Shown here: positions 1 through 64,000 of the stretch, piece after piece
Position numbering within the stretch: the first letter of the stretch is position 1
Layout of the letters: every line of letters starts with the position of its first letter
Source of the DNA: Chloroflexota bacterium
GTDB taxonomy: Bacteria > Chloroflexota > Limnocylindria > Limnocylindrales > CSP1-4
Direction: 5' to 3'
NCBI GenBank assembly: GCA_947475545.1
Contig: CANJLL010000001.1
Coordinates: forward strand, 618,157-682,156
Length of the DNA: 64,000 nt
Notes under the pieces: model-generated
The model's database searches: none
Told to the model about the DNA's origin: nothing
The model's input: the letters and a program-made list of their open reading frames with translations, nothing else
Made by a program: the position numbers and the translations under genes

Positions 1-733
1 CGGTGCCGGCGCGCCGATAGCGCTCCTGGGTGCCGCCGTGCTGTTGAGCCAGGAGGTGCGTCCCCTGGCGGAGGTAGAGCGCGCCCGCACCCCGGGGCCC
101 TTCCAGCTTGTGCGAAGCGATCGCCAGGAGGTCCACGCCGAGCGCCTCGACATCGATCGGGAGATACGGCGCCGCGGCCACGGCGTCGACCGCCAGCAGG
201 ACGCCCCTGTGGGCATGGACGCGAGCGGCGATCTCCGCGATGGGCTGGATGGTGCCCACCTCGTTGTTGGCGAGCTGCACGGCGACCAGCGTGGTCCGGT
301 CGTTGATCGCGGCCTCCACCTGGTCGGGATCCACGCGACCGTAGCGGTCGACCCCGAGGCTGATGATCTCGAAGCCGAACTTCTCCAGGTGGAGCAGCGC
401 GTGGCCGACGGCGTGATGCTCCACGGCGGTGGTAACGATCCGGTGCCCGCGGGCCTTCCCGGCCCACGCGATCCCCTTGAGCGCCAGGTTGAGCGCCTCG
501 GTCCCGCCGGACGTGATGACGATCTCCCGCGGGTGGGCCTTCAGCGTGGCGCCAATCCGTTCGCGCGCCTCGTCGAGGCCGGCCCGCGCCAACCGCCCAT
601 GGGCATGCGGCGAGCTGGGGTTACCGAACACCTCGGTCAGGTACGGAAGCATCGCCTCGAACGCTTCGCGGCGCAGCGGCGTGGTCGCGGCGTGATCGAG
701 ATAGATGGGAAGGGCGGAGGAGGGTGTCGCCAT
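1..733 (-). CDS. Cysteine desulfurase (NifS/IscS class-V aminotransferase), N-terminal part only. The gene runs off the window start, so its C-terminus is missing.
   Basis: Minus-strand translation from the ATG at 733..731 reads MATPSSALPIYLDHAATTPL...SGGTEALN...VDAVAAAPYLPIDVEALGVDLLAIASHKLEGPRG, including the PLP-lysine SHK motif typical of NifS/IscS. It is absent from the ORF track only because no stop falls inside the window. Confidence 0.85.
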   Translation of the reverse strand, partial: MATPSSALPIYLDHAATTPLRREAFEAMLPYLTEVFGNPSSPHAHGRLARAGLDEARERIGATLKAHPREIVITSGGTEALNLALKGIAWAGKARGHRIVTTAVEHHAVGHALLHLEKFGFEIISLGVDRYGRVDPDQVEAAINDRTTLVAVQLANNEVGTIQPIAEIAARVHAHRGVLLAVDAVAAAPYLPIDVEALGVDLLAIASHKLEGPRGAGALYLRQGTHLLAQQHGGTQERYRRAGT

Positions 734-830
734 GGGCGGCGATTCTACGCCGGGGCCCGATTGGGGGCCGTGGGGTGGCCCGACGCGCGGCGATCGCGAT
801 GTCGGGGGGCCGCGGCCCGGGCCCGCTGGG

Positions 831-1868
831 TCAGGACCGCTCGGCGTCTGCCGGAAGGTCCGAGACCGGGCACGGGTCGTCGGGCGGACGGGTAGGCTCG
901 GGTGCGGGTGCGGGTGCGGGCGCGGGCGCGGGCGCGGGCGCGGACTCGGGATCGGCTTCGGGCGCGGCTTCGGGTTCAGGTGCCGGCTCAGGTCCGGGCT
1001 CGGTCCCGGTTGCCGGCTCAGGCGCGGGTGTCAGTTCGGGCTCAGGTTCGGGCTCGGGTGCTGGTTTGCTGGCGGCCTCCGACGGCGCGTAGACCGGGGC
1101 GGACCCCTCACCGGCCGACGCCGCAGCCGCACCCTCGGCAGCAAGCTGCCGGTTCAGCTGCCGCAGGCGGCGACCTCCCGACACGACGCTGACCACTGCG
1201 AGGAACAGCCCCGTCGCCAACAGCGCGATCGGCGTCAGGCCCCGAAGCGGCAGGAACGAGAACATCACCGCCTCCAGCGTGACCGCCAGTCCCAAGAACA
1301 GGCCGCCTGCGATCGCGGCGCCCAGGTGCCCGGAGAACCCCCAGACCAGGAGCAGGAGGCCAATCGCCAGGAGCGCCAGTCCGACGAAGAACGGCAGCGT
1401 GCCAATGGGCTCGCCGACCAGCTTGACCACGAGGGAGCCGGTGCACTCACCGCCCGACCCGATGATCCCGACGGTCAGGTAGTACAGCCCGGTGAAGCGG
1501 AAGGGCGAGCCGGTCGTGAACCCGAACGTGCCCACAGTGGTCCGGGCGTCGCCGCCGTTGAGGGATCCACCCTGGAACGGCGTCGCCATCCCGAACATGG
1601 CCACGTGGTAGTGGTTGTCCTTGAGCGGCACCGTGGTGATCCCGGTCCAGCTGACCGTGCCATCCCAGTCGATCAGGAGGGGGTCTTCCGGCGAGGCGCT
1701 GTCATCACCGCTCTTCGCGGAGTCGAGCACGTTGCCCTTGGCGTCGTTGGAGGCCAGCTCAAGCGTGCACGGGCCCTTGGCTGGGAGGGCGACCACGGTC
1801 GCAGGCAGGACCAGGAGCCAGGCCAGGGCCGCGATGGCCACGATCCGGGCGAGGGCTAAGGCGCGCAA
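831..1868 (-). CDS. Secreted/membrane protein of unknown family. It has a signal peptide, a 2-Cys beta-rich ectodomain, about 4 TM helices, and a C-terminal Pro/Ala/Glu low-complexity tail.
   Basis: A hydrophobic N-terminus (MRALALARIVAIAALAWLLVLPA) is followed by a conserved C..ASNDAKG..LDSAKSG..SAS block shared with the downstream paralog. Multiple hydrophobic helices follow, and the tail reads PAPEPEPEPE...PAPAPAPAPAPAPEP. Confidence 0.6.
   Translation of the reverse strand: MRALALARIVAIAALAWLLVLPATVVALPAKGPCTLELASNDAKGNVLDSAKSGDDSASPEDPLLIDWDGTVSWTGITTVPLKDNHYHVAMFGMATPFQGGSLNGGDARTTVGTFGFTTGSPFRFTGLYYLTVGIIGSGGECTGSLVVKLVGEPIGTLPFFVGLALLAIGLLLLVWGFSGHLGAAIAGGLFLGLAVTLEAVMFSFLPLRGLTPIALLATGLFLAVVSVVSGGRRLRQLNRQLAAEGAAAASAGEGSAPVYAPSEAASKPAPEPEPEPELTPAPEPATGTEPGPEPAPEPEAAPEADPESAPAPAPAPAPAPAPEPTRPPDDPCPVSDLPADAERS
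899..950. repeat. Hexanucleotide microsatellite (GGTGCG)3(GGCGCG)5 with degenerate GGYTCGG extensions out to about 1075. It encodes the (PA)n/(PE)n linker of the 831..1868 protein.
   Basis: Direct reading gives ggtgcgggtgcgggtgcgggcgcgggcgcgggcgcgggcgcgg. The 6-nt unit preserves reading frame. Confidence 0.8.
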
Positions 1869-2035
1869 CCGTTCCTCCGACGCTCCGGCCCGGAGCAGCC
1901 GGGCCTTTGTCCAAGGTACATCGGGCGGCTAGGGCCTAGCGGCCCCGTCCGTTCGGCCCGTGGCCCAGAAACGGAGCCGGCGGACGCCGAAGCGTCCGCC
2001 GGGTGCGATGCGATGGTTAGGGGCAACTCCGCGGG

Positions 2036-2764
2036 TCAGGCGGCCGGAGGCGCGTCGGTCCCCCAGTGGAGCAGGCCCTTGCCGACGACCAGCTCGGCCG
2101 CGCCGATGAGCACGCCGAGGACGATCGCGGCCTCGGGCGTCGCGCTACCCAGGGGGGTGATCCCGAACAGAACCGATCCTAGGGCAAGGGCCGCACCCAG
2201 GGTGAGGCCGCCCAGCAGCGCCACGATCCACACGGCGCCCGCGCCCAGCACGAGCAGGATCAGGGCCGTCACCAGGAGGCCCAGGTCAAGGAAGAAGAGC
2301 GGGGTGCCGACCGGGTTCCCGACGATCTCGAACCAGCCGTCGCCCTCGCAGGTCCCCGCCGCGCTCGTGATCGCCCCGGTGACGTGGTACTTGCCGGTGA
2401 CCGGGAAGGGCACCAGGTCCTTGAGGCTGACCGTACCGCTCCCGGTGAGGCTGGTGCCTCCGCCGGAGCCGCTCTGGACCGGGATGCCGAAGATGTCAAC
2501 GTGCCAGGTGGCATTCGGCAAGGCGGTGGTCACCGCACCAGTCCACTTGATGGCACCCTCGGAGTCAACCTTGAACGGCGCGGCCTCGGAGGCTGAGCCG
2601 TTGCCGCTCGCAGCCGTGTCGAGCGACTCGCCCTTGGCATCGACCGACGTGGCCTGCATGCTGCAGACGCCGGTGAGGGGGAACGCCGTGGCGGCCCCGG
2701 GCAGGAGCATGAGCCACAGGAGCCCGGCAATGGGCAGCCCCCGAAGAATCCTGGAGCGGCGCAT
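2036..2764 (-). CDS. Paralog of the 831..1868 protein. It has a signal peptide, the same 2-Cys ectodomain and C-terminal TM helices, but no Pro-rich tail.
   Basis: MRRSRILRGLPIAGLLWLMLLPGAATA signal peptide. The C..ATSVDAKGESLDTAASGNGSAS...WTG..TT..P....HV..FG...G...G..C.G block aligns with the upstream gene, and the hydrophobic C-terminal half matches too. Confidence 0.6.
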   Translation of the reverse strand: MRRSRILRGLPIAGLLWLMLLPGAATAFPLTGVCSMQATSVDAKGESLDTAASGNGSASEAAPFKVDSEGAIKWTGAVTTALPNATWHVDIFGIPVQSGSGGGTSLTGSGTVSLKDLVPFPVTGKYHVTGAITSAAGTCEGDGWFEIVGNPVGTPLFFLDLGLLVTALILLVLGAGAVWIVALLGGLTLGAALALGSVLFGITPLGSATPEAAIVLGVLIGAAELVVGKGLLHWGTDAPPAA

Positions 2765-2927
2765 ATCTCACCCGGACGCGGGGCAGGCTTGGCCTGGGCA
2801 GCCGAGCGGAGCCGAGCCCAAGGTAGCCGCACCAAACCGGGAATACCAGAGGAATCGTCGCTCGATCCCGGCGCCGGATGCGGCGTCCCGCTGAACGCCC
2901 GGCCGGCCCGCCCGGGCGGGCCGAAGG

Positions 2928-4850
2928 TCAGTCGCGCTCGGACGACCGCCGCAGATCATCCTCGCGGCCGCGCTCCCGGCGCCGCTCGTGCTGACCCAGC
3001 TTCCGCTTGCGAAGGCGGATTGACTTGGGGGTCACTTCGACCAGCTCGTCCGCCGCGATGAACTCGAGCGAGGACTCCAGGGTCAGTGGCCGCGGCGGCG
3101 TCAGCCGGAGCGACTCGTCGTGCGAGTGGGTCCGGATGTTGGTGAGCTTCTTCTCCTTGGTGGGGTTGACGTCCATGTCGCCCTGCCGGGAGTTCTCGCC
3201 GACGATCATGCCCTCGTAGACGTCGATGCCGGCGCCGATGAACAGCTCCGCCCGCTCCTCGAGGTTGAAGAGCCCGTACGCGTTGGACGTGCCCGCCCGG
3301 TCGGAGACCAGGACCCCGGAGGTTCGATGGGTCACATCGCCGGCCCACGGCCCGTAGCCCTCGCCGATCTGGTGAAGCAGCGCCGTGCCGCGGGTGTCCG
3401 TGAGCAGCTGCCCGCGGTACCCGATCAGGCCGCGGACCGGCAGGACGTATTCCATCCGGACACGCCCGTCGGCGTCGGTGCTCATCTGGTCCAGGCGGCC
3501 CTTGCGGCCCGCCATCGCCTGCTGGATCTCGCCGATGTAGTCGGGCGGCATGTCGATCGTGATCCGCTCGTACGGCTCCTGGACGTGGCCATCGACCTCG
3601 CGCAGGATGACCTCGGGGCGTGACGCCGTGAGCTCGAAGCCCTCGCGCCGCATCTGCTCGATCAGGACCGCCAGCTGGAGCTCGCCGCGGCCACGGACCT
3701 CGAATGTCTCGCCCGATTCGGTGGAGTAGAACTCGATCGAGACGTTGCCCAGGACTTCCTTCTCGAGGCGCGCCCGGATCTGGCGGGAGGTGACGTACTT
3801 GCCTTCCTTGCCGGCCAGCGGAGACGTGTTCACCCCGAACGTCATGCGCAGGGTTGGGGCGTCCACGTCCAGGCGGGGAAGGGGGCGCGGATTGCCCGGC
3901 TCGGTGAGCGTGTCGCCGATGGTGACCTCGGGGAGGCCAGCGACCGAGACGATGTCGCCCGGCCCGGCGGAGTCGATGTCCACGCGGTCGATGCCGTGTG
4001 CGGTCTGGAGGCTGGTGACCGTGCCGGTCAGCGTGACCGTGCGGCCGGGCTCCACGGCGCCCGACGTGTCGTCCAGCTCCTCGCGGACCACCACGACGCG
4101 CTGGCCCATCTTGATGGTGCCATTCCAGATCCGGCCGACCGCCATCCGGCCCACGTACTCGTTGGCAGACAGGTTGGTGACCAGGAGCTGGAGCGGGTGA
4201 TCCGGCAGGTAGCGCGGCGGCGGCGTCACCGAGACAAGGAGGTCCAGCAGCGGCTTGAGGTCCGTGCCTGGGGCGGCCAGGTCCCGGGTCGCGGTGCCGG
4301 CTCGGGCGTTGGTGTAGACCACCGGGAACTCGATCTGGTGCTCCGTGGCGCCCAGGTCCATGAACAGCTCGTAGACGTCGTCCAGGACCTCGGCCGGGCG
4401 GGCGTCGCTCCGGTCGATCTTGTTGAGGGCCACGACGACCGGCAGGTGGCGAGCCATCGCCTTCTTGAGCACGTACCGCGTCTGCGGGAGCGGGCCTTCG
4501 GCCGCGTCAACCAGCAGGAGCACCGCGTCGACCATCAGCAGGGAGCGCTCTACCTCGCCACCGAAGTCGGCATGGCCAGGGGTATCGACGATGTTCAGAC
4601 GGATCCCGGCGTAGTCGACCGTGGTCTGCTTGGCCAGGATGGTGATGCCCTTTTCGCGCTCCAGGTCCCCGGAGTCCATCACCCGGTCCACGACGACCTG
4701 GTTGGACCGGAACGTGCCGGTCTGCCGCAGGATGGCGTCCACGAGCGTGGTCTTGCCATGGTCGACGTGGGCGACGATGGCAAGATTGCGGATACCCGTC
4801 TGTTCGACGGTGCCATCGGCGGGCAGGCTGGTTTGGGTCGGTGTGGTCAT
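2928..4850 (-). CDS. typA: Translational GTPase TypA/BipA. The start is trimmed to the internal MTTPTQ...[16 protein letters not shown].
   Basis: G1–G4 GTPase motifs ([24 protein letters not shown]) and the EF-G-like domain architecture. The N-terminal 64 residues of the track ORF are Arg-rich junk. Confidence 0.9.
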
Positions 4851-4882
4851 GGGGAGTGTGAGTGTCCCACAATGTGGCCATG

Positions 4883-5596
4883 ACTGTCGCCGCTGTGATC
4901 CTCGCCGCCTCCGCCGAATCCGCCCTGGCCGACGTGGAGGGCCTTCCCCGGGTCCGCCGCCTGGTCGATCTGGCCTGGTCCGGTGGGGCGCTACCCATCG
5001 TCGTTGTGGCACCGGACCCCGATGGAGCCGTCGCCGCGGCACTCTCCGGTGCCCCCGTCACCCTCGCCGAGCCGGCGCCCGCGCGGCTGGGGCCCGCCGG
5101 CCAGATGGCCCGGGGCATGGAGGTTGCCGCGGGCGAGATCCACGGGACGGAGGCGGCCATTCTCTGGCCGGCCCGGCTGGTCTGGGTGGGGCCCGAGACC
5201 GTCACCTCGCTGATCGAGGCGCACGGGCTGCGGGGCGATGCCGTGATCACGCCGACCTACCAGGGCAATCGTGGGTGGCCGGTGCTCGTACCCGCCTCCG
5301 CTCTGGAGATGCTGCGGCGGATCGGTCCCGACCGGTCGCCGGACGAGGCGCTGGGCGAGCTGCTGGCCGCGGGCCTGCCGAACCTGGCGCTGGACCTGGG
5401 CGACCCTGGCACCGTGATGGACGCCTCCGTGGCCCGCGACGAGCTGCCGCCCTACGAGGGGCCCTCGGCCCCGGTGGGCGGCCTGGCGCACGAGTGGGGC
5501 GCACGCGTGGCCGATGAACCAGTGGATGAGCCGCTGGCGGGCCCTGCGCTCGCCCCGTACGGCCAGGCCGAGGATGAGGCCGCGGCCGGCGACTGA
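4883..5596 (+). CDS. MocA/MobA-like nucleotidyltransferase family protein. The glycine-rich loop is degenerate.
   Basis: [14 protein letters not shown]...LPIVVVAP...[40 protein letters not shown] resembles the MobA/MocA-like NTP transferase C-terminal GHPVL...GD.G.R.LL pattern. ATG at 4883. Confidence 0.5.
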
Positions 5597-5915
5597 CGGT
5601 CGAACCCGGCCTTCCCCCGAGGGTTCGGGTTCGAGTTCGGGTTCGACATCCGTCCCATGTTCTGTGGGAGGACAACCGCGAGAGGCGAGGCCGCACGACG
5701 GCTGCGCAAGCCCTCGGCGGAGCCTGGAAGTCGCGATCCGGTATCCCCCAGGCTACAAATCCGGCACTCGTGGCCCTGTTGGGGCCTCTGCTCCGCTGCC
5801 GACCGCCGCCATCGGAGTCGAAGGCGCCACGGCGGCGCCGGAGCTCGCGCGGTTGTCCTCCACGGGAACATCGGGGCCTCGTCGCCGCGCCGCGCCGGTG
5901 GACGCCGTGCAAGTC

Positions 5916-6404
5916 TCAGCCAGCGGCGCGCCGCACCAAGTCGGCGAGTGTCGCCTCGTCGGCGTCACTCAGGCCGAGCAGCGCGAATGCCGCCGGCCAC
6001 ATCGTTCCGTCGTCGAGCCGCGCGTCCGGCAGGAAGCCGAAGGTGGAGTAGCGAACCTTGAACTTGGACGCCGGCTGGAAGAAGCAGATCACCTTGCCGT
6101 CCCTCGCCCAGGCCGGCATCCCGTAGTAGGTCCGCGGGACCAGGTTGGGTCCCGTCACGGCCACCATCGCGTGGAGACGCTGGGCCATGTCGCGCTCGGG
6201 ACCGGGCATCTCGGCGATCTTGGCCTGGACCTCGGCCTTGCCGGCCGCGCGCTCTTCCTCGGGGCTCAGCTTGGTGCTGCGCTTCCGTTCTCGGGCCGCC
6301 TCCCGCATCGCCGCCCGCTCCTGGTCGGTCCAGGTCTCGCCGCCAGCCGTCTTGCGCGCGCCCTTGGTGGTGCCGGCCATGGTCAGTCCCCTCCTCGGTG
6401 CCAA
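5916..6404 (-). CDS. DUF1801 (YdhG-like) domain protein.
   Basis: PRTYYGMPAWARDGKVICFFQPASKFKVRYSTFGF is the characteristic DUF1801 core. Confidence 0.6.
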   Translation of the reverse strand: MAPRRGLTMAGTTKGARKTAGGETWTDQERAAMREAARERKRSTKLSPEEERAAGKAEVQAKIAEMPGPERDMAQRLHAMVAVTGPNLVPRTYYGMPAWARDGKVICFFQPASKFKVRYSTFGFLPDARLDDGTMWPAAFALLGLSDADEATLADLVRRAAG

Positions 6405-6485
6405 TCTGGGGTCGTTACGAACATCGTAGCCGCGCTTGGGGGCGACGCTTCTCCAGACCTGCTGTGCCGGCGCTCCGGCCGCGAA

Positions 6486-6683
6486 TCAGCGGCAGTAGTG
6501 CACGGCGCGCTTGCCGCCGTCCACGAGGTCCGACGTGTGCTCGAAGGTCGCCGTCATTGTCTTGGCCACCTGGATGGGGACCACGTGCGTCTGGTTCCTG
6601 CGGCCGTTGGCCACCGCAGGCGGGAAGGTTTGCGAGCCCGCCACGCCGCCGACCGTGACGCGGTACTCACCCGAGCGGAGCAC
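6486..6683 (-). CDS. Small hypothetical protein of about 65 aa with a GTG start. The call is weak.
   Basis: Only the C-terminal segment VLRSGEYRVTVGGVAGSQTFPPAVANGRRNQTHVVPIQVAKTMTATFEHTSDLVDGGKRAVHYCR has a protein-like composition. It sits between the EamA and DUF1801 genes on the same strand. Confidence 0.2.
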   Translation of the reverse strand: MLRSGEYRVTVGGVAGSQTFPPAVANGRRNQTHVVPIQVAKTMTATFEHTSDLVDGGKRAVHYCR

Positions 6684-6798
6684 GTCGCCGGCCGCGGTGG
6701 AGGTCGGGATCGAGCGACCTCGGACTCGCCGAGCAAGAAGCTCCGCGGAGCAGGGTGGAGACGCGACCCAGAGGGTGTCGCCTGTCGAGCAGCCGGCC

Positions 6799-7740
6799 TC
6801 AGGCCGTCGTCGCCCCCGGGGTTCGGCACAGGTAGCGCTCGAACGGGACCGTCGCCATGGCGATCCCCGCAATCACCAGCAGCACCCCTGCGTACTGCGT
6901 CGGCGACGGCGTCTCCGCCAGCAGGATCCGCGCGATGATCACCGATGCCACGGGCTGGACCAGCAGGATGATCGAGGTCAGCGCGGCGGGCAGGCGCGGC
7001 AGCGAGACGCCGATGAACAACGATCCGATCGACTGGCAGACCACGCCCAGCGCGATGAGCCAGAGGTGCGCCGGGAACGCCGGGATCACGTCGAGACCGC
7101 CGTCGGCCGTCCCGATCACCCCGACACCGATGACCGTGGCGATCGTCGCGATGGCAACCGGCGTGGCCGGGCGACGGAGGTCGCGTCCACCCCGCCGCAG
7201 CGTCAGCAGGTAGCCCGCGTAGCAGCAGGCCGTCAGGAGGCCGAAGGCCACACCCAGCACCGGATCGCGCCCGTAGGCCCCTGAGCCAAACACCCCCGAT
7301 ATCAGCGACGTCCCGGCCAGGACGATCGGGATCGCGAGCAGCGTTCGGGCCGCGGGCCGCTCGCCCAGCAGGCCCCAGGCCAGCAGCGCGACCAGGACCA
7401 CCTGGAGGTTGCCGATGACGGTGGCGAGACCCGCGCCAACCCACTCGATGCTGTGGTGCCAGAAGACGAGGTCGGCGGCGAAGAAGAGCCCCGCGATCCC
7501 GACCATCCGGACCGCGGAGGCCGGCATCGGGCCGTGGCGCCGGTACTCCAGCCAGGCCACGAGCGCCAGGAACGGCAGCCCGTACACCCCGCGGAAGAAC
7601 GCGCCGGTCTCGGGCGCGACCGCGGCGTAGCGGTAGAAGACCCCCGAGAACGAGATCGCCAGGGCGCCGGCCAGCGCCGAGAACCGGGGCCGCGCCGCGA
7701 TCCAGTCGATGAACACGATGCCGGTGTCGGACCGGGTCAC
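6799..7740 (-). CDS. DMT-superfamily (EamA) transporter.
   Basis: About 10 hydrophobic helices, with duplicated EamA-like halves (VFYRYAAV...; LAGTSLISGV...). Confidence 0.8.
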   Translation of the reverse strand: MTRSDTGIVFIDWIAARPRFSALAGALAISFSGVFYRYAAVAPETGAFFRGVYGLPFLALVAWLEYRRHGPMPASAVRMVGIAGLFFAADLVFWHHSIEWVGAGLATVIGNLQVVLVALLAWGLLGERPAARTLLAIPIVLAGTSLISGVFGSGAYGRDPVLGVAFGLLTACCYAGYLLTLRRGGRDLRRPATPVAIATIATVIGVGVIGTADGGLDVIPAFPAHLWLIALGVVCQSIGSLFIGVSLPRLPAALTSIILLVQPVASVIIARILLAETPSPTQYAGVLLVIAGIAMATVPFERYLCRTPGATTA

Positions 7741-7795
7741 CCGGCGCCCCGGTGGGCCCCCACCAGCGAGCAGCCGCCCCGCCGGGTCCCGACGA

Positions 7796-9700
7796 TCACT
7801 GCGCGGGGCCGGTCGCCGGCTTCTTCTTGTCCTCGATCCCCACGAAGCGAAGGCCCAGCTCGGCGTACTGCGTCGGCTCGGGCGCCGACGGCGCGTCGAG
7901 CATCAGGTCCCCGCCCGACTGCGTCTTGGGGAACGCCATCACCTCGCGGATGTTCGTCTGCTTGGCCAGCAAGGCCGCCCAGCGGTCGATCCCCAGGGCG
8001 ATCCCGCCGTGCGGCGGGGCGCCGAACTCGAACGCCTCCAGCACGGCCCCAAACTTGTCCTGCATGCCCTCGAGCGTCTGGCCCTGGAGCAGGAAGCTGC
8101 GCTGGAGCAGGTCGTGGCGGTGGATCCGGATGGAGCCGCCGCCCAGCTCCCAGCCGTTGAGCGCCAGGTCGTACTGGAGCGCGTGGGCGCGGCCGGCGGG
8201 ATCGTCCGGGGAGGGCTTCGCCGGGTCGCCGGAGTTCGTGACCAGCAGCGCCTCGTCCTCCGGCAGCACGCCGCTGAAGGGGTTGTGGGTGGCGTCCCAG
8301 CGGCCACCCTCCGCGTCCCACTGGTACATCGGGAAGCGGTGGACCCAGACGTAGGCCAGGACGTCCGGGTCGGCCAGGCCTAGCCGGTCGCCCAGCTCGA
8401 CGCGCAGGCGGCTGAGGACATCCGCCGTGAGCTCGTGCTTGTCGGCCACGATCAGGATCAGGTCCCCTTCGGCCGCGCCGGTCAGCGCGATCAGGGCGCG
8501 GCGCGTCTCCTCCGACAGGAACTTGGCGATGGGGCTGCGGATCTCGTCGCCCGGACCCAGGGCCAGGTAGGCCAGGCCCTTGGCGCCGAACCGGCGGGCG
8601 CGCTCGGTCAGCTCGTCGATCTCGCGGCGGGTGATGCCGCCCATCCCGGGCGCCATGATGGCCTTCACTCTGCCGCCGGCGGCCAGCGCGCCATCGAAGA
8701 CGGCGAAGCCCGAATTGGGCTGGCCATCGGGCCCGCGCAGGGCCGGCGCAAGGTCGATGAGCTCCATGCCGAACCGGATGTCCGGCTTGTCCGACCCAAA
8801 GCGCTCCAGGGCCTCCTCGAACGTCAGCACCGGGAAGGGATCGTGGAGGATGGTCCGCTCGGGTGCGGTGGCATTGGAGACCTGCTTGGCCATCCCCTCC
8901 ACGAAGGCCATGACGGTCGCCTCGTCGACGAAGCTCATCTCGATGTCCAGCTGCGTGAACTCGGGCTGGCGGTCGCCCCGCAGGTCCTCGTCCCTGTAGC
9001 AGCGGGCGATCTGGAAGTAGCGGTCGATCCCGGCCACCATGAGGAGCTGCTTCAGCTGCTGCGGGCTCTGCGGCAGCGCGTAGACGCTCCCCGGCTGGAG
9101 GCGGCTGGGGACGATGAAGTCGCGCGCGCCCTCGGGGGTGCTCTTGATCAGCGTGGGCGTCTCCACCTCGACGAAGCCGTTCGCGTGGTGGACCTCGCGG
9201 ATGGCCTGGACCATCCGGCTGCGGAGCATGAGGCGCCGCGCCATGGGCTCGCGCCGGATGTCGAGGTACCGGTACTTGAGCCGCAGGCTCTCGTCGACGG
9301 TGGCGTCGGGCTCGTTGATGTAGAACGGCGGGGTGTTGGATTCCGAGAGGATGCGGAGCTCCGCGGCGCGCAGCTCGATGGCGCCGGTGGGCAGCTTGGC
9401 GTTCTCCGTCCCGGGCAGGCGAGCGGCGACCAGGCCCGTCGCCATGATCACGAACTCGTTTCGGACACGGCTGGCCTGCTCGTGGGCGGCCGGCGACTCG
9501 GTCTTGTCGATCACGACCTGGGTGATGCCGTGGCGGTCGCGGACGTCCAGGAAGATCAGCTGGCCGTGGTCGCGCCGGCGATGGACCCAGCCGGCGAGAC
9601 GGGCGGTGCTGCCCGCATCCGACGCGCGCAGCTGGCCTGCGGTGTGGGTCCGGTACGGGGTAGCCAGGCTGGGGGCGGCGGGCGTGGTGGGGTCGGTCAT
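7796..9700 (-). CDS. aspS: Aspartyl-tRNA synthetase.
   Basis: Class II aaRS motifs (FLDVRDRHG..., QSPQQLKQLLMV, GGGSIRIHR), the insertion domain, and 634 aa length are all typical of bacterial AspRS. Confidence 0.95.
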   Translation of the reverse strand: MTDPTTPAAPSLATPYRTHTAGQLRASDAGSTARLAGWVHRRRDHGQLIFLDVRDRHGITQVVIDKTESPAAHEQASRVRNEFVIMATGLVAARLPGTENAKLPTGAIELRAAELRILSESNTPPFYINEPDATVDESLRLKYRYLDIRREPMARRLMLRSRMVQAIREVHHANGFVEVETPTLIKSTPEGARDFIVPSRLQPGSVYALPQSPQQLKQLLMVAGIDRYFQIARCYRDEDLRGDRQPEFTQLDIEMSFVDEATVMAFVEGMAKQVSNATAPERTILHDPFPVLTFEEALERFGSDKPDIRFGMELIDLAPALRGPDGQPNSGFAVFDGALAAGGRVKAIMAPGMGGITRREIDELTERARRFGAKGLAYLALGPGDEIRSPIAKFLSEETRRALIALTGAAEGDLILIVADKHELTADVLSRLRVELGDRLGLADPDVLAYVWVHRFPMYQWDAEGGRWDATHNPFSGVLPEDEALLVTNSGDPAKPSPDDPAGRAHALQYDLALNGWELGGGSIRIHRHDLLQRSFLLQGQTLEGMQDKFGAVLEAFEFGAPPHGGIALGIDRWAALLAKQTNIREVMAFPKTQSGGDLMLDAPSAPEPTQYAELGLRFVGIEDKKKPATGPAQ

Positions 9701-9820
9701 GGTCGGCTAATCGTACCGGCTGGGGCCGCGGTGGCGGGCGGGCGGGCGGGGCACGTCGTCACGGGTCGCACCACACGTGCGGCCCCCAAGCTGGAGTATC
9801 GCGACGAAGTGGGCGACGGA

Positions 9821-10216
9821 TCAGCAGCTGAACGGCGACGGGGACGCCGGGACGGCCGGGCTCACCTCCAGCCGGACCCTGACGCCGTCGGTCCCATCAG
9901 CCTGAAACGTATTGGCGTAGATGGGGACCTGATCCGGGATCCGCGACACCTCGACGCGCCACGGCATCGCAGGAACCCGGTAGTTCCCGAACTGGGCCAC
10001 ATTCGGTGTGGCACCCTGATCCACGTCAACCACCGGCTCTCCGTTGATCGAGATCCGGAGCGCGAAACCTGTGGCGTTCTCGATCACAACGTGAAACCCG
10101 CCGCAGGCCTTCGGCGCTGAGGGGCCGATCGGCGTGGTCACGGGCGCGGCGGAGGTACAGCCCGCCACCAGGAGGAGCATCAGGACGAGAGCAGTGACCC
10201 GACGGATGACCGCCAC
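9821..10216 (-). CDS. Putative lipoprotein.
   Basis: Signal peptide plus lipobox MLLLVAGC↓TSA, then a small beta-rich body. No known domain recognised. Confidence 0.45.
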   Translation of the reverse strand: MAVIRRVTALVLMLLLVAGCTSAAPVTTPIGPSAPKACGGFHVVIENATGFALRISINGEPVVDVDQGATPNVAQFGNYRVPAMPWRVEVSRIPDQVPIYANTFQADGTDGVRVRLEVSPAVPASPSPFSC

Positions 10217-10227
10217 GGCGTCCTCCC

Positions 10228-11514
10228 CTAGCCGTGCGTGTGCGACGCCTCGGCTCGGGCGATGGTGTCCGCCAGCTCACCCACCGGCACCAGCGTCTGC
10301 GTGGCGGCGCGCAGGTCGCGCAGCGTGACGTTGCCGTCGGCCAGCTCGTCGCCCAGGATCACCGCGAAGTGTGCCCCGTCGCGGACGGCGGCCTCCAACT
10401 GCTTGCCCAGCTTGCGTCGGCCCAGCTCGGCCCGCGCCGCAATCCCCGCCCCCCGCAGGTCCGTGGCGACCCGCAGCCGGCCCACCGTGTCGTCCGGGTC
10501 AGCGCCCACCACCACGGCCACCGGCGCCGGCTCCGCGTCGGACGCCCCGCCCGTCTCCGCGAGCGCCAGGACCAGCCGGTCCAGCCCGATTCCGAAGCCG
10601 ATCCCGGGCGTGGGCCGTCCGCCCAGCAGCTCGATCAGCCCGTCATACCGGCCGCCGCCGCCCAGCGCCTGCTGCTGGCCCTCGCGGCCCGTCTTGTAGA
10701 ACTCGAACGCCGTCCGGGTGTAGTAGTCCAGGCCGCGGACCAGCGATGGCTCCAGCCGGTAGGCCACGCCCAGGGCATCCAGGTGCGCGCGGACGCCCGC
10801 CAGGTGCGCGGCGCACGCGTCACACAGGAACTCGGTGATCCGCGGCGCGGCGGCGTTCAGGGCGGTCATCGCCGGGTCCTTGGAATCCGGCAGGCGCAGC
10901 ACGTTCCGGTCGAGGCGCTCGCGCTCCAGCGGCGGCAGGGCATCAACGTGCCCCCGGTAGTAGTCCGTGAGCGCGGCGATGAACGACGGCCGGCACGCCC
11001 CGTCGCCGATGGAGTTAAGGAGCACCTCCACGCCGTCCAGCCCCGCCTCGCGGTAGAAGCGGAAGCCCAGCTCGATGATCTCCGCGTCGATCGCCGGCCC
11101 GGGATCACCGATCGCCTCCACGTCGAACTGGACGAACTGGCGATAGCGGCCGGCCTGCGGGCGGTCGTACCGGAACATGGGCCCCGTCTGGGTCAGCTTC
11201 ACCGGCTGCGGCCACGTCTGCATCCCGTGCTGGACGTAGGCCCGCATGATCCCGGCGGTGGGCTCGGGGCGGAGCGCCCAGCGCTCCGATTCCTCGGTCC
11301 GTGGCGCCAGCCGGAACAGCTCCTTCTGGACCACGTCGGTGACCTCGCCGATCCCGCGCTCGAACACGTCCGCCAGCTCGAACAGGGGCGTCGTGATCTC
11401 CCGGTAGCCGTAGCGGGCCGCGAGGTCGCGGGCGAGGGCTTCGAGGCGGGCCCAGGTTGGGCGTTCGGCCGGCAGCAGGTCGCGGGTGCCCCGCGGGGCT
11501 CGGTAGGTGGGCAT
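10228..11514 (-). CDS. hisS: Histidyl-tRNA synthetase.
   Basis: Class II motifs (RGTRDLLP, FRYDRPQAGRYRQFVQFDVE, GGGRYDGL) and the C-terminal anticodon-binding domain. Confidence 0.95.
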   Translation of the reverse strand: MPTYRAPRGTRDLLPAERPTWARLEALARDLAARYGYREITTPLFELADVFERGIGEVTDVVQKELFRLAPRTEESERWALRPEPTAGIMRAYVQHGMQTWPQPVKLTQTGPMFRYDRPQAGRYRQFVQFDVEAIGDPGPAIDAEIIELGFRFYREAGLDGVEVLLNSIGDGACRPSFIAALTDYYRGHVDALPPLERERLDRNVLRLPDSKDPAMTALNAAAPRITEFLCDACAAHLAGVRAHLDALGVAYRLEPSLVRGLDYYTRTAFEFYKTGREGQQQALGGGGRYDGLIELLGGRPTPGIGFGIGLDRLVLALAETGGASDAEPAPVAVVVGADPDDTVGRLRVATDLRGAGIAARAELGRRKLGKQLEAAVRDGAHFAVILGDELADGNVTLRDLRAATQTLVPVGELADTIARAEASHTHG

Positions 11515-11596
11515 GGCCCAAGTCTACGAGACAAGGCCGGCGGCGGGCCGCCCGGAGACTGCGCCGCCCCCGCCGCAGGCCGGCGCCTGAGCCGCC

Positions 11597-13846
11597 CTAC
11601 CCCAGGTCGCGCGAGACCGAGCGCACGTCGCGCAGCTGCTCGATGCGCCGGAAGACGCGGGCCAGCTGGCTGACGGAGGCCACCTGGATGGTGGCGCGGA
11701 CCACCGCGACCCGGTCGGGGTTGACCGTGACGCTCGCGGCGACGATGTTGACCTTGGCCTCCGCGACGATCTGGCTGATGTCGGACAGCAGGCCAGTTCG
11801 GTCGTAGGCCTCGACGCGGATCGCGATCGGATACGAATCGGTGGGCGCTCCCTCCCACTCCACGTCGATCAGGCGGCCCACCTCGCGCTCGTTGACCACC
11901 GTCGCGCAGCTCTGCTGATGCACGGTGACCCCCTTGCCGCGGGTGATGAAGCCGATGATGGGGTCGCCCGGGATGGGGTGGCAGCACTTGGCGAAGCGGG
12001 TCAGGAGATCCCCTACCCCCTTGACCCGGACCCCGCCCGTCCGCGGCGGTGTCGGCGGGGCGATGGTGGGCAGGACGAACTGCGCGTCGTCCACGACCCC
12101 CAGCTTCATCACCACCTGCTGGGCGCTGGGCGCGCCGTACCCGACGGCGGCGTAGAAGTCGTCCATGGTCTCGAAGCTGAACTGCTTGGCCACCTCGGCC
12201 AGACGCTCCGGCCCAACAGCCGCGGCCGACGTCCGCGCGAGGCGGCGGAGCTCGCGTTCCAGCGCCTCCCGCCCGTGGACGATGTTCTCGTCGCGGTCCT
12301 TGCGCTTGAACCACTGCCGGATCTTCTCCCGGGCATGGGACGTCCGGACCAGCGTCATCCAGTCGCGCGATGGGCCATGCTCGCCCTTGGTGGTCACGAT
12401 CTCGACGATGTCGCCGTTCTTGAGCCGGTAGTCCAGCGGGACGAGCCGGTTGTTGACCTTGGCCCCGATGGTCCGGTGGCCGACGTCGGTGTGGACCCGG
12501 TAGGCGAAGTCCAGCGGGGTCGCGCCGGCCGGCAGGTCCTTGATGTCGCCCTTGGGCGTGAAGACGAACACCTGGTCCTGGAAGATGTCGAGCTTGATCC
12601 CCTCGACAAAGTCCGTGGCATCCGTCGCATCGCGCTGCCAGTCCATCAGCTGGCGGAGCCAGGCAAGTTTCGCGTCGTACGCCCGATCGGCCTTGGTGCC
12701 GTCCTTGTAGCGCCAGTGCGCGGCGATGCCCACCTCGCTGACCTGGTGCATCTGCTGGGTGCGGATCTGGATCTCCAGCGGCTTGCCCTCGTACGCGATC
12801 ACCGCCGTGTGGAGCGACTGGTAGAGGTTGTTCTTGGGGACGGCGATGTAGTCGTCGAACTGGCCGGGGATGGGCCGCCAGAGCGCGTGGACGATGCCCA
12901 GGGTGGCGTAGCAGTCGCGCACGTCGTCGACCAGCACGCGGATCGCGTAGACGTCGTAGATGTCCTCGAAGTCGGCCTGCTTCCGCTGCATCTTCTTGTA
13001 GATGCTGTAGATGTGCTTGGGTCGCCCGCCAAGGTCCGCCTTGACGCCGGCAGCCTCCAGCCTGGGCCGGAGCTCCTCGATGGCACGGTCGATGAAGCCC
13101 TCCCGGTTCTTGCGCCGGGTGTCGAGGAGGCGGGCGAGCTCGCGGAAGTGCTCGGGCTCCAGCGTCTTGAACGAGAGGTCTTCCAGCTCCCACTTGATCT
13201 GCCAGATCCCAAGCCGCTCGGCAAGCGGGGCGTAGATCTCGATTGTCTGGCGGGCGATGCGCTGCTGCTTCTCCAGCGGGAGGGCGGTCAGCGTCCGCAT
13301 GTTGTGGAGCCGGTCGGCGAGCTTGACGAGCACGACGCGGATGTCGTCGGCCATCGCCAGGAGCATCTTCCGGATGTTCTCGGCCTGCCGCTGCTCGTGG
13401 CTGTGCGTGCTGAACTTGGACAGCTTGGTGACGCCGTCGACGAGGTGGGCCACCTCCGCGCCAAAGCGTTCCTCGACCTCCGCCAGCGAGACTTCGGTGT
13501 CCTCCGGGACGTCGTGGAGCAGCGCGGCCTGGATGGCGATTGGGTCAATCCCCAGCTCCGCGAGGATCCAGGACGTCGCGATCGGGTGCAGCACGTACGG
13601 CTCGCCGGAGGCGCGGCGCTGACCGTCGTGGGCGACCACCGCCAGGTCGAATGCCCGCTCGATGGGGCCGAGGTCCGCCTGCGGGTAGTGGTCCGCGATC
13701 AGCGCGAGGAGGTCTCGACGCAGCAATGGCAGGTCTGCCAGCGTGCCGACACCCGGCGCGCCAAAGGCCGTGACGGGCGCCATGGGCCGATTGCCACGCG
13801 GTCGGGGCGCGGCCGTCGTCTCGGGCTTGAGTGGCTCGACGGTCAT
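11597..13846 (-). CDS. relA: Bifunctional (p)ppGpp synthetase/hydrolase Rel/SpoT.
   Basis: HD hydrolase domain (HLVDGVTKL...), synthetase domain (RPKHIYSIYKKM...DIYAIRVLV), TGS and ACT domains. 749 aa. Confidence 0.95.
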   Translation of the reverse strand: MTVEPLKPETTAAPRPRGNRPMAPVTAFGAPGVGTLADLPLLRRDLLALIADHYPQADLGPIERAFDLAVVAHDGQRRASGEPYVLHPIATSWILAELGIDPIAIQAALLHDVPEDTEVSLAEVEERFGAEVAHLVDGVTKLSKFSTHSHEQRQAENIRKMLLAMADDIRVVLVKLADRLHNMRTLTALPLEKQQRIARQTIEIYAPLAERLGIWQIKWELEDLSFKTLEPEHFRELARLLDTRRKNREGFIDRAIEELRPRLEAAGVKADLGGRPKHIYSIYKKMQRKQADFEDIYDVYAIRVLVDDVRDCYATLGIVHALWRPIPGQFDDYIAVPKNNLYQSLHTAVIAYEGKPLEIQIRTQQMHQVSEVGIAAHWRYKDGTKADRAYDAKLAWLRQLMDWQRDATDATDFVEGIKLDIFQDQVFVFTPKGDIKDLPAGATPLDFAYRVHTDVGHRTIGAKVNNRLVPLDYRLKNGDIVEIVTTKGEHGPSRDWMTLVRTSHAREKIRQWFKRKDRDENIVHGREALERELRRLARTSAAAVGPERLAEVAKQFSFETMDDFYAAVGYGAPSAQQVVMKLGVVDDAQFVLPTIAPPTPPRTGGVRVKGVGDLLTRFAKCCHPIPGDPIIGFITRGKGVTVHQQSCATVVNEREVGRLIDVEWEGAPTDSYPIAIRVEAYDRTGLLSDISQIVAEAKVNIVAASVTVNPDRVAVVRATIQVASVSQLARVFRRIEQLRDVRSVSRDLG

Positions 13847-13889
13847 GGTTTCCGCAGTCTACCAGCGGCCAACGGGCGCTCCGCCCGGA

Positions 13890-15527
13890 TCACCGGCCGT
13901 CGCCGTAGCCCAGCAATGCGAGCGCCCGCCTGGCTTCCGCGACCTCGTCCCACGGCCGGGCGCCCGTCGGGCCGATGATCGAGGTCTCGTGACCCTTCCC
14001 GGCGAGCAGCAGCACGTCGCCCGGACGCGCCCGCTCCATGGCCGCCTGGATCGCCTCACCGCGATCCGCGATGAGCAGGAGATCGGTCCCGCGGCGTCGT
14101 CCCACCCGCTCCGCGCCCGCCGCGATCTGGTCGAGGATGGCCTCACGGTCCTCGGTGCGGGGATCCTCGTCGGTGACCACGACCAGCCGGCAGCGCTCGC
14201 CAGCGACGCGGCCCATCATCGGCCGCTTGGCCGTGTCGCGCTCCCCCGCCGACCCGAAGACGGCGATGACGCCGCCACCGCTCGCGGCAGCCAGCGGGCC
14301 GAGCAGGTCCAGCGCGGCCGTCAACGCAGCCGGGGTGTGCGCGTAGTCGACGATCACGCCGAACGGCTGGCCTGCCTCGACGCGCTGCATCCGCCCCGGA
14401 ACGGCTTCGACCGACTCCAGGCCGGCCCGGATCGCCGCGGGGTCCAGCGAGAGGGCCTCGCCCAGCGCGACCACGGCGAGGGCGTTGTGGGCATTGAATC
14501 GGCCGGCCAGGCGGAGGTCCAGCGTGCCAGCGCCGCCGGGGGCCTCGAAGCGCACGCGCAGGCGGCGCCGGTCCTCCTCGATCGCGATCGCCCGCACATC
14601 GGCGGCGACATCGGTGCCGTACGTGAGGACGCGGGCGCCAGCCAGGCGGGCCGCCCCGATGAACGCGGGGGCCGATGGGTCGTCGAGGTTCACGATGCCT
14701 GATCGGGGCCAGCCGGGCGTCGGTTTGGCGGGGCTCGCCGAGCCCACGGCCAGGCGCTCGAAGAGGGACCGCTTGGCCGCGAGGTAGGCGTCGAAGGTCC
14801 GGTGGAACTCGAGGTGTTCATGCGTCAGGTTGGTCAGGATCGCCACGTCGTAGGCGACCTCGGCGACGCGCTCCTGGGCCAGGCCGTGGGAGGTGGTCTC
14901 GACCACCGCTGCCGCGTCACCGGCGTCGACCATGGCCCGCAACATCGCCTGGACGGTGGGCGCCTCGGGGGTGGTCGCGTGGACGTCGTTGGCGGCCCGA
15001 ACCCGGCCAATCTGCGTGTCCACGGTGCCGATCAGGCCGGTTGCGATGCCGGCGGCCTCGAGCGCCGCGACCGCGAGGAACGACGTCGTGGTCTTGCCGT
15101 CGGTGCCGGTGATCCCTACAACGCCCAGGCTCCGCGAGGGATCGCCATACCACCACGCCGCTGCCGTCGCCAGGGCGCGACGGGTGCTCCGGACCAGGAC
15201 CTGCGGCAGGCTCACGCCCAGCACCACCCGCTCCACCAGGGCGGCAGCAGCGCCCGCCGCGGCGGCCCTGGCCACGTAGTCGTGGCCGTCGGCGTGTTCG
15301 CCGGGGACGGCAATGAACAGGTGGCCCGGCCTGACCGCGCGCGAATCGAACGCCAACCCGGCGATCGCGATGCCGAGACGGGACCCGCTCGAGGCCGCAC
15401 CGGCCACGTGTCCGCCGCCCGCCGCCGCCACCTGGTCCCCGGCACGAAGGCGCTCCACCAGGTCGAGCAACGGGCGCGGCGACCCGGGCTCCACGGCGGC
15501 CAGCAGCTCCTCGATCGCTCGGCTCAT
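13890..15527 (-). CDS. murE: UDP-N-acetylmuramoyl-L-alanyl-D-glutamate–diamino acid ligase (MurE).
   Basis: Mur ligase motifs GITGTDGKTTT, ATTPEAPTVQ, DEDPR and GKGHE. The C-terminus overlaps femX in an ATGA. Confidence 0.85.
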   Translation of the reverse strand: MSRAIEELLAAVEPGSPRPLLDLVERLRAGDQVAAAGGGHVAGAASSGSRLGIAIAGLAFDSRAVRPGHLFIAVPGEHADGHDYVARAAAAGAAAALVERVVLGVSLPQVLVRSTRRALATAAAWWYGDPSRSLGVVGITGTDGKTTTSFLAVAALEAAGIATGLIGTVDTQIGRVRAANDVHATTPEAPTVQAMLRAMVDAGDAAAVVETTSHGLAQERVAEVAYDVAILTNLTHEHLEFHRTFDAYLAAKRSLFERLAVGSASPAKPTPGWPRSGIVNLDDPSAPAFIGAARLAGARVLTYGTDVAADVRAIAIEEDRRRLRVRFEAPGGAGTLDLRLAGRFNAHNALAVVALGEALSLDPAAIRAGLESVEAVPGRMQRVEAGQPFGVIVDYAHTPAALTAALDLLGPLAAASGGGVIAVFGSAGERDTAKRPMMGRVAGERCRLVVVTDEDPRTEDREAILDQIAAGAERVGRRRGTDLLLIADRGEAIQAAMERARPGDVLLLAGKGHETSIIGPTGARPWDEVAEARRALALLGYGDGR

Positions 15528-16627
15528 CGCCCTGGTCCCGCGACCCTGGCCGCCACCCGCACCAGCGACAGGTGGCGCGGGCGAAGCACCCGCTCGTGCG
15601 CCCCTACCTGCTCGACGAACCGCGCCCCAAACGACAGCTTGTGCTGGTAGAGGCCGAACATCGGGTCCCCGGGCCGCGGCTCGTGGCGCGCGCCGGCGAC
15701 ATCCACGCCACCCAGGTCCATCTCCGCGCGCCCCTCGCGGGCGGCCAGCTGGATCGCGCGCCAGCGGAGCAGGTGGAGGACCCCGGGATGGTCGGCGCGC
15801 GCGGCCGCATCGTCGCCGGAGATCGCCGTCGAGAGGCGATCACCCTGGCGATAGAGCAGGAGACCCGCGATCGGGGTCACGCCCCCGGGAGCCCGCGCCT
15901 CCAGGTAGAGCGCCAGGCCGTCGGCATGCGCCGCGCGCAGCCACGCGAGGAATGGCCCGACGGGGCCCAACCCAAAGCCCCGCCGCTCCCCCGTGGCGGC
16001 CACCAGGCCGTGGAATTCGGCGAGGGCCGCCTCGAGGTCGCCGCGTAGGCCGGGCTCGAAGCCGGGTCCCGGGCTGGACCCGTCCTCGACCGCTGTGTCG
16101 AACCGGCGGACCACGATCCCCTCGGCCTCGGCCTGCCGGATCCGCTGCCGCGTCTGCTTCGAGACACCCGCCAGGAGCGCCGCTTCGTCCGCCCCGTCGA
16201 TGGCGAGCGACATCCGGTGCCGGTTGGGCTGGACCTCCTCGGCGGGACGGAAGCCCAGGCGCGCCAGCCGGTCCGCGTAGTCGGACGAGGCCGGGAGCTC
16301 TGCGTCCGTCGTGACGACGTCCAGCCCGCGACTCGCCAGCCAGTCCGTGACCGCCGCGAGGCGTGCGGCAACGTGTTCGGGCGTGTCCCCCGCCGTCACG
16401 GGACCGCGCGACAGGTACGCCTGCCCGCCTCCGAGCAAAGGCCATGGCCGGGTGAGCACGAGGACGGCCCGCCCGTCGGCGCAGACCAGGTGGCGGGCGC
16501 GCCAGCCCGTGGCGGCGCGGTGTCGTGCCCAGGCGCGCGACTGGAAGATCTGGCCGCCGGGGACATCCACCGTCAGCTTGTCCCACGCCGCCAGGTCGGC
16601 GGCGGTCGCCTCGCGCACGGCGGTCAT
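15524..16627 (-). CDS. FemAB-family peptidoglycan interpeptide-bridge aminoacyltransferase, copy 1. The start is trimmed to MTAVREAT.
   Basis: FemAB/FemX family fold signature (QSRAWARHRAATGW...LLYRQGDRLSTAISG...FGLYQHKLSFGA). The track ORF's Arg-rich N-terminal 240 aa overlaps the upstream gene and is rejected. The ATG at 16627..16625 overlaps the upstream stop (ATGA). Confidence 0.75.
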   Translation of the reverse strand: MTAVREATAADLAAWDKLTVDVPGGQIFQSRAWARHRAATGWRARHLVCADGRAVLVLTRPWPLLGGGQAYLSRGPVTAGDTPEHVAARLAAVTDWLASRGLDVVTTDAELPASSDYADRLARLGFRPAEEVQPNRHRMSLAIDGADEAALLAGVSKQTRQRIRQAEAEGIVVRRFDTAVEDGSSPGPGFEPGLRGDLEAALAEFHGLVAATGERRGFGLGPVGPFLAWLRAAHADGLALYLEARAPGGVTPIAGLLLYRQGDRLSTAISGDDAAARADHPGVLHLLRWRAIQLAAREGRAEMDLGGVDVAGARHEPRPGDPMFGLYQHKLSFGARFVEQVGAHERVLRPRHLSLVRVAARVAGPGR

Positions 16628-17835
16628 GCCAGGTCGCCGGCGCGCCCCCCGGGGCCCGCGGCCACTCCGCCGGCATCGTCCGGGGCCACGCCCGCGGGGC
16701 CCCCCGCGCCGGCATCGCCCCGGGTAACGCCCACGGCGCCAGCCGCGCCGGGGCCTCCTTCGGCCGCGACGGCGCCGGCCGCCCGCCGCTCCCGGTCCAT
16801 GCGTCGCCGGCTGAGCCGGACCCTGGCGTCCTGGCCTAGCGCGTAGACCCGTCGGCCGAACGGGTTGAGCACCAGGTCCCAGGCCCCGATGTACTCGACA
16901 TCTCGGCCGCCGAAGCCCGTCTTGAAGTGGGCGATCCCCTCGGTCACCTCGCCCCACATGTCGTAGCTGGTGCCGCCGGCCTCGCGGGACGTGCGGATGG
17001 CCTCCCACTTGAGCAGGTAGTTGGCGCGCGATTCGGCGCCGGCCGCCGTCATCCCGCCGTACGGCTCCACGACCCGCGGGCCGCAGCGGACGAGGAAGAG
17101 GGTGGCCTGGCCGCGGCCGTCCGGGGTCTGCGCGAAGAGCAGGCGGGCATTCCCCGCCGGCGCGAAGGCCTCCCAGATGTCGCGGTACGCCGACAGCGCG
17201 CGGATCTGGAAGCCGGCCCGCAGGGCCGTCTCCTGGTAGATGGCATAGAACTCCGGGAGCCGCTCCGCGCCCGCGTCGACCATCGCCAGGCCGGACGCCC
17301 GCGCCTTGTTGACATACTGGCGCCACTTCTTGCGCAGGTCGGCCCACAGCGCGGCCTCATCGGGTCGCAGGTCCACCAGCCTGGTCGAGCGAGGCTGAAT
17401 CGCGGGCGCCGGGCGCCAGCCCGCGTCGCGCAGCGCCGCCCGGAAGGCGCCGTCGGCGTCGTGCGGACCGTCCGCCTCGATCTCCGGGTCGATCCGAAGG
17501 TGCGAGATGGGGCCCGCGATGCGCGGGAGCTGGGCGCGAACGGCGGCCGTGAAGGCGGCAACGCCGGCCGGATCCCAGGAGCTGGCGACGGGGCCGCGGG
17601 GGGCATAGGCAAAGCCCCACGGCAGGGGCCTCGGCCGCGTGACCAGGACCTGCATGCCCATCCGGCCACCAGGGACATCGGCCAGGATGCGGGCCGACCG
17701 CCAGCCGTTCACCGCCTTGACGGTCGCCCAGCCGGCGAACTGGAGGTACGAACCCAGCTCGGTGGACGCGACGAAGTCGTCCCACCGCTCGGGATCGGCG
17801 GCGATCGTGGAGGCCGACGCCTCGGCGGCTGGCAT
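16624..17835 (-). CDS. FemAB-family peptidoglycan interpeptide-bridge aminoacyltransferase, copy 2, with a Gly/Ala-rich C-terminal tail. The start is trimmed to MPAAEASAS.
   Basis: FemAB signatures (QFAGWATVKAVNGWRSARIL...LLKWEAIRTSREAGGTSYDMWG...FKTGFGG). The start codon overlaps the murJ stop (TGATG). Confidence 0.75.
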   Translation of the reverse strand: MPAAEASASTIAADPERWDDFVASTELGSYLQFAGWATVKAVNGWRSARILADVPGGRMGMQVLVTRPRPLPWGFAYAPRGPVASSWDPAGVAAFTAAVRAQLPRIAGPISHLRIDPEIEADGPHDADGAFRAALRDAGWRPAPAIQPRSTRLVDLRPDEAALWADLRKKWRQYVNKARASGLAMVDAGAERLPEFYAIYQETALRAGFQIRALSAYRDIWEAFAPAGNARLLFAQTPDGRGQATLFLVRCGPRVVEPYGGMTAAGAESRANYLLKWEAIRTSREAGGTSYDMWGEVTEGIAHFKTGFGGRDVEYIGAWDLVLNPFGRRVYALGQDARVRLSRRRMDRERRAAGAVAAEGGPGAAGAVGVTRGDAGAGGPAGVAPDDAGGVAAGPGGRAGDLA

Positions 17836-19406
17836 CACGACCGCGCGCGGCGCCGGAGGAGGTCGGTCATGACCGCGACGATAGTTGGCAGCTCGCGGAT
17901 GCGCAATGCGGCCGCCAGGGCGAGGTAGGCCGCGCCGCCCGCAGCCCCGGCCAGGCCGGCCTGGAGCAGGAGCACCGGCCGGGCAGGATCTGGGCCAACG
18001 ACGCCTGCCAGCCCGCCGTTCGCCGCCCAGCTGACGGCGGCCGCCATGACGCTGGCGAGGCTCGCCGCGACCGTCATGCGGAGGACCGGGAGCAGGTCCA
18101 GTTCGGCGTGACGCCGGTCCAGGATCACGAACAGCACGATCGCCTCGATCCATGCCGCGATCGCAATCGCGAGCGCCAGTCCCGCCAGGCCCAGGGGCCC
18201 GACCAGCACCACGGCCAGGCTGGAGTTGATGGCCACCGCCAGGATCGCCGCCGCGACCGGCGTCCGGGTGTCCTGGCCGGCGTAGAACGCCCGGGCCAGC
18301 AGGGCGATCGCCGAGTGAGCGGCGAGGCCCACCAGGAAACAGAGCAGCGCATCCGAGGTCAGCGCGATGGCCCGGTCGTCGAACCGGCCGTAGTCGAAGA
18401 GGAGCGTGACCAGCTCCGTGCGCAGGACCATGCCGATCCCCGTGATCGGCAGCATCACGAAGAGGAGCACCCGGAGCGACCGCGTCAGGAGCTCCAGGAA
18501 GTCCCCCACTGCGCCGGTCGCGAGGTCGCGCGCCATCGACGGGAACACGACCGTTCCCAGCGGGACGCCGATGACGCCGATCGGGATCTGCAGGAGCGTG
18601 AAGGCGAAGTTGAACGCGGAGATGGCTCCCGCCCCCAGCCCGGAGGCCAGCGTCGTGGCCACAACGAACGTGATCTGGCTGGCACCCATTCCGATCGCCC
18701 GCGGCACCATCAGGGCCATTGCCCGACGCGCGGCTGGGTCGGCCGCGTCCAGCGCCGGGCGGTAGCGGAACCCCAGCCGTGCGATCGGCGGGAGCTGGAT
18801 CAGCAGGTTGAGCGCAGATCCGGCGACGACACCGGCCGCCAGGCCGGTCACCCCCATGGCCGGGGCCAGGATGACCGCGCCGCCGATGATCGCGAGGTTG
18901 TACAGGACCGGCGCCAACGCTGCGGCTGCGAACCTGCCCTCGGCGTTGAGCACGCTGGTGGCCACCGCACCCAGCGCCAGGAGAATGGGGCTGGCCAGCA
19001 TGAGCCGCGTCAGACCCACCGTCTGCTCGACCTGCGCGCGGCTGAACCCGGGCGTCATCGCGTCGATCAACTGGGGCGCCAGGACCGCGAGGATGGCCGC
19101 CAGGACCGCGAAGGCGACCAGCATCAGGTTGGTGACGGTGCTCACCACGCGCCAGGCCCGATCACGCTCCCCGGAGGCCAGCAGGCCGGCGACGATGGGG
19201 ATCAGCGCGGAGCCGAGCGCGCCGGCGGCCACCAGCTGGAAGATGAGGTCCGGGATCCGGAAGGCGGCGAAGAAGGTATCCAGCTCGCCCGCCGCGCCGA
19301 ACGTGCCGCCGATGACAACCAGCCGGAGCCAGCCCAGCGCCCGTGACAACAGGAAGGCGGCGGTGACGATCAGGCCCGCCCGGGCAAGCGTTCGGCTGCG
19401 GGTCAC
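17835..19406 (-). CDS. murJ: Lipid II flippase MurJ (MviN). The GTG start overlaps the xerC stop.
   Basis: A 14-TM MOP-superfamily protein with the conserved N-terminus LSRALGWLRLVVIGGTFGAAGELDTFFAAFRIPDL. Confidence 0.85.
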   Translation of the reverse strand: MTRSRTLARAGLIVTAAFLLSRALGWLRLVVIGGTFGAAGELDTFFAAFRIPDLIFQLVAAGALGSALIPIVAGLLASGERDRAWRVVSTVTNLMLVAFAVLAAILAVLAPQLIDAMTPGFSRAQVEQTVGLTRLMLASPILLALGAVATSVLNAEGRFAAAALAPVLYNLAIIGGAVILAPAMGVTGLAAGVVAGSALNLLIQLPPIARLGFRYRPALDAADPAARRAMALMVPRAIGMGASQITFVVATTLASGLGAGAISAFNFAFTLLQIPIGVIGVPLGTVVFPSMARDLATGAVGDFLELLTRSLRVLLFVMLPITGIGMVLRTELVTLLFDYGRFDDRAIALTSDALLCFLVGLAAHSAIALLARAFYAGQDTRTPVAAAILAVAINSSLAVVLVGPLGLAGLALAIAIAAWIEAIVLFVILDRRHAELDLLPVLRMTVAASLASVMAAAVSWAANGGLAGVVGPDPARPVLLLQAGLAGAAGGAAYLALAAALRIRELPTIVAVMTDLLRRRARS

Positions 19407-20425
19407 GATCGGCCCGCCGTGGCGTCCGGGGCCGGGCCTCGGCCCAGCGCAGCCGTGCGGGCCCGCGGGTGAGCGGCGCGATAGGCATCCTGCAGGCGCG
19501 CCGGCGAGACGTGGGTGTAGATCTGCGTCGTGGCGAGATTCTCGTGGCCCAGCAGCTCCTGGACCACCCGCAGGTCCGCGCCACCGTCGAGGAGGTGCGT
19601 GGCGAAAGAGTGGCGCAGCGTGTGCGGCGAGACGCCCTCCGGCAGGCCCGCAAGGCGGCACAGGCGGTCCAGTCGGAAGCGGAGCCCCCGGACACCGAGC
19701 GGGGCGCCGAGGTGGTTCAGGAAGACCTCCGTTGGCTCAGCCGTGGCCCCCCCGGCCAATGCCAGCAGGACGGGACGACCGTCGTCGAGGTACTCGCGGA
19801 GGGCGCGCCGGGCTGGCCGGCCCAACAGCCCGATCCGCTCCTTCCGGCCCTTGCCCACCACCCGCAGCTCGCCGCGACGCAGGTCCAGCCAACCCAGCTG
19901 GGCCGCCGCCAGCTCGCTGATGCGCAGGCCCGCGGCGTATGCCACTTCGACCAGCGCCCGGTCCCGCAGCGCGATCGCCCTGAGGCGCTCGGGACGACGG
20001 CCAGGGCGAGCCGGGTCCACGATGGCGGCAGCCGCCAGGTCATCCTCCACGGCGGCCAGGAGCCGCTCGACCTGTTCGACCTCCAGGACGCGCGGCAGGC
20101 GGGCCGGGAGACGAGGCGTCGCGATGGCGCTCCACGGGTTGGCCTCGGCGAGTCCGGCCCGGCCGGCGAAGCGGTAGAAGGATCGAACGGCGGCGAGCCG
20201 CTGGGCGACGGTGGTGCGCGCGCCCGTCTCGCCCAGGTGGGCCAGGTAGTCCCGCAGGTCCACGCGAGGGGGACGGCGCCAGTCCAGGCCGCGCTCGTTC
20301 AGCCAGGCGAGATAGGCCCTGACGGCGGTCGCATAGGCCCGCTGCGTGTGAGGCGACGTGTCGCGCGCGGCGAGAATCTCAAGGAACCGCGCGAGCGCGG
20401 CGTTGGCGTCCGACGCCGGGCTCAC
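19403..20425 (-). CDS. xerC: Tyrosine site-specific recombinase of XerC/XerD type. The GTG start overlaps the topA stop.
   Basis: An N-terminal SAM-like core-binding domain (TQRAYATAVRAYLAWL) and a catalytic domain carrying the R..HxxR..Y motif (HTLRHSFATHLL...LLGHENLATTQIYTHV). Confidence 0.8.
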   Translation of the reverse strand: MSPASDANAALARFLEILAARDTSPHTQRAYATAVRAYLAWLNERGLDWRRPPRVDLRDYLAHLGETGARTTVAQRLAAVRSFYRFAGRAGLAEANPWSAIATPRLPARLPRVLEVEQVERLLAAVEDDLAAAAIVDPARPGRRPERLRAIALRDRALVEVAYAAGLRISELAAAQLGWLDLRRGELRVVGKGRKERIGLLGRPARRALREYLDDGRPVLLALAGGATAEPTEVFLNHLGAPLGVRGLRFRLDRLCRLAGLPEGVSPHTLRHSFATHLLDGGADLRVVQELLGHENLATTQIYTHVSPARLQDAYRAAHPRARTAALGRGPAPDATAGRS

Positions 20426-22851
20426 GCCTCCGGAGCGCTCTCTTTGGGTGACGTGCGCCGGGCCGCCGGCCGCGCCGCGCTCCGGGTTGCCGTGGTCCGC
20501 GGGCGCGTGGCTCGGGCTGCGCCGGCAGCCGCCGTGCCGGCGCGCCGCGCGGCCCGCGGCGCGGCCAGGATTGATGGGTTGGGCTCGCCGCCGGGCAGCC
20601 GCGTGCCAACCCACTCGTCGTCAGGCGGCGGCGTGATCGCGGCGCCGCACTTCAGGCAGATGGGATCCTCGCCCTTGCGCGCCACGAGGCCGTCGTCCAC
20701 GTCGTGGACTGCGCCGAGCGGCTCGAAGTTGGAGGTGTAGTCGCACTTGGGATACGCCGAGCATCCCCAGAAGACATTGCCGGTCCGCCGGGCGCGACGC
20801 GCGACCAGGTGGCCGTCACCGTTCCTCGGGCAGGACACGACGAACGGGAGCTGGGGCGGCGGCGGGGGGCCATCCTTCTTGATGAACTTGCACTCCGGGT
20901 AGCGCGAGCAGCCAACGAACGGGCCGAACCGGCCTCGCTTGGACGTCAGCACGCCCTCGCCGCACTCGGGGCACGCCTCGCCGGTCCCGGGCAACGCGGG
21001 CTGCTCCTCGCCCGGCAGCGGACGCGACTCCTTGTGCTCGGGGAAGAGCGAGCAGGCGAGGAAGCGGCCGTTCCGGCCCAGCCGGATGACCATGGGGTGG
21101 CCCTCCGAGCAGACCTCGTCCGTCTCCTCGGTCGATCGATGGGTTGACTTCTTCTTCTCGGCGACACGCTCCGCGAGCGGATCGTAGAAGGCGCGGAGGA
21201 ATGGCACCCAGGGGCGCTCGCCGCCCGCGACCTCGTCGAGCTCCTCCTCCATCCGGGCCGTGAAGGCCAGGTCGACGTACTCGCCGAAGTGCTCGACCAG
21301 CCAGCCCGTGACGATGACGCCGATCTCCTCCGGCCGGAGGCGGCGCTCCTCGACCCGGACGTAGCCGCGATCGAGGATCGTGGAGATGGTGGCGGCATAC
21401 GTGGATGGCCGGCCGATCCCGCGCTCCTCGAGCGCCTTGATCAGCGTCGCCTCCGTGTAGCGCGGCGGCGGCTCGGTGAAGTGCTGGGTGGGCGTGACCG
21501 CCAGGACATCGGTGGCATCGCCCGCGACCAGCGCCGGCAGGCGACCCTCCTCGTCCTCGGCCGCCTCGTCGTCGCGCCCTTCCGTGTAGACGCGGCTGAA
21601 GCCGTCGAACAGCGTCTTGGAGGCGGTGGCTCGCAGGAGATAGCGGCCCGCGTCCAGCTCCGCGGTGTTGGTCTCCAGCTCCTTGGGGGCCATCTGCGAC
21701 GCGATGGCGCGCTGCCAGATCAGGCGATACAGGCGCAACTCATCAGTCTTGAGGGCGCCGACCAGCGAATCCGGGTCCCGTTCGAAGCTGGTGGGCCGGA
21801 CCGATTCGTGGGCCTCCTGGGCGCCCTTGGCCTTGGTCTTGAAGACCCGCCCCTTGGGCATCGTGTAGGGAGCGCCGTAGCGCCGCGCGATGACGTCACG
21901 GGCTTCCCCCATGGCCACCGCGGCCATCGCGGTGGAGTCCGTTCGCATGTAGGTGATCAGGCCGACCTGGCCGTCCGGCGTCTCGACGCCCTCGTACAGC
22001 CGCTGCGCGACGGACATGGTCCGCTTGGGGCTGAAGCCCAGCTTGCGACTGGCCTCCTGCTGCAGGGTGGACGTGGTGAAGGGCGCCGCCGGGTTCCGCT
22101 TGCTGGTCCGCGTGCCGATGGAGGCCACGACCGGACGGATGCCGGCGAGGGCCTCGGCGTGCACAGCGGCCGTCTCACCGTCGGACACGTCGACGGCGGC
22201 GCCGTCGATTCGCACGACCTCAGCGTCGAACTGGTCGCCGGCCGCCGTGGCGAGGCGCGCGGCGAGGCTCCAGTACTCGCGGGCCGTGAACGCATCCACC
22301 TCGCGCTCGCGCTCCACCACGAGGCGCACGGCGACGGACTGGACCCGCCCCGCGGAGAGGCCGCTTCGGACCTTGCGCGACAGGAGCGGGCTGAGGGTGT
22401 AGCCGACGAGCCGGTCTACGATCCGCCGCGCCTGCTGGGCGTCCACCAGGTTCATGTCGATCTGGCGTGGGTGGGCGAAGGCCTCGCGGATGGCGCCGGC
22501 CGTGATCTCGCTGAAGGTGACCCGCTGCGTCTTGGCCGCCGGCACGTTGGCCGCCTCGGCGACGTGCCAGGCGATGGCCTCGCCTTCACGGTCAAGGTCT
22601 GTCGCGAGGATGACGATATCGGCGCTGCGCGCAGCCTTGGAGATGGCGTCGACCTGCTTGCGTCGGTCGTCCGAGACGACGTAGTCGGGCGCGAAGTCGT
22701 TGTCCACGTCCACGCCGAACTTCCCCTTGCCGGGGTTCTCGGGCAGGTCACGGACGTGGCCATATGAGGCCAGGACACGGTAGTCGTCGCCGAGGTAGCG
22801 CTCGATCGTCCGCGCCTTGGCCGGCGACTCGACGATCACCAGGTGCTTCGG
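20422..22851 (-). CDS. topA: DNA topoisomerase I with C-terminal tandem Zn-ribbon domains and a basic tail. The start is trimmed to MPKHLVIVESPAKA.
   Basis: A Toprim domain (IVESPAKARTIERYLG...LATDLDREGEAIAWH), the catalytic Tyr region, and C-terminal CxxC...CxxC repeats. Confidence 0.95.
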   Translation of the reverse strand, partial: PKHLVIVESPAKARTIERYLGDDYRVLASYGHVRDLPENPGKGKFGVDVDNDFAPDYVVSDDRRKQVDAISKAARSADIVILATDLDREGEAIAWHVAEAANVPAAKTQRVTFSEITAGAIREAFAHPRQIDMNLVDAQQARRIVDRLVGYTLSPLLSRKVRSGLSAGRVQSVAVRLVVEREREVDAFTAREYWSLAARLATAAGDQFDAEVVRIDGAAVDVSDGETAAVHAEALAGIRPVVASIGTRTSKRNPAAPFTTSTLQQEASRKLGFSPKRTMSVAQRLYEGVETPDGQVGLITYMRTDSTAMAAVAMGEARDVIARRYGAPYTMPKGRVFKTKAKGAQEAHESVRPTSFERDPDSLVGALKTDELRLYRLIWQRAIASQMAPKELETNTAELDAGRYLLRATASKTLFDGFSRVYTEGRDDEAAEDEEGRLPALVAGDATDVLAVTPTQHFTEPPPRYTEATLIKALEERGIGRPSTYAATISTILDRGYVRVEERRLRPEEIGVIVTGWLVEHFGEYVDLAFTARMEEELDEVAGGERPWVPFLRAFYDPLAERVAEKKKSTHRSTEETDEVCSEGHPMVIRLGRNGRFLACSLFPEHKESRPLPGEEQPALPGTGEACPECGEGVLTSKRGRFGPFVGCSRYPECKFIKKDGPPPPPQLPFVVSCPRNGDGHLVARRARRTGNVFWGCSAYPKCDYTSNFEPLGAVHDVDDGLVARKGEDPICLKCGAAITPPPDDEWVGTRLPGGEPNPSILAAPRAARRAGTAAAGAARATRPRTTATRSAARPAARRTSPKESAPEA

Positions 22852-22987
22852 CATTTCGGGCCGGAGTGTAGCACCGCCTCCTTCGTCCGCCCTTATCCGG
22901 ACGTGGAGTCCGCCCGGCGGCGGCGCCCTCGCGCGCACCCGCGCCCAGGCGCGGGGGAACGGCGATCGGCCGGCCGGCGCCGCCCGC

Positions 22988-23344
22988 TCAGACGTCCCGG
23001 ACGCGGCGGAGCAGCTCCTCGTTGATCTCCAGCTCCGCCTCGGGCTCGGGCTCGGGCTGCCGTGGCGCGGCCTTGCGACCGCCCCCACGCGCCGCGGGCT
23101 TCTCCTGGCGCCCGGCTGAGAGCGCCGCGGCGCCTTCCGAATCCCGGTGGACCTCGATGAACCGAATCAGCGTGTACGGGAAGTAGAAGATGGATTCCGC
23201 GTCGTCAATCCAGATGGGCCGCTTGCCATTCAGCTGCCGCAGGTTGGTACAGACCAGGATCGAATCCCCCGGCGTCGGACGATCAAGGATGTCGGCCAGC
23301 AAGGGCTGCTCGTTGACGATGTGCAGGACGGCGTCGCGGATCAC
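22988..23344 (-). CDS. Hypothetical conserved small protein of 118 aa.
   Basis: A clean ORF between topA and the CAP gene with protein-like composition (LVCTNLRQLNGKRPIWIDDAESIFYFPYTLIRFIEV). No family recognised. Confidence 0.4.
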   Translation of the reverse strand: MIRDAVLHIVNEQPLLADILDRPTPGDSILVCTNLRQLNGKRPIWIDDAESIFYFPYTLIRFIEVHRDSEGAAALSAGRQEKPAARGGGRKAAPRQPEPEPEAELEINEELLRRVRDV

Positions 23345-23388
23345 GGGCAGGGCGCCTCAGCGGTCTTGGGTCGATGGGCCAGCATGGC

Positions 23389-25029
23389 TCAGAGCGGATG
23401 GTAGAAGTCGATGACCAGCCTGACACGGCCGGCCGTGACCCAGACGGCCAGGCCCACCCGGTCGTACTTGGGATTCATCATGTTGACGTAGTGGCCGCCG
23501 CCGGTCGACCGCTCGCTCTGGAAGAACAGGTGCGTGTTGAGCATCGACCAGTACGGGTCGACGCCGTTCTGGCAGCCCAGGTTCTCGGCCCAGACATAGC
23601 TCGTGTAGCCCGCTGCGGCCAGCCGGTTGCCGGGGTTGCCGTTGATGAAGTGGCTGCACAGGTCGTTGTCCGACAGGTACCTGGCGTATGGCCGGCTCAC
23701 GGTCGACGAGATCCCGCCGTCGATCCAGAGCGGCGCCGTGGCGTTGCTGCCGCCGCCGGCACAACTCCCGTCGCCCTGGACCCAGCCGCCGGTCCGCGTG
23801 CAGTTCATCAGCGTGAGGTAATACGCCTCGACCGCGGCCCAGGCTCCCGCCCCGACCGCGCCGCCGCCCGTCCCCGGAGGCGGCGTCGGCGCCTTCGTGG
23901 CCGGGTTGGCGATGGTCGTGAACGTGCCAGAGACCGCCGAGCCCAGCGCCACGCCGGCCTTCGACGCGGCGTCGGGCCCCACGGTCATCACCACGGCCTG
24001 GCCGTAGCCGAAGGCGCTGGCGGGCTGGAAGACCAGCACGGTGTCGCCTTCGGCAAAGCTGACCTTGCCCGACACTGGCGCATCACCCGCGGTCACCAGC
24101 CAGCCGGCCGCGGTCGACGCCTGGTCCATCGCCTCGGTGAACCGGACCGAGAGCGCCTGGACGAGCGCGACGTCCTTCGTGCCCGTCTGGGGACGGAAGC
24201 GGACGACGCCCGGCCGGTCGGCCGTCTGCACGACGAGTGGCGCCTCCAGGGAGACGGCCCCGTTGTCGGCATCCCGCGCGCCCGGGCCCAGGTCGAACGT
24301 ATACGACGTGTTGGGGACGAGCGGGTCGTCCGGGGTGAACCGGTAATGCACCTGGCCGTCCGCGCCGTCCTCGCGTCGGAGGCTGCCACTCACCGGCGGG
24401 TCACTGGTCATGTGGACTGTCCGATCGTCGACCGGGCGGTCGAACTGGACCAGGATGTCGGTGCCCGGTGCCACCTTCTTCCCGAGCAGGGTCCCGGCCG
24501 AGAGCGTGGCACGCGTCGCGGGCCTGGTCTGGAAGGTGGCCCAGATGGGATCCGCGGTGGGGCGGCCGGATGCCAGCAGGGCGCCAGCCTCGATGGTGAC
24601 CGTGGTCTGTGTGCCAGGCGCCCACGCCTCGCGCGGACGGACGACCAGCTCCGTGCCGTCCGGCGCCCAGGTGAGGTCGACCGGGGTGGGCGGCTCGACG
24701 AAAAGGAGCGCCGCGACGCTGCGCGGGTCCATGGGAGCACCGAAGTGCAGGGTGATCGGCGACACGGGCGAGTCCCCCGTCTCCACGGTCGTGGCCCGCA
24801 CCGGGTCCAGGCGCGGAGTGGAAGCCTGGGTGGTCTCGGCTGGCGACGATCCCCGGGCCGTGCCGTCGTCCCGCGCCGACGCCTGGAGCAGCGCGGCACC
24901 GGCAACCCCGACCAGCGCAGCCAGCGCGACCACCGCGACGCGGAATCCGACCGACCGGCGGAGCCCGACCGCGAGGTAGACGAAGACCACGACCGGGAGC
25001 GCGAGCAGCGCGGTGGCGATCTTTCGCAA
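23389..25029 (-). CDS. Secreted or membrane-anchored protein with Ig-like (BIG-type) repeats and a C-terminal CAP/SCP/PR-1 domain.
   Basis: N-terminal TM/signal sequence, repeated beta-rich segments, and the CAP signature GGHYVNMMNPKYDRVGLAV...LVIDFY at the C-terminus. Confidence 0.65.
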   Translation of the reverse strand: MRKIATALLALPVVVFVYLAVGLRRSVGFRVAVVALAALVGVAGAALLQASARDDGTARGSSPAETTQASTPRLDPVRATTVETGDSPVSPITLHFGAPMDPRSVAALLFVEPPTPVDLTWAPDGTELVVRPREAWAPGTQTTVTIEAGALLASGRPTADPIWATFQTRPATRATLSAGTLLGKKVAPGTDILVQFDRPVDDRTVHMTSDPPVSGSLRREDGADGQVHYRFTPDDPLVPNTSYTFDLGPGARDADNGAVSLEAPLVVQTADRPGVVRFRPQTGTKDVALVQALSVRFTEAMDQASTAAGWLVTAGDAPVSGKVSFAEGDTVLVFQPASAFGYGQAVVMTVGPDAASKAGVALGSAVSGTFTTIANPATKAPTPPPGTGGGAVGAGAWAAVEAYYLTLMNCTRTGGWVQGDGSCAGGGSNATAPLWIDGGISSTVSRPYARYLSDNDLCSHFINGNPGNRLAAAGYTSYVWAENLGCQNGVDPYWSMLNTHLFFQSERSTGGGHYVNMMNPKYDRVGLAVWVTAGRVRLVIDFYHPL

Positions 25030-25159
25030 GCAAGGTCTCCGGGTTGGCGCGCCCTGGAATCGGCAGGGATGGATCTCTGCGACCGGTGGGCGCCCGGACG
25101 TCGGAACGTCACGGTAGCACCGGCCCGTTCAGGCTGGCAACCGAGCGATCTCCACTGGC

Positions 25160-26602
25160 CTATCCGTCCGGGTTGCGCGGTCCGGCCGGCGGTCCGGCCG
25201 AAGCGATCGAGAGCGGCGAGGGCGCCCCGGACAGGACCCCGGCCGGGCGAAATCGGCCGTACGCACCAGTCACGAGCCCCCGGCCCTCGAGCAGGGTCAG
25301 CGTGCCGAGCACCGTCGCCACCGGCAGCCCGAGGTCGCCGACCAGCTGGTCAACCGTCGCCAAGCCGCGCATGAGCCCGTTTGCCACCTGACGCTCCACG
25401 GCTCCGAGGGCAGCCACCATCGCGCTGGAAGCCGGAGGCCGCGGTCGAGCCCGGACGCGGACGCGCGCCTCACCGCGTCGGGCCTGGGGTGCGACCTCGG
25501 TCTCGAGCAGGTCCAGGTCCTCGAGGAGTTGCGGGATCCCCGCGACGATCCGGGCCTCGCCGGAACACTCGCGCAGGAACGCGAGGCAGCCCGCGGACAT
25601 CGGCGCGTCGATGGGTCCGGGAACCAGGAAGCAGCCTCGGCCCTGCTCCAGGGCCCAGGCGGCGGTGGTCAGGGCCCCGCTCCGCTCGGCCGCCTCGATC
25701 ACGACCGTAGCCTCAGCGAGGCCACTGATCACACGGTTGCGACGTGGGAACGTCCCGGCCATGGGATGGACATCCGGGGCGAACTCGGAGACGACGGCCC
25801 CGCCGCTCCGGGCAATCTCATCGGCCAGTCGGGCGTGGGCCCTGGGGTAGAGCGATCCGTGGCCACCGCCGAGCACGGCGACCGTCCGGCCGCCCTCTGC
25901 CACCACCGCCGCGTGGGCGGCACCGTCCACCCCGATGGCAAGCCCGGAGATGACACAGGCACCCTCCCGGGCGATGGCCGCCCCAATCTGGGCGGCAAGC
26001 CGCCTGCCGCTGTCCGTGGGCCGCCGAGTCCCGACGACGGCCACGGCACGAAGCATGTCCATCGCGGCCGGGTCCCCCTTGACGAACAGCGCGTGGGGCG
26101 GGAGGGCGATCTGGCGGAGCCGGGCCGGGTAGGCGGCATCCGCCAGCGTGACCACCGACAGCTCGGCCCGACGGATCCGGTCCAGGATACGGTCGGCGGC
26201 ACCGGCGGCCTCGACGACGCGGCCCGCCACCCCGGCCGACAGGCCCCCGCCCCGCTCGGGATCCCGCCCCGCCTGGGCGAGGAGTTGCTCCGCGCGCGGA
26301 CCTGCCGCCACCCTGAGCGTCGCCGCAGCGCCGCCGAGCGCATCGAGCAGGCGGCCAAGCGTCGCCGGGCCGAGGCCATCGACGCTCACGAGGATCGCGA
26401 GCGCGTCCCGCTCGGCCCCGTCGGCCGCCACCGCCGCTGCGCCGGCCGACGCGCCTCCGCCGCCATCGCGATTGATCCCGCGGTCGACCGCGATCCCGTC
26501 CCAGGACGACGCCGGGCCCGGGCCGGGACCCACCGCCATCTCCGGCCGACCGGGCCCATCCACGTCGCGGCCCAGCGGCCCGAATCGTCCGATTCCGAGC
26601 AT
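25160..26602 (-). CDS. dprA: DNA-processing protein DprA (Smf). The start is placed at MLGIGRF, 2 nt after the comM stop.
   Basis: Rossmann-like DprA core GTRRPTDSGRRLA...SGLAIGVDGAAHAAVVAEGGRTVAVLGGG...RNRVISGLAEATVVIEAAERSGAL, plus a C-terminal winged-helix extension. Confidence 0.85.
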   Translation of the reverse strand: MLGIGRFGPLGRDVDGPGRPEMAVGPGPGPASSWDGIAVDRGINRDGGGGASAGAAAVAADGAERDALAILVSVDGLGPATLGRLLDALGGAAATLRVAAGPRAEQLLAQAGRDPERGGGLSAGVAGRVVEAAGAADRILDRIRRAELSVVTLADAAYPARLRQIALPPHALFVKGDPAAMDMLRAVAVVGTRRPTDSGRRLAAQIGAAIAREGACVISGLAIGVDGAAHAAVVAEGGRTVAVLGGGHGSLYPRAHARLADEIARSGGAVVSEFAPDVHPMAGTFPRRNRVISGLAEATVVIEAAERSGALTTAAWALEQGRGCFLVPGPIDAPMSAGCLAFLRECSGEARIVAGIPQLLEDLDLLETEVAPQARRGEARVRVRARPRPPASSAMVAALGAVERQVANGLMRGLATVDQLVGDLGLPVATVLGTLTLLEGRGLVTGAYGRFRPAGVLSGAPSPLSIASAGPPAGPRNPDG

Positions 26603-26604
26603 GG

Positions 26605-28167
26605 TCAGACCGCCAGCGCTGCGTGTGCCGATCCGATCGGCGAGCGGAACCGGGCGGCCTCGTCCAGGTGGGCCGACTCCACGGCCTCCGCGCCGGCGAG
26701 GTCTGCGATGGTCCGGGCCACGCGCAGCAGCCGCTCCGTCCCGCGCCCCGACAGGCGTTCCCGATCGGCCAGCGCGACCAGCCGCGCCTCCGCCGCGGGC
26801 GTGAGCCTGCATGCGGCGCGCAGCGCTCGGCCGCTGACTCGAGCATTGAGCCGACCGGGTGGGCGCCCGAGCTGCCGCTCACGCGCCGCGGCAATCCGGG
26901 CAGCCACCACGGCAGATCCCTCCGGCTCGCCGGCGGCCACCAACGCCGCCGCGGGCACCCTGGGCATCTGGACCCAGATATCGATCCGGTCTCGCAGCGG
27001 CCCCGAGATCCGGCCCAGGTACCGTTCCGGGACGCCCGGCCGACAGGCACACAGCCCGCTGCCGGTCCCGGCCTGGCCACACGGGCATGGGTTCATCGCG
27101 GCGACCAGCTGGAACCGGGCCGGGAAGACGGTTGCGCGGCCAACCCGGGCCACCTCGACCCGCCCCTCCTCGATCGGCTGGCGAAGCGCCTCCAGCACGT
27201 CGCGCGAGAACTCCGGCAGCTCGTCGAGGAAGAGGCAGCCGTCGTTGGCCAGCGTCACTTCCCCAGGCGAAAGCCGTGGCCCCCCGCCGACCATGGCCGC
27301 ATAGGACGCGGTGTGGTGCGGAGCCCGAAATGGCGCACTCCGGACCAGCCTGGTCACCGGCCCGCCGCCCGCCACCGACGCCACGATGGTTGCTTCCAGC
27401 GCCTCCTCGTCGCCGAGGGGCGGCAGGAGGCCGGGGATGGTCCGAGCCAGCAGGGTCTTGCCGGAGCCAGGCGGCCCGATCATGAGCAGCGCGTGGCCGC
27501 CAGCGAGGGCCACCTCCAGCGCGCGACGCGCCTCCAGCTGGCCGCGCACTTCTGCGAGGTCCACCCGATCGGCGGCCGACGGACCCGTGCCGAGATCCTG
27601 ACCGAGGGGCGATGCCGGGAGTTGAATGCGAGGCAGTACGGCCGCGAATCCGCGCCGGGGCCTGGCCCGAACGAGTCCCACGGCCTCTGCCAGCGTCTCC
27701 ACGCCGTACACCTGTAGCCCAGCGACCAGGGACGCCTCGGCGGCCCCCTCGGCCGCCACGACAAGCTGGCGCACGCCCCGCCGCGCCAGCGCCCGCGCCA
27801 TGGGAAGCAGGCCGGGCACGTGCCTGACCTCCCCGCCGAGCGAGAGCTCCCCGACCAGGGCCGGCCGGAGCGGGCCCGGCCGGAGCTGCTCCGAGCCGAG
27901 CAGGATCCCCACGGCAATCGCCAGGTCCAGGGACGCCCCGGCCTTGCGCATGTCCGCCGGCGCCAGGTTCACCGTGATGCGCCGGGGCGGATGCACAAAC
28001 CCGGCGTTCCGGAGCGCTCCGCGGACTCGCTCACGTGCCTCGAGCAGCGCCGTGTCCGCGAGGCCGACGATGGTGAAGCCCGGCAGACCCGGGGCCACGT
28101 CCACCTCGACCCGGATCACCCGGCCATCGAGCCCGTTGACGGTGGCGGAGAGCAGCGTTGCTAGCAT
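26605..28167 (-). CDS. comM: YifB/ComM-family Mg-chelatase-like AAA+ ATPase.
   Basis: An N-terminal Lon-like domain (RVIRVEVDVAPGLPGFTIVGLADTALLEARERV), then AAA+ Walker A/B (MIGPPGSGKT; LFLDELPEF). The yifB–dprA adjacency is conserved in many high-GC Gram-positives. Confidence 0.9.
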   Translation of the reverse strand: MLATLLSATVNGLDGRVIRVEVDVAPGLPGFTIVGLADTALLEARERVRGALRNAGFVHPPRRITVNLAPADMRKAGASLDLAIAVGILLGSEQLRPGPLRPALVGELSLGGEVRHVPGLLPMARALARRGVRQLVVAAEGAAEASLVAGLQVYGVETLAEAVGLVRARPRRGFAAVLPRIQLPASPLGQDLGTGPSAADRVDLAEVRGQLEARRALEVALAGGHALLMIGPPGSGKTLLARTIPGLLPPLGDEEALEATIVASVAGGGPVTRLVRSAPFRAPHHTASYAAMVGGGPRLSPGEVTLANDGCLFLDELPEFSRDVLEALRQPIEEGRVEVARVGRATVFPARFQLVAAMNPCPCGQAGTGSGLCACRPGVPERYLGRISGPLRDRIDIWVQMPRVPAAALVAAGEPEGSAVVAARIAAARERQLGRPPGRLNARVSGRALRAACRLTPAAEARLVALADRERLSGRGTERLLRVARTIADLAGAEAVESAHLDEAARFRSPIGSAHAALAV

Positions 28168-28249
28168 GCCGCAGACCCTACCGGCGAGCGATCACCGGGG
28201 ACTTACCTGGGCACCTCGACGGCCCGCAGGGCGCCGGCTGGCTGCCGGT

Positions 28250-29458
28250 TCAGCGGCGCAGGAAGGCCGGTCGTGATACCGCAGATCGCTCGGGGGCGGC
28301 GATTGCCGGGCCCGGCTGTGCCTGCTGGAACTCCTTGATGAATTCGTGGATCGACCGGCCCAGGGCGGAGTCCGATTTGGAGACCTGGAATGGCGCGCCG
28401 GAGTTGAGCGCGCTCATGGCCGTCCGGAAGTCATTCACGATCCGATAGTCGACCGGGCGCTTCAGCGCACCTTCGACGCTCTTCACGTTGATGCCGGTCA
28501 CCGCGGTCGATCGGTTGAGGACGAGCTTGACCTTGTTGCCGTCGACGCCGAGGTGCCCCAGGGTCTGAAGGACCAGGCGAACGTTCTTCAGACACGAGAG
28601 GTCCGCAGTGATGACCACGAAGACGGAGTCCGCGACCTCCATGAGGCCGAGTGTCATGTCATCAAGGCGCTGGTTCACGTCCACGACGACATAGTCGTAC
28701 ATCGTCCGGAGCTGCCCGACGATCGCCGCCATCTTCTCGGGCCGGACCAGGTCCGCCGACTCGGGCGACGGCGGAGCGAGCAGCAGCTCGACACCGGTCT
28801 CGTGCTTCACCAGGACGCGCCTGACGATCTCCGCGTCCACCGTGGGGGCGCTGGCGATCTCTGCGACGCTCTTGAGGTCCTGGCCCAGGTCCAGGAAGAC
28901 CCGGTGATCACCAAACTGGAGGTTGGCGTCGACCAGGCAGACCGACCGCCCCTCGCGCTGGAGTCCGATGGCCGAGTTGATCGCGATGGTCGTGGCCCCG
29001 ACGCCACCCTTGGAGCCGTAGAAGGCGAGCACACGGCCCATGGAGGCGCGGGCCACGGCGGTGGCGGGTGGCGAGTAGCTTGCCAGCAGGCTCCTGGCCC
29101 GGGCGAGAAGCTCGGCCGGGTGGAAGCTTGGGTCCGTGGGCTTGACCAGGTAGTCGTCCGCACCGGCGCGGAGCGCACGGATCTTCTGCTCGACGTCACG
29201 TTCGGCTGTCAGCATGATCACGGGGACGTGGCGCGTGCGCCCCTCCTCGGACCGGATGCGCGCCACGATCTGGTAGCCATCTGCGGTTGGCAACAGCACG
29301 TCGACAAGGACGAGCGCCGGCGACTCCATGGCCAGGAGACGAAGGCCGTCCAGGCCATCCGCAGCGGTCACCACCCGGTAGCCGGCCTGCTCGAGGATCT
29401 CACGAAGCAGGCGCTGCGCGACCGGATCGCCCTCGACGACGAGGATGCTGGCTGACAT
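28250..29458 (-). CDS. Response-regulator receiver domain fused to a ParA/MinD-family ATPase (CpaE/TadZ-like), copy 1.
   Basis: REC domain with intact D/T/K residues (LVLVDVLLP; IMLTAE; YLVKP), followed by a deviant Walker A, FYGSKGGVGATTIAINSA. Confidence 0.75.
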   Translation of the reverse strand: MSASILVVEGDPVAQRLLREILEQAGYRVVTAADGLDGLRLLAMESPALVLVDVLLPTADGYQIVARIRSEEGRTRHVPVIMLTAERDVEQKIRALRAGADDYLVKPTDPSFHPAELLARARSLLASYSPPATAVARASMGRVLAFYGSKGGVGATTIAINSAIGLQREGRSVCLVDANLQFGDHRVFLDLGQDLKSVAEIASAPTVDAEIVRRVLVKHETGVELLLAPPSPESADLVRPEKMAAIVGQLRTMYDYVVVDVNQRLDDMTLGLMEVADSVFVVITADLSCLKNVRLVLQTLGHLGVDGNKVKLVLNRSTAVTGINVKSVEGALKRPVDYRIVNDFRTAMSALNSGAPFQVSKSDSALGRSIHEFIKEFQQAQPGPAIAAPERSAVSRPAFLRR

Positions 29459-29461
29459 CGG

Positions 29462-30541
29462 CTAGGTAGGCTCCTGGTGCGGCTCGCCCGAGGGTCCATC
29501 GGCCGCCGGGCGCGGCTGTTCGCGGAGTATACCCGCAGCATCCCGCGACTCGGCCAGCGCCATCCGGACGAACTCCGTGACGGCGCTCTCGTAGCCGACG
29601 GGATCCGTGCGGTGCGCCAGGCCGTGATCCGCGCCGGGCACCACGAGGCGGCGGTGCGACGGCCCGGCGGCGGCAGCGAGGCGGTCGGCGGCCGCCAGCG
29701 GCACCGTCTGATCGTCGGTGCCAGCGATCAGCAGCAGGGGCACGGGCTCCACCAGCCCCACCACGCGGATCGGCTCCGTCGCGCGGGGGTCAGCGCCCAG
29801 GCGCGACGCCATACCGGCAAAGAGTCGCGCCGCAACCAGCCGCGGCCAGGGGGCGTGGATCCGATTGGCCACGGCCGTGACCAGGTCCGGAGCCACAGAA
29901 TCGGCAACGACCGCGACGATCCTTGGACGCGCCGCCAACGCGCTGGGCACCGGGGCATCCGGGTCGATATCTGCGGCCGCCAGGGCGCCATCGCCCAGCA
30001 CGGCTACCGCGGCGATTGCCGTGATCCCGCCCATCGACGAACCCATGAGCACGACCCGGCGGATCCCGCGCTCGCCCAGCCATGTGAGCGCGCCGGCCAC
30101 ATCCTCGACCTCGCGCCATCCGAACGTGGTCGGTGCATCGTCGGAGTCGCCATGCCCACCGAAATCGAGGCCCAGGATGGCCGCGCTGCGGCGCAGGAAC
30201 GGGGCGTACTCGACCATGTCTGGGGTGATGGACCCGTTCCAGCCGTGCAGGAGCAGGATGGCCTCGTGTGCATCAATCGGCCATGCGACCCCGTCATCCG
30301 GGGCTGCGGACAGCCAGCGGGCGGCCAGCCGGGTGCCGTCCCGCGAGCGGAGTCGGACAACCTCCCCGCCCAGGGCGTCCAGTGCGGACACGAGCCCTGC
30401 CTCTTCGGCCAGCCGGCGGGGCGGGGACATCAGCCGGTTCGCCCCGCGGCGGACCAGGAACCCAAACGAGGCGAACGGCAGGACCGTCGCGGCGACAGCG
30501 GCCGCGACGCGGACGGGGCCGGGCCGGCGCCGGGCCCTCAA
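29462..30541 (-). CDS. Alpha/beta-hydrolase fold protein.
   Basis: HGWNGS oxyanion region, nucleophile elbow GSSMGG, and a catalytic Asp/His region. ATGA overlap with the SPFH gene. Confidence 0.7.
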   Translation of the reverse strand: MRARRRPGPVRVAAAVAATVLPFASFGFLVRRGANRLMSPPRRLAEEAGLVSALDALGGEVVRLRSRDGTRLAARWLSAAPDDGVAWPIDAHEAILLLHGWNGSITPDMVEYAPFLRRSAAILGLDFGGHGDSDDAPTTFGWREVEDVAGALTWLGERGIRRVVLMGSSMGGITAIAAVAVLGDGALAAADIDPDAPVPSALAARPRIVAVVADSVAPDLVTAVANRIHAPWPRLVAARLFAGMASRLGADPRATEPIRVVGLVEPVPLLLIAGTDDQTVPLAAADRLAAAAGPSHRRLVVPGADHGLAHRTDPVGYESAVTEFVRMALAESRDAAGILREQPRPAADGPSGEPHQEPT

Positions 30542-31443
30542 CGCTTGCCCACGTCGGAGCCACGATCCGCGGCCATGCCACGCTCGAGGAACCCGTTGAA
30601 CGGCTCGAGCAGCCGGGTGAACTCGGTGGGGATGACGAACTTGGTCGACGGGCTCGAGCCGAGCGCCTTGAGGGCCTCCAGGTACTGGAGCGCCATCGTC
30701 TTGGCGTCGATGCCGCTGGCCGCGCCGTAGATGCGGGTGAGCGCCTCGCTGAAGCCTTCGGCCCGCAGGATGGCCGCCTGGCGATCACCCTCGGCCTTGA
30801 GGATCTCCGACTGCTTCTGGCCCTCCGCGACGTTGATGGCGGCCTGGCGGGTGCCCTCGGACTCCGTGATCACGGCACGTCGGGTCCGCTCCGCCGATAG
30901 CTGCCGGTTCATGGCGTCCTGGACGTCGCGCGGCGGCGTGATCTCGCGGATCTCGACGGTGGTGACCTTGCCGCCCCAGCGCTCCGTCACCTCGTCGAGC
31001 TTGACGCGCAGGACCTCGTTGATCTGCTCGCGCTTGGACAGGACCTCGTCGAGCAGGATGTCGCCGATGACGGCGCGCAGCGTGGTGGTGGCCACGCCCT
31101 GCAGGGCGCCCGCGAAGTTCGTGACATTGATCACGCTCCGGAGCGGGTCGCTGATTCGCCAGTAGATCAGGAAGTCGACGTTGATCGGGGCGTTGTCTCT
31201 CGTGATCGTGGTCTGGCTGGGAACCTCGATGAACTGCTCGCGGATGTCGACGATCTTGCCGGACCAGATTACCGGGACCAGGAACTGCAGGCCTGGGCCA
31301 CGGACCCATTCCTCGCGGGCCTGTCCCAGCCGGTAGACCACCATGACGTAGCCCTGCCGGACCACCCGCACGGACATGTACAGGATGGTGAGCACGACCA
31401 CCACGAGGAAGGCGACGATCGGCAGGATGACCAGGGTATCCAT
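30538..31443 (-). CDS. SPFH/band-7 (stomatin-like) membrane protein.
   Basis: An N-terminal TM helix followed by the SPFH domain (RVVRQGYVMVVYRLGQ...TRDNAPINVDFLIYWRISDP...) and a coiled-coil tail. Confidence 0.85.
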   Translation of the reverse strand: MDTLVILPIVAFLVVVVLTILYMSVRVVRQGYVMVVYRLGQAREEWVRGPGLQFLVPVIWSGKIVDIREQFIEVPSQTTITRDNAPINVDFLIYWRISDPLRSVINVTNFAGALQGVATTTLRAVIGDILLDEVLSKREQINEVLRVKLDEVTERWGGKVTTVEIREITPPRDVQDAMNRQLSAERTRRAVITESEGTRQAAINVAEGQKQSEILKAEGDRQAAILRAEGFSEALTRIYGAASGIDAKTMALQYLEALKALGSSPSTKFVIPTEFTRLLEPFNGFLERGMAADRGSDVGKR

Positions 31444-31475
31444 GAATCCTCCGAAGGCTGGCGGGATGGCCGGCG

Positions 31476-32822
31476 TCAGGACGCCGGATCGACTGGTGTG
31501 ACGATCAGGGTAAGCCCCTCGGTGCCAACGACGCGCACGGCGGCACCGCGCTCGACCGGGCGGCCGTCACTGGAGCGGGCGGTCCATTCCTCGCCGCCGA
31601 CATGGACTGAGCCCACGGGCGCGAGCGGGCGGCGAACGATGCCGGTGCTCCCGGCGGCGAGCGGGCTGCCCACGATGCCGGGCCCGCCCGGGTAGGCGCG
31701 GCGTGAGCGCGCCGCCGCCACGACGATCAGGACCATGAACGCGACGGTCGTCGCGGTCGTCACCAGCAGCAGCGCAGGCGCGACGCGGGCCACGGGCTCG
31801 AACGGATCGACGGGACCCGTGTACAGCGCGGAGGTGCCCAGGGCGAAGCAGATCGCGCCACCGATGGCGAGCAGGCCGTGGCTGGTGATCGCGGCCTCCA
31901 GCACGAAGAGCAACAACGCGACGCCGATCAGGGCCAGGCCGGCGATGTTGAGGGGCAGGCTGCCGAACCCGGTGAAGGCGAGGATCAGGGCGATCCCCCC
32001 AAGGACCCCGGTCACGAAGTTGGCGGTGTGGAACTCGAACAGGAGCCCGTAGGCCCCCAGCAGCAACAGGATGAAGGCGATATCCGGGTCCGACAGCAGG
32101 TGCAGCAGGCCGACGAATGGATTCATCCCGGCCTCGCGGACGTCGGCGCCGGCAAGGTCCAGGGTGACCGGGGCCCCGGCGACGGTGACCGTGCGTCCGG
32201 CTGCCTTGGCGAGCACCTCCTCGAGGGTGCTCGCGAGCCCATCCACGACCTTGAGGCCTACGGCCTCCGCGGCCGACGACGACCGGGCATCGCGGACGGC
32301 CTGGACGGCCCATTCCACGTTGCGGCCGCGCGTCTCGGCGATCGAGGTGATCTTGGCGATCGCGTCGTTCTTCACCTTCGCGCCGAGGGTGCCGCCGATG
32401 TCCTCCCCCCCGCTGCCGACCGGCGAGGCGGCGCCGATGCTGGTCCCCGGCGCCATGAACGCGACGTTGGCCGCGAGCGTGATGAACGTGCCCGCACTGG
32501 CCGCCCGCCCGCCGGCGGGCGCCACCCAGACGATGACCGGGATGGGCGCATCGAGGATGGCGCCCACGATCCGCTGGGTCGCGTCGAGGCTCCCGCCAGG
32601 CGTGTCCAGCTTGATGATCACCGCGGAGGCGCCGTCAGCGGCGCCGGAGGCGATGCCGCCCTGCAGGTAGCCAGCCATCACGTCGTCGACCACGCCCGTG
32701 GTGGGCAGCAGCACGACATGGCGCCCCCCGGCAGCCACGCCGGCGACGGCGAGAAGCCAGGCGACGGCCACGACGGCGAGCGCCAGGCGAGTCCGCGACA
32801 CGGTGCGATGGAGTGTGGTCAT
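31476..32822 (-). CDS. NfeD-family membrane-bound ClpP-class serine protease, the stomatin operon partner.
   Basis: Periplasmic ClpP-like domain (IIKLDTPGGSLDATQRIV...APAGGRAASAGTFI), TM helices, and a C-terminal OB-fold. Sits immediately upstream of the SPFH gene. Confidence 0.85.
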   Translation of the reverse strand: MTTLHRTVSRTRLALAVVAVAWLLAVAGVAAGGRHVVLLPTTGVVDDVMAGYLQGGIASGAADGASAVIIKLDTPGGSLDATQRIVGAILDAPIPVIVWVAPAGGRAASAGTFITLAANVAFMAPGTSIGAASPVGSGGEDIGGTLGAKVKNDAIAKITSIAETRGRNVEWAVQAVRDARSSSAAEAVGLKVVDGLASTLEEVLAKAAGRTVTVAGAPVTLDLAGADVREAGMNPFVGLLHLLSDPDIAFILLLLGAYGLLFEFHTANFVTGVLGGIALILAFTGFGSLPLNIAGLALIGVALLLFVLEAAITSHGLLAIGGAICFALGTSALYTGPVDPFEPVARVAPALLLVTTATTVAFMVLIVVAAARSRRAYPGGPGIVGSPLAAGSTGIVRRPLAPVGSVHVGGEEWTARSSDGRPVERGAAVRVVGTEGLTLIVTPVDPAS

Positions 32823-32873
32823 GCGTCTCGAGGTCAGTATCGCACCGCACGCCAGCGGTCCGGCAAGCGACGT

Positions 32874-33461
32874 CTAGCGGCCGGCCCCGCTCGAGAGGTG
32901 CTCGAACACCAGGCGGCTCCACGATTCCAGCCGGTCGGCAACCGCGGCCACATCGGAGGGCGCAACAAACCGGCCCTCGAGCTTGTCGATCTCCCGGATG
33001 GCAGCGGCGCGTCCCGCAGCATCTCCAGAGAAGACCATGCCGACATGGACTCGGCCCACATCGGTCTCGTCGTCGTTGAGGAGGCCGACGAAGCGCAAGT
33101 CCGGGACAAAGTCGGCGTCGATCTCCTCCGCCCACTCGCGAGCCAGGCCCTCCAGCGGACCGCCGTCCTCCGGGTTGAGGTGGCCACCGATGCCGATGGA
33201 GTAGCTGTCATGGAGGCGGCGGTCGCCGCCCGCGCGGGTGCGGCGCATGAGGAAGTACCGCTCGCCATCGTGCAGGACCAGGTACGGGATCACCTGCTTG
33301 AAGTCGGGATCGCGCTCCATGTCGCCTCGCCGGCGATGGGACCCCTGGGCGGCCACGGCGGCCAGGAACGACTCCAGTTTGCCAGGCCGGATCCCCCGCC
33401 AACCGGCGTCCCCGACGACAGCCGCCCGCGGGACCACCAGCACCAGCTCGTCGTCGCTCAC
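32874..33461 (-). CDS. Nudix hydrolase.
   Basis: Nudix box GGHLNPEDGGPLEGLAREWAEEIDA (the GX5EX7REUXEEXGU pattern). Confidence 0.65.
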   Translation of the reverse strand: MSDDELVLVVPRAAVVGDAGWRGIRPGKLESFLAAVAAQGSHRRRGDMERDPDFKQVIPYLVLHDGERYFLMRRTRAGGDRRLHDSYSIGIGGHLNPEDGGPLEGLAREWAEEIDADFVPDLRFVGLLNDDETDVGRVHVGMVFSGDAAGRAAAIREIDKLEGRFVAPSDVAAVADRLESWSRLVFEHLSSGAGR

Positions 33462-34369
33462 CCGCCCCGTCCGTCCGGGCCGTCGCCGACCGGCGCCTCC
33501 AGGCGGGCCTTTGCGGCCGTGAAGCGTGCCTCGAGGCGGGCAGCATCGGGCCCACCCTCACGCTCCAGCTCGGCGAGCCAATCGTCCAGGGCGTCGCGGT
33601 AGGCGCGCAGTCGCGTGACCAGCGCGGCCCCATTCGTCGCCACGATCCCGGCACCCATCGCCGCGTCCCCGCGGGCCAGGCGCGTCATGCTCGTCCAGCC
33701 ACCCGCCGCCAGCTCGACTGCCAGGTCCCAGCCGGGCACCTCCCCGTGCGGCGTCCCCGCGACGGCCTCGACCAGCGCCGCCGAGGCGATGAGCGGCAGG
33801 TGGCTGATCCCGGCTGTCGCGACGTCATGCTGGGCGGCGCCGAGGCGCATCGGCCGCGCCCGGCAGGCCCAGGCCAGCGCCTCCACGCGGGCGAGATCCG
33901 AGGCTTCAGTCCCGTGGGCGGGCACCACGATCCAGGGCCGGTCAACGAACAGGTCCGCGGTCGCCGCCGGGTAACCCGCCTGCTCTCGGCCCGCCATCGG
34001 GTGGCCGCCCACGAACCGGAGTCCGGCCCGCTCGGCCACGGCCACGATCAGCGACTTGGTGCTGGCCACGTCGGTGACCACGGCCGCGGGGTGGAGGGCG
34101 TCCCGGAGGGGGCCGGCCAACTCCTCGATCTGGGCCGGGACCAGGTGCGGCGGCGCGCCCAGCACCACGAGTTCTGCGCCCGCCAGCGCCTCGCGCGCGG
34201 TGCCCGCCGCGTGGTCGATCACCCCGTCCACGGATGCCCGCGCCGGCCCCCGTCCGCTGGGTGACCACGCCACCAGCCGGGCGCGCGACCACGCCGGGTC
34301 CGCGGAGGCACGCAGGGCGCGCGCAACCGAGCCGGAGATCAGGCCAAAGCCAAGGAAGGCGATCCGCAT
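33458..34369 (-). CDS. tyrA: Prephenate dehydrogenase. The start is trimmed to MRIAFLGFG.
   Basis: N-terminal NAD-binding loop IAFLGFGLISGS and the TyrA catalytic His region (GGHPMAGRE). Confidence 0.8.
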   Translation of the reverse strand: MRIAFLGFGLISGSVARALRASADPAWSRARLVAWSPSGRGPARASVDGVIDHAAGTAREALAGAELVVLGAPPHLVPAQIEELAGPLRDALHPAAVVTDVASTKSLIVAVAERAGLRFVGGHPMAGREQAGYPAATADLFVDRPWIVVPAHGTEASDLARVEALAWACRARPMRLGAAQHDVATAGISHLPLIASAALVEAVAGTPHGEVPGWDLAVELAAGGWTSMTRLARGDAAMGAGIVATNGAALVTRLRAYRDALDDWLAELEREGGPDAARLEARFTAAKARLEAPVGDGPDGRGG

Positions 34370-34517
34370 CGCCCGATTATCGGGGCGCAGTGCAAGTGGC
34401 GCCATCCCCATGGAGACCCGGCTCGCGGCAGCCCCGGTCAACGCGGATGTGCCGGTCAGGCCGGCGCAGGTCGATCGGGCGCGCCGTTGGTCCGACGCGC
34501 CCGTGGCTCCCGCGACG

Positions 34518-35723
34518 CTAGATCTTCGGCAGCGCCGCCAGGGCTTCCTTGACCTTCTCGGCAGGGAAGGCAAAGTCCTGCATCTTGCCTTCGAGATAGC
34601 TGCCGTAGGCGGCCAGATCGAAGTGCCCGTGCCCGGACAGGCTGAACAGGATGACGCGCGCCTCGCCGGCCTCCTTGGCCTCCAGCGCCTCGTCGATCGC
34701 CGCGCGGATCGCGTGGGTCGATTCCGGCGCCGGGAGGATGCCCTCGGTCCGGGCGAACTGGATGCCGGCCTCCAACGCGGCGGTCTGGTGGACGCTCCGC
34801 GCCTCGATGTAGCCGTTCTCCTTGAGGAGGCTGACCTGTGGCGCCATGCCGTGGTAGCGCAGCCCGCCCGCGTGGATGGGCTCCGGGATGAAGCCGCTGC
34901 CCAGGGTATGCATCTTCACCAGCGGGGTCATCATGCCGGTGTCGCCAAAGTCGTAGGCGTACACGCCGCGGGTCAGGCTGGGCGCCGCCTCCGGCTCAAC
35001 CGCCACGATCCGGTGCTTGGCGCCCTGGGTCAGGTTACGCCCCACGAGCGGGAACGCGATCCCGGCGAAGTTGGACCCACCGCCCGCGCACGCGATGACG
35101 ACGTCCGGCGACTCGCCGGCCATCCCCATCTGCTCGATGGCCTCCTGGCCAATGATCGCCTGGTGCAGGAGCACGTGGTTCAGGACGGAACCCAGCGCGT
35201 ACTTGGTGTCATCGCGCGTCGCCGCGTCCTCGACCGCCTCGCTGATCGCCATGCCCAGCGAGCCCGGGCTGTCCGGGGTCTCGGACAGCACCTTGCGGCC
35301 GTAGTTGGTGGTGGGCGACGGGCTGGCAACGATGGACGCGCCGTAGGTCTCCATGAGCAGTCGCCGGTACGGCTTCTGGTCGTAGCTGGCCCGCACCATG
35401 TAGACCTTGACCTCGAGCCCGAAGAGGGCGCCGGCAAAGGCCAGACTGCTCCCCCACTGGCCCGCCCCGGTCTCCGTGGCGAGCCTCGTCACGCCCTCCT
35501 GCTGGTTGTAATAGGCCTGCGGGATGGCCGTGTTGGGCTTGTGACTGCCGGCCGGGCTGCCACCCTCGTACTTGTAGTAGATGTGGGCCGGCGTGCCCAG
35601 CGCCTGCTCCAGGCGGTGCGCCCTGTACAGCGGGCTGGGCCGGAAGAGCGTGTACGCGTCGCGGACCCGCTCAGGGATCTCGATGTTCCGCTCGGCGGAA
35701 AGCTCCTGCATGATCAGGGCCAT
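34518..35723 (-). CDS. trpB: Tryptophan synthase beta-like PLP enzyme of the TrpB2 type. The true start may be upstream at a non-ATG codon.
   Basis: TrpB2 signature [27 protein letters not shown] with the PLP-binding Lys in GSHK. Confidence 0.85.
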
Positions 35724-35876
35724 CGGGAAGAGCGGCGCGAGGTCGGCCGGGCCGATTGGCTGGTGCGTCCCGGGGTGGAGAGGGGCCGAAGTGCAGGTGG
35801 ACGCCGCCCGGCAGGGCCGGGTGAGGAGTCAGCCGACCGGGCGGGCGAGGACTGTGCAGGGCTTCCACGCGGGCGG

Positions 35877-36466
35877 TCAGCCGCGGAGGCGGGCCTCGTG
35901 CAGCGGCACATAGCGAGCCGGGCCGCCACCCGTGTGGCTCTCGAAGAGGACCAGGCGGTCAACCTCGAACCAGACCTCGATCGCGCTGGCAGCCTCCACC
36001 AGCCGGCGCCCAACCCGGGGTGCCGATCTGACGCCATCGCTCCGGGCGAGCGTCAGGTGGGGGTTATAGGGGCGGTCATCGCCACTCCAGCCGGCAGCCT
36101 CAAGCTCGCGATTGGTTGCCGCGGCCAGCGCATGCAGCTGACCACCCGGGTCTGCGACGCCCATCCAGAGCGCGCGCGGCCGGTCCAGGTTCGGGAATGC
36201 CCCGGCGCCGCCGACGCCGAGCGAGAACGCGGGGATGCCCGCGGCCGCGCCCTCCACGACGTCGTGGAGGGCCTCGATGCGGTCGTCCAGGGTGGGACCC
36301 AGGAAGCGGATGGTGAGATGGAGGTCGTGCAGGTTCACCCACCGGACACGGTGGGGCTGGCGGCCCGGACCCGGAGACCCGTCGCCGGGACCTCCCTCGC
36401 CCTCCGCGACGCGGATGCGTCCGACGAGATCCTCCACCATCTCGCTGACGGTCGCCGCAACCGGGA
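35877..36466 (-). CDS. 2H-phosphoesterase of the LigT/ThpR type, an RNA 2',3'-cyclic phosphodiesterase. The start is uncertain, with no canonical ATG/GTG near the conserved LFIAVPV strand.
   Basis: Two H-x-T-x motifs (HLTIRFLG and PHLTLAR). The Arg-rich N-terminal 130 aa of the track ORF overlaps ppa and is rejected. Confidence 0.55.
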
Positions 36467-36559
36467 CGGCGATGAACAGGCGCCGGCCGGGCTCCAGGTC
36501 GGGTCGCCCATCACGGCCTCGGCGCAAGAAGGGCCGGGGTGTGCCTGTGCCGGACTCGG

Positions 36560-37162
36560 TCACTCTGCGTGGGTTCGCTTGGCCACGGGGGCCGCGGTCG
36601 CTCGGTTCTCCGAGCCGGTGGTGGGAGCGGCGCTTGCCGACCGTCCCTTGACCTCCAGCTCCCAGACCTTGCGGTCGGCGCTCAGGACCTCCAGGGCGCG
36701 GGGCTGACCCTTCCAGCCCAGGATGTCGACGGTCTTGTCTTCCAGCGCCTTGTAGGTGTCGAAGAAGTGCTCGATCTCGACCAGCCGGTGTGGTCGAACC
36801 TGGTCGAGCCGCTCGACGTGCGCCTGGTGGAGATCGTCGACGGCCACGCACAGGATCTTGAAGTCGGCACCCTTCTCGTCGCTCATCTCCAGCACGCCGA
36901 TGGGGCGCGCCCAGACGTGACAGCCAGGGAAGGTGGGTTCGTCGATCAGCAGGAGGGCATCCGTGTGATCGCCGTCGTCCGCTCGGGTGCCCTCGATGAA
37001 GCCGTAGTCAAAGTTGTAGTGGACGGCCGAGGCAAGGACCCGGTCCAGCCGGAAGACGCCGGCCTCTTCGTCGTACTCGTACTTGTTGCGGCTGCCCCGA
37101 GGAATCTCGACGACGACCTCGATGATGTCGGGAAAGTGCTCCGCGTGCCTGGTCATGCGCAA
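36560..37162 (-). CDS. ppa: Inorganic pyrophosphatase (family I).
   Basis: IEVVVEIPRGSRNKYEYDEEAGVFRLDRVL...NFDYGFIEGT...DGDHTDAL is a near-consensus family I PPase. Confidence 0.9.
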   Translation of the reverse strand: MRMTRHAEHFPDIIEVVVEIPRGSRNKYEYDEEAGVFRLDRVLASAVHYNFDYGFIEGTRADDGDHTDALLLIDEPTFPGCHVWARPIGVLEMSDEKGADFKILCVAVDDLHQAHVERLDQVRPHRLVEIEHFFDTYKALEDKTVDILGWKGQPRALEVLSADRKVWELEVKGRSASAAPTTGSENRATAAPVAKRTHAE

Positions 37163-37983
37163 ACCTTACCCCCGACCGGCTCGCGCCGTCCCGACTGGTC
37201 GCGCGAGGGCGGCGTTGCGCCGTCCCGCGGGCGACGCAGACAATCAAACCCGCTGCCGCGCACACGAAAACGCCCGAAGGAACTGCTGGGAGCGGAGCTC
37301 GGAGCGGAGCGCGGCGGGCCTTGATGTGATCGCTGCCTGCCTCGTCCGGTCCGGCGCCAACCCGGCCAGAGCGGTGAAGCTCAGTCCTGGTCAACGGCGG
37401 CGCTGCCGGGATCACTCCCAACCTCGCCTGACCGATCCAACGGCCCCTTCGGGCAAGACGAAATGTATGCGCGGGCGGCGGGCGGCACAACGGACTTGTC
37501 CACGAGATTCGCGCCGGACGAGGTTGGGTTCTCCACCAACTTCGGCCGGCTGTGGACGACAAGTGGATAGCTGGGTCCGGCCTTCGGCGGGTCAGTATCG
37601 ATGGGCGGGCCGCACAGACGCCGAGACGCCAGGATGCCCACCCGCCACCGGCCGCCCGTCACCGGACTCCCACCCGGATGGCGTTCGACGACAGGCGACG
37701 GTTTGGCAGGCCGCCCGGGACCCCGTCGGGCGGCGAATCGCCACCGGATGTCCACCACCTTGGAATCTGGGTCCGACCACGTCGCGACGACCCGCCGGGG
37801 GGGGCCGCCGACCGCGGAGACGCACCCAACGCCATCACCCTGGGAATCCGGCGAAACTGCTGCTCTCCGACGAGGGCGTGCGAGGCGCCAACGCGATCAT
37901 CGGCCGAGTGCCCTTGCCGGCACGCTCCCGCGCGACCGCGGTCGGACGTGCGTCGACAAGCACGCTGGCCCCCGACGCCCCCG

Positions 37984-38020
37984 GCCGCGGCTCAGTCGTT
38001 CCTGCCGCGGCTCAGTCGTT
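37984..38020. repeat. Tandem direct duplication of GCCGCGGCTCAGTCGTT (2 × 17 nt with a 3-nt spacer). It spans the stop codon of the 38012..39091 gene.
   Basis: Copies at 37984..38000 and 38004..38020 are identical. Each contains the 8-bp palindrome GCCGCGGC. Confidence 0.6.
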
Positions 38021-39091
38021 GTAGAGGCGTTCCTCGATGAGCTTCTCCTGCACGGTCCGACCGTTGGGGTCGAAGCAGGAGTACTCGAAGTGCTTCTCGA
38101 ACTCGACGTCCACGTTGTCCTGGCCGCCGCGGTTCTTCTCCACCGAGACCACCACCCAGTCGCGGAAGCGCTGTGCCTGGTACGGGTTGAACTCGATGTT
38201 GACCTTGGCGACGATGTGGTACTTCTCGTTCAGGATGAGGATGATGTCGGCCTCGTAGTTAATCGCCGACGAGCCGCGCAGGTGGAAGTTGCGCAGGCGC
38301 GACGCCTTGAGGCCTTCCTTGTCCGCGGCCACGATCGCGACCATCGGCACGTCCTCGGACAACGCGATGTCCTTGAGCCCGTTGACGATGAACGTGACCT
38401 TCTCCGTCTCGGTCGTTGGCTCCGGGATCTGCGGCACCTTCTGCAAGTAGTCGATGACCACCATGAGCTGCCGGTCCCTCGACAGCGTCCGGTGCTGCTG
38501 GACCAACTTGCGGATGTTGTCGATGGTGCTGGCCGTCTGCGAGCCGCGGAGCAGGAAGAGGTTCTGGCCGTAGCGCGCGATCCGCTCGACCGACGGCCGC
38601 AGGCGCGGATTGTCGGCGAGGTTGAGCTTGGCGCCGCCGTCCTCCATCCAGGTGCGCACGATCTCGCTCCGGACGTCCTGGATGCGGATGGCGCCGTTGC
38701 GGTTGGGGAGGTGCGCCAGCGCCGACTCCAGTGCCAGCAGCCGGTTGAGCAGGTAGAGCTCGTCGTGCTCGAAGCAGATATAGAGGACGTTGGCCTGGCC
38801 ACCCAGCGCGACATTGCGCGCCATCTGGAGGGCGAGCGTCGTCTTGCCTGTCCCCTGCGCGCCGCCGATCAGGAGCAGCTCGCCGGGGCGCAGCCCGCCG
38901 CCGATCGTCTTGTCGAGCGGGGTGAAGCCCAGCGGCACCGGCTGGTATTCCGTGACGTTGCCGCTGGCGATCTTGTCGTTGAGGTCGACCAGGACGTCCA
39001 GGGCGGAGCGCGGCGACATGCTGCCATTGGCGGTGTCAAGCCGCCAGCGCAGCCCGTCACCCATCGACATCTCGGCTTCAACTGCGCTCAA
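38012..39091 (-). CDS. Stand-alone DnaB-helicase C-terminal-domain-like RecA-fold ATPase. Its GC content is noticeably lower than that of its neighbours.
   Basis: Walker A LIGGAQGTGKTTLALQMA, then YICFEHDELYLLNRLLALES (DnaB SLEMS-like), and Walker B LMVVIDYLQ. It has no N-terminal DnaB or primase-interaction domain. Codons are AT3-rich (aag, ttc, atc) compared with the flanks. Confidence 0.7.
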   Translation of the reverse strand: MSAVEAEMSMGDGLRWRLDTANGSMSPRSALDVLVDLNDKIASGNVTEYQPVPLGFTPLDKTIGGGLRPGELLLIGGAQGTGKTTLALQMARNVALGGQANVLYICFEHDELYLLNRLLALESALAHLPNRNGAIRIQDVRSEIVRTWMEDGGAKLNLADNPRLRPSVERIARYGQNLFLLRGSQTASTIDNIRKLVQQHRTLSRDRQLMVVIDYLQKVPQIPEPTTETEKVTFIVNGLKDIALSEDVPMVAIVAADKEGLKASRLRNFHLRGSSAINYEADIILILNEKYHIVAKVNIEFNPYQAQRFRDWVVVSVEKNRGGQDNVDVEFEKHFEYSCFDPNGRTVQEKLIEERLYND

Positions 39092-39210
39092 CGGTGCGTA
39101 CCTCCAGGGTGGGACCTATCAGGCATCCTAGCATCGGCACCTGATTGCACAGCCCCGCCGAGAGTGACCCACCGGATGACCCAAAGGTCCTGCCTGCGGG
39201 CCTCCCCACC

Positions 39211-40602
39211 CTAGCCCAGGCCGGTCGACGCCAGCTCGTCGAACATGCGGATGACCGTCCGGATCCCCGTCTCGTGATTCGCCAACACCAGCGACTCGTT
39301 TGGCGCGTGCGCGTTGTCGTCCGGGTTGGAGAAGCCCAGGAGCACGGTCGACAGCCCAAGGATGGATTCGAAGCTGGCGGTGACGGGGATGGAGCCGCCC
39401 TCGCGCAGGTAGACCGGCGCGCGCCCGAAGGTGGCCTCGAGTGCCCTGGCCGCCGCGCGCGTCGCGGGGTGGTCGATGGGAGTCAGGCTGGGCCGGCCGC
39501 CATGGAGGTTCTGGACCTCGACCCGGACGCCGACCGGGGCCAGCGCCAGGACATGGTCGCGGACCAGCGCAAAGATCCTGTGCGGGTCCTGCTTGGCGAC
39601 GAGACGGCAGCTCACCTTGGCGTGGGCGTGGGCAGGGATGATGGTCTTGCTCCCCTCCCCCTGGAAGCCGCCCCAGATGCCGTTGACGTCGAGTGTGGGC
39701 CGTGCGCCCCGGCGCTCGAGGACCGTGTAGCCCGCCTCACCGACCAGTGCCGGGACGCCGATCTCGAGGCGATACGCCTCCTCATCGAGGGGCAGCGCCG
39801 CGAGCGCCGCCCGGTCCGCCTCCGTGAGGGGGACGACGTCGTCGTAGAAGCCCGGCACCAGGACCTTCCCGTCTGGCCCCTTGAGTCCCGTGATGATCCG
39901 GGCCAGGGCGTTGGCCGGGTTCTCCACCACGCCGCCGAACCCGCCCGAGTGGACGTCGACCGTTGGGCCCGTGACGTCCACCTGGCAGTACATGAGCCCG
40001 CGCAGGCTGATCGTGATGGCGGGCACGTTGCCCTGGAAGAACGCGGTATCGCTGATCACCGCGACATCGGCACGCAGCCGATCGCGGTTCGCCACGAGCC
40101 ACGCGTCCAGGTTCTGGGAGCCAAACTCCTCTTCGCCCTCGAAGACAATCCGGAGATTGACCGGCAGACGCCCGCGCGTCGCCATCAGCGCCTCGATGGC
40201 TCGAAGGTGCAGGTGGAGCTGACCCTTGTCGTCCGCCGCGCCACGGGCGAGGATGCGGCCGTCGCGGATGATGGGATCGAAGGGAGCGGACTCCCACATG
40301 TCCAGCGGGTCCACGGGCTGGACGTCGTAGTGGCAGTAGATCAGCACGGTCGGAGCGCCGTCGGCGTGCAGCCAGTCGCCATACACGACGGGGTGCCCGC
40401 CAGTCTCGCTGACCTCGACGTGCTCGATCCCGCTCGACCGCAGGTCGGCGGCGACCCACGCGGCGGCGGCCCGGCAGTCGGCGGCGTGCTCGGGCAGCGC
40501 GGAGATGCTGGGGATGCGCAGGAAGGCCTTGAGCGACTCCAGGCGTCGCTCGGCATTCTCCTGGAGCCAGGTCTCGATGGCTGACGACTGGTCGGTCACG
40601 AA
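39211..40602 (-). CDS. M20-family metallopeptidase (ArgE/DapE/CPG2-like dipeptidase). The start is trimmed to a GTG before TDQSSAIETWL.
   Basis: M20 metal-binding motifs (CHYDVQP...; ARGAADDKGQ; EGEEEFGS) and a dimerisation-domain insert. Confidence 0.75.
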   Translation of the reverse strand, partial: FVTDQSSAIETWLQENAERRLESLKAFLRIPSISALPEHAADCRAAAAWVAADLRSSGIEHVEVSETGGHPVVYGDWLHADGAPTVLIYCHYDVQPVDPLDMWESAPFDPIIRDGRILARGAADDKGQLHLHLRAIEALMATRGRLPVNLRIVFEGEEEFGSQNLDAWLVANRDRLRADVAVISDTAFFQGNVPAITISLRGLMYCQVDVTGPTVDVHSGGFGGVVENPANALARIITGLKGPDGKVLVPGFYDDVVPLTEADRAALAALPLDEEAYRLEIGVPALVGEAGYTVLERRGARPTLDVNGIWGGFQGEGSKTIIPAHAHAKVSCRLVAKQDPHRIFALVRDHVLALAPVGVRVEVQNLHGGRPSLTPIDHPATRAAARALEATFGRAPVYLREGGSIPVTASFESILGLSTVLLGFSNPDDNAHAPNESLVLANHETGIRTVIRMFDELASTGLG

Positions 40603-40757
40603 GCACCCCTTTCGCGTCGAGGGTAGACGGGGCGCGGGGGCGGCCCGGGAGGCAGCCTCGGCCAGCGGTTGGAGCGATGGTAGTCCGCCCAAACGAAGAG
40701 CGGGCCTCACGGCCCGCTCCAGCGTCTTGCGATGTACCCGGCCGTGCCGCGCGGCGT

Positions 40758-42647
40758 TCAGGCGGGGTTGAGGCCCACCGCCGGAAGCCCCTTGGGCAGG
40801 TTGATCAACTTGGGCGGGCTACCGTGCACGTCCTGCTTGGGCGGCAGGTCCGTGAAGAGGGATTCGAAGCCCTCGGAGTCCACGGTCTCCTCGGCGATCA
40901 GCTTGGCGGCGAGCGCGTCGAGCTTGTCGCGGTGGGTCTCGAGCACATCCATCGCCCGCTCGTAGGCGCGGTCGATGATGGCGCGCACCTCGTCGTCGAT
41001 GGTCTTGGCGACCTCGTCGGAGTAGTTGCGCTGCTCGCCGATCTCTCGGCCCAGGAAGACGAGCTCGTCGCGCTTCCCGAACGAGAGCGGGCCGAGCTTG
41101 TCGCTCATCCCGAACTCGGTGACCATGCGACGAGCCAGGGCCGTCGCCTTCTCGATGTCGTTGCTGGCGCCAGTGGTGGTATCGCCGAAGACCAGCCGCT
41201 CCGAGGCAGTCCCGCCGAGCAACCCGGCGATCTTGTCCTCGAACTCGGTCTTGCTCTGCAGGTAGCGATCCTCCGACGGCAGGGCCATCGTGTAGCCGAG
41301 CGCCATGCCGCGGCTGATGATCGTGACCTTGCTGACCGGGTCGCACTTGGGAAGGATCCGCTGCACCACGGCGTGACCGCCCTCGTGGTAGGCAATGATC
41401 AGCTTCTCGGGGTCCGAGATGATCCTGGACTTGCGCTCCGGGCCGGCGATGATCCGGTCCAGTGCCTCCTGGAACTCCGGGGTGCCAATCGACTTCTTGT
41501 TGCGGCGTGCCGCGAGGATAGCCGCCTCGTTCATGAGGTTGGCGAGGTCCGCGCCCGAGAAGCCGGGCGACTGACGGGCGACGCCATCCAGATCCACGGA
41601 CTTGTCGAGGGGCTTGCCCTTGACATGGACCTTGAGGATCGCGACGCGGCCGCGCATATCGGGTCGATCCAGGATGACCTGCCGGTCGAACCGGCCGGGG
41701 CGCAGGAGCGCCGGGTCAAGGACGTCCGGCCGGTTGGTGGCCGCGACAACGATCACGTTGGTGTTGGTGTCGAAGCCGTCCATCTCGACGAGGATCTGGT
41801 TGAGGGTCTGCTCGCGTTCGTCGTGGGAGCCGCCCAGGCCGGCGCCGCGCTGGCGCCCGACTGCGTCGATCTCATCCACGAAGACGATGCACGGTGAGTT
41901 GCGCTTGGCCTGGTCGAACAGGTCGCGGACGCGGCTGGCGCCAACGCCCACGAACATCTCGACGAACTCCGAGCCCGAGATGCTGAAGAACGGCACCCCG
42001 GCCTCGCCGGCGACGGCCCGTGCCATAAGGGTCTTGCCCGTGCCTGGCGGGCCCACCAGCAGCACGCCGCGCGGGATCCGCGCGCCGAGCGTGTTGAACT
42101 TCTCCGGGTACTTCAGGAACTCGACGACTTCCTGGAGCTCCATCTTGGCCTCGTCCACGCCTGCAACGTCGTTGAACGTGACGACGCTCTTGTTCCCCAG
42201 GAACATGCGCGCGCGGCTCTTGCCGAACGAGAGGGCCTGATTATTGGTGCCCTGCGCCTGGCGCATCATGAAGAAGATGAAGCCGCCGATCACGAGGAGC
42301 GGCAGGACCGCGGTGATCAGGATCCCCAGCCAGCCGGTGTCCGGGGGCAGCTCCGCCTTGTAGATTTTGGTATCGAACGTCTGGCCACCGGCCGTGGCCG
42401 CCTCCCTCATGTCCTTGAGGACATCCGTGAGCACGGTGGGCACGACGACGGTGTACTGGGCCCCGTTCTTCGGCTTGACGGCGAGCGTGGTGTCCTTCTG
42501 GATAACTTCCTGCACCTGCTGGGCTTGGACATTCGCCAGGAATGTGCCGTAGCCCACGCGTTCAGCGGTGGTGCCCTGATTGATCCACGTAAGCAAGAGC
42601 AATGAGGTGCCGATGACGAGGATGAGCATCACCAGCCCGTTGCGCAT
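40758..42647 (-). CDS. ftsH: ATP-dependent zinc metalloprotease FtsH. The start is trimmed to MRNGLVML.
   Basis: Two N-terminal TM helices, an AAA module (GPPGTGKT; IVFVDEIDA; SRF), and the HEGGH zinc site. Confidence 0.95.
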
Positions 42648-42816
42648 GAACTTCGAGTTCAAGCGAAGCCTCCGAGTGGAACGGCTGACCGCCGACCAAG
42701 CGACGGTATGGACGGAGTATAGCGTTGGGCTGGTGAAGCGCCCCCGAGGCACCCGGAGGCCGTGCGCCCGCCATGGGTCGCGGCACGCGCCATGCGCGCT
42801 CGCCCGGTGAGAGGGG

Positions 42817-42891
42817 TGGTAGCAGGGACAGGATTCGAACCTGTGACCTAGCGATTATGAGCCGCTTGCTCTGCCGCTGAGCTACCCTGCC
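42817..42891 (-). tRNA. tRNA-Met (anticodon CAU) with encoded CCA. It has elongator-type features (G1·U72 pair; no 3×GC anticodon stem).
   Basis: The reverse complement folds as a cloverleaf: acceptor GGCAGGG/CCCTGCT, D stem GCTC/GAGC, anticodon stem AGCGG/TCGCT with loop CTCATAA, T stem ACAGG/CCTGT with loop TTCGAAT, then discriminator A and CCA. Confidence 0.85.
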
Positions 42892-42941
42892 ACGAGGTGC
42901 GCCGAGTCTGCCGGCAGCATGCCGGGCCCGGGCGGCTCCGC

Positions 42942-45816
42942 TCATTCTAGCGCAGCCACACCGGTGTGACCGCCATCCCCGCCCGGCCGAGCCGCGGCCA
43001 GTCCCGCCGACACCGCGCCAGGTCGTTCCCACGGCGGCAGTCCCGGCTTGGCTGGGCCCACCAACGAGGAGCACCGGTACGAGTCTGGCGCGGCAGGGCG
43101 CGCCAGCAGGTGCCCCTGGCCGTACAGGCAGCCCAGGTCCACGAGCACCTGGAGTTGCATCTCCGTCTCGATACCCTCCGCCACGGCACTCAGGCCCAGG
43201 GCATCGCCCAGCGCCACGATGGCCCGGACCATCGAGGTGGATTCACCTCCTGGGCCAAGGCGAGCGACCAGGGAACCGTCGACCTTGAGGACATCCACAG
43301 GCAGCGCGTGCAGGTAGCTGAGCGACGAGTAGCCCGTCCCGAAGTCGTCGACCGCCAGGCGGACGCCCAGGGCGCGGATGCGCTCCAGCTGGCCCACCAT
43401 CGAGGGGCCACCCTGGACCACGAGGCGCTCCGGGAACTCCAGGGTGAGCCGCCCGGGCTCCATGCCGGTCGCGGCCAGGACGGCCGGAATCTCGGCGACG
43501 AAGCCACCCTCCCGTACCTGGCGCTCCGAGACGTTGACGGAGATCGGCATCGGCAGGGCGTCGCCGTCGAGCAGGTCGCGGCACTCGCGGCAAGCCCGCT
43601 CCAGCGCCCAGCGACCGATCGGGACGATCAGCCCACCGGACTCGGCCACGGGGATGAAGCGACGCGGTGAGACGAACCCGCGCAAGGGATGGCGCCAGCG
43701 CAGCAGCGCCTCGAGTCCCTGGGCCACGCCCGACCGCAGCCGGATGATGGGTTGATAGGCCAGGAAGAATTGGTCCCCGGCCAACGCCACCGCGAGGTCT
43801 CGCTGCATGTCGATGTTGTCCGCCACCGTGTCCGACAGCACACGGGTGAACATCTCCACGCGTCCCTTGCCTTGCATCTTCACCGAGTACATGGCGAGGT
43901 CCGCGTCGCGCAGGAGGTCCGAGACGGTGCTGGCCCCCGGGATCGACGGCGATGCCGACGCTGACGCGCACGGTCGCCTCATGCCCCACCACCATGACGG
44001 GCGGGTCCAGGGCGCGCAGCAGGCGGTCCGCTATCCCGCGGGCGGTGGACTCGGGCTCGTCGTCCTCGATGAGGATCGCGAACTCGTCGCCGCCCAGCCG
44101 GGCGACCGTGTCACCGTCCCGGGCGCTCTCGCGGAGCCGGAGCGCGACGACGCGGAGCACCTGGTCCCCGACGAGGTGTCCGAGTGTGTCATTGACGGAC
44201 TTGAAATCGTCGAGATCGATGAACAGGACGACCATCTGGCCGCGGCGACCGCGACGGAGGAGGTGCTGGACAAATCGGTCCTCGAACAGGGTTCGATTGG
44301 CCAGGCCGATCAACGGGTCATGGAGGGCCTGCTCTGCGAGGCGGCCCTCGAGGGCCCTCCGGGCGGTGACGTCCCGGCCCTTCAGGACGATCCCGGCGAC
44401 ATTCGGGTCGTCGAGGAGGTCCGTGGCCTTGAGCTCCATCCATGCGCGCCCGCCGTCGCTCGTCAGCAGCTCGACCTCGCCCTCGGCAAACGGTTTGCCC
44501 TGGCTGTCGAGGAGCAAGCGGGTGAAGGCGGCCCATGATTCGGGCGCGATGAGCTCGCGCAGCATCACGCCCGCCAGCTCCCCGTCGCTGCGCAGGACGG
44601 CCTCTGCGGAGGGTGTGCTCGAGACCATGCGGCCCTCTGCATCCACGACCAGGATCCGGTCGGACGAGCGTTGAACCAGCGAGCGGAAGCGCGCCTCGGA
44701 CATCCGCGTCGCCAACGCCGCGCTCATCTCGGCGTGGACTCGGGACGCGAGAACCTGGCGAACGAAGACGAGCAAGGTCGGGACAGCGCCTCCAACCGGG
44801 GCCAACGGGCCGGCCTGCGATCCGAATGAGAGCAGGAGGACGTAGCCGAAACCGGCAGCCGCGTACGGCAGGAGACTGATGCCGATGGCACGCGCGCTCG
44901 CCGGCGATGCGGCGTCGGTGTGTCGCGGGACCCCCTCGGCGGCAGCCGTGGTGAGCGCGATGGACGGGAGGTAGAAGACGTCGGGCATTCCTCCCAGGTC
45001 GTAGCTCTCGTTGTGTTCCAGCCACGCCCACAGGATGTCCGCCACGAAGAATGATCCGAACGCACCGACCAGCAGGGTGAGCCACGCTCCGTCGGCCAGT
45101 GCGCCCCGCCGCAGCCAGGCCAGCGCCACGCCGACGAGCAACATCGCACTGCCCGCCGGATAGACCACCTCCAACAGTCGCACCGTCAAGTTCGGGCCAT
45201 CCGGCAACCGCAGCCCGGGGCCCACGAGGCCGACCACGAGCGCAATCAGCGCCACCACCAGGACGATCAACGCGTCGACGTCGAGGCGGGCGCGCTCGAT
45301 GGGGCGCAGCCAGACGTGCGACACGGCAACCAGGCCGGCGAACAGCAGTGGATAGGCGGCGAGGTAGGCCACATCCGCGATCGACGGGGACGCAACACCT
45401 CCGCCGACGACGGCGGCCAGCGACCACGCCACGTCACCCAGCCAGTTCGCGGCGACCCCCAGGCTCAGGAGCGCCCAGCCCGTCCGGGTGGGAACCGGCA
45501 CGCGCCGGTCGCGGGCCGTGGCCACCACCGACCACAGGGCCCCGAAGCCCAGGTTGATGGAGGCGAGGGCCGTTCCCGCCACGATGCTCAGACGCGGGGC
45601 GTCGGTGACGAGGCTGAGCACGAGCCACGCGAAGTAGCCCACGGTGCCACCAAGCACGGCCAGGAGCCGGCGGCTACGCCGACGGGTGGCGGGCAACGCC
45701 CGGCGGACCAGCCCGCCCCAGGCGTGCCTTCCCCGATCCAGCCCGCTCCGCGTAATCTCGATGGCGGCCGCCAATCTCGTGCGTTCGCACGACGGGACGC
45801 CGTCCCAGCAGCCCAC
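42942..45816 (-). pseudogene. Membrane-anchored PAS–GGDEF–EAL c-di-GMP enzyme, disrupted by a 1-nt frameshift between the GGDEF and EAL domains at a CCCCCGGG tract (about 43936..43943).
   Basis: Reading frame A carries the TM region, PAS, and GGDEF domain (RLGGDEFAILI...VSVGIAVDPG). Frame B continues with ...STVSDLLRDADLAMYSVK followed by a complete EAL domain (QGLEALLRW...DDFGTGYSSL...). The two frames switch within gcccccggg. Confidence 0.7.
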
Positions 45817-45897
45817 CCGCGGCCGGCAGTGGTGGGCTATGGGCCACAGGTCATCTATCTTCCGGGGCCGGCGGCCAGATTCAGCCTCGGGCGCGGG

Positions 45898-46425
45898 TCA
45901 GGTCGCTGGACCGAACAGGAGTGTCAGCCACGAATCCAGTGGTGAGCGGCGTTCCGACACCGCACCAATTCGCACGCCGGCGGTTCCAGGCGCGTCGGGT
46001 GCCAGGCTGGGCACGGGCTTCTGGAGCGAGAACGGCACCTCGCGCGCAGCGCCCAGCCGATAGGCGCGCGCCTGCTGGACGATGAACTCCTGGCGCTGGA
46101 TCAGCCGAAGCTCCCCATCAAGTGCCGCGATGTCCGAGACGAGTTGGCGGTTTGCGGCGGCGAGCGCGCCAGCCCGGCCCGAGGCGGCCGTGACGTCGCC
46201 CACCTGGCGGACGAATGCGAACGCCAGCCAGGTGACCGCGAGGACGACGGCCAGGACCAGTACCCGATGGCGAGTGAACCCGGCCACCGACAGGGTCCGG
46301 AGGTCGGCAGTGGGCACCCGTTCGGGTCCATCCGGGCCCGGCCGGAGCCGGGATCCGGCCCTCGAGGCCAACCCCTCGCCGTTAGGGGCGGGGTTGAGCG
46401 GTGCAGCGTCGGGCCGGCGGGACAT
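45898..46425 (-). CDS. Septum-formation initiator family protein (FtsB/DivIC-like). The start is placed at MSRRPD, while the track ORF begins at an upstream TTG.
   Basis: A single TM helix (VLVLAVVLAVTWLAFAFV) is followed by a coiled-coil ANRQLVSDIAALDGELRLIQRQEFIVQQAR, as in FtsB/DivIC. A -35/-10 pair sits just upstream of this ATG. Confidence 0.5.
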   Translation of the reverse strand: MSRRPDAAPLNPAPNGEGLASRAGSRLRPGPDGPERVPTADLRTLSVAGFTRHRVLVLAVVLAVTWLAFAFVRQVGDVTAASGRAGALAAANRQLVSDIAALDGELRLIQRQEFIVQQARAYRLGAAREVPFSLQKPVPSLAPDAPGTAGVRIGAVSERRSPLDSWLTLLFGPAT

Positions 46426-46434
46426 CGTCGCCGC

Positions 46435-46463
46435 AGCGTAGCTGCCGGTAGCTGACGTGTCAA
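46435..46463 (-). promoter_or_regulatory. Candidate sigma-70-type promoter: TTGACA, 17-nt spacer, TACGCT, lying 9 nt upstream of the ftsB-like ATG. The mRNA would be near-leaderless.
   Basis: The minus-strand sequence reads TTGACAcgtcagctaccggcagcTACGCTgcggcgacgATG. The -35 hexamer is a perfect consensus, the spacer is 17 nt, and the -10 fits TAnnnT. Confidence 0.35.
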
Positions 46464-46473
46464 ACGCGAAACC

Positions 46474-46494
46474 CGTGACAGCGAACCTGTCACG
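46474..46494. promoter_or_regulatory. Perfect 8-5-8 inverted repeat, CGTGACAG-cgaac-CTGTCACG, in the divergent ftsB-like/mrfA intergenic region. Candidate operator site.
   Basis: The two arms are exact reverse complements. It lies about 55 nt upstream of the mrfA start and just upstream of the -35 of the divergent promoter. Confidence 0.3.
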
Positions 46495-46545
46495 AGCACG
46501 GGCCAACCTCCGCTAGACTGACGCGAAAGCGAACGGTCGTTCTGT

Positions 46546-48897
46546 TTGGAGGCCAACGTGCGAACCTACGCCCCCGCGTCCGTGGAGTCCGTGCTGGAGC
46601 GCCTGCTCGAGGAGCCGTCGCTCGCCCGCGGCGTCGTCCACCACCAGGTCATCCCACCCCGGGAGGCCCTGTACGCCCCGTTCCCGAGCTGGCTGGATCC
46701 CCGCCTCCGGGCCGGGCTGGCCCGTCGCGGCATCAGCCAGCTGTATGCCCACCAGGCGGAGGCGCTGGAGGCAGTGCACGCGGGCCAGGACGTCGTGGTG
46801 GTCACGCCCACGGCGTCGGGCAAGACGCTGTGCTATGCGCTACCCGTCCTGCAGGCCCTGCGGGAGGACCCCGCGGCACGCGCGCTCTTCCTCTTCCCCA
46901 CCAAGGCGCTCGGCCAGGACCAGGTCGCCGAGCTCTCGGAGCTGGCACGCGCCGCCGAGATCGATCTCGCCGCGGCCACGTATGACGGTGACACGCCGGC
47001 TCCCATCCGCTCGGCCATCCGCGGGGCCGGCCAGGTCGTGGTGACCAACCCCGACATGCTCCATTCGGCCATCCTCCCGCACCACACCAAGTGGTTCCAG
47101 CTGTTCGAGCAGCTCCGGGTGATCGTCATCGACGAGCTCCACACCTACCGGGGCGTGTTCGGGAGCCACGTCGCCAACGTCCTCCGGCGGCTGCTCCGGC
47201 TGTGCGCGCACTACGGATCCAACCCAGTGATCGTGTGCTGCTCGGCCACCATCGGGAACCCGGCGGAGCTGGCCGCCCAGCTGACAGGGCGGACGCCGCT
47301 CCTGATCGACCGGAACGGTGCGCCGCGCGGCGAGCGGCACGTCCTGCTGGTCAACCCGCCCATCATGGATCCGTCCACCGGAGCGCGCGCCTCGGCGCTG
47401 ACCCACGCTCAGCGCTGGGCGCTCCCCTTCCTGCAGGCAGGCCGCCAGACCATCGTCTTCGGCAGGGCCCGCGTGGCTGTGGAGATCCTGCTGACGGGCC
47501 TCCGGGAATCGCTCCGCGAGAGCCGCGGGCCACGCTCCCGGATCCGCGGGTATCGGGGCGGCTACCTGCCCACGGAGCGGCGCGCGATCGAGCGGGGGCT
47601 CCGGAACGGGGAGATCCTTGGGGTCGTCTCCACCAACGCCCTGGAGCTGGGCGTGGATATTGGGACGCTGGACGTGGCGGTGCTCGCCGGCTACCCAGGA
47701 TCTGTAGCGGGGACCTGGCAGCAGCTGGGCCGGGCCGGGCGGCGCCTGGACACGTCGGTCGGCATCCTCGTCGCCTCGTCGTCCCCGGTCGACCAGTACG
47801 TCATCCACCACCCCGAGTTCCTGGACCGATCGCCGGAGGAGGCCCGGGTGGACCCGGACAACCTCCACGTGCTGTTCGCCCATCTCCGGTGCGCCACCTT
47901 CGAGCGACCGTTTGACCCCGGGGAGGTCTTTGGGCCCGCTCCAGCGGACGACCTGCTGGCCTTCCTCGCGGAGGAGGGACACGTCCGTCAGTCCGGTGAC
48001 GGACGCTGGTACTGGAGCTCGGAGAACTTCCCGGCGTCAGAGATCAGCCTGCGGACCGCGGCACCGGAGAATGTCGTGATCATCGACTCCACGCCGGACC
48101 GGCCACGCGTCCTGGGCGAAGTGGACCTCTTCTCGGCCCAGGTGCTCGTCCACGAACGGGCCATCTATATCCACGAATCGGTCCAGTACTACGTGGACCG
48201 CCTGGAGTGGCACGAGCGGAAGGCGTACGTCCACAAGGTGGACGTCGACCACTACACCTACGCCAACCGGGCGGTGACGCTGAAGCCATTGGACGTCTTT
48301 GCGGATGCGGCGGTCACAGGCGGCCACCGAGTTCATGGCGAGGTGATGGTGGCCAGCCTGGTGACCCTTTTCAAGAAGCTGAAGTTCGGGACGGATGAGA
48401 ACGTCGGCTGGGGGCCCATCGATCTCCCGGAGCTGGAGCTCCAGACGACGGCCTACTGGCTGACAGCCGAGACGGCCGCCGCGGGCTGGCGACGCGATGA
48501 CCTGGACGTCGCGCTCATCGGGGCCGGGCGGGCCCTCCAGGCGGTGGCGGCGGTCCTGCTCATGGTGGATCCTCGCGACCTGGGCCTGGTTGCCCAGGTC
48601 CGCTCGCCACACCAGGACGCACCCACGATCTACCTGTACGAGTCGGTTCCGGGCGGCATCGGGCTCTCGGAGCGGCTCTGGGCGCGACACGCGGAGCTGG
48701 TCGACGGGGCGGCGGACCTGGTGCGGGCGTGCGATTGCGGGAGCGGATGCCCGGCCTGCACGGGACCCCGGCTGGATCCCCAGGTTGACGCGAAGTCCCT
48801 GGCGCTCCGCCTCCTCGCCGCGCTGGGAGCCCGGGCCGCGGCGCGCCTGCCGGTCGTCCAGGGCGGGACCGGCCCTGCCGCCGAGCGCGTGGCCTGA
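46546..48897 (+). CDS. mrfA: MrfA-like DExH-box helicase with a C-terminal DUF1998 Cys4 Zn-binding domain. It uses a TTG start; an alternative GTG is at 46556.
   Basis: Motif I VVTPTASGKT, motif II VIDELH, motif VI QQLGRAGR, and a C-terminal CDCGSGCPAC cluster characteristic of DUF1998 (the MrfA/YprA family). Confidence 0.8.
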   Translation: MEANVRTYAPASVESVLERLLEEPSLARGVVHHQVIPPREALYAPFPSWLDPRLRAGLARRGISQLYAHQAEALEAVHAGQDVVVVTPTASGKTLCYALPVLQALREDPAARALFLFPTKALGQDQVAELSELARAAEIDLAAATYDGDTPAPIRSAIRGAGQVVVTNPDMLHSAILPHHTKWFQLFEQLRVIVIDELHTYRGVFGSHVANVLRRLLRLCAHYGSNPVIVCCSATIGNPAELAAQLTGRTPLLIDRNGAPRGERHVLLVNPPIMDPSTGARASALTHAQRWALPFLQAGRQTIVFGRARVAVEILLTGLRESLRESRGPRSRIRGYRGGYLPTERRAIERGLRNGEILGVVSTNALELGVDIGTLDVAVLAGYPGSVAGTWQQLGRAGRRLDTSVGILVASSSPVDQYVIHHPEFLDRSPEEARVDPDNLHVLFAHLRCATFERPFDPGEVFGPAPADDLLAFLAEEGHVRQSGDGRWYWSSENFPASEISLRTAAPENVVIIDSTPDRPRVLGEVDLFSAQVLVHERAIYIHESVQYYVDRLEWHERKAYVHKVDVDHYTYANRAVTLKPLDVFADAAVTGGHRVHGEVMVASLVTLFKKLKFGTDENVGWGPIDLPELELQTTAYWLTAETAAAGWRRDDLDVALIGAGRALQAVAAVLLMVDPRDLGLVAQVRSPHQDAPTIYLYESVPGGIGLSERLWARHAELVDGAADLVRACDCGSGCPACTGPRLDPQVDAKSLALRLLAALGARAAARLPVVQGGTGPAAERVA

Positions 48898-48898
48898 G

Positions 48899-50422
48899 AT
48901 GGCCGTCACGTTCGAGCGACGCCTCGCCAGCTTCCAGTCCGCTCGCGCCGGCCTCCCGCCGCCGGAGCCAGCGCGACTCGCCCGCGCCAGCTCGGCCGCG
49001 GCCGAGCGGCTGGCCGCTGAGGTGGATGGAGAGCTGGTGACGACACCCGCAGGCTCGTTCGTCCGCCTGGAGGGGCGCGGGGATGTCATCGCGGTCGACC
49101 GCGAACGGCTCGCACGGCTCCCCGGCCAGCCGCCGCCCGACGTACCGCTGGTCTGCCTCGACACCGAGACCACGGGCCTCGCCACGGCCGCCGGGACGCT
49201 CGCGTTCCTCGTCGGCCTTGGCTGGTGGCAGGGCGCCCACTTTCGGCAGATCCAGCTCCTCCTCCCGGATCACGCCTTTGAGCCGGCCCTGCTGGACGAG
49301 CTGCGAGACCACATCCCGGCGGGTGCGTGGCTGGTCACCTACAACGGCCGTACGTTCGACTGGCCGCTCCTGGTGACCCGCTACCGGATGGCGCGGCGGG
49401 ACGCCCCAATCCACGGCGGCCACCTGGACCTGCTCCCGTTCGTTCGGCGCGTCTTCCGCCACCGCCTGCCCGACGCGCGCCTGAAGACCGTTGAGCGACG
49501 AATCCTCGGGATCCACCGGTCGGAGGACATCGACGGCTGGGAGATCCCGGGGCGCTATTTCGACTTCCTGCGCGGGGGACCCGCATCCCCGCTCCGCGAC
49601 GTGATCCGCCACAACGACGACGACGTGCGCTCCCTGGCGCTGATTGTCGCCCACCTGGAGCAGCACCTGGCGGATCCGGACGCACGGGCCTCGGCACCCG
49701 CCGGTGACCTGGCCGGGCTGGCCCGCGCATTCGCCCGGGATCGTCGCCTGCACGAGGCGCTGGACTGCCTCAATGCCGCGGCGGCAGCCACTGCGAGCCC
49801 TGCCGGGCCTGGATCCAGCGGGCCCGTCGCCTACCCGGATCCCGAGCCGGTCAGGGATCCGTTCGGGCGCTCCCCGCTCCCACGCGTGGCGGAGGACGAG
49901 GCCAACGACCTCGGTTGGCTCTCCCCGCGGCGCCGGCCGGACTTCGGGGGCACGCCCCTTCGCCGCGGCGCCACGCCCTGGCCAGCGCTCGCGTCCGTGG
50001 TCGCTGGCGAGCCGTGGACCGACGAGCGCATCGCCGTGGACCGGGCACGGACGCTTCGTCGGCTGGGCCGGAACGCCGACGCGGAGGTGGCCTGGCGATC
50101 GGTCGCCCAGATGGGCGGGAAGTCGGGCGTCCAGGCGTGGATCGAGGTGGCCAAGCTGCTCGAGCACCGCCTCGGGGACCCCGCCGGCGCCCTGGAGGCG
50201 TCACAGGAGGGCTCCCGGCTGCTGGCGCGGCTGCTGGCGCGGCTGCTGGCCCCGGGCCGGGCCCTCGCGCTCCTCGACCGCGACCTCGCCACGCGGACGG
50301 CCCGGCTCCGCCGCCGCATCGCCGCGCGTGTGACGGCCCCAACCGCCGGGATTGGCCGCGGACGCCCGGGCGCCGGGTCAGAGACGGGGACGCCCGTCAG
50401 GGGCGCCGCCGCGGCTCCCTGA
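48899..50422 (+). CDS. mrfB: MrfB-like DEDD (RNase T/RNase H-fold) exonuclease with a C-terminal TPR/helical domain. The ATG lies 1 nt after the mrfA stop.
   Basis: Exo motifs LVCLDTETTGL, TYNGRTFDWPLL and IRHNDDDVRSL, then helical repeats. Its position immediately downstream of the DUF1998 helicase matches the YprA–YprB arrangement. Confidence 0.7.
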   Translation: MAVTFERRLASFQSARAGLPPPEPARLARASSAAAERLAAEVDGELVTTPAGSFVRLEGRGDVIAVDRERLARLPGQPPPDVPLVCLDTETTGLATAAGTLAFLVGLGWWQGAHFRQIQLLLPDHAFEPALLDELRDHIPAGAWLVTYNGRTFDWPLLVTRYRMARRDAPIHGGHLDLLPFVRRVFRHRLPDARLKTVERRILGIHRSEDIDGWEIPGRYFDFLRGGPASPLRDVIRHNDDDVRSLALIVAHLEQHLADPDARASAPAGDLAGLARAFARDRRLHEALDCLNAAAAATASPAGPGSSGPVAYPDPEPVRDPFGRSPLPRVAEDEANDLGWLSPRRRPDFGGTPLRRGATPWPALASVVAGEPWTDERIAVDRARTLRRLGRNADAEVAWRSVAQMGGKSGVQAWIEVAKLLEHRLGDPAGALEASQEGSRLLARLLARLLAPGRALALLDRDLATRTARLRRRIAARVTAPTAGIGRGRPGAGSETGTPVRGAAAAP

Positions 50423-50987
50423 TCCCCTGCGCCGCAAGCCAGACGGTGTCCTCGACCCGCTGCTGCCGCGTTGCCGGCCGCTTTGCGCTCTTGATCCACC
50501 ACAGGAAGCCGCGCCGGACGGAGGGGCTGAATGCCGCGAACTGGGCACCGCCCTCGGCATTGGCCGCGAGCGCGACGGCGAGGTCATCCGGCACCACCTG
50601 GGCGTCGACCTCGTCGAGCGCCGCCCACGACCCATCCGCCATGGCCGCGGCGATGACGCGGCGGCCGACCTCCGTCATTCGACCCTCGCGCTCCAGCCGC
50701 TCCACCCGCTCCTTGTTGGTCCGCGCCCACGTACCGCCCGGCCGGCGCGGCGCGAAGTGCTGGCGGACCAGCGACTCGTCCCCCGGCAGTTGCCTGCCGT
50801 CAATCCAGCCGAAGCACAGGGCCTCCTCGACCGCCTCGTCGTAGGACACGCGGGTGGCGGCGGACCCACGTCGCCGGGCCAGCTGCAGCAGCGCCCCCGG
50901 CGATGTCGCGTGGTTCGCGGCAAGCCAGGCGCGCCAGGTCGCACGATCCGGCGCAGTCACCACTTCCAGCGCGTCGAGTGCTGCCAT
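50397..50987 (-). CDS. YdeI/OmpD-associated family protein.
   Basis: The C-terminal FAAFSPSVRRGFLWWIKSAKRPATRQQRVEDTV matches the YdeI family F..LSPS.RR.Y..WI..AK...TR..R pattern. Confidence 0.6.
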   Translation of the reverse strand: MAALDALEVVTAPDRATWRAWLAANHATSPGALLQLARRRGSAATRVSYDEAVEEALCFGWIDGRQLPGDESLVRQHFAPRRPGGTWARTNKERVERLEREGRMTEVGRRVIAAAMADGSWAALDEVDAQVVPDDLAVALAANAEGGAQFAAFSPSVRRGFLWWIKSAKRPATRQQRVEDTVWLAAQGIREPRRRP

Positions 50988-51092
50988 TCGGGCCCTCCCC
51001 TGGACATCCCCCCTGGGCGAACGGGACGCTGTCCGGTCCTATACTCGCGGGGACGGGCCGCTCGGTGCGGCGCCAGCCATCCCGGAGAGACT

Positions 51093-51446
51093 GTGTACTT
51101 CTACGAGCTCCACGAGGGCGACGGCGACCTCTTCCACGACATTCTCCTGGCGCACGACTCGTTGATCGAGCCGGAGGAGTTCTTCTCGATCGTCCAGGAG
51201 ATCCGGGAGCGCGTCATCGACTCGTTTCGCCAGGACACGCTCGTGGAGGCGATCGCCGCGGAGCTGGAGCGCGACCACGGCTTCGAGGCGATCAATGACA
51301 CCCGGCTCACCGCGGCCGTCAACGTGTCGCGCGTCGCCAAGGACAACTTCCTCGCCGAGATCGACGACGAGGACGACGACGAGATCGACGATGACGGTGG
51401 ATTCCGGACGCTATACGCGGCATTCCGTCCCGAGGAAGAGGCCTGA
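51093..51446 (+). CDS. Small acidic hypothetical protein. The GTG start is inferred; only the 3' part of the long track ORF is credible.
   Basis: VYFYELHEGDGDLFHDILLAHDSLIEPEEFFSIVQEIRERVID...DDEDDDEIDDDGG has a coding-like composition. The upstream 240 codons of the track ORF are antisense to ydeI. Confidence 0.35.
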   Translation: MYFYELHEGDGDLFHDILLAHDSLIEPEEFFSIVQEIRERVIDSFRQDTLVEAIAAELERDHGFEAINDTRLTAAVNVSRVAKDNFLAEIDDEDDDEIDDDGGFRTLYAAFRPEEEA

Positions 51447-51538
51447 CACGTCAGGTCCACAGGACGGGCTGGCGGCCAGATCGGCGACTGACGGTCTCGG
51501 CGGACGGCTTCGGCTGACAGCGTCGGCCGGCGACCGGA

Positions 51539-52642
51539 TCAGCGGCTGAAGAGGATCTCCAACACATCCCCGTCCCGGACCTTGTAGGTTCGACCCTCGG
51601 AGCGAAGCCTGCCCGCCTTGCGGGACTCAGGGATGGAGCCCAGCGTCAGGAGGTCCTCGTAGGCGACGGTCTCCGCTCGGATGAAGCCCTTGGCCAGGTC
51701 GGAGTGGATGGCACCCGCGGCGTCGACGGCAGTCGAGGTATCCGGGATGGGCCATGCGCGAACCTCGTCCGGGCCCGCCGTGAGGAACGAGATCAGGCCC
51801 AATAGCCGGTAGGACAGGTGGATCACCCGGTCCAGGCCCGATTCCTCGATCCCGAGCTCCTCCATGAAGACCGCGGCCTCATCCGGCTCCAGCTGGCCCA
51901 GCTCCATCTCGATCTTGGCCGAGAGCGTCTCGATCATCGTGTGCGCATGGGCGTACCCGTCGCTCACCTTCGCGATCAGCGCAGGGCCGCCCGCGATGGC
52001 GTCCTCGCTGATGTTGAGCAGGACGAGAGCGGGCTTCTGGGTGAGGAAGCGGAAGCCGCGGATCGCCTTCTCTTCGTCGGTCTCCAGGGCAACATCGCGG
52101 ATGGCCTGGCCGGCCTCGAGCGCGGCCTTGAGGCGGACCAGAATCCCCTCTTCGCGCTCGTTGGCCTCGCGCTCCACCTGCGTGCCGTGGCGGCCACTGG
52201 TCTGGAGACGCTGCAGGCGCCTGTCGCACATCGCCAGGTCTGCCAGCGCGAACTCGAGGTCCAACTGTTCCAGGTCGCGGCGCGCGTCAACGCTGCCGGA
52301 GGCATGCGGCACGGCCGAGCTCTCGAACGCCCGAACGACGTGGAGCAGCGCGTCCGCGTCACGCAGCCGGGCGAGGTGCTCTGCCGGCAGCTCCTCCGTC
52401 CCGACTCGACCCTCCGACGAGGCCGGCGGGGCGGGCAGATCGACGTAGGTGACGACCGCCTGGACGATCTTCTTTGGCTTGAAGATCGCCGCCAGCCGGC
52501 CCAACCGCTCGTCGGGCACCTTGACCACGCCAATGTTCAGCGTCAGCGCGCCGAAGCCGCCGGTCTCGGCATGGCCACGGGTCAGGGTGTTGAAGACGGT
52601 CGTCTTGCCGGAACCGGCGAGGCCGACGATGGCGATCTGCAT
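51539..52642 (-). CDS. ychF: Ribosome-binding ATPase YchF (Obg-family GTPase). The start is trimmed to MQIAIVGL.
   Basis: G1 motif IVGLAGSGKTTVFN, G3/G4 motifs, and the C-terminal TGS domain (YKVRDGDVLEILFS). Confidence 0.9.
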   Translation of the reverse strand: MQIAIVGLAGSGKTTVFNTLTRGHAETGGFGALTLNIGVVKVPDERLGRLAAIFKPKKIVQAVVTYVDLPAPPASSEGRVGTEELPAEHLARLRDADALLHVVRAFESSAVPHASGSVDARRDLEQLDLEFALADLAMCDRRLQRLQTSGRHGTQVEREANEREEGILVRLKAALEAGQAIRDVALETDEEKAIRGFRFLTQKPALVLLNISEDAIAGGPALIAKVSDGYAHAHTMIETLSAKIEMELGQLEPDEAAVFMEELGIEESGLDRVIHLSYRLLGLISFLTAGPDEVRAWPIPDTSTAVDAAGAIHSDLAKGFIRAETVAYEDLLTLGSIPESRKAGRLRSEGRTYKVRDGDVLEILFSR

Positions 52643-52776
52643 GTGGGCGTGAGTCCTCGGTTGGCGGCCGAGCGGCGGGCTCGAACCTGGGCGATCGACG
52701 AACAGCGGGGTGGTGGAGCCGAGCACGGCGTCCCGAGGGAATGGGACCGACCAGCGGGGGTGATTCGGTGGGCGCC

Positions 52777-53865
52777 CTAGTACCCGGCGTCCGGGTCGAC
52801 GATGTTGCGGAGCGGCCGCCCGTCGGCGAACCGGCGGAGATTGTCGCAGAACAGCTCGATCGAGCGATCGAGGACCCGCCCGCTTGACCACGACGTCTGG
52901 GGCGTGACGATCACGTTGGGCATGTCGTAGAAGGGCGACTCGGGCAGCTGTGGCTCCTGGCGGAATGTATCGAGGACCGCCCCGCCGATCCGGCCGTCGC
53001 GCAGGCAACGCAGGAGTGCCCGCTCATCGACCAGGCCGCCGCGCGCCACGTTGATCAGCCACGCGCCGGGGCGCATCGCGGCGATCGCCGCGTCGTTGAT
53101 GAGGTTCTCCGTCTCGGGCGTGAGGGGCGCCGCGAGCACGACAAAGTCGGATTCGGCGAGCAGCTCGGGGAGACCCTCCGGGCCAAGGAGTCTGTCGAGA
53201 CGCGGAGGGAACGGGAGTCGGAACTCGTCGGCCGCGGTGCCGGACACGGCCGACTCCGGCATGGCAGCCGACCCGCCGGCACCCGTTCGGCGCGTGGCCA
53301 CCACCCGGCAGCCGAATGCCCCGGCCAGCGACGCAACCGCGCGACCCAGGGAGCCGAAGCCCACGATCCCCAGCGTGACGTCACGCAGCTCACGCGCCTC
53401 GAGCGGCTGCCAGGTGTGCTCGCGCTGCAGCTCCATCAGTTCGGGAAGGCGGCGGCTGATGGCGAGGATCATCGTCATGACGTACTCGGCGATGGGGCGG
53501 CTGAAGACGCCGCGGGCGTTGGTCACCACCAGCCGCGGGCCGCGCAGCATCGGCGAGATCGAGTCTTCCACGCCGGCCGTAGCGGAGTGGACCCACTCCA
53601 GCCCGGGGGCGCGGACCAGGAGCCGCGCAAACGCGTCCCGGCTGAGCCAGCCCCGGAGCAGGACCTCGACGTCATCGATCGGGCCGTCGGCCAGACCCTC
53701 GACCGAGAGCGTGACGATCCGCGCCCCGGGTGCGGCGGCCCGGATGCGCTCCAGGTCATCCGCCCGGTAGCGGGCCGAGAGGATGGGGCTGATCGCGATG
53801 GCGCGCGGGACGCCCCCGGGGCCCTGGCCCGGTCCGGCACGGAGCGGCAGGCGTGGGTCGCTCAC
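52777..53865 (-). CDS. D-isomer-specific 2-hydroxyacid dehydrogenase family protein (NAD-binding).
   Basis: NAD-binding loop GIVGFGSLGRAVA plus the catalytic Arg/Glu/His triad region (RGGLVDERAL; HVA...). Confidence 0.8.
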   Translation of the reverse strand: MSDPRLPLRAGPGQGPGGVPRAIAISPILSARYRADDLERIRAAAPGARIVTLSVEGLADGPIDDVEVLLRGWLSRDAFARLLVRAPGLEWVHSATAGVEDSISPMLRGPRLVVTNARGVFSRPIAEYVMTMILAISRRLPELMELQREHTWQPLEARELRDVTLGIVGFGSLGRAVASLAGAFGCRVVATRRTGAGGSAAMPESAVSGTAADEFRLPFPPRLDRLLGPEGLPELLAESDFVVLAAPLTPETENLINDAAIAAMRPGAWLINVARGGLVDERALLRCLRDGRIGGAVLDTFRQEPQLPESPFYDMPNVIVTPQTSWSSGRVLDRSIELFCDNLRRFADGRPLRNIVDPDAGY

Positions 53866-55097
53866 GTGGCCGGCGCACCGTCGAGCACGCGGGCGATCCA
53901 GCGCGCGGGCTGGTCGATCTCACCGTGACGCGGAAGGCTCTCCGGACCCGCCCAGAGGCGGTCGAGCGCCTGGCGGCCCCGGGCGTCCGCGATGGCACGG
54001 ACGAACAGCTCGCCCTTGCGGTACTGCTCCATCTTCAGGTCCATCCCCGTGATCCGGAGGATGGCCCGCTCCATCCGGGAGCGCGACACGCGTCGCTCGT
54101 GGAAGCGCGCGCTGATCCGCTCGACGTCCGGGACCAGGTCCTTGCCCACCTCGTCCATGACGTAGTCGCTGAACCCTTCGAGGAGGCTCATGACCGCCTG
54201 GGTGTCGCGGAACAACTCCAGCTGCTCGGCGCCCATCAGCCGCTCCATCCAGTGCTCGCCCGGGCTATTCCCGCGGAGCGCCCGGCCAAGGCCCTTCAGG
54301 GCATCCCCGCCCAGGCTCGAGGCGTTGGTGCTGAAGCCAGCCAGCTGGCGCTCCAGGCGCTCGGCCAGCCACGGTCGCAGCCACGGATGCGCTTCAAACT
54401 CGAAGGCGTGGGTGGTCTCGTGGAGCGCGATCCACGTCCGGAAAGGGCCCAGCGGCAGGCCGAGCGTCGCTGCGGTCTGGCGAATGTTCTCCTCCACGAA
54501 GAGGAGGCGGCCGTCGCGCGCCTCCACCGCGAGCAGCGCCTGGTCGTACTGCCCCAGGACACGCGCACCCATGAAGCCCAGCAGGAACCCCAGCTGTCGC
54601 GTGGTCACGTACCGGTTTGCCAGCGCCATCGCGGCGGCGGCCGGCCCGCCGCCCAGGGGCACCACCTGGTCGAGCAGGCCGCCCTCGATCCGTCCGATCA
54701 GCTCCGCGAACGTGGCGACATTGGCCTGGACCCAGCCGGCCCGGTCTACCACGGCGGCCCGCTCGACGACCCCCGGCAGCTCTGAACCCAGCGCTTCGGC
54801 CAACGCCGGCACGATCCGGGCCATCGCCTCGGCATAGTCCGCCTCGGCCGCTCGCAGCTCGGCCGCGGTGAGCGTTCCGGGCGCGCGCCGAAGCGACGCC
54901 AGCGCCCACTTCTCCACATCAGGCCAGTTGACGAGCCCGCGGCGAGCGGACCGTTCCATCCGTCGGCCAGCGATCGTGGCGGCGGCGCCCAGGGCCGAGC
55001 CAACCAGGAAGCCGGCTTGCCAGAGGCGGTCCGAGGGGATGCCCAGCACGCGTCGCTGGGCCGGGCCAGCGCCCGCTCCCCCACCCCGTGTCGTCAT
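53862..55097 (-). CDS. Zincin-like metalloprotease (DUF2342/Zincin_2 family).
   Basis: HExxH motif in IALHETTHAFEF, with the conserved downstream EAHPWL. Confidence 0.6.
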   Translation of the reverse strand: MTTRGGGAGAGPAQRRVLGIPSDRLWQAGFLVGSALGAAATIAGRRMERSARRGLVNWPDVEKWALASLRRAPGTLTAAELRAAEADYAEAMARIVPALAEALGSELPGVVERAAVVDRAGWVQANVATFAELIGRIEGGLLDQVVPLGGGPAAAAMALANRYVTTRQLGFLLGFMGARVLGQYDQALLAVEARDGRLLFVEENIRQTAATLGLPLGPFRTWIALHETTHAFEFEAHPWLRPWLAERLERQLAGFSTNASSLGGDALKGLGRALRGNSPGEHWMERLMGAEQLELFRDTQAVMSLLEGFSDYVMDEVGKDLVPDVERISARFHERRVSRSRMERAILRITGMDLKMEQYRKGELFVRAIADARGRQALDRLWAGPESLPRHGEIDQPARWIARVLDGAPAT

Positions 55098-56020
55098 GCC
55101 GCAGGTCCGGCGCTGCCCAGGTCGATGCCCTGGATCTCCGGGAAGGCGTCGCCGAACAGGCGGCGCGCGATTGACCGGAAGGCCTCCAGGTCGCCCGTGG
55201 TCAGCTGCAGGTGCGTCGGCCTGGTGGCCTGCTCGGTGGGTCGGTCATGGCCCAGGTGGCCCGCGTCGGCGGCCGTGCCGCGCGTCGTCCCCGACGCCTC
55301 AAGCCCGTTGATGCCCAGCAGCTCCGAGAGTGCCGACGCGGTGGCGGTGGCGGAATCCACGATCGCGATCCGGGTCCCGACGATCTCCGCGATGACCGGG
55401 CGGAGCAACGGGTAGTGGGTACAACCCAGGAGCAGCGTGTCGATCCGCGCGGAGGGCGGCAGCGGGAAGATGAAGTCGCCAGACGAATCCCGCTCCCCGA
55501 GGAACGGCGCGAGCGACTCGCGGACCGCCGCCTCTACCTCGGGTCCGGACAGGAGGCCCGCCTCCACCATCGGCACCAGGGCCGGCGTCGCGTGCTCGTA
55601 GACCTCGACCGCCGGGTTCTCGTCCTTGATTGCCGCGAAGTAGGCGTGCGATCGGATGGTGGCCGGCGTGGCGATGACCCCGACGCGTCGATCGCGGGTG
55701 GTCAGGGCCGCGGTCACGGCGCCGGGCCGGATGACGCCCAGGATGGGGACGTTGTAGCGCCGGCGCAGGTCGCCCAGCGCCACGGCCGTCGACGTGTTGC
55801 AGGCCACCACGATCGCCTTGACGTCGCGGGCCGTGAGCGCGTCGAGCGCCTCGATCGAGAAACGACGAACCTCGTCGTCCGACCTGGTCCCATACGGGGC
55901 GCGGGCGTTATCGCCCAGGTAGATCGTGGACTCGCTGGGGCAGCGGCGGAGGATCTCGCGCAGCACGGTAAGCCCGCCGACCCCCGAATCGAAGACGCCG
56001 ATGGGGCGTGGGTCCGACAT
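55094..56020 (-). CDS. murI: Glutamate racemase.
   Basis: GVFDSGVGGLTV and VVACNTSTAVAL carry the two catalytic Cys motifs, and GCTHYPLL is the C-terminal motif. Confidence 0.9.
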   Translation of the reverse strand: MSDPRPIGVFDSGVGGLTVLREILRRCPSESTIYLGDNARAPYGTRSDDEVRRFSIEALDALTARDVKAIVVACNTSTAVALGDLRRRYNVPILGVIRPGAVTAALTTRDRRVGVIATPATIRSHAYFAAIKDENPAVEVYEHATPALVPMVEAGLLSGPEVEAAVRESLAPFLGERDSSGDFIFPLPPSARIDTLLLGCTHYPLLRPVIAEIVGTRIAIVDSATATASALSELLGINGLEASGTTRGTAADAGHLGHDRPTEQATRPTHLQLTTGDLEAFRSIARRLFGDAFPEIQGIDLGSAGPAA

Positions 56021-56029
56021 GGACGACTC

Positions 56030-57205
56030 CTAGCGCCGGACGGACGCGGCCGGGACCCTGGGCAGGTCGGCCAATTGGATGGCGATGGCCCGGACGTCGC
56101 GGCTGATGGGCGCATCCGGCTGGGCGAGGACGAACGGGACGCCCTCGTTGTTCGAGGCCACGACCAGGCGACCGTCGGACTGGACGAGGTGATCCGGCTG
56201 TCGCCCGATGGCGCGGGCGAGCAGGTCCGGTGACATGCCGCCGGCTGAGTCGGCGCGGTTGACGACGAACCGGAGCTTGGATTCCGGGTAGCCGATGGCC
56301 CGGAACGTCTCGGTGACGGCCGCCACGTTGCGCACCGCCGTGGACTCGTAGGTGGCGATCTGCAGGATGGTGGTGGCGTTGTCCAGGAAGCACAGGTTGA
56401 TGTCGTTGATCGCCGAGCTCATGTCGATGACGATCATGGGGTAGACCCGGCGCAGGATGGAGAGCACCTTCTCGACGTCCCGGACGGTGAGCATCTCCGC
56501 CTGCTCGATCCGTGGCGGTGCCATCAGGATGTCGATCCCCGACGGGTCCCGCCAGAGGGTGTCCTGGAGGTCGGACTGGGCGACGCGGTCGGTCGGCAAG
56601 TCCAGGATCGACGGCGCGTCCGGCGGCACCTTGAGCAGGCCACGCAGGTCGCCGTACTGGATGCTGCCGTCGATGAGCACCGTCTTGCGGCCGAGCTGAC
56701 CCAGCGAGACCGCGAGGTTGAAGGCGAGCGTGGTCCGGCCGACGCCGCCCTTGGGTCCGAAGACCGCGATGAGCTGCGAGGTGGCTTCGCTGGAGCCCGC
56801 ATCGAAGTCGGCCTTGACCTGGTTGATCGCCGTGAGCAGGTCGTAGCCGGAAAAGGGCATCGTCAGGACGGCGTGGATGCCGCGATTGACATCCGGCTTG
56901 ATGGGCGTCTGGGGCACCGTGAGGAGAATCACCGGCAACGAGTGCCCGGACTGGCGGACCATCTCGAGCACGGCGGGCGCCCTGGTCTTGCCCTGGAGCA
57001 GGGCGTCGATGACCACGATGTCGGGTCGCAGCTCGGCGATGTCGGCGGCGATATGGCTGCCATCCGACACGATGTCGAGCAGCTTCACCAAGGCCTGCGT
57101 GTTGAGCAGGTTACGGATGTACTGCGCGACCTGGGGGACGTCCTCGATGACGAGCAAGCGGATCTGGTCGCTGGATGCCATGCCCCGACTATACCAATGC
57201 GCCAC
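56030..57205 (-). CDS. Response-regulator receiver domain fused to a ParA/MinD-family ATPase (CpaE-like), copy 2. The receiver is probably degenerate.
   Basis: A REC-like N-terminus with the Asp (VVIDALL) and Thr (ILLTV) but no conserved Lys (VLTMPF). The deviant Walker A is FGPKGGVGRTTLAFNLA. Confidence 0.75.
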   Translation of the reverse strand: MAHWYSRGMASSDQIRLLVIEDVPQVAQYIRNLLNTQALVKLLDIVSDGSHIAADIAELRPDIVVIDALLQGKTRAPAVLEMVRQSGHSLPVILLTVPQTPIKPDVNRGIHAVLTMPFSGYDLLTAINQVKADFDAGSSEATSQLIAVFGPKGGVGRTTLAFNLAVSLGQLGRKTVLIDGSIQYGDLRGLLKVPPDAPSILDLPTDRVAQSDLQDTLWRDPSGIDILMAPPRIEQAEMLTVRDVEKVLSILRRVYPMIVIDMSSAINDINLCFLDNATTILQIATYESTAVRNVAAVTETFRAIGYPESKLRFVVNRADSAGGMSPDLLARAIGRQPDHLVQSDGRLVVASNNEGVPFVLAQPDAPISRDVRAIAIQLADLPRVPAASVRR

Positions 57206-57331
57206 GGGCGCGCGACTCGGCGCGGCGGACCCGGCGGGCCCGGGCGGTGCGGGCGTGCCACGGCCGACCCGCGGGAAGCCGGGCGGCGAGCCGCGGGGCG
57301 CGCCGACCGGCCGGGACCGCGTCGCTGGGGA

Positions 57332-58156
57332 TCAGGGTCGTGCCGCGATCAGGATGGCCCGATCCGTCCCGGGACCGACGGGCTCCAGGTCGTAGCCGCC
57401 GGCCAGCTGCTCGATCTCCAGGCCAGCATCCTCGGCGAAGCCGACCAGCTCGTCGGCAGAGACCAGGCGGAGCCGGTCGCTTCGGATCCAGCGGACCGGC
57501 GCCTCGCCCTGGGCGGCCTCCTCGTAGATCGTGGTCAGCGTCACCACCTGGCTCGACGGGTCGTGCTGGGCAGAGCTGGCCTTGGTCACGATCCGCCCCG
57601 TCTCCTGGTCGAGCCGGGCGTGCTCCAGGAGGATTCGACCGTCGTACCGAGCGAGGTCGTCGGCTGCCGGCTGCCAGACGTCGATGACGGCCAGTCCGCC
57701 CGGAGCGAGGTGGCGGGCCAGCGTCCGGAGGGCCTCGCGCTGGGCTGTGCGTGAGGCCAGCAGCAGCAGGGAGTTGAGCGCGATGAACGCCAGGCGGAAC
57801 GATCCCGCCGACGGGAGTTCGAGGCCCAGCAGGTCGGCCTCCACCAGGTCGAGGCGGCCCCGGCGTCGACGGCCGCGGGCCGGCGCGCCGGCCTGGGCGC
57901 CGAGCAGTGGGCCCGCGGCCGCGCGAGCGCGCGCCAGCATCGCGGGGTCCAGGTCCACGCCCGTGACGTCGCAGCCGGCCTGGGCCATGGGAACGGCGAT
58001 GCGCCCGCTACCGGCCGCCAGCTCCAACACGGGCCCACCGGTCCGGTCGGCCAAGGCGAGGTAGAGGTCCAGGTCCCCCGGGTCGTCGCTCAGGTCCAGG
58101 TCGTACAGGCGCGCCAGCGCGGCGGCGGCCGCCGGCGTCGTGCCGAGCATTTCCAT
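57332..58156 (-). CDS. Class I SAM-dependent methyltransferase.
   Basis: Motif I VLELAAGSGRIA, an acidic loop (VTGVDLD), and motif post-I/II. Confidence 0.7.
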   Translation of the reverse strand: MEMLGTTPAAAAALARLYDLDLSDDPGDLDLYLALADRTGGPVLELAAGSGRIAVPMAQAGCDVTGVDLDPAMLARARAAAGPLLGAQAGAPARGRRRRGRLDLVEADLLGLELPSAGSFRLAFIALNSLLLLASRTAQREALRTLARHLAPGGLAVIDVWQPAADDLARYDGRILLEHARLDQETGRIVTKASSAQHDPSSQVVTLTTIYEEAAQGEAPVRWIRSDRLRLVSADELVGFAEDAGLEIEQLAGGYDLEPVGPGTDRAILIAARP

Positions 58157-59256
58157 CAGGCGTCGACCTCCCGGAACAGCCCCTGACCCCAGCGGACCGG
58201 GTGGCCAGCCTGCCGGCGGACGGCGAGCGCGGTGATCGCCGTGAGCGCACAGCGATTGGCCGCCGTGGCGGTGATCTCGGCCTGGTCGTACGGCGGCGAC
58301 ACCTCGACGATGTCCATCCCGGCGAGATCGACCGCCTCCACGACCTGACGGATGGCCCGAAGCAGCTCGCGCGGCAGCAGGCCACCCGGCTCGGGCGTGC
58401 CAGTCCCCGGGGCAAATCCCGGGTCGAGCACGTCCACGTCCACGGACAGGTAGATCGCGTCTGGCCCGTCGAGGGCCTCGGCGATGGCATCGGCCACCAC
58501 GGCCTCGGTCCCTCGCTCTTCGATCTCGCGCATGGTGTGCCAGCGCATCCCCTGCTCGGCCATCCAGGCGAACACCTCCGTGCCTGGCCAGTAGCCGCGC
58601 AGGCCAACCTGGACGAAGTTGCGCCCCGCGACTGCGCCCGACTCGATCAGGCGACGCATCGGCGTCCCGTGGCCCGCGAGCTGCCCGCGCTCCGTGTCGG
58701 CGGTGTCGGCGTGAGCGTCGAAATGAACGATCCCGATCTGTCCCGGCCGGCGGAGCTGCGCGACGGCGGTTGCCGAGGGCCAGGCGATCGAGTGGTCGCC
58801 GCCCAGCACGATCGGGACGGCCCCGGTCCCGGCGACCTCCCGGACTTTGCGGTAGATGATCGCGTGGGACCGGGCTGAGCTCCCGGGGACGATGGCGGCG
58901 TCGCCGGCGTCCAGGACATTGAGCACCTCAAACGGGCGGACGCCGGATTCGAACGCGTTGATGGAGCCCGAGGTGTACTGCGCCTCGCGGATGGCACGTG
59001 GCCCGAAGCGCGCGCCCGACCGGTGGGAGACGCCGTCGTCGTACGGGGCGCCGATGATCGCGACGTCGGCTCGACGCGCCCGGATCTCCGCCGGGTCGGT
59101 CACCCAGGGAAGCTTCATGAATGACAGCGGCCCGACATAGGTTGGCAACAGGGACGGATCGAGGACGTCGATCTCGGCGTCCCACCCATTCCGGGCGGCG
59201 AAGTCGATCTGGGCCGGCTCGTCGGCCCGGTGGGCGTCGGCCGCCTGGTTGGACAA
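58156..59256 (-). CDS. Arginase/agmatinase/formiminoglutamase-family ureohydrolase, most likely an agmatinase. It has a TTG start preceded by GGAGG.
   Basis: Mn-binding motifs (GGDHSIAWP; DAHADT; SVDVDVLDP). The track ORF's N-terminal 75 aa overlaps the upstream M20D gene. An in-frame TTG at 59256 sits 5 nt downstream of a GGAGG. Confidence 0.75.
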   Translation of the reverse strand: MSNQAADAHRADEPAQIDFAARNGWDAEIDVLDPSLLPTYVGPLSFMKLPWVTDPAEIRARRADVAIIGAPYDDGVSHRSGARFGPRAIREAQYTSGSINAFESGVRPFEVLNVLDAGDAAIVPGSSARSHAIIYRKVREVAGTGAVPIVLGGDHSIAWPSATAVAQLRRPGQIGIVHFDAHADTADTERGQLAGHGTPMRRLIESGAVAGRNFVQVGLRGYWPGTEVFAWMAEQGMRWHTMREIEERGTEAVVADAIAEALDGPDAIYLSVDVDVLDPGFAPGTGTPEPGGLLPRELLRAIRQVVEAVDLAGMDIVEVSPPYDQAEITATAANRCALTAITALAVRRQAGHPVRWGQGLFREVDA

Positions 59257-59305
59257 GATGACCTCCGGGGGGGTGTGAGCCTGAGGGTAGCACCGGCGTT
59301 TCGCC

Positions 59306-60511
59306 CTAGCGGTCGGCGTGGAACTCCTCCCAGGCCGCTGCGACCAGCGCTGGATCGGCATACAGGTCGGCTGCCGTCTGGGCGAGGAGCGTGGCGGCGA
59401 TGAGGGTGGTCTGGTCGGCGGGCGGGAGCGCCGCGGCGTCGCGGAAGAGCACGGAGTGCTTGGGCGTGCCCGCGGGGGCAATCGCCAGCTCCGGCTGGAT
59501 CGAGGGGCAGACCCAGCTCACGTTTGCCATGTCGGTGCTGCCCGAGAAGTCGTCCGGGCCCTGGTCCGGTCGGCTGTAGGCAGCCATGTTGGCGCGGAAC
59601 CGATCTGCGAGGACGCTGTTGTTGCGCATGGTGCTGGTGTACGCCGAGAACTCCACGCTAACCTGGGTGTCGGTCGCGAGCGCGGCAGCGCGGCAGAGGT
59701 CCTCGAATCGGCTCCGCAGGGCCGGGTAGTCAGCCTGCGTCGCGGTCCGGATGATGAACCAGGCCGAGGTCCGGTCCGGGATGATGTTGGCCGCGGTACC
59801 GCCCTCCCGGATCACGCCGTGGACCCGCGTATCGGGCTTGAGCTGCTGGCGCCAGAGGCCGATGGAGCTGAACAGCAGCACGAGCGCGTCGAGTGCGTTC
59901 TTCCCGTCCCAGGGCGCCAGCGCGGCGTGCGCCTGCAGGCCGGTGAAGACCACCTCCACGTCCTCCGAGGCGAGTGGGTAGAGCTCGACGTGGTCGCGGT
60001 CGCACGGGTGGAAAAGGAGCGCCGCGTCCAGGCCGTCGAACAGCCCCTCGTCGATCATCACCTGCTTGCCGGAGCCACGCTCCTCGGCCGGCGTGCCGAG
60101 GAAGACGATCTCACCCGGGAGGTCGGCGGCCACGGCGGCAAGCGCGATGGCGGCACCAACCCCGGCCGCGGCCATGGTGTTGTGCCCGCAGCCGTGACCC
60201 AGGCCCGGCAGTGCGTCGTACTCCCCGATGATCCCGATCCGGGGGCCCTTGCCCCCCCGTCCGCCGGGCAGCGTGGCGCGAACCGCGGTGGAGAGGCTGC
60301 CCGCGGGCCGCTCCACCGCAAAGCCGTGGCGAGCCAGCGCCTCGGCGACCCAGGCGGCAGCCCGTTCCTCCTCGAACGCGGGCTCGGGGTTGGCGTGGAT
60401 CAGGTGGGACAGGCCGAGGATCTCGGCGCTGGCCCCAGCGACGGCCGCCGCGATGCGCCGCTTGAGCTCGCCGTTCGGCTCGGCCGGGGTGGTGGTGCTC
60501 AGCAGGTCCAT
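59306..60511 (-). CDS. M20D-family amidohydrolase (hippurate hydrolase or aminoacylase-like).
   Basis: HGCGHN metal-binding motif, and the dimerisation and catalytic-domain arrangement of M20D. Confidence 0.8.
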   Translation of the reverse strand: MDLLSTTTPAEPNGELKRRIAAAVAGASAEILGLSHLIHANPEPAFEEERAAAWVAEALARHGFAVERPAGSLSTAVRATLPGGRGGKGPRIGIIGEYDALPGLGHGCGHNTMAAAGVGAAIALAAVAADLPGEIVFLGTPAEERGSGKQVMIDEGLFDGLDAALLFHPCDRDHVELYPLASEDVEVVFTGLQAHAALAPWDGKNALDALVLLFSSIGLWRQQLKPDTRVHGVIREGGTAANIIPDRTSAWFIIRTATQADYPALRSRFEDLCRAAALATDTQVSVEFSAYTSTMRNNSVLADRFRANMAAYSRPDQGPDDFSGSTDMANVSWVCPSIQPELAIAPAGTPKHSVLFRDAAALPPADQTTLIAATLLAQTAADLYADPALVAAAWEEFHADR

Positions 60512-60560
60512 GGGGTCCTCGTGAGGGCGGTGAGCCAGGTCGTTGGGCGCTGTGGCGGGA

Positions 60561-60935
60561 TCAGCGCTCGGACGAGAGGGTGGTCTCGGCGAGCAGGATC
60601 ATTGCCCCGACGAACAGCATGATGGGCGGCTGGAAGATGCCCTGGAACCGGAGTGCGACGTACAGGATCACCAGGAACGAGACCCATGTGCCTCGCCGGA
60701 TGGCACGGGTCCAGTCTCCGTGATAGGCAATCCGACGGTGACGACCAAAGACGCCCAGCCAGAACAGCGGCACGGCCGTCAGCCCGAACGCGGCCCCCAG
60801 CAGGACACCCCCGATCGGGGCGATGCCCGGGTCGAGAACCGGATCGCGCGTGGTCAAGACCGCGACGACCAGCATCCAGGCGAACGCGGCGGCCGCGAAG
60901 AAGCCCAGGTTGGTCATCCGGTCTCGCGCCTCCAT
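60561..60935 (-). CDS. Small integral membrane protein of 124 aa with 3–4 TM helices. Function unknown.
   Basis: A clean ORF with a hydrophobic helix pattern (FFAAAAFAWMLVVAVL; GGVLLGAAFGLTAVPLFWLGVF; WVSFLVILYVAL; IMLFVGAMILLA). Confidence 0.5.
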   Translation of the reverse strand: MEARDRMTNLGFFAAAAFAWMLVVAVLTTRDPVLDPGIAPIGGVLLGAAFGLTAVPLFWLGVFGRHRRIAYHGDWTRAIRRGTWVSFLVILYVALRFQGIFQPPIMLFVGAMILLAETTLSSER

Positions 60936-60989
60936 CGCCCCGCGAGTCTACGGCCTCACGCGCCGGGGCGGGCCGAGCCGGGCAAGCGT

Positions 60990-61274
60990 CGGACACACCA
61001 AGCACTAGCCGGGGGGACCGCCCCAAATTGGCCGCTTCGAGGGCGGCTTCCAGATCCTCCAGACGATCGATGGTCAGGTTGGCCTCGACCACCAATCCGG
61101 GATCCACCGGCTGCCGAGGCCAGTCCTGGGGCTGGCCGCAAACGACGACCCGCGCACCGGCACCAGCGTGTTTGCAAAGTCAAACGAGATGGCGAGCAGC
61201 GCGGCCGACCCGTTGGCGACCGGCCCCAGGCTCATGAGGCCGCGCTGGACGGACAGATCTGGCGGAATGGGCAC
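60990..61274 (-). pseudogene. Possible frameshifted remnant of a small gene. Two protein-like fragments lie in different frames immediately downstream of the helicase–nuclease gene.
   Basis: Frame 1 reads MSLGPVANGSAALLAISFDFANTLVPVRG... Frame 2 reads ...DPGLVVEANLTIDRLEDLEAALEAANLGRSPRLVLGVSDA. Neither continues, and the first overlaps the 3' end of the upstream gene by about 40 nt. Confidence 0.2.
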
Positions 61275-64000
61275 CAGGTGCAGGCAAGCGGCGCTGGCGT
61301 AGCGGCGAATGCCCCGGCGCGAATCCCCGCCGCGGCGTCTGTGATCCGACCGCGCGCCTTCTCGAGCCGCTTGGGGTCCACCTCGGCGCGCCCGACCAGG
61401 CCTGAATCGAGGAAGTGAAGCTGGACGGCATCCGGCAGGCGACCGGTCATCGCCTCGTAGGCGATGGCGTAGATCTGCAGCTGGAGGGACTCGCGGGCCC
61501 GCTTGCGGGCCACTGCCGGGTCCCGCACGTCCCCGGACTTGTAGTCAGTGATGGTCACCCGCTCCCGACCCAGGAGATCCAGCATTGGCGAGATGACGTC
61601 AGCTCGTGCGCTTCCGGCCGCCAGCGGCGGGACGTCTGCCGCGTCGGTGGGGCCCGCGGCCTGGATGTCCACGCGATCCCAGCGGCCCCGGATCCGGTCG
61701 CCGCCGAGCGTGAAGTCGAACTCGCGCTCCACGTACGCCGGGACCACGGCGCCCGGCATGAGTTGTGCCGCCCTGAAGCGACGCAGGGCGTCGTGCCCTG
61801 CCTCCAGCCGGGCGGCTTCGTGCTCGCGGGAGAGGAAGCCCTCGTTGGACCACGCGGCGTCGAAGACCGCCAGCAGGTCGGCCTCCTCCATCACCTCCCC
61901 GCGGCCATGACGGCGATGGAACTCCTGGACTCCCTGGTGCAGGGCCGAGCCGTAGGTCATCGAATGGTGCGGCGCGACAGGGACCCCGATCACATAGCTC
62001 AGCTTGTAGCGCATGGGGCAGGTGAGGTACGCATCGATCGCCGAGAACGAGAGGAGGAGGGGGCGATTGCCGGGTGCCCTGGCCGGCACCACTGGCACCG
62101 GAAGGGCCTCCACCCCGCCGAGCCGTTCGATCGCCGACGCCCGGCCGGGCGTTGTGGCCGGCTTGTCGCCGGCGAGCGGCAGGTCCATCGCCTCCAGGAC
62201 GAAGGGCGAGACCCGCCGGCTCCTTGCGCCGCCGTAGTCGATGGCGTTCGACAGGATCAGCTCGTCTCGGGCCCGGGTCATGGCCACGTAGAACAGCCGG
62301 CGCTCCTCCTGGACATGGAAGTCCCCCTCCGGCAGCACCTCGCTGACGAGCGCCAGCGGGACGGACAGCGATTCGCGGCGCGCGGTGATCGGGAATCGGC
62401 CGGCCACCAGGCCCGGCAGGAAGACCACGGGGAACTCGAGCCCCTTGGCCTTGTGGACCGTGAGCACCGCGACGGCATCCGCATCCGGATCGAGATCCGC
62501 GGTGGCGGGGTCATCGCCAGCCTCCACCAGCGTGGCCAGGTGCGGCGCGAGGAACACGGCCCGATCGTCCACGAGGAGGGACGACTGGGACCGCACGATC
62601 TCGAAGAAGCGGGCGATGTTGCTCAACGCTTCCTCCGCTGCGGCGGTCTCCGTGCCAACCAGCCGGGTGAGCAAGCCGGAGGTCCGGAGGAACGTCAGCA
62701 GCAGCTCCCCCGCGGGCCGGCTACGGGCCAGCTCCTCCAGCCGAGCCAGCTCCTCCAGAAGCCGCTCCGCCGCCGCGCGGCCAGCCGCCGAGATTCGCAG
62801 CGCGCCGGGCTGCTCCACCACGTCCACGAGCATCTCCCGGATGGTCCGGCTGCGGCGACGCGCGTTGGCTGCGATCAGCGCGAGGTCGTCCGCGGCGAAC
62901 CCGTAGATCTCGGACGCGGCGAGCGCGTACAGGTCCACGCTGGAGCCCGGGTCCGCCATCACGCGCAGGAACGAGAGGAGCAGGCGCACCTCGGGACGCG
63001 CGTACAGGCCCGACGTCCCCGAGAAGCGCCACGGGACGCCGGCCATCGTCAGGCCGCGCAGGATGGGGTCGGCGTCCGCGTTGGCCCTGACCAGGACGGC
63101 GTGGTCCCCCGGGCGAGCGCCGGCCGTCACTCGGCGCGCAATCTCGGCGGCCACCCAGTCCGCCTCCTGCGAGCCCGTGGCAAAGACCTCGCGCCGGACG
63201 GGCGCCGCTGACGTCGCTGTCCGCTCCGGCTTGAGCTCCTTGCTGATGCCGGCCCGGACCTCGAGGCGATCCGGGTCGTTGAAGCGCACCAGTCTGTGGG
63301 ACGCCTCCAGGATGGGCGCGAGCGACCGGTAATTCCGATGCAGGACCACGGTCCTGGCGCCCGGATAGCGGTCACGGAACTCCAGGATGTTGCTGATCGC
63401 GGCGCCCCGGAACTTGTAGATCGACTGGTCGTCGTCGCCCACGACGGTCACGTTCTGGTGGCGGTCAGCCAGCAGCGCGACCAGCTCCGACTGCGCGCGG
63501 TTGGTGTCCTGGAACTCATCCACGAGGATGTACTTGAAGCGCCCGGCGACCTCCTGGCGGACGGCCGGCGAGCCGCGCAGCAGGCGGAGGGCCAGCGCGA
63601 CCTGGTCGCCGAAGTCGATCAGGCCGTTGGCCCCGAGGAGCTCCTGGTAGCGGGCGTACGCCCCGGCCAGTTCCACCTGGCGGGCCGCTTCTTCGACCTG
63701 GGCCGCGACTGCATCCTGCTCCGCCGCCGTGGCCGGCTGGGCCGCCAACGCCGCTGCCGCCGACAGCGCCAGCGCCGCCGCGTGACCGCGGTATGCCTCC
63801 GGCGAGACGTCCTCGTCCTTGCAGCGCGAGAAGAACCCGACCAGGGCCGCGAGGAACCGGGTGGGATCACCCAGCGGACGGAAGCGCTCCAGGTCCAGCT
63901 GGAACAGGTGCTCCCGCAGGAAGATCACCGCCTCGGCGCGGCTGAGGACGCGGAGATCCGAGGGCAGACCCAGTTCGAAGGCGAACTCCCGGATCAGCCG
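61232..64000 (-). CDS. UvrD/PcrA-family helicase fused to a C-terminal Cas4/AddB-type Fe–S PD-(D/E)XK nuclease (AdnAB/AddAB-like subunit). It is partial: the N-terminus lies beyond the window end.
   Basis: Helicase motifs II and III (ILVDEFQDTNRAQ; VVGDDDQSIYKFRGA) and a C-terminal nuclease domain with IDAYLTCPMRYK...ITDYKSGD...LQLQIYAIAYE...CTWCPFRQIC (a 4-Cys cluster). The track ORF's M at 63928 is internal to helicase domain 1A, so the true start is beyond 64000. Confidence 0.85.
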   Translation of the reverse strand, partial: RLIREFAFELGLPSDLRVLSRAEAVIFLREHLFQLDLERFRPLGDPTRFLAALVGFFSRCKDEDVSPEAYRGHAAALALSAAAALAAQPATAAEQDAVAAQVEEAARQVELAGAYARYQELLGANGLIDFGDQVALALRLLRGSPAVRQEVAGRFKYILVDEFQDTNRAQSELVALLADRHQNVTVVGDDDQSIYKFRGAAISNILEFRDRYPGARTVVLHRNYRSLAPILEASHRLVRFNDPDRLEVRAGISKELKPERTATSAAPVRREVFATGSQEADWVAAEIARRVTAGARPGDHAVLVRANADADPILRGLTMAGVPWRFSGTSGLYARPEVRLLLSFLRVMADPGSSVDLYALAASEIYGFAADDLALIAANARRRSRTIREMLVDVVEQPGALRISAAGRAAAERLLEELARLEELARSRPAGELLLTFLRTSGLLTRLVGTETAAAEEALSNIARFFEIVRSQSSLLVDDRAVFLAPHLATLVEAGDDPATADLDPDADAVAVLTVHKAKGLEFPVVFLPGLVAGRFPITARRESLSVPLALVSEVLPEGDFHVQEERRLFYVAMTRARDELILSNAIDYGGARSRRVSPFVLEAMDLPLAGDKPATTPGRASAIERLGGVEALPVPVVPARAPGNRPLLLSFSAIDAYLTCPMRYKLSYVIGVPVAPHHSMTYGSALHQGVQEFHRRHGRGEVMEEADLLAVFDAAWSNEGFLSREHEAARLEAGHDALRRFRAAQLMPGAVVPAYVEREFDFTLGGDRIRGRWDRVDIQAAGPTDAADVPPLAAGSARADVISPMLDLLGRERVTITDYKSGDVRDPAVARKRARESLQLQIYAIAYEAMTGRLPDAVQLHFLDSGLVGRAEVDPKRLEKARGRITDAAAGIRAGAFAATPAPLACTWCPFRQICPSSAAS

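Follow-up and report, generated by a model that had tools for sequence, protein, structure and literature searches.

Two adjacent genes, denoted g1 and g2, within a stretch of 64,000 nucleotides of the genome of an uncultured member of the Chloroflexota from soil (hereafter, the window) are probably transcribed separately and encode membrane proteins of a family that is new, although its general type is familiar. The most likely function of these proteins, in what is our best although still tentative reading, is that of a module for binding or sensing outside the cytoplasm. The features of the locus are listed in Table 1.

These findings support a new domain-family entry as well as correct annotation of small hairpin genes that are easily missed. 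The split and fused forms of the family define the functional unit, namely, the ectodomain with the first transmembrane helix (TM1) plus a two-helix partner, and the fusions with a kinase and with a sigma/anti-sigma protein suggest that it receives signals, a role that can be tested.

Table 1. Features of the g1–g2 locus (positions in the window)
Feature	Coordinates	Strand	Comments
g1	831..1868	(-)	345-aa family member; TTG start, GGAGGA-N5-TTG; conserved occupant of the BipA–IscS slot
Predicted g1 cytoplasmic tail, residues 234-345	834..1169	(-)	basic stop-transfer GGRRLRQLNRQ, then acidic Pro/Ala/Glu-rich linker of variable length
Conserved C-terminal tail motif R327-P339, RPPDDPCPVSDLP	852..890	(-)	kept in L017 (RPPDDPWPAVDLP) and P0005 (RPPDDPWPAADLP)
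g1 three-helix membrane unit, residues 158-233	1170..1397	(-)	hydropathy peaks 157-178, 190-208, 211-229; aligned with the g2 helices
g1 ectodomain, residues 28-157	1398..1787	(-)	Cys34 and Cys142; from alignments and Cys positions
g2–g1 intergenic region	1869..2035	(-)	terminator-like 11-bp GC stem with UUCG loop, 2002..1977; TACCTTGG at 1918..1911, then GCCCGGCTGCTCCGG
g2	2036..2764	(-)	242-aa family member; ATG start; accessory, deep paralog
g2 three-helix membrane unit, residues 155-235	2060..2302	(-)	TM1, then TM2-TM3 hairpin; Gly-rich TM2, conserved T-P turn
g2 ectodomain, residues 28-154	2303..2683	(-)	predicted nine-strand beta-sandwich, invariant C34 and C139, juxtamembrane motif G-x-P-x-G-T at the end
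g2 signal peptide, residues 1-27 (MRRSRILRGLPIAGLLWLMLLPGAATA / FPL)	2684..2764	(-)	predicted SPase I site, read from sequence; putative cleavage
BipA–g2 intergenic region	2765..2927	(-)	TACCTTGG at 2825..2818 (-10-like TAnnnT), then GCTCGGCTGCCCAGG; putative promoter

Two paralogous genes of an undescribed family

Both open reading frames sit where the initial annotation of this DNA had placed them, and gene calls in metagenome assemblies likewise include g1 with its 345 aa. Their GC3 values (0.85 for g1 and 0.91 for g2), the dN/dS of g1 against the sister genome L017 (0.31 overall, with 0.24 in the ectodomain and 0.37 in the membrane unit), the hundreds of homologs and the pLDDT of 90.8 for the AF2 model of g2 jointly argue that these are genuine genes rather than high-GC shadow ORFs. 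Judged by their sequences, g1 and g2 are real paralogs. The block that they had been claimed to share is significant on formal alignment, far above chance (BLASTP, 36% identity over 236 aa with 3 gaps, E 3e-37), and includes the motifs originally quoted, that is, C-x-x-x-x-S-x-DAKG, WTG, HV..FG and the second Cys in C.G. The scores against the family hidden Markov model (HMM) are 246.6 bits for g1 and 238 bits for g2.

An exhaustive profile search delineates a family of at least 402 clusters (at 50% identity) with E<=1e-3, and 220 clusters with E<=1e-10; word-indexed protein searches are nearly blind to this family, with 2, 2 and 11 matches. Thus, the architecture that had been regarded as uncommon is recurrent, being undescribed but not rare. 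The members come almost wholly from uncultured soil and sediment bacteria, the hosts being uncultured Chloroflexota (Limnocylindria-like) and, probably, Actinomycetota, and every database name among the homologs is ‘hypothetical protein’.

As had been surmised, neither gene can be assigned to a known family. Pfam-A (E<=10) and NCBIfam searches give nothing credible for g1 or g2, no Pfam family is matched by more than one of 97 family members, and the family profile has no match among PDB sequences. PADLOC has no match for g1 or g2, and its matches to the family relative P0042 reflect a generic kinase. The sole PHROGs match is weak (E 9e-4), of unknown function, and located in the low-complexity tail of g1; apart from this match, a defence or phage origin is unsupported.

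Predicted architecture

The predicted build is as first described, that is, a signal peptide, a beta-rich ectodomain with two Cys residues and a C-terminal multi-TM part. The first hydrophobic segment of both g1 and g2 resembles a cleavable signal peptide. In the family alignment, the columns at -3 and -1 are occupied by A/V in 84 and by A/G in 89 of the 97 members, respectively, and the predicted mature N-terminus of g1 and g2 is Phe or Leu.

The AF2 model of g2 (pTM 0.81) contains nine strands followed by three TM helices, at residues 155-174, 179-200 and 206-235. From this model, the ectodomain is predicted to be an E-set/Ig-like beta-sandwich of ~120 residues that faces outward from the cytoplasmic membrane, with a conserved G-x-P-x-G-T junction linking it to the helices in both proteins. 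The two family Cys are invariant (96/96 and 97/97 sequences) and, in the model, lie at the beginning of the first and of the last strand, where C34 and C139 probably pair as a disulfide. In the remaining conserved columns of the family, the residues are structural ones (Gly, Pro and Trp).

The number of helices after the ectodomain is three in the g2 model, instead of the ‘about four’ initially counted, the fourth hydrophobic stretch being the signal peptide. TM2 shows a Gly-zipper-like pattern (GGLxLGxG), and very short loops connect the helices. The family members fit the positive-inside rule, with basic TM1-TM2 loops and basic stretches past TM3; together with the three TM helices, this would place the C-terminus of g1 and g2 and, with it, the g1 tail in the cytoplasm.

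The family also includes short members that consist of the ectodomain and one TM helix. All 5 of those examined directly precede a gene of 64-127 aa, with an overlap of 1-4 nt in 3 of the 5 pairs, and these partner genes are recognised by the TM2-TM3 hairpin region of the family HMM (25-45 bits); HMM positions about 180-254 constitute a separate gene in the short members. Other membrane ORFs of these loci give no match to the family HMM, and in the neighbourhoods of distant members, there is no common partner besides the hairpin gene. With TM2-TM3 encoded by a separate, adjacent gene in the short members, the TM part is a conserved functional unit, more than an anchor.

The Pro/Ala/Glu-rich tail ascribed to the first copy is present in g1 (P 27%, A 25%, E 15%; net charge -16), although its length is about 110 aa rather than roughly 90. 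Short-period DNA repeats occupy positions 895-1059 of the tail region, and in L017, the g1 tail is 40 aa shorter. The terminal motif RPPDDPxPxxDLP is retained although the preceding linker, predicted to be flexible, differs in both length and sequence. Ending, as it does, in a motif that is conserved among orthologs, the g1 tail is not plain filler; Pro-rich cytoplasmic tails recur in the family.

Transcription

The motif TACCTTGG is common to both intergenic regions (motif alignment), and the hairpin past g2 has a predicted folding energy of -35.9 kcal/mol (z -3.2), with 1 of 200 shuffles as good. A scan for consensus sigma-70 promoters and simple terminators yields no match in either intergenic region; the g2 hairpin was missed by the simple terminator scan because of its weak U-tract. 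In an Rfam search of the window, the only match is a tRNA elsewhere, with no leader or riboswitch near g1 and g2. The presence of the hairpin after g2 and of the same upstream motif before both genes suggests that the two are probably transcribed separately.

Relationships to known folds and membrane proteins

The modeled g2 ectodomain is a beta-sandwich of the ML/E-set type and, in this respect, is similar to the ML domains of NPC2, Der p 2 and MD-2. The ML proteins are soluble, known mainly from eukaryotes and contain further disulfides, whereas the g1/g2 domain is bacterial and is joined to a three-helix membrane unit. Homology with the ML domains is ruled out at the sequence level: the ML domain PF02221 (E1_DerP2_DerF2) has no Pfam match to g1 or g2 (E<=10) or among the 97 members, and comparison of the family profile with an ML alignment, confirmed as such by its PDB matches, yields an hhalign probability of 0.2%. 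The lipid-binding sandwiches of RhoGDI, PDE6delta and UNC119 show 7-12% sequence identity to the family domain. The latter proteins are cytosolic, eukaryotic, prenyl- or acyl-binding, and contain neither a disulfide nor a membrane segment. With lipid-binding sandwiches as the nearest folds, our leading guess for the ligand of the modeled domain is a hydrophobic compound or an envelope lipid.

PmoD, CopC and YcnI are small beta-sandwiches with a C-terminal TM helix, from which the family differs in having neither conserved metal ligands nor a profile match. A relationship with the four-TM surface proteins (tetraspanin, claudin, CD20) is rejected as well: Tetraspanin and Claudin_2 match one member each of the 97 (E 0.011-0.042), CD20 matches one fusion protein, and the first segment of g1 and g2 is signal peptide-like.

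The sensors of Ser/Thr kinases and anti-sigma factors (PASTA in the PknB type, and the RskA type) have the same position and apparent use as the family module in some of its relatives but belong to a different fold and sequence family; in the case of the family, the ectodomain precedes further TM helices or a hairpin protein. Unlike these sensors, g1 and g2 stand alone, with no recognisable signalling or output domain in the cytoplasm except for the conserved tail motif of g1.

Signalling fusions and the favored reading

Several relatives of g1 and g2 are fusion proteins in which the family module is connected, via a TM helix, to an N-terminal domain. In P0042, this is a Ser/Thr kinase (Pkinase, E 2e-50); in P0083, a Sigma70_r2 domain with an H-x3-C-x2-C anti-sigma motif; and in P0102, a region with AAA-type ATPase matches that are below the Pfam thresholds (E 2e-3). 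Signalling fusions are a small minority among the 150 matches listed.

If the module indeed functions in extracytoplasmic binding or sensing, the sandwich would recognise some target at the surface of the membrane or within the cell envelope, with the three-helix unit linking this binding to the membrane, and the g1 tail motif could dock a cytoplasmic partner. A far more specific scenario, which we consider improbable as a whole, is that the family is a membrane-integrated bacterial counterpart of the eukaryotic NPC2/MD-2-like sandwiches. It would be a two-part module, with a disulfide-stapled, lipid-binding sandwich carrying TM1 and a TM2-TM3 hairpin partner, fused or encoded by two coupled genes, that would function in the sensing or transfer of an envelope lipid. 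In Chloroflexota and Actinomycetota, such a module would either act alone, through the docking motif in the tail, or provide the input to Ser/Thr kinases, anti-sigma factors and, perhaps, regulators of the ATPase type, with the g2 position being a strain-variable cassette kept by recombination. Should the bound molecule turn out to be a lipid of the membrane or envelope, this would make the family a new class of envelope sensors in two large, poorly studied phyla.

Divergence of the locus and alternative explanations

The neighbours of the two genes are housekeeping genes encoding BipA, an IscS-like protein and MnmA, a neighbourhood that is uninformative. In the phylogenetic tree, g1 clusters with L017, P0005 and P0007, and a separate, deep branch unites g2 and its one relative, which rules out a recent tandem duplication. 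Hence, of the initial description of the pair as duplicated in tandem, the adjacency of paralogs stands, and a recent local duplication does not, g2 being also absent from L017. This sister genome retains g1, and positions 1967..2903 of the window are missing there. In contig L010, 480 nt of BipA and the sequence just past the g2 stop match the window with 100% identity; between these identical flanks lies a g2 allele with 46% protein identity to g2, known from one contig of 1418 nt at 2.4x coverage. A strain variant of g1, L005, has a 12-aa in-frame deletion within the ectodomain. The occupants of the same slot in other genomes are 39-44% identical to g1, far below the values for BipA (81-86%), MnmA (about 77%) and IscS (65-70%) at the same loci, and the dN/dS of g1 compares with 0.03-0.16 in the housekeeping neighbours, all values being well below 1.

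The low identity of the slot orthologs, the elevated dN/dS of g1, the absence or replacement of g2 and the ectodomain deletion would all be expected of a fast-evolving surface protein that is not involved in signalling, such as a receptor or decoy for phages, a tag in cell-cell or kin recognition, or a spacer in the envelope, diversified by selection and recombination. Because the conserved residues are structural, the surface of the ectodomain would be free to vary, as such a protein requires. The fast divergence of g2 and its presence or absence suit surface recognition at least as well as sensing. We consider this explanation unlikely, albeit deserving of attention, given that every dN/dS falls well short of 1, that the divergent allele comes from a single low-coverage contig, and that the defence and phage databases yield only the PHROGs match in the g1 tail. 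Furthermore, a passive tag would need neither the juxtamembrane motif nor a membrane hairpin that is conserved even as a separate gene, and the kinase and sigma/anti-sigma fusions point to signal input. The same hairpin, separable and conserved, along with the Gly-zipper-like TM2 and the very short loops, could be accommodated by a small membrane pore or transport accessory, in which Gly-rich three-helix units oligomerise and the sandwich caps or gates the outside. The Pfam, NCBIfam and PDB searches detect no similarity to transporter or channel families, however, and no transporter gene is consistently adjacent in the loci examined, making a pore distinctly improbable.

A chaperone for copper or another metal, of the CopC, PmoD or YcnI kind, appears highly improbable. 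Among the 97 sequences, there is no conserved His, Met or Asp column, none of the His or Met columns reaching 45% conservation (His88 of ‘WHV’ included), and the only invariant residues, the two Cys, are placed on the first and last strands like a structural pair; there is no Pfam match to CopC or YcnI, and no copper-resistance genes are located nearby. With no conservation in the ligand columns, the copper-chaperone idea was rejected. The residual possibility that g1 and g2 are ordinary lipoproteins or adhesins of a known family missed by simple searches is hardly credible: no known family matches by profile, and the sequence context of the first Cys argues against a lipoprotein. The residues before this Cys (A-K-G-P-C in g1, L-T-G-V-C in g2) do not form a lipobox, and a predicted SPase I site of the A-x-A type precedes the Cys. 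Among the relatives, T, N or D is frequent at position -1, and the Cys is separated from the hydrophobic core by 6 to >20 residues, often including charged ones; it is also found after the uncleaved TM helices of fusion proteins.

An exact-DNA scan of JGI metagenomes for the region upstream of g2 gives no match, and an exact look-up of the BipA protein returns only contigs that carry identical g2 and g1. In locus L016, the slot gene and IscS are separated by 2 kb, a gap that was considered as the site of a second family copy; instead, the opposite strand of this gap carries two unrelated ORFs, which may be acetyltransferase-like and DNA-glycosylase-like.

Two paralogs of a new family

The window has a G+C content of about 71%, and g1 and g2, two genes for paralogous membrane proteins, lie in it between BipA/TypA and an IscS-like cysteine desulfurase (see the table). 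The paralogy claimed in the initial annotation is real, because a formal BLASTP comparison aligns the two products over 236 residues at 36% identity with three gaps (E 3e-37). Both genes are overlain by opposite-strand open reading frames that exceed them in length, a hazard for automatic gene calling. These are ordinary high-GC shadows, and the minus-strand frames are favored because of their GC3 (0.85 in g1 and 0.91 in g2), the g1 dN/dS of 0.31 against a sister genome, the sizeable family and the confident fold of g2. The exact g1 product translated from TTG had no match in the protein collection; assemblies do have a called 345-aa gene at this position.

Features of the two genes, their surroundings and the loci compared
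Feature	Position	Strand	Description
g1	831..1868	-	345 aa; TTG start, 5 nt 3' of GGAGGA
g2	2036..2764	-	242 aa; ATG start
BipA/TypA	2928..4850	-	upstream of g2
IscS-like cysteine desulfurase			downstream of g1; continues past window start
Shadow ORF over g1	705..1859	+	384 aa
Shadow ORF over g2	2013..2894	+	293 aa
g2 N-terminal helix	residues 5-18		signal peptide (AlphaFold)
g2 beta-sandwich	residues 34 to 148		nine strands (AlphaFold)
g2 TM helices	residues 155-174, 179-200, 206-235		AlphaFold
g1 strain variant	L005 1155-2156 (vs window 831..1868)		333 aa
Kinase fusion locus	L024 1365-5226		P0042 and following genes
FtsA/MreB-like and Baseplate_J genes	L001 17770-20729		window's contig, past window start
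Tandem repeat	16661..16751		39 bp, 2.4 copies, 79% matches
tRNA gene	42820..42891	-	Rfam match

That the family had gone unrecognized, as first proposed, is supported by the database searches. Pfam-A and NCBIfam gave nothing credible for g1 or g2, the few matches of g1 being to its low-complexity tail and well under the cut-offs; the family profile found none of the PDB sequences; and, when 97 members were scanned individually against Pfam, every Pfam family was matched in at most one of them. PADLOC had no match for either protein, and PHROGs had a single weak one (E 9e-4, unknown function), again in the low-complexity tail of g1. All the database names seen for relatives are 'hypothetical protein', and the titles and abstracts of the top-ranked Limnocylindria literature do not mention a protein of this kind. 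A word-indexed protein search recovered nearly no members, and an exhaustive profile search yielded 402 cluster representatives at E<=1e-3, of which 220 reach E<=1e-10 and 79 reach E<=1e-30. Those close relatives that are named belong to metagenome-assembled genomes labeled Chloroflexota, Chloroflexia and Candidatus Limnocylindria, with one labeled Actinobacteria. In our judgment, the family is new and its general kind is familiar.

Architecture and fold

The AlphaFold model of g2, built with a 97-sequence alignment (pLDDT 90.8, pTM 0.81), consists of a signal peptide, a beta-sandwich and three transmembrane (TM) helices, rather than the 'about four' hydrophobic helices of the initial annotation. 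Column statistics show that C34 and C139 (g2 numbering) are invariant in the family, that P63, G70, G76, G110, P119, G124, V128, G134, G137, G149 and P151 are conserved in more than 80% of the sequences, and that the columns of W74, W87 and W144 are aromatic in most members; the His of the previously noted 'HV' motif lacks conservation. The two Cys are placed at the starts of the first and last strands, and therefore a C34–C139 disulfide is likely according to the model. In most members, positions -3 and -1 ahead of F28 are A/V and A/G, the apparent pattern of a standard SPase I site. In family members, basic residues occur in the TM1-TM2 loop and after TM3, which, together with the three helices, would put the C-terminus in the cytoplasm under the positive-inside rule.

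In the model, the ectodomain is established as an E-set/Ig-like sandwich. Its nearest fold neighbors are lipid-binding sandwiches, with scores of a size that is common for small sandwiches: the matches include RhoGDI (8.1 and 7.8), an uncharacterized Leptospira protein (7.9) and PmoD (7.7), followed by AA9 LPMO (7.3), PDE6delta (6.7) and MD-2/MD-1 (about 6). Foldseek returned the same set (E 1e-4 to 1e-3). Membership in the ML family is unsupported because hhalign gives a probability of 0.2% between the family profile and an ML-domain alignment whose identity was confirmed by its PDB matches (NPC2, Der p 2, Der f 2 and MD-2); the likeness to ML domains is thus confined to the fold level. No paper found in a full-text literature search links ML domains to Actinobacteria.

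Fusions, split genes and tails

Many of the profile-search matches are only about 180-210 aa long and align to the ectodomain and TM1 alone. In all five such loci inspected (P0166, P0122, P0172, P0083 and P0051), the next same-strand gene encodes 64-127 residues, overlaps the short member by 1-4 nt in three cases, and scores 25-45 bits against the TM2-TM3 part of the family HMM (positions about 180-254); the remaining membrane ORFs of these loci do not match the family HMM. The small partner proteins open with a conserved R-H-P-I-R-G stretch. Members accordingly come in two forms, the fused one to which g1 and g2 belong and one split between two adjacent, sometimes overlapping genes, which argues that the three helices would function together and be more than a tether.

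A minority among the matches listed are fusions to signaling domains. In P0042, a Ser/Thr kinase domain (Pkinase, E 2e-50) is followed by a TM helix and the family module; P0083 has the same arrangement, with sigma-70 region 2 plus an H-x3-C-x2-C anti-sigma-type motif in place of the kinase. These fusions place the sandwich at the position of extracytoplasmic input domains. In P0102, the TM helix and module are preceded by AAA-type ATPase matches that are sub-threshold (E 2e-3, under Pfam cut-offs). After the P0042 gene come a small gene on the opposite strand, encoding one TM helix, and then a gene whose product contains FHA and TIR_2 domains.

The g1 tail (residues about 236-345; 27% Pro, 25% Ala, 15% Glu, net charge -16) is encoded by short-period DNA repeats and is 40 residues longer than that in L017, the sister genome. 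Its last part, RPPDDP[C/W]PxxDLP, is kept in g1, L017 and the family member P0005 (64% identical). Other members also have Pro-rich cytoplasmic tails, and in four of them (P0031, P0034, P0035 and P0057) a long Pro-rich cytoplasmic linker leads to a common conserved C-terminal domain of about 150 residues (…LTIGSD…VANAGQxVASVSVTxGGIxITT) that is unmatched in Pfam and appears to be a further undescribed domain.

Genomic setting and evolution

In seven species-representative genomes, one family member sits directly 3' of BipA in the same orientation, and in most of these genomes it is just 5' of IscS and MnmA. Among 80 JGI metagenome loci in which the BipA C-terminus is 82-90% identical to that of the window, 55 extend at least 900 nt downstream; a family member follows BipA in two of the 55 and in one shorter locus, and none has two members there. 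The only population in which the g1+g2 pair was seen is the window's own, present in many ENA and Logan samples. P0044 (384 aa) joins the BipA C-terminus in frame to a family member and, although its most likely origin is a frameshift or an artefact of assembly, independently displays the same adjacency.

The sister genome (dS about 0.15) has g1 and lacks window 1967..2903, which comprises g2 and its flanks. In a crude neighbor-joining tree, g1 clusters with L017, P0005 and P0007, and g2 forms a deep separate branch with P0002 as its sole companion, which excludes a recent tandem duplication. Either, then, g1 and g2 are old paralogs or g2 was acquired. P0002 is the g2 allele of L010, a 1418-nt contig of 2.4x coverage that aligns to window 3389..1976. 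Across 480 nt of BipA and most of the intergenic region, L010 and the window agree at 100%; identity is about 50-70% in a stretch that begins roughly 25 nt 5' of the g2 start and ends some 20 nt 3' of the stop, and the last 40 nt of the contig again agree at 100%. The P0002 protein shares 46% identity with g2 and retains all the family-conserved residues. If L010 is not an assembly chimera, g2 would be a replaceable cassette within one population.

Orthologs in the slot between BipA and IscS are 39-44% identical to g1, compared with 65-86% for the neighboring genes. Against L017, dN/dS of g1 is 0.24 in the ectodomain, 0.37 in the TM part and 0.28 in the tail, and that of BipA, IscS, AlaS and MnmA is 0.03-0.16; selection on g1 is purifying but relaxed. 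In the L005 strain variant of g1, a 12-residue in-frame ectodomain deletion (about residues 111-122) takes out the P-F that is conserved in the PFRFTG motif; either true strain variation or an artefact of assembly could explain it.

Both intergenic regions contain TACCTTGG, then GCYCGGCTGCYCMGG, and the g2 stop is followed by a hairpin with an 11-bp GC stem and a UUCG loop (z -3.2). Given this shared upstream motif and the hairpin, neither of which was flagged by simple consensus scans, g1 and g2 are probably transcribed separately.

Possible functions

The evidence best fits a two-part extracytoplasmic binding or sensing module, in which a disulfide-stapled sandwich would be coupled to a three-helix membrane unit. 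In g1 and g2 such a module would work alone, and elsewhere it would serve kinases and anti-sigma factors as their input; the tail of g1 would offer a cytoplasmic docking motif. From the nearest folds, we would guess that the ligand is hydrophobic and envelope-derived. The chief alternative, a surface recognition protein that evolves fast, would account for the divergence, the presence or absence of g2 and the allele replacement; the fusions to kinase and sigma/anti-sigma domains are the kind of context that a sensing module would have.

Other roles are less likely or already disfavored. For a metal chaperone, the fold likeness to PmoD is set against the lack of any conserved ligand column, which makes a PmoD- or CopC-type copper site unlikely in this family. 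For a missed lipoprotein family, the first Cys is not a lipobox Cys, since the residues preceding it in g1 and g2 are unfit for a lipobox; in relatives, the distance from the hydrophobic core to this Cys is 6 to more than 20 residues, and in the fusion proteins it comes after uncleaved TM helices. A missed adhesin family is disfavored by the database searches, and a pore-forming role is less likely.

Other observations in the window and contig

Past the window start, an FtsA/MreB-like gene lies just after alaS, and the gene immediately following it (more than 600 aa) matches the Baseplate_J domain, an arrangement that is unexpected within a housekeeping region and is kept in another locus, L007. 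The tandem repeat listed in the table is the sole strong one in the window, and the tRNA gene is, at gathering thresholds, the sole match to Rfam across its 64 kb.

Follow-up and report, generated by a model that had tools for sequence, protein, structure and literature searches.

A chain of six overlapping genes from topA to murE in Limnocylindria-like Chloroflexota

Co-directional gene pairs that overlap as ATGA, GTGA or TGATG can be coupled by termination–reinitiation (Huber et al. 2019, 2023; PMC6728339, PMC10666635). In coupled overlapping pairs short distances are required: coupling is tight for overlaps of −4 or −1 and disappears once the spacer reaches around 20 nt, and in some lineages reinitiation does not need a Shine–Dalgarno (SD) motif (PMC6728339, PMC10666635). 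Here we describe a locus on the minus strand of a 64-kb stretch of DNA (the window; around 71% GC) from a Limnocylindria-like member of the Chloroflexota, in which the genes topA–xerC–murJ–femX2–femX1–murE are likewise co-directional and all five junctions have 4-nt or 1-nt overlaps. The locus differs from the described pairs in that five junctions stand in series, joining six genes from two unrelated pathways, in that the first gene is apparently leaderless, and in that we infer the coupling from sequence.

The upstream part resembles the dprA–(small gene)–topA neighbourhood, an example of which is the dprA–smg–topA operon of Neisseria meningitidis; linkage of dprA and topA has been reported from 14 of 24 phyla (PMC5817196). 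A dprA homologue (PF02481), itself preceded by a comM-like gene, shares its strand with topA and lies two genes upstream of it; the gene immediately before topA is small and of unknown function, as in the operon. However, the 118-aa product of this small gene matches no Pfam family, which leaves its identity as smg unsupported, a Big_5/CAP-domain protein is encoded between dprA and topA, topA has its own −10-like box, and xerC overlaps topA and runs on into cell-wall genes. The corresponding region of Bacillus subtilis, dprA–topA–trmFO–codV (xerC-like)–clpQ–clpY–codY, also has a Xer-type recombinase after topA, but neither trmFO nor clpQY (hslVU) is found here.

The downstream part recalls the dcw cluster, which is likewise a long, co-directional and often co-transcribed array containing murE and other late peptidoglycan-precursor genes. 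Here, however, murE is flanked by femX1 and relA rather than by ftsI, murF or mraY, which places the chain outside dcw; murJ and fem genes are not classical dcw members, and no other mur or fts genes were found within 10 kb on either side (window positions 7835–29406). Fem-type branch-peptide loci of Gram-positive bacteria include femX and femAB of Staphylococcus aureus, murMN of Streptococcus pneumoniae and femX of Weissella. The chain shares with them paired FemAB-family transferases, which presumably add successive residues to the position-3 side chain. It differs in the placement of the pair between murJ and murE and in scores far under the FemX equivalog cut-off (NF047883; femX2, 60.1 versus 500 bits), femX1 having no match to this or any other NCBIfam model.

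Genes and junctions of the chain

The chain extends over 8,965 nt (13890–22854, minus strand), and every junction is a stop/start overlap, without a break. Gene identities were assigned with Pfam and NCBIfam, and junctions were read directly from the sequence.

20422–22854, minus strand: topA, type IA DNA topoisomerase I, 810 aa, first cistron (TIGR01051, gene call)
20422–20425, minus strand: GTGA, topA stop and xerC GTG start, −4
19403–20425, minus strand: Xer-type tyrosine recombinase (xerC/xerD-like), 340 aa (Phage_int_SAM_1 and Phage_integrase)
19403–19406, minus strand: GTGA, xerC stop and murJ GTG start, −4
17835–19406, minus strand: murJ, lipid II flippase, 523 aa (TIGR01695, PF03023)
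17833–17838, minus strand: GTGATG, murJ stop and femX2 start (string read and relatives)
16624–17838, minus strand: femX2, FemAB-family aminoacyl transferase (PF02388)
16624–16627, minus strand: ATGA, femX2 stop and femX1 ATG start, −4
15524–16627, minus strand: femX1, second, more divergent FemAB-family protein, 367 aa (PF02388)
15524–15527, minus strand: ATGA, femX1 stop and murE ATG start, −4
13890–15527, minus strand: murE, Mur ligase for the third stem-peptide residue, 545 aa, last cistron (TIGR01085)
14157–14168, minus strand: MurE motif EDPR (aa 454–457), at the position of DNPR in meso-DAP-adding MurE

TopA, with Toprim and Topoisom_bac domains and three zinc-ribbon stretches, scores 786.1 bits against an equivalog cut-off of 456.4, and MurJ, which is 100% identical to a recorded 523-aa protein (P0001), scores 333.6 bits against 235.55. 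The recombinase falls below the cut-offs of the XerC equivalog (TIGR02224; 282.8 versus 335.15 bits), the XerD equivalog (260.7 versus 329.6) and the subfamily PRK00283 (273.1 versus 279), so a role in dimer resolution is itself conjectural; its domain architecture and its HxxR, H and Y motifs (HTLRH, LGH and IYTH) fit a Xer-type tyrosine recombinase. Both Fem proteins exceed the PF02388 cut-off of 24 bits (femX2, 101.1; femX1, 57.1). The best solved relatives of femX2, which carries a low-complexity, Ala/Gly-rich C-terminal tail, are the S. aureus lipid II:glycine glycyltransferase 6snr (E 3.7e-17) and Weissella FemX (E 1e-13); femX1 also matches 6snr (E 4e-8).

MurE scores 459.7 bits (cut-off, 257.3), and its closest solved relatives are MurE ligases. 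Its EDPR aligns to ‘TDDNPR’ of Mycobacterium tuberculosis and Escherichia coli, and DEDPR or EEDPR occurs in all 25 relatives in which the motif was located. The DNPR of meso-DAP-adding MurE binds the distal carboxylate of meso-DAP (PMC3829189); here the Arg is kept and the Asn is replaced by Asp, and the substrate of MurE is not readable from the motif alone (PMC3829189).

The five junction strings and trimmed gene starts given in the preliminary description hold: the minus-strand letters agree exactly, and the same starts appear in an independent gene call of the source contig (ENA ERZ27280162 k141_3159332; 1 mismatch to the window in 21,572 nt), with products of 810, 340, 523, 403, 367 and 545 aa and overlaps of −4, −4, −1, −4 and −4. 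Two details change. The topA ATG occupies 22854–22852, so the feature ends at 22854 rather than 22851; and TGATG (17833–17837), although correctly read, is not the only possible overlap of murJ and femX2, as the string continues to GTGATG and the murJ TGA (17837–17835) overlaps both an in-frame GTG (17838, −4) and an ATG (17835, −1), which give femX2 products of 404 and 403 aa, respectively. The closest related locus (L001; 95–98% amino-acid identity) has GTGACG, without the ATG, so GTG must be the femX2 start there.

Chain gene starts are conserved across relatives. That of topA is the sole in-frame candidate in many of them, xerC begins with GTG in each of the 26 related loci aligned, and femX1 begins with ATG, GTG or TTG. 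The trimmed murJ start is supported by the lengths of the MurJ homologues listed (mostly 521–527 aa). In the discarded N-terminal extensions of murJ, femX2 and femX1, the codon-position GC profile is that of the upstream gene’s frame; for the xerC extension the profile is ambiguous.

Overlaps in related loci

Comparison with relatives, which the preliminary description had suggested, showed that gene order and overlaps are kept across 119 related loci (39 species-level genomes and 80 metagenome contigs; MurJ identity, 49–97%). Fem content is somewhat variable: the order of the two genes may be swapped, a single fem gene may be present or an additional copy may occur. Stop/start overlaps are retained at 85–98% of resolved junctions. 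At topA/xerC, 57 relatives have the −4 overlap and 10 have a spacer (7–52 nt); at xerC/murJ, an overlap is found in 78 of the 90 resolved loci and a spacer of 4–24 nt in 12. The corresponding counts of overlaps and spacers are 63 and 3 at murJ/femX2 (GTGA or ATGA at −4), 49 and 1 at femX2/femX1, and 45 and 3 at femX1/murE. The next junction, murE/relA, overlaps in none of 28 loci.

Among called genes around the chain, overlaps occur at all 5 chain junctions versus 4 of 22 other co-directional junctions. In these genes, A and T make up only 3.3% and 5% of third codon positions, respectively, and GTGA is expected by chance at around 42% of TGA stops, so the support at topA/xerC and xerC/murJ comes from conservation and not from the string itself. 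Dozens of genomes conserve ATGA or TTGA at femX1/murE and femX2/femX1, and the last femX1 codon in relatives is usually CGA, which is rare. Because these junctions need last codons that end in A or T, which are rare here, their conserved use points to selection on the start codons. Shared ancestry explains part of the conservation at the two GTG junctions.

The overlaps could instead be passive by-products of compaction, with open reading frames running together in a small, GC-rich genome in which stops are scarce and each gene is translated independently. Members of the Limnocylindria have small genomes (mean, 2.39 Mbp; 68.9% GC; PMC10608941), across prokaryotes no intergenic distance is more frequent than −4 (PMC10666635), and around 18% of the other co-directional junctions in the window overlap too. 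However, compaction fails to explain why five overlaps are kept when murE/relA has none and nearby junctions in those loci still have gaps of 43–133 nt, or why rare A- and T-ending last codons that create ATG or TTG are conserved; it would also require independent initiation without a visible signal (neither SD motif nor −10 box) in a genome that uses both elsewhere. We hold this explanation to be unlikely. The comparative evidence (retained overlaps, rare last codons, four of five internal starts without an SD motif and −10-like boxes only at the two ends) strongly supports the view that the overlap architecture of the chain is under selection.

Initiation signals and putative unit boundaries

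Two promoter-like boxes flank the chain.

22865–22873, minus strand: extended −10-like box TGCTACACT, ending 10 nt before the topA ATG
13856–13864, minus strand: second extended −10-like box TGGTAGACT, in the 43-nt murE–relA spacer, ending 9 nt before the relA ATG

TGNTANACT matches the 64-kb window at just two places, before topA and before relA. In relatives, an extended −10 consensus, TGnTAnACT, is conserved 6–10 nt ahead of the topA start: the hexamer TAnAnT occurs at this distance in 52 of 53, with the TG extension in 41 of the 52. The first T of TACACT lies at −16 from the topA start in the window and at −13 in most of the genome loci aligned. Leaderless genes are marked by a TANNNT around 12 nt ahead of their start codon (PMC3160421), and topA, which has the box and no SD motif, shows the signal of the TA-led genes of Zheng et al. 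2011 (PMC3160421), namely TANNNT around 10–13 nt upstream in the absence of an SD motif. First genes in this genome carry TAnnnT between −12 and −16 and no SD motif, genes after positive gaps often have GGAGG, and overlapped genes mostly have neither.

At the other end, TAGACT or TATCCT lies 7–12 nt before the relA ATG in most related loci with a readable murE–relA spacer, and the TGGTAGACT box appears to mark where the coupled chain ends downstream. Transcription may continue into relA and hisS, given that no evident terminator follows murE. A simple sigma-70 and terminator scan of positions 10000–27000 found nothing significant anywhere and is uninformative at 71% GC.

Within the chain, four of the five internal starts have no SD-like motif, even though GGAGG serves elsewhere in the genome. 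In relatives, such motifs accompany only 2 of 57 overlaps at topA/xerC, 4 of 78 at xerC/murJ, 1 of 63 at murJ/femX2 and 4 of 45 at femX1/murE. At femX2/femX1, an SD-like 4-mer is present in 20 of 49 loci, and translation may therefore begin independently at that junction. SD-less spacers occur in some lineages at topA/xerC (7–52 nt) and xerC/murJ (4–24 nt); as these are tolerated, either coupling is dispensable there or another mode of initiation exists.

We consider it probable (roughly 70%) that the chain is one lineage-conserved polycistronic unit of the leaderless type, the internal cistrons of which are translated by termination–reinitiation. Transcription would begin at the extended −10 promoter that ends 6–10 nt before the topA start codon, with TGCTACACT marking the start of a leaderless or near-leaderless transcript from which topA would be translated. 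The five downstream cistrons lack a promoter-like box and four of them an SD motif, and each of their start codons overlaps the preceding stop as [A/G/T]TGA; with overlaps and no signals of their own, they would be translated mainly by on-the-spot reinitiation of ribosomes that terminate upstream. The preliminary description had claimed translational coupling: the overlap chain stands and proves to be conserved, and the coupling, which fits termination–reinitiation, is our proposed reading of it.

Two messages, topA–xerC and murJ–fem–murE, could alternatively arise from internal promoters invisible to a hexamer search (alternative sigma factors or GC-rich promoters) or from RNA processing. The functions of the two halves are unrelated, the consensus scan is unable to detect promoters at this GC content, and our promoter calls rest on a −10-like hexamer only, so promoters of other sigma factors may lie in the chain; a few relatives have an in-chain −10-like hexamer (before murE in L016, before a fem gene in L031). 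However, no TAnAnT hexamer lies on the coding strand inside the 8,965-nt chain; the minus strand of the whole window holds 11, six of them 6–10 nt before gene starts, and inside around 30 chains of relatives there are only about 6 strays. A transcript that began within an upstream gene would, moreover, still need a route of initiation at an SD-less internal start. Separate messages therefore seem distinctly improbable.

Two modules in one proposed unit

A single coupled unit would tie the output of all six genes to one promoter and to the translation of topA. A stronger reading is that TopA and the Xer recombinase are coupled to the cell-wall enzymes for fixed proportions or joint action, a mechanistic link between segregation and peptidoglycan synthesis; Xer recombination and septal lipid II export, for example, coincide at the division site. 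The xerC/murJ overlap does persist in most resolved loci with MurJ merely 49–66% identical, but 12 loci have a spacer in its place, and the recombinase scores under the XerC equivalog cut-off. In addition, 55–70% of closely spaced pairs encode no subunits of a complex (PMC10666635), topA and xerC come from a much older DNA-processing neighbourhood (PMC5817196), and our literature search found no paper describing this gene combination. We regard joint action as highly improbable. The direct link between chromosome topology or segregation and peptidoglycan proposed in the preliminary description thus comes down to co-expression, given the neighbourhood, the spacers, the fem variation and the sub-cut-off recombinase.

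Our best explanation is that the unit brings together an old DNA-maintenance neighbourhood (comM–dprA–...–topA–xer) and a cell-wall module. The latter, murJ–fem–fem–murE, is functionally coherent by itself: MurE would add the position-3 residue, the two Fem transferases would build the side-chain branch and MurJ would flip the finished lipid II. The joint between the modules is not evidence that their proteins act together; its best reading is that a small, compact genome co-expresses housekeeping genes of growth and the cell cycle.

Gene limits and start codons of the chain

Comparison with related loci confirmed the six minus-strand genes topA–xerC–murJ–femX2–femX1–murE as a lineage-conserved, serially overlapped unit behind a single promoter box, a case far stronger than the single sequence had suggested. 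GC content is around 71% throughout the window.

Genes of the chain (coordinates, strand, product)
20422–22854, minus strand: topA, 810 aa; TIGR01051, 786 bits
19403–20425, minus strand: Xer-type tyrosine recombinase (xerC), 340 aa
17835–19406, minus strand: murJ, 523 aa; TIGR01695, 334 bits
16624–17835 or 17838, minus strand: femX2 (FemAB family), 403 or 404 aa; PF02388
15524–16627, minus strand: femX1 (FemAB family), 367 aa; PF02388
13890–15527, minus strand: murE, 545 aa; TIGR01085, 460 bits

The recombinase scores below both the XerC and the XerD equivalog cut-offs. All five junction strings were found exactly where the preliminary description placed them, and two details were revised. The chain extends to 22854 and not 22851, as the topA ATG occupies 22854–22852. 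At murJ/femX2, the reported TGATG is present, but the 1-nt overlap read from it is not the only one available, as the full string is GTGATG and an in-frame GTG at 17838 gives a 4-nt overlap, as at the other four junctions. In the closest related locus (L001) this junction reads GTGACG, which leaves GTG as the sole available start.

Four independent lines of evidence back the trimming of N-terminal extensions that had been considered spurious, and the longer forms were rejected as the true starts on these grounds. First, gene calls on an ENA contig (ERZ27280162 k141_3159332; 502,520 bp), the locus of which differs from the window by 1 mismatch in 21,572 nt, give products of identical length, and the genes overlap by −4, −4, −1, −4 and −4. 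Second, the MurJ homologues listed are mostly 521–527 aa in length. Third, codon-position GC in the extensions discarded from murJ, femX2 and femX1 follows the frame of the upstream gene instead of that of the gene they precede; for xerC this measure is ambiguous because the tail of topA is of low complexity. Fourth, the overlap codon in relatives is often the sole in-frame start at or before the onset of homology. The ENA assemblies ERZ27280162 and ERZ27280169 contain near-identical contigs of around 502 kb (L040 and L041) that both cover the window; the same genome has therefore been recovered at least twice.

Conservation of gene order and overlaps

Related loci were collected by a MurJ-based scan with one genome per species (39 loci) and an alignment-based metagenome scan (80 more). 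Matches in the MurJ protein search and the metagenome scan were the closest relatives only (55–100% identity), labelled Candidatus Limnocylindrales, Chloroflexota and similar; the lineage of the window is Limnocylindria-like Chloroflexota. The order (Big_5/CAP protein)–topA–xerC–murJ–fem–fem–murE–relA–hisS is retained in nearly all of the 39 and 80 loci. The synteny comparison that had been proposed as a check bore out both gene order and overlaps, with between-lineage variation limited to the fem genes, which occur in swapped order, as a single gene or with an extra copy (for example, in the related loci L010, L016 and L031). L010 has an insertion of about 2.2 kb, including a third fem-like gene, between femX1 and murE (13766–15996); L031 has a fem-like gene 3′ of murE (12123–13256); and L016 (9329–11445) shows swapped fem genes, a 234-nt gap and a separate −10-like hexamer upstream of murE.

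Junctions across all loci (number with overlap; number with a resolved spacer)
topA/xerC: 57; 10
xerC/murJ: 78; 12 (4–24 nt)
murJ/femX2: 63; 3
femX2/femX1: 49; 1
femX1/murE: 45; 3
murE/relA: 0; 28

Among the called genes of the window (7835–29406 and 46030–64000), overlaps occur at 5/5 chain junctions versus 4/22 other co-directional junctions (around 18%), the latter being close to the background of around 15% in most prokaryotic groups (PMC6728339). Third-codon-position frequencies in the chain genes (G 0.42, C 0.50, T 0.05 and A 0.033) make GTGA cheap, expected at around 42% of TGA stops, and the two GTG junctions therefore rest on conservation and N-terminal homology. The femX2/femX1 junction, ATGA or TTGA, needs bases that are strongly avoided at the third codon position, and the ATGA of femX1/murE is conserved, the last femX1 codon usually being the rare CGA. 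Retention of these rare-base strings is direct evidence of selection on overlapping starts.

Promoter-like boxes and translation of the internal genes

A consensus scan of 10000–27000 returned 0 promoter-like and 3 terminator-like sites (3.3 expected); as such a scan is uninformative at 71% GC, we replaced it with a census of −10 hexamers. TAnAnT hexamers are very scarce in the 64 kb (minus strand, 11; plus strand, 3), and none of the minus-strand hexamers lies within the 8,965-nt chain. Six of the 11 (747, 11526, 13861, 22870, 57193 and 60950) stand 6–10 nt 5′ of gene starts, including those of topA, relA and hisS. A hexamer at 42949 precedes a tRNA-Met. In high-GC bacteria, leaderless genes are marked by TANNNT around 12 nt upstream of the start codon (PMC3160421), and the scarcity of the hexamers, with six near gene starts, points to widespread leaderless-type promoters.

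In the 133-nt gap 5′ of topA, the element TGCTACACT ends 10 nt from the ATG. With both strands of the 64-kb window counted, the string TGNTANACT has just two occurrences, before topA (22865–22873) and in the 43-nt murE–relA spacer (13856–13864). In relatives, no other non-coding element of the locus is as conserved as the corresponding extended −10-like box, TGnTAnACT: TAnAnT lies 6–10 nt upstream of the topA start in 52 of 53 (at 7 nt in 33), with the TG extension in 41. After the box at topA, the next is at relA (TAGACT or TATCCT) or hisS, with approximately 6 stray hexamers within around 30 chains.

A short inverted repeat, GG(G)TCC-N4–8-GGACC(C), abuts the box around 20–45 nt 5′ of topA in 12 of the 53 relatives (L004, L009, L015, L022, L038 and others) and does not occur in the window itself; possible roles are those of an operator or of a small hairpin that follows the preceding open reading frame (ORF). 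Scans of the window for tRNAs and Rfam families yielded one tRNA-Met (around 42.8 kb) and no RNA elements in or beside the chain. A hairpin across the murE stop (−22 kcal/mol) was rejected as a terminator, being unexceptional against shuffled sequences (z = −0.14), and the murE–relA spacer is just 12–24 nt in many relatives; transcription may therefore read through to relA, which has its own box. Across more than 43 kb (window ~831–44030), almost all genes are on the minus strand. The chain is thus embedded in a very long co-directional run, in which nothing but short spacers with −10-like boxes separates one unit from the next.

The starts of 27 called genes fall into three contexts.

Start contexts of called genes
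TAnnnT box at −12 to −16, no Shine–Dalgarno (SD) sequence: comM-like gene, topA, relA, hisS, aspS and a ParA-like response regulator
GGAGG-type SD at −9 to −16: genes after positive gaps
Stop/start overlaps: mostly neither box nor SD

Over the whole set of loci, SD-like 4-mers between −20 and −6 are rare at topA/xerC (2/57), xerC/murJ (4/78), murJ/femX2 (1/63) and femX1/murE (4/45), and occur at femX2/femX1 in 20/49. In the window, a GGAGG stops 1 nt short of the xerC GTG, but relatives do not conserve it, and SD-driven starts at the internal genes were accordingly rejected. Termination–reinitiation has been demonstrated for internal cistrons that have neither promoter nor SD and whose start overlaps the preceding stop, with coupling gone at a spacer of around 20 nt (PMC6728339, PMC10666635). 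As the internal cistrons here have overlapping starts, no promoter-like box and mostly no SD, we judge termination–reinitiation to be the most likely mechanism: ribosomes ending on the upstream gene would reinitiate at the overlapping start. Translational coupling, which the preliminary description took the overlaps to imply, is well supported by the comparison of related loci, although unproven.

The two halves of the locus

The order 5′ of the chain is comM-like Mg-chelatase, dprA, Big_5/CAP-domain protein, a 118-aa ORF, topA and recombinase. In Bacillus subtilis the order is dprA–topA–trmFO–codV(xerC-like)–clpQY–codY. The comM-like gene, with its own TAGGGT box at −13, and dprA (26603–28167 and 25160–26602, minus strand; 1240–4247 of L040) are 2 nt apart, so that another closely packed pair of DNA-processing genes stands immediately 5′ of the locus. 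The source assembly includes the conserved 118-aa ORF (22988–23344, minus strand) among its called genes, and Pfam gives no match to it. An ORF with a similar end, ...RRIREV*, is common among relatives, 30–130 nt 5′ of the topA box. The ORF of the window stands where smg does in the Neisseria dprA–smg–topA operon, a likeness of position. Co-localization of dprA and topA is reported from 14 of 24 phyla, and a small gene frequently separates the two (PMC5817196); the upstream half of the locus belongs to a neighbourhood whose core is old.

The genes of the downstream half (murJ–fem–fem–murE) make up a coherent cell-wall module: the residue at position 3 is added by MurE, its side chain is extended by Fem-family transferases and finished lipid II is exported by MurJ. 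The kin of femX2 are the lipid II:glycine glycyltransferase of Staphylococcus aureus and Weissella FemX; femX1 is more distant. In MurE, EDPR (14157–14168, minus strand; aa 454–457) replaces the DNPR of meso-diaminopimelate (meso-DAP)-adding enzymes, and DEDPR or EEDPR is invariant in the 25/25 relatives in which the motif was located. The Asn and Arg of DNPR touch the distal carboxylate of meso-DAP, and MurE specificity is not readable from the motif at this position alone (PMC3829189). An EDPR-type MurE with two Fem genes is consistent with Lys- or Orn-type, branched, non-DAP peptidoglycan.

The preliminary description had drawn a direct link between segregation and peptidoglycan synthesis, which is unsupported beyond co-expression given the below-cut-off recombinase, the variable fem content and the 12 loci in which a spacer of 4–24 nt takes the place of the xerC/murJ overlap. 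The data give no sign of an interaction between the two halves, and most closely spaced gene pairs in Escherichia coli and Haloferax are not complex subunits (PMC10666635). We consider it very improbable that Xer and/or TopA are held in a fixed ratio with MurJ, Fem and MurE owing to one division-site process in Limnocylindria; if true, the xerC/murJ overlap would hard-wire dimer resolution or decatenation to septal precursor export. Literature searches that covered Limnocylindria peptidoglycan and operons of murJ, femX and murE turned up no description of the gene combination. The topA–xerC–murJ–fem–fem–murE combination thus appears undescribed, and the elements of its mechanism (4-nt overlaps and a leaderless first cistron) are already known; on present evidence, neither a new mechanism nor a new segregation–wall link is revealed.

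For this uncultured class, which is widespread in soil and freshwater, the locus yields a cell-wall prediction: position 3 is probably taken by a residue other than meso-DAP, with a side-chain branch expected to be built in two steps. The unit also provides a concrete operon model, with one leaderless-type promoter and five serial reinitiation junctions, four of them without an SD, and is a natural test case for how a leaderless first cistron and SD-independent reinitiation may together express long operons.

Follow-up and report, generated by a model that had tools for sequence, protein, structure and literature searches.

What do two adjacent FemAB-type genes, set between murJ and murE in an uncultured bacterium, contribute to its cell wall, and what is the Gly/Ala-rich tail in which one of them ends? 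We addressed these questions in a stretch of 64,000 nucleotides (the window) from a metagenome-assembled genome of Candidatus Limnocylindria (Chloroflexota), an uncultured organism of soil and freshwater.

An overlapping chain of cell-wall genes

A sequence-only reading of the window had placed the pair at 15524-17835, between murE and murJ, and both the coordinates and the identity of the flanking genes proved exact. It had also described the pair as lying right after murE, which needs to be reversed: the pair is encoded on the minus strand and is thus upstream of murE in transcription. Along transcription, the genes form the overlapping chain xerC-murJ-fem2-fem1-murE, in which fem1 and fem2 are copies 1 and 2 of that reading:

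19403..20350, minus strand: tyrosine recombinase of the xerC/xerD type, first gene of the chain, identified from its translation (start coordinate approximate)
17835..19406, minus strand: murJ, lipid II flippase (PF03023, 316 bits; TIGR01695, 334 bits)
16624..17835, minus strand: fem2, FemX-like protein of 403 aa (Pfam FemAB)
16624..16627, minus strand: ATGA overlap of the fem2 stop and the fem1 start, read from the sequence
15524..16627, minus strand: fem1, FemX-like protein of 367 aa (Pfam FemAB)
13890..15527, minus strand: murE, ligase for the third stem-peptide residue (TIGR01085, 460 bits)

Each of the four junctions (xerC/murJ, murJ/fem2, fem2/fem1 and fem1/murE) overlaps by 1-4 nt: the xerC stop overlaps the GTG start of murJ (GTGA), the TGA stop of murJ and the ATG of fem2 have one base in common (TGATG), and the fem1 stop, like that of fem2, is overlapped by the next start (ATGA, with the ATG of murE). 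The minus strand showed no terminator-like site. A 4-nt NTGA overlap joins fem2 and fem1 in 52 of 57 related loci, and fem1 starts with TTG (35 loci), GTG (12) or ATG (10). Judging by these sequences, the ATGA overlap is a predicted translational coupling of fem2 and fem1, and the two are predicted to be co-translated with MurJ and MurE from one overlapping chain.

Of 80 Limnocylindria loci, nearly all keep the order xerC-murJ-fem2-fem1-murE-relA, and xerC orthologs sit at the same position across related loci (the one in locus L085 carries Pfam Phage_integrase). The surrounding region holds housekeeping genes (hisS, aspS, relA, topA), and no biosynthetic-cluster genes were seen in the neighbourhood of the pair. 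These surroundings bear on the idea that the two proteins serve not the cell wall but secondary metabolism, as aminoacyl-tRNA-dependent peptide synthases like Sbb17, PacB, VlmA and DhpH. Structures of Sbb17/Sba18 (9wqw, 9wqx, 9wqy) do appear among the fold and sequence matches, but they rank well under the FemX structures; given also the overlaps with murJ and murE, the housekeeping setting and an arrangement conserved class-wide, we regard this idea as highly improbable.

Family and active-site residues of the two proteins

The sequence-only reading had allowed that the two genes might turn out to belong to another GNAT-fold family. Instead, Pfam, sequence searches of the PDB and AlphaFold/Foldseek agreed on the FemABX type. 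Both proteins scored above the gathering score of Pfam FemAB (PF02388; 24 bits), fem2 with 101 bits (E 8e-29) and fem1 with 57 bits (E 2e-15), and the sequence and profile matches of both in the PDB included the FemX enzymes of Staphylococcus aureus (FemX_Sa) and Weissella viridescens (FemX_Wv) and FemA. Both were modelled with two tandem GNAT-like domains, for which the best Foldseek matches were 6snr, 1ne9, 4ii9 and 1lrz (probability 1.00, E 1e-25 to 1e-17). The two are 31% identical to each other over about 360 residues (E 7e-23), in keeping with their earlier description as divergent paralogs. A FemA/FemB-type coiled-coil arm was found in neither: the alignments skip residues ~232-297 of 6snr, and the models have no long paired helices there. 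The FemA/B subtype, in which this arm belongs to domain 2, was thus rejected for both proteins in favour of the FemX_Wv type.

The folded core of fem2 spans residues ~6-357. Its sequence matched FemX_Sa (6snr, E 4e-17) and FemX_Wv (E 1e-13), and its AF2 model (pLDDT 86.6) had 6snr, 1ne9 and 4ii9 as top Foldseek matches, with a target-normalised TM of 0.80. The model of fem1 (pLDDT 94.2) was closest to 6snr and FemX_Wv (TM 0.77-0.78), and a profile of fem1 orthologs matched the same two at E 9e-16 and E 4e-7, respectively. Of the two copies, fem2 is the more conserved and the more FemX-like, and in some relatives it is the sole copy at the locus.

Mutagenesis of FemX_Wv has shown Lys36 and Arg211 to be important for precursor binding. 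Alignment to characterised FemX enzymes, a check that the sequence-only reading had proposed, matched these two residues to K40 and R212 of fem2; both are invariant, as are Y259, F304 and K305, which align to Y256, F304 and K305 of FemX_Wv. In fem1, R37 aligns to Lys36, and the equivalent of Arg211 is ambiguous, with R223 as a candidate; position 223 is Arg in >90% of fem1 orthologs and Val in the window, the Arg being lost in the window's clade. The Lys aligned to FemX_Wv Lys305, for which a catalytic role has been described (PMC12945691), is invariant in 66 fem2 and 67 fem1 sequences; in fem1 it is K330, preceded by H329 in place of Phe304. Because of this His and the loss of R223 in the window's clade, fem1 may differ in its activity or substrate. 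A phylogeny of the two copies, likewise proposed earlier, placed fem1 in a deep, separate clade.

Taken together, sequences and models indicate that fem2 and fem1 are most likely both catalytically competent FemABX transferases, built in the compact way of Weissella FemX. Both genes are ordinary members of a known family, and the mechanism of Fem transferases as it is known is unchanged by them.

The fem2 tail, natural fusions and Fem-domain number

We then turned to the C-terminus of fem2, where two further features lie:

16627..16764, minus strand: low-complexity C-terminal tail of fem2, residues ~358-403, AEGGPGAAGAVGVTRGDAGAGGPAGVAPDDAGGVAAGPGGRAGDLA (from pLDDT and composition)
16661..16751: 39-nt tandem repeat within the tail (Tandem Repeats Finder score 112)

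The tail had been put at about 60 aa and Gly/Ala-rich. It is real, but that length counts in the basic helix end RRRMDRERR, which still lies inside the last helix of the model (residues 325-357), and the disordered part comes to about 45 aa. Residues 360-403 have a pLDDT <50 in the AF2 model, and the 46 residues of the tail include 16 Gly, 13 Ala, 4 Pro, 4 Val and 4 Asp. The tandem repeat holds 2.4 copies of a 13-codon unit with 79% matches, which the fem2 frame reads as GAAGAVGVTRGDAGAGGPAGVAPDDAGGV. In a comparison with a close strain, 95% identical in the core, nucleotide identity is 94% for the core of fem2, whereas the final ~53 codons, starting at residue 351, reach 79% identity in nucleotides and 66% in amino acids, with 12 gap columns. 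A long tail is confined to the window's small clade. The close relatives P0124, P0004 and P0003 end in tails of 30-57 residues that resemble it in composition. Most orthologs have 15-20 aa there and end in a short motif, …G-S-A-A-A-F/Y-G-x-x-D/E, that is lost in the window's clade. The tail lies where natural fusions of fem2 with fem1, of which we found 21 clusters, have their inter-domain linker. On this sequence and model evidence, the tail is best read as a disordered, fast-evolving spacer, not a new functional module; it would have grown partly through duplication of the 13-codon unit and would have no catalytic role.

The region is 75% G+C and of low complexity, and the long tail might stem from a fault in assembly or gene calling that hides an earlier true stop or a frameshift error. 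Frameshifts do occur here in two related long-read assemblies (L003 and L020), and a difference of one G alters the product between close strains. Nevertheless, the identical 403-aa fem2 is found on 12 public contigs from several sources, its frame ends precisely at the ATGA overlap that 52 of the 57 relatives use, and the three close relatives carry tails alike in composition. There is therefore very little chance that the long tail is spurious.

In strains that share 95% identity with the window, the one extra G, located in the tail, fuses fem2 with fem1, and among near-identical strains the two are fused in at least three assemblies and unfused in at least four. The number of Fem domains between murJ and murE also varies with the relative: most have two, as the window does, L078 and L079 have one (fem2 alone), and L085/L086 have three; in relatives the domains are separate or fused.

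Such fusions (21 clusters), together with the widespread 4-nt stop/start overlap and the mostly weak TTG start of fem1, would suit an obligate heterodimer in which one subunit is mainly structural or presents the substrate, so that one residue is added and not two. The ways in which fem1 deviates from FemX, with His for Phe304 and, in the window's clade, the loss of R223, would suit it as well. Against it, fem1 keeps its catalytic Lys, along with many further residues, invariant across 59-67 sequences, which points to selection on its active site, and the three Fem domains of some relatives fit additive steps better. Moreover, characterised Fem paralogs each add their own residue or residues, as do FemX/A/B of S. 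aureus, BppA1/A2 of Enterococcus faecalis and MurM/N of Streptococcus pneumoniae. We thus consider a heterodimer with a single added residue unlikely.

A broader and still doubtful proposal, to which we would give slightly more credit, is that of a modular bridge cassette, in which the Fem-domain content sets the length or composition of the bridge across the Limnocylindria and fem2 and fem1 form a physical complex with the tail as a tether. A change of one base in a short G run (four versus five) would then take natural populations from a pair of coupled proteins to a single bifunctional fusion, or back. The short C-terminal motif of most fem2 orthologs might serve fem1 as a docking peptide; the clade that lacks it is exactly the clade in which R223 of fem1 is lost.

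MurE, the proposed bridge and its known counterparts

MurE bears on the acceptor of a side branch. The MurE of the window has DEDPR where diaminopimelate-adding enzymes, Escherichia coli (1e8c) and Mycobacterium tuberculosis (2wtz) among others, have D-DNPR. DNPR was present in all five diaminopimelate MurE enzymes aligned, and (D)EDPR in all 65 orthologs covering the motif, as well as in L078, L079 and L085. The Asn of DNPR makes a hydrogen bond to the carboxylate of diaminopimelate (PMC3829189), and the MurE of Thermotoga, with DDPR, adds Lys (PMC9434261). The motif of a meso-diaminopimelate-adding MurE, DNPR, with which such enzymes bind the distal carboxylate of diaminopimelate, is absent from the window's enzyme and from the orthologs that cover it. 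This lowers the case for diaminopimelate, which keeps some probability because EDPR retains the Arg of DNPR, the Thermotoga enzyme can use diaminopimelate in vitro (PMC9434261), and the protein passes the NCBIfam model for 'diaminopimelate ligase' (NF001126, 413 bits; cut-off 373). As far as its sequence tells, the non-DNPR MurE fits a stem with Lys or Orn, whose free side-chain amine could carry a branch. In the literature searched we found no cultured, chemically analysed member of the Limnocylindria and no published cell-wall chemistry.

The branched peptidoglycan with an interpeptide bridge that had been predicted for this organism is thus a reasonable expectation from the genes. Our inference on the acceptor, on the donor amino acids and on how many residues are added in which order is as follows. 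With aminoacyl-tRNAs as donors, fem2 and fem1 would build the side branch of the precursor (the interpeptide bridge), a role to which the overlap of their genes with murJ and murE lends contextual support. The side-chain amine at position 3 of the stem, probably that of L-Orn or L-Lys, would receive its first residue from fem2, and fem1 would then extend the branch. We assign the first step to fem2 because it scores higher than fem1 against FemX_Sa (123 versus 61 bits) and stands alone at the locus in L078 and L079.

Alternatively, the two enzymes could act in parallel, adding alternative first residues or using different acceptors, which would yield a mixed or condition-dependent wall. Both proteins are closer to FemX, a first-residue enzyme, than to FemA, and the Fem-domain number at the locus differs among relatives. 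Co-translation in a fixed ratio and fusion in relatives would be odd for alternative enzymes, however, and the deep, separate clade of fem1 is consistent with a distinct step; parallel action therefore seems to us quite improbable. As a whole, the explanation that two Fem transferases build a peptidoglycan bridge, with the tail as a spacer, is in our judgement likely to be right.

Limnocylindria are a widespread class of soil and freshwater, and the conserved murJ-fem2-fem1-murE module with its non-DNPR MurE leads to a testable prediction for them: a wall of the Lys or Orn type with a bridge of about two residues. The variable number of Fem domains at a fixed locus, in split and fused forms, might be used as a small natural experiment, and it bears on the evolution of bridge length and on whether successive Fem enzymes form a complex.

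Among known enzymes, FemX of W. viridescens (1NE9, 4II9), a UDP-MurNAc-pentapeptide:L-Ala transferase, shares the compact build of two GNAT domains in about 335-360 residues without a coiled-coil insert. The identity is 19-27%, and unlike FemX_Wv, fem1 has His for Phe304 and Arg for Lys36, and fem2 adds a long basic C-terminal helix and the tail. For both proteins, the best match in sequence as well as in fold is FemX of S. aureus (FmhB; 6SNR), and the staphylococcal FemX/FemA/FemB system is alike in concept, with several paralogs that build a bridge stepwise. The S. aureus enzymes differ in having a helical arm of ~60 residues (the 6snr gap at 232-297) that is missing from fem2 and fem1. Their genes do not lie between murJ and murE: femAB form an operon of their own, and fmhB is encoded elsewhere. 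The closest analogy in function is offered by the two-paralog systems BppA1/BppA2 of E. faecalis and MurM/MurN of S. pneumoniae, in which one enzyme attaches residue 1 to the side chain of Lys and the next attaches residue 2. To our knowledge, the genes of these systems are not translationally coupled to murJ or murE, and fused forms have not been described. The cultured Ktedonobacter racemifer belongs to a different class from the Limnocylindria, but to the same phylum. Its peptidoglycan contains Orn, Ala, Glu, Ser and Gly, with a Gly/Ser bridge that has Ser at its N-terminus (PMC3236041), and this Orn-type wall with a multi-residue bridge matches what the EDPR motif of MurE and the two Fem genes predict.

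The xerC-murJ-fem2-fem1-murE chain

All genes in this region of the window are encoded on the minus strand; read in their own 5' to 3' direction they are topA, an xerC-type recombinase gene, murJ, fem2, fem1, murE, relA/spoT and hisS. On re-reading the open reading frames (ORFs), the coordinates that the sequence-only reading had assigned to the two FemABX-family genes, fem2 (the copy with the Gly/Ala-rich tail) and fem1, proved exact, and the five genes from xerC to murE were found to overlap successively:

About 20350..19403, minus strand: xerC-type recombinase gene; overlap with murJ, GTGA
19406..17835, minus strand: murJ; overlap with fem2, TGATG, sharing a single base
17835..16624, minus strand: fem2, 403 aa, tail-bearing; overlap with fem1, ATGA
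16627..15524, minus strand: fem1, 367 aa; overlap with murE, ATGA
15527..13890, minus strand: murE

Given these overlaps and the lack of any terminator-like site on the minus strand in 11000-23500, the five genes form one translationally coupled chain. The same promoter/terminator scan found no promoter-like site in 11000-23500, and its sole terminator-like site was on the plus strand, fewer than the shuffle expectation; the scan shows only that the operon has no obvious interruption.

Together with murJ and the Fem pair, murE occupies the stretch between the recombinase gene and relA instead of belonging to a dcw (division and cell wall) cluster; the ORF scan of 1-48900 turned up no further mur or fts gene. 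A search of the window for a third Fem paralog found none. A search near the Fem genes for dedicated non-proteinogenic tRNAs of the kind known from S. aureus found none, the only tRNA of the window being a tRNA-Met at 42817-42891. The surroundings further hold four ORFs with coding-like codon-position G+C and no Pfam match at E<=1e-5, and a protein adjoining topA:

831-1928, minus strand: ORF without Pfam match
2036-2767, minus strand: ORF without Pfam match
5916-6485, minus strand: ORF without Pfam match
22988-23356, minus strand: ORF without Pfam match
23389-25128, minus strand: 579-aa protein with the bacterial Ig-like domains Big_5 and Big_10, likely a surface protein

The genomes closest to the window are MAGs of Candidatus Limnocylindria/Limnocylindrales (phylum Chloroflexota), a class known from metagenomes with ~69% G+C (PMC10608941). 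Of the 80 loci fetched from relatives, nearly all keep the order xerC-murJ-fem2-fem1-murE-relA, with fem2 orthologs 62-73% and fem1 orthologs 48-57% identical to the window's copies, and a reading in which the Fem pair serves secondary metabolism is less well supported. Among 57 clean loci, 52 share the 4-nt overlap of fem2 with fem1; across the 57, fem1 starts with TTG (35), GTG (12) or ATG (10), and it is this choice of start codon that makes the last residue of fem2 D, E or A. Several loci from long-read 'MFD' MAGs (L003, L020, L013, L046, L062, L069) have broken or frameshifted fem1, fem2 or relA frames, which seem to stem from misassembly of G+C-rich runs and which also yield junk 'fusion' representatives among the proteins found (e.g. 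P0379, P0254).

Family, fold and active-site residues

At 101 bits for fem2 and 57 bits for fem1, both proteins pass the 24-bit gathering score of Pfam FemAB; they are 31% identical to each other. PDB sequence searches with either one led to FemX of S. aureus (6SNR) and of W. viridescens (1NE9, 4II9), and profiles built from the orthologs matched the same two enzymes, at E values of 2e-34 and 3e-23, respectively, for fem2 and of 9e-16 and 4e-7 for fem1. AlphaFold2, supplied with 61 (fem2) and 67 (fem1) homologs taken from the homology search, gave confident models (pLDDT 86.6 and 94.2), and Foldseek against the PDB ranked S. aureus FemX first, followed by W. viridescens FemX and FemA, then Sbb17-type aminoacyl-tRNA peptide synthases and then MprF C-terminal domains. 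Since fem2 and fem1 both lack the helical arm found in the S. aureus enzymes, they belong to the compact W. viridescens FemX type.

Counting along the 1NE9 alignment, K36, R211, Y256, F304 and K305 of W. viridescens FemX correspond to fem2 K40, R212, Y259, F304 and K305, each invariant in 66 orthologs. In fem1 the lysine (K330) is likewise invariant, in 67 sequences, whereas Phe304 is replaced by His and Lys36 by Arg. The Fem classification made in the sequence-only reading is thus borne out by the Pfam scores, PDB matches and Foldseek ranking, and these results together with the residue alignment rule out a non-FemAB GNAT family, which that reading had named as one outcome that would overturn its prediction.

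In a neighbour-joining tree the fem1 clade sits on a deep branch, separate from fem2 and its other relatives, and the pair is an old duplication rather than a recent one. Residue 223 of fem1 (about 15959-15961, minus strand) is Arg in >90% of fem1 orthologs and Val, Leu or Ile in the window, in its 93% identical relative P0122 and in P0125-P0136. At least some genomes with this loss have also lost the aromatic motif of the fem2 tail (e.g. contigs of 7349 and 11308 bases); as a single co-occurring change, this is no more than a weak hint of co-evolution.

The variable Fem slot and the fem2 tail

In strains 95% identical to the window, a GGGGG allele in the tail, in place of GGGG, puts fem2 into the fem1 frame (L001:3660-3870 and L081:2520-2730 versus the near-identical L082 and L084). 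Its product is a 767-aa fusion (P0123) present in at least three assemblies, and the unfused 400-aa fem2 form (P0124) is present in at least four, so that each form occurs in several independent assemblies. An exhaustive search with the fem2 core returned many proteins of about 700-770 aa with two Fem domains, among them P0246 and P0253, whose N-terminal halves are fem2-type (49% and 47% identity) and whose C-terminal halves are fem1-type (45% and 38%). Full-length fem2-fem1 fusions form 21 clusters from Chloroflexota MAGs, and their genomic context is the same locus as that of the window's pair. Two such loci carry three Fem domains:

L085:5001-8245, Fem part of the order topA-xerC-murJ-[fem2~fem1 fusion]-[a third Fem]-murE-…-relA; the third Fem is distinct, 28-30% identical to the other Fems
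L086:1188-4426, Fem part of the order murJ-[fem2-type]-[fem2'~fem1 fusion]-murE

Since two loci (L078, L079) have fem2 alone between xerC and murE, the slot adjoining murE holds one, two or three Fem domains depending on the relative. These two MAGs (L078:1073-3675, L079:1906-4532) lack murJ as well as fem1 at the locus. Three proteins of 512-658 aa (P0459, P0494, P0505) match both MurJ (PF03023) and FemAB; they could be murJ-fem2 fusions or could stem from artefactual frameshifts where the two genes overlap by 1 nt. ORF 15524..17347, an alternative frame that stays open for a long way upstream of fem1, was rejected as evidence of programmed frameshifting: at 75% G+C, alternative frames can be expected to run long without a stop.

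The fem2 model is folded up to residue 357, its last helix (325-357) being basic, and residues 360-403 have a pLDDT <50. Most fem2 orthologs end 15-20 residues past this helix, in a conserved short motif, RRRHG[LIV]xGxG[SN]A[AS][AG][FY]Gxx[DE]* (C-termini in L002-L080, e.g. L019:7000-7062), and 67 of 76 orthologs carry its core form, [AST][AS][ASG][FY].

16624-16800: window counterpart of this motif region

Long tails without the aromatic residue of the motif are confined to the window's own clade (P0003, P0004, P0124 and others), in which the aromatic residue was lost, the C-terminal segment expanded and only composition is shared. The window's tail contains 2.4 copies of a 39-nt tandem repeat (16661-16751), and in a close strain the core is 94% (nt) and 95% (aa) identical to the window, versus 79% and 66%, with 12 gap columns, over the last ~53 codons. 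The codon-position G+C of the tail (0.98/0.78/0.83) cannot settle its frame because Gly and Ala codons dominate, and so we took the frame from the conserved stop/start overlap and from the identical protein in many assemblies; a gene-calling artefact is less well supported.

The tail is a fast-evolving, slippage-prone, disordered extension, and it sits at the position of the fusion linker. What the sequence-only reading had called unusual in it is real, and is explained by low-complexity growth, specific to the lineage, at the linker position.

Wall type and the proposed side branch

The diaminopimelate-adding enzymes in the alignment (E. coli 1E8C, M. tuberculosis 2WTZ and three others) read …DNPR at the site where VVTDEDPR stands in the window's MurE; DEDPR recurs in 65 of the 65 MurE orthologs covering the motif, as it does in L078, L079 and L085. 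The Asn and Arg of DNPR hold the free carboxylate of diaminopimelate, the S. aureus version being DNPA (PMC3829189), and Thermotoga MurE, with DDPR, puts L- and D-Lys into the wall and can use diaminopimelate in vitro (PMC9434261). Taken together, these points favour a Lys/Orn-type stem without proving it, and the window's MurE still passes the NCBIfam 'diaminopimelate ligase' model.

The standard reading of the Fem pair is the best one, namely that the two transferases would build a side branch onto a peptidoglycan precursor of the Lys/Orn type, with the fem2 step probably first and the fem1 step second, and with the fem2 tail acting as a spacer. Which amino acids are donated, whether the acceptor is a nucleotide or a lipid precursor, and which enzyme acts first are matters of inference; we are not aware of any sequence rule that reliably gives the donor of a Fem enzyme. 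That fem2 and fem1 are an obligate heterodimer adding one residue is less well supported, as is parallel rather than serial action of the two. The branched peptidoglycan with an interpeptide bridge of two or more residues, remains, as in the sequence-only reading, a reasonable prediction. Modest interest comes from the comparison across relatives, which shows a Fem cassette that is variable and at times fused but keeps its place between murJ and murE. Literature searches on Fem enzymes in Chloroflexota and on Limnocylindria wall chemistry found nothing specific; within the phylum, the wall of the cultured Ktedonobacter contains Orn and is bridged by Gly/Ser (PMC3236041).

Follow-up and report, generated by a model that had tools for sequence, protein, structure and literature searches.

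A candidate structured RNA with a predicted promoter and a DnaA-box-like array in the gap between a DnaB-like ATPase gene and ppa of a Limnocylindrales bacterium

In the genome of an uncultured Chloroflexota bacterium (Candidatus Limnocylindrales, 71% GC), 849 bp separate the inorganic pyrophosphatase gene ppa (36560..37162) from a gene encoding a DnaB-like ATPase (38012..39091), which raises the question of what this unusually long gap contains. Limnocylindria are Chloroflexota that abound in soil and freshwater, and hardly any of them have been cultured. An earlier note on the 64-kb stretch of DNA analysed here (the window) had described the gap as about 850 bp long, free of open reading frames (ORFs) and exceptional in size. 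We confirm this description: the GC content of the gap lies between 0.62 and 0.78 in all three phases and gives no codon-phase signal, while the flanking genes show values of ~0.3–0.4, 0.6–0.7 and 0.9+. A crude GC3-based gene call across the window returned 48 gene-like ORFs, the median gap being 82 nt, and by this call the gap is the largest truly non-coding one in the window. An apparent gap of 2.5 kb (43983-46545) proved to be a GGDEF/EAL gene overlooked by the GC3 filter. The features of the locus, in window coordinates, are as follows.

36560..37162 (37156 if the ATG is the start), minus strand: inorganic pyrophosphatase gene ppa, the downstream neighbour (Pfam Pyrophosphatase, E 5.7e-49)
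37154..37168, minus strand: −10-like hexamer TAAGGT of ppa (37168-37163), 6 nt ahead of the ATG at 37156; leaderless-type
37266..37455, minus strand: candidate structured RNA of ~190 nt (covariance model, RNAalifold consensus, covariation)
37462..37490, minus strand: predicted sigma-70-type promoter of the RNA, with −35 TTGTGC (37490-37485), a 17-nt spacer and −10 TACATT (37467-37462)
37495..37570, minus strand: four DnaA-box-like sites, two direct and two inverted
37570-37562: box 1, CTATCCACT, direct
37558-37551: box 2, CGTCCACA, direct
37539-37529: box 3, TTGGTGGAGAA, inverted
37506-37495: box 4, CTCGTGGACAAG, inverted (complement TTGTCCACG)
37571..37980, no strand: non-conserved, fast-evolving spacer in which no gene, RNA or protein remnant was detected
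37981..38020, no strand: tandem duplication, 20 nt × 2, 95% identical, across the ATPase stop codon
38012..39091, minus strand: ATPase of 359 aa consisting of a DnaB C-terminal domain only (Pfam DnaB_C, E 5e-27)

As one of two explanations, the earlier note had suggested a structured RNA gene in the gap. This is supported by ~300 nt (37266-37570, minus strand) whose conservation extends over 91 genomic and metagenomic sequences and which combine a promoter signature with a covarying fold. The conserved module consists of three parts, namely the four DnaA-box-like sites, the sigma-70-type promoter and the ~190-nt RNA. Positions 37247-37572 of the gap match 24 of 80 related loci at 69–78% nucleotide identity, and in the closest relative, L081, this segment alone can be aligned (82.6% over 258 nt), the remainder of its 1274-bp gap being dissimilar. 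The module is also conserved together with its promoter independent of gene context: boxes, promoter and RNA lie between genes for an RDD-like membrane protein and a purine nucleoside phosphorylase (PNP) in L095 and L144, and adjoin an oxidoreductase gene in L120. A histidine kinase gene stands between module and ppa in L103 and L137 and an ion channel gene does so in L124, while in L130 the same kinase gene follows the RNA and a ppa match is absent.

A covariance model matches the minus strand at 37264-37460 with 154.9 bits, and the RNAalifold consensus fold is multi-branched and contains 52 pairs. Its closing stem, P1, is formed by 13 invariant base pairs between 37455-37443 and 37283-37271, directly followed on the 3′ side by a U run (37270-37267). 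All 91 sequences carry UUUU, UUUC or CUUU after the GC-rich P1. As a terminator this arrangement would be atypical, since the stem encloses ~160 nt and has only 3–4 U behind it. Within P1, the predicted fold includes a hairpin with a GNRA loop as well as a long hairpin that is capped by the invariant GAUCACAUC (37331-37323) and flanked by conserved non-canonical internal loops. Features such as an invariant stem, hairpins capped by GNRA loops and non-canonical internal loops that are conserved usually point to the binding of a protein, to tertiary folding or to catalysis. The divergent variants L144 and L095 likewise fold, with z-scores of −8.4 and −7.6, and show six GNRA-capped hairpins. Single-sequence folds display possible extra long-range helices, e.g. 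a CGGU/ACCG candidate.

Covariation was assessed in an independent set of 24 sequences and in a larger set of 76 distinct sequences. In the former, 97.6% of cells are paired and 13 of the 52 pairs show double changes, compared with 5.3 in shuffles and 4–8 for slid partners. In the latter, double changes occur in 28 of 52 pairs (shuffles 9.8, slid partners 7–16) and 97% of cells are paired versus 34–47% in slid controls, with none of 500 shuffles reaching the observed values; here it has to be considered that alignment A2 was fitted to the covariance model and is hence biased toward the structure of that model. The 66 metagenome sequences were retrieved with a search pattern that preset the P1 and GAUCACAUC hairpin segments. 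Since neither P1 nor the GAUCACAUC hairpin shows any variation, no support from covariation is available for them, and they could be invariant owing to a constraint at the DNA level or a sequence-specific one. The fold is strand-specific: pairing in the helices amounts to 97.0% on the ppa-sense strand and to 83.3% on the opposite one, G-U pairs making up 14.8% of cells.

Rfam 15 contains no family that matches the gap. Neither the gap nor its 241-nt core gave a positive result even at E up to 10, the best scores in the gap (E 1.2–5.9) are at chance level, and the variants L144, L095 and L120 are likewise without a match; the sole Rfam pass in the window is a tRNA at 42820-42891. The earlier note had counted lack of an ncRNA match among the signs of ordinary intergenic DNA. 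Applied here, this sign would wrongly discard an element that is simply not in Rfam, and a negative Rfam scan is insufficient to dismiss a long intergenic gap. We regard the element as a candidate new small RNA gene outside all Rfam families. Our survey of the literature on ncRNAs of Chloroflexi and Limnocylindria, on DnaA-regulated sRNAs and on the ATPase family yielded nothing relevant, and no experimentally described ncRNA of Limnocylindria was found in it.

When compared to known systems, the candidate resembles 6S RNA, the mycobacterial Ms1 RNA and the raiA-motif RNA in its size of ~190 nt, in having a predicted promoter of its own and in placing its 5′ and 3′ ends in a long closing stem. 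Strong conservation, covarying helices, GNRA loops, an intergenic position and co-orientation with the downstream gene are further traits shared with sRNAs of this type. However, the Rfam models of 6S (RF00013) and raiA do not match even at E up to 10, and unlike the 6S rod with its central bubble the candidate has a multi-branch junction, with covariation-supported hairpins where the bubble would be. To our knowledge, an upstream array of DnaA-box-like sites is no known feature of 6S-, Ms1- or raiA-type genes.

The predicted promoter shows a distinct pattern of conservation among the 76 distinct sequences. In the −35 element TT is conserved to 100% and the following G to 99%, and in the −10 element (TAnnnT) the first T, the A and the final T are conserved to 100%, while the spacer is constant in length (17 nt) and variable in sequence. 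The −10 element ends 7 nt before P1, which at the level of the consensus predicts position +1 at the start of P1. This promoter was recognised from the alignment only; a generic promoter and terminator scanner, the criteria of which are stricter, made no calls in the gap.

Upstream of the promoter, the distances of the four boxes to the RNA start are fixed in the 76 distinct sequences, with offsets of −107, −96, −77 and −44, and their core TCCAC(A/G) is 87–100% conserved. The family consensus reads (T/C)(G/T)TCCACA for box 1 (TTGTCCACA in L095), CGTCCACA for box 2, TC(A/G)TCCACG for box 3 and TTATCCACG for box 4, so that at least three 9-mers near TTATCCACA or TTGTCCACA fall within ~100 bp. 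The window's own copy has two good and two weaker boxes; the 64 kb contain just two perfect matches to TTRTCCACR, one of which is TTGTCCACG at 37496-37504. The array resembles the DnaA-box clusters known outside oriC (those of B. subtilis, datA and DARS1/2 of E. coli, and the promoters of dnaA, sda and gidA) in that its 9-mers match TT[A/G]TCCAC[A/G] at 7–9 of 9 positions, are spread in both orientations over ~80 bp adjacent to a promoter and retain a conserved spacing. It differs from them in that the putative sites front a structured RNA instead of a protein gene and are accompanied neither by an IHF site nor by an AT-rich element. It is this resemblance to the consensus only that suggests DnaA as possibly the regulator of the RNA. 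Similar direct repeats with a spacing of 11 nt are recognised by other regulators as well. The motif TTCGTGGAYRA has 12 matches elsewhere in the window, all of them on the coding strand of genes, which is a codon-level effect and hence uninformative; the pair at 48146 and 48167 lies inside ORFs.

We consider it likely, at roughly two in three, that 37266-37570 (minus strand) forms a transcription unit of its own, which yields a highly structured small RNA of ~190 nt not described before. Transcription from the sigma-70-type promoter would begin at the first base of P1 or a few nucleotides away from it, and the RNA would fold such that P1 encloses several hairpins, one of them GNRA-looped and one capped by GAUCACAUC. 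The short U run right after the 3′ strand of P1 would probably end the transcript; transcription as such and both ends of the RNA are predictions made from the sequence. The four upstream boxes (TT[A/G]TCCAC[A/G]), which keep a fixed helical spacing, would most likely serve as binding sites for a protein that regulates how much of the RNA is made, possibly DnaA. The candidate joins the short list of large structured bacterial RNAs, and the conserved DnaA-box-like array offers a concrete hypothesis for its regulation.

A more far-reaching idea, which we put forward tentatively and consider possible but rather doubtful, is that the locus represents a new class of regulatory RNA loci responding to the replication initiator. 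DnaA bound to the four-box array would then set the level of the ~190-nt RNA or, in a manner similar to datA and DARS, transcription of the RNA would modulate the availability of DnaA. The RNA itself may in this case be an ornate one that binds protein or is catalytic. If true, a replication-initiator-linked RNA would tie the status of chromosome replication to physiology in an abundant, uncultured class of soil bacteria.

The strongest competitor of an independent small RNA, although we judge it unlikely, is a cis-acting 5′ leader, i.e. a riboswitch or a protein-binding attenuator in which a ligand-stabilised P1 together with the U run would terminate transcription before ppa or, elsewhere, before the genes for PNP with rpiB. 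The direct succession of P1 and U residues is what an OFF switch needs. Moreover, the element was co-oriented with the downstream gene in every case seen, nearly all metagenome matches are located ~40–170 nt upstream of ppa, and ppa, PNP and rpiB are all connected with the metabolism of phosphate and ribose-phosphate. The next gene in L095 and L144 starts ~25 nt past the U run with a Shine-Dalgarno sequence and without an obvious promoter, so that read-through, and hence a leader role, is possible in these two loci. However, a leader would be expected to have no promoter between itself and its gene, and a −10-like hexamer of ppa (TACACT, TAGACT or TATCGT) is present between RNA and ppa in 61 of 69 distinct spacers versus 5.4% of shuffles. 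Likewise, TAnnnT precedes an in-frame ppa start by 6–8 nt in 84 of 137 loci versus 1.8% of shuffles, giving ppa a leaderless look. About 70% of the related genomes have ppa 16–400 nt past the ATPase gene without the RNA element at this place, and genes for a histidine kinase, an ion channel and an oxidoreductase are found downstream of it as well. An alternative anti-terminator pairing is not evident in the element, and operator arrays that are conserved upstream typify regulated sRNA genes and not riboswitch operons.

Much less probable is that the module acts as DNA, either as a cluster of DnaA boxes that titrates or remodels DnaA, comparable to the B. subtilis clusters or to datA and DARS of E. 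coli, or as a secondary origin-like site. The fixed spacing and strong conservation of the four boxes would fit such a role, as would the invariance of P1 and the GAUCACAUC hairpin, which do not covary, and the fact that the element adjoins the DnaB-like gene in most genomes. By contrast, the 28 compensatory pairs and the strand-specific pairing with its G-U contribution point to RNA, and the promoter signature lies exactly at the start of P1. An origin of replication was considered and rejected: an AT-rich unwinding element is absent (GC 0.68–0.70), the genes on both sides share one strand, unlike at an origin, and the module shifts its context and is missing from this site in most relatives.

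The other explanation offered by the earlier note, that ATPase gene and gap together are an acquired or decayed mobile or phage-derived module with the gap as pseudogene debris, is slightly weaker still, and for the ATPase it is largely refuted. It draws on the nature of the ATPase-ppa junction, a hot spot of insertion whose length varies between 16 bp and 5.3 kb in 77 related loci; relatives have gained genes there, as well as REP/MITE-like palindromes and duplicates of the 3′ end of the ATPase gene. The ATPase gene itself had been described as using AT-richer codons than its neighbours, which we do not confirm. Its GC3 of 0.94 is joint highest among six neighbouring genes, and its codon usage is native (RSCU r = 0.93 with the pooled neighbours). 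Its overall GC content of 0.651 is close to those of FtsH (0.655) and ppa (0.657) and is lowered because of codon position 2 (0.37), i.e. by amino-acid composition, which illustrates that a local GC dip can have a source other than foreign origin. Instead of a patchy distribution, we found the order FtsH-M20-ATPase-ppa-LigT in 80 of 80 related genome loci. Among the best 120 homologues listed the ATPase is 81–92% identical, while its viral relatives reach 22–29% identity, and the RNA pattern was not found in viral contigs.

The ATPase was correctly recognised in the earlier note as a DnaB-type protein reduced to the C-terminal domain. DnaB_C is its sole Pfam match (residues 52-165 and a second stretch), ~50 residues precede the RecA-like domain without a Pfam match to the DnaB N-terminal domain, and the alignment to DnaB begins at DnaB residue ~160. 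With 84.4 bits against a cutoff of 385, the protein does not reach the equivalog cutoff of the NCBIfam DnaB model TIGR00665. An AF2 model (pLDDT 89) has its best Foldseek matches in DnaB (9dls, 4esv; E 5e-20) and in the ATPase domain of G40P (3bh0, TMt 0.84). With DnaB and G40P of phage SPP1 the protein shares the ATPase fold, the Walker A motif GAQGTGKT, the Walker B motif VVIDYLQ and the linker helix preceding the domain, and its motif LRGSSAINYEAD aligns with LRESGxIEQDAD of DnaB. Unlike DnaB, it has no N-terminal primase-binding domain, and its identity to solved DnaB structures is just 20–24%. Such proteins of ~330–370 aa form a family of their own across Chloroflexota and in Acidimicrobiales. 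The ATPase gene is a vertically inherited, strongly conserved core gene, a paralogue of the DnaB C-terminal domain, and unrelated to the RNA.

The remaining part of the gap, 37571-37980, could in principle be the debris of a mobile module. It gave no nucleotide match to L081, the ATPase of which is 92% identical, or to any other locus, no match in Rfam and tRNA (ARAGORN) searches, and among 147 loci there was none in which it aligns to an intact gene. The folding z-scores of the non-conserved region 37575-38011 are −1.1 and −0.1. Integrase or replication-gene remnants, which had been considered possible, were not found either: tblastn with every ORF found in the gaps of 50+ related loci detected no protein remnant in the gap of the window, and the matches obtained fell solely in the RNA module and spread over all six frames. 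These ~410 nt are, as judged by sequence comparison, unconstrained spacer at an intergenic site of variable length.

That the conserved segment instead encodes a small protein, such as the 35-codon ORF at 37463..37570 described earlier as mildly protein-like, is highly improbable: this ORF exists and its frame is open in 51 of 76 sequences, but a start codon is present in just 1 of the 76 and its own ATG is complementary to the −10 box of the promoter of the RNA, it runs antisense over promoter and boxes and not over the most conserved segment, column identities by codon position (0.65, 0.65 and 0.58) leave position 3 no lower than expected for non-coding DNA, the tblastn similarity is equal in six frames and the RNA alignment contains indels of 1–2 nt.

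The tandem duplication lies at the ATPase stop codon. The earlier note was right about its existence and about its spanning the stop, while the repeat unit measures 20 nt × 2 and not the 17 nt given there. L081 and L082, the closest relatives, do not share the duplication, and the alignment with them stops 6 nt past the ATPase stop codon. Each of its copies contains the palindromic GCCGCGGC, and the two copies can pair to form an 8-bp hairpin, which appears in the MFE fold.

On the minus strand of the window (71% GC) the gene order is FtsH, M20 peptidase, ATPase, gap, ppa, LigT-like phosphoesterase and TrpB-like enzyme, and the relatives of the window genes are Chloroflexota MAGs, mostly labelled Candidatus Limnocylindrales.

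Genes of the locus
40758-42752, minus strand, FtsH
39211-40710, minus strand, M20 peptidase
38012-39091, minus strand, ATPase
36560-37162, minus strand, ppa
after ppa in minus-strand order, minus strand, LigT-like phosphoesterase
after the LigT-like phosphoesterase, minus strand, TrpB-like enzyme

As the earlier note had observed, the 849-bp gap between the ATPase gene and ppa is without coding composition, its GC being 0.62-0.78 in the three codon phases; the flanking genes show about 0.3-0.4, 0.6-0.7 and 0.9+ per phase. A crude GC3-based gene call yielded 48 gene-like ORFs in the window, separated by a median of 82 nt, and by this call the gap is the largest truly non-coding one of the window, since the sole larger apparent gap contains a GGDEF/EAL gene overlooked by the GC3 filter. 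Across 77 loci the ATPase-to-ppa distance ranges from 16 bp to 5.3 kb.

The only Pfam match of the ATPase is DnaB_C. Its alignment with DnaB begins at residue ~160, the Walker A, Walker B (VVIDYLQ) and LRGSS..YEAD motifs are present, and its NCBIfam DnaB score of 84 bits lies far below the cutoff of 385. The closest folds to its AlphaFold model (pLDDT 89) are DnaB and the G40P ATPase domain (Foldseek E 5e-20, TMt 0.84). The AT-richer codons formerly ascribed to this gene are not borne out: GC3 is 0.94, RSCU correlates with that of the pooled neighbours (r = 0.93), and at 0.651 the overall GC is the same as in FtsH and ppa. The dip arises at codon position 2 (0.37) and reflects a protein with more F, Y, M, I, N and K. 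The suspected foreign or horizontally acquired origin is likewise contradicted by the native codon usage, the universal gene order and homologues that are 81-92% identical among the best 120 of more than 2,800 matches. The FtsH-M20-ATPase order is kept in 80 of the 80 genome loci fetched, with ppa downstream in every locus whose sequence extends that far. Clustered at 50% identity, the wider family forms 222 groups (E < 1e-30), has full-length members of ~330-370 aa and extends to Anaerolineae and Acidimicrobiales; viral relatives reach an identity of at most 29%. Judged from these comparisons, the ATPase is inherited vertically and not foreign; it is an ordinary conserved gene, a DnaB C-terminal-domain paralogue. 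Few other proteins of the locus are as well conserved: among the listed homologues (P0001-P0120) its identity is 82-87%, compared with 60-75% for the adjacent M20 peptidase and 66-80% for ppa in the same genomes.

Comparison of the gap with all loci by blastn and nhmmer revealed a single conserved stretch at window ~37247-37572, which recurs in 24 loci with 69-78% identity and lies directly upstream of ppa every time. Of the 1274-bp gap of L081, the closest relative (ATPase 92% identical), this island alone aligns, with 82.6% identity over 258 nt. The other ~410 nt of the gap in the window gave no match in any locus in these searches, yielded no protein remnant and lack a folding signal; outside the island, the gap is intergenic sequence free of constraint, in a place prone to insertions.

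The anatomy of the island was read on the minus strand, 5' to 3', from 76 distinct upstream regions aligned with one another. Two direct boxes, (T/C)(G/T)TCCACA and CGTCCACA, spaced 11 nt, are followed by the inverted boxes TTCGTGGA(Y)GA and TTCGTGGATAAG, the latter reading TTATCCACG on the complementary strand, and the box offsets are constant at -107, -96, -77 and -44. Then come GTTG (TT 100%, final G 99% conserved in the 76 distinct sequences), a spacer of constant length (17 nt) and free sequence, and TAnnGT, in which T, A and the final T are each 100% conserved; the conserved RNA starts seven nucleotides later. GTTG, spacer and TAnnGT together give a classic sigma-70 promoter signature, which would place +1 on the first nucleotide of the closing stem.

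Boxes and promoter elements in the window
37570-37562, minus strand, box 1, CTATCCACT
37558-37551, minus strand, box 2, CGTCCACA
37539-37529, minus strand, box 3, TTGGTGGAGAA
37506-37495, minus strand, box 4, CTCGTGGACAAG
37490-37485, minus strand, -35 element, TTGTGC
37467-37462, minus strand, -10 element, TACATT

The 35-codon ORF at 37463-37570, previously described as mildly protein-like, does exist but is the opposite-strand reading of the promoter and boxes; its ATG, which is complementary to the -10 box, occurs in only 1 of the 76 sequences.

The candidate RNA extends from 37455 to about 37266 on the minus strand and is closed by a 13-bp stem, P1, in which UGCCCGAAGGGGC pairs with GUUCCUUCGGGCG, including two G-U pairs and a terminal U-G. 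One of its hairpins ends in a GNRA tetraloop and is interrupted by symmetric AG/AG and 1x1 internal loops; beside it there are small hairpins, frequently capped by GCAA, and a long hairpin whose cap is an invariant GA-GAU-CAC-AUC-AA motif; UUUU, UUUC or CUUU lies directly 3' of P1. Of the cells in the 24 protein-anchored sequences, 97.6% are paired, and 13 of 52 pairs show compensatory changes, compared to 5.3 after shuffling and 4-8 with partners slid. A pattern scan of metagenomes added 66 loci, in which P1 and the apical hairpin are fixed by the search pattern, and a covariance model then aligned 91 sequences. In this larger alignment (A2), which was fitted to the model, compensatory changes affect 28 of 52 pairs among 76 distinct sequences (9.8 shuffled, 7-16 slid), with none of this evidence coming from P1 and the apical hairpin, as both are invariant. 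G-U pairs make up 14.8% of cells, and helix pairing is 97.0% on the RNA strand versus 83.3% on the opposite one, which marks the RNA strand as ppa-sense. Two divergent RNAs (L095:3218-3422 and L144:1035-1240, minus strand) have very stable folds (z = -7.6 and -8.4, respectively) composed of P1, an inner stem and six hairpins, five with GCAA loops; besides P1, they retain the GAUCACAUC hairpin as well as boxes and promoter. The structured RNA that the earlier note had offered as one option is supported by a conserved, covarying fold. The Rfam scan it had suggested gave no match for any family member, the window element and the scanned variants included.

The whole unit of boxes, promoter and RNA also occurs in other gene neighbourhoods.

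Other settings of the unit
L095 and L144, between an RDD-like membrane protein and purine nucleoside phosphorylase-rpiB
L120, adjoining an oxidoreductase
L103 and L137, an ~800-aa histidine kinase between unit and ppa
L130, the same histidine kinase, without a ppa match
L124, an ion channel between unit and ppa

Between RNA and ppa, TACACT, TAGACT or TATCGT is present in 61 of 69 distinct spacers versus 5.4% of shuffles, and in 84 of 137 loci, versus 1.8% of shuffles, TAnnnT lies 6-8 nt upstream of the ppa start codon, as expected of a leaderless gene. This hexamer is of the TA(C/G)ACT type; in the window it reads TAAGGT (37168-37163, minus strand), and the ATG at 37156 rather than the TTG at 37162 is the likely start of ppa. 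Thus ppa keeps its own -10-like hexamer and appears to have a leaderless mRNA. In ~70% of related genomes the element is absent at the site and ppa directly follows the ATPase gene. The other neighbourhoods, the hexamer and these genomes favour an independent gene, and we rate at roughly 0.68 the reading of the element as a new candidate gene for a structured sRNA, preceded by a conserved array of operators. The same three observations speak against a cis-acting leader of the downstream gene, which we consider unlikely, although that gene is co-oriented with the RNA in every case and begins just ~25 nt past the U run in L095 and L144. On a tree built from the M20 and ATPase proteins, the putative sRNA gene occupies the site in 20 of 21 members of one large clade and in two smaller groups, among which the window falls; the other major clade is without it at this site. 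Its presence here is phylogenetically coherent and fits vertical descent with loss or relocation.

The boxes agree at 7-9 of 9 positions with the DnaA-box consensus, TTATCCACA, or TTGTCCACA in high-GC bacteria, and a box in L095 is a perfect TTGTCCACA. Winged-helix response regulators likewise bind direct repeats with 11-nt spacing. From the box resemblance, control of the RNA gene by DnaA can be proposed tentatively. An origin of replication is unlikely, given that an AT-rich stretch is missing, same-strand genes lie on both sides and the position varies among relatives.

The tandem duplication noted earlier across the ATPase stop is real but measures 20 nt x 2 (37981-38020) instead of 17 nt, and the window carries nothing further at this spot. 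In many relatives, a ~47-nt hairpin-like element (CCTCTCCGAGGYCCGAGG...CCATCGGCCCGAGGA) follows the ATPase stop, and after it comes a second copy of the last 20-27 nt of the gene, stop included.

Loci with the ~47-nt element and the second ATPase 3' end
L003:3187-3290
L013:7078-7150
L020:7036-7125
L028:7036-7112
L043:4158-4290 (two copies)
L056:2561-2640
L059:6347-6440
L078:3547-3620

The duplicated 3' end looks like a target-site duplication or like an att-type repeat. In many loci a ~120-nt palindromic element, sometimes partly duplicated, immediately follows the ATPase stop (reference L037:7072-7192; L030:4187-4307, L046:10990-11112, L071:10586-10708 and ~25 other loci). Further copies lie between the FtsH and M20 genes and beyond the TrpB-like gene, and the element is a REP/MITE-like dispersed repeat located downstream of stop codons. 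Among gaps without the RNA, L005:7081-7397 has the short repeat GGTCACCCCACGACCGAA three times, L048:7045-7300 has three copies of its complement, TTCGTTCGTGGGGTGA, and L025:2787-3117 has CCAAC/GTTGG repeats; these arrays may be operator arrays or other small repeats.

Over the 64 kb, the minus strand carries 44 of the 48 gene-like ORFs, a very strong strand bias. A PAS + GGDEF membrane sensor (ORF 43243-45816, minus strand) overlaps an EAL ORF (42942-43982) in another frame, and 42942-45816 (minus strand) looks like a single GGDEF-EAL gene broken by a frameshift around 43,950, in which case it is a pseudogene or the sequence contains an assembly error.
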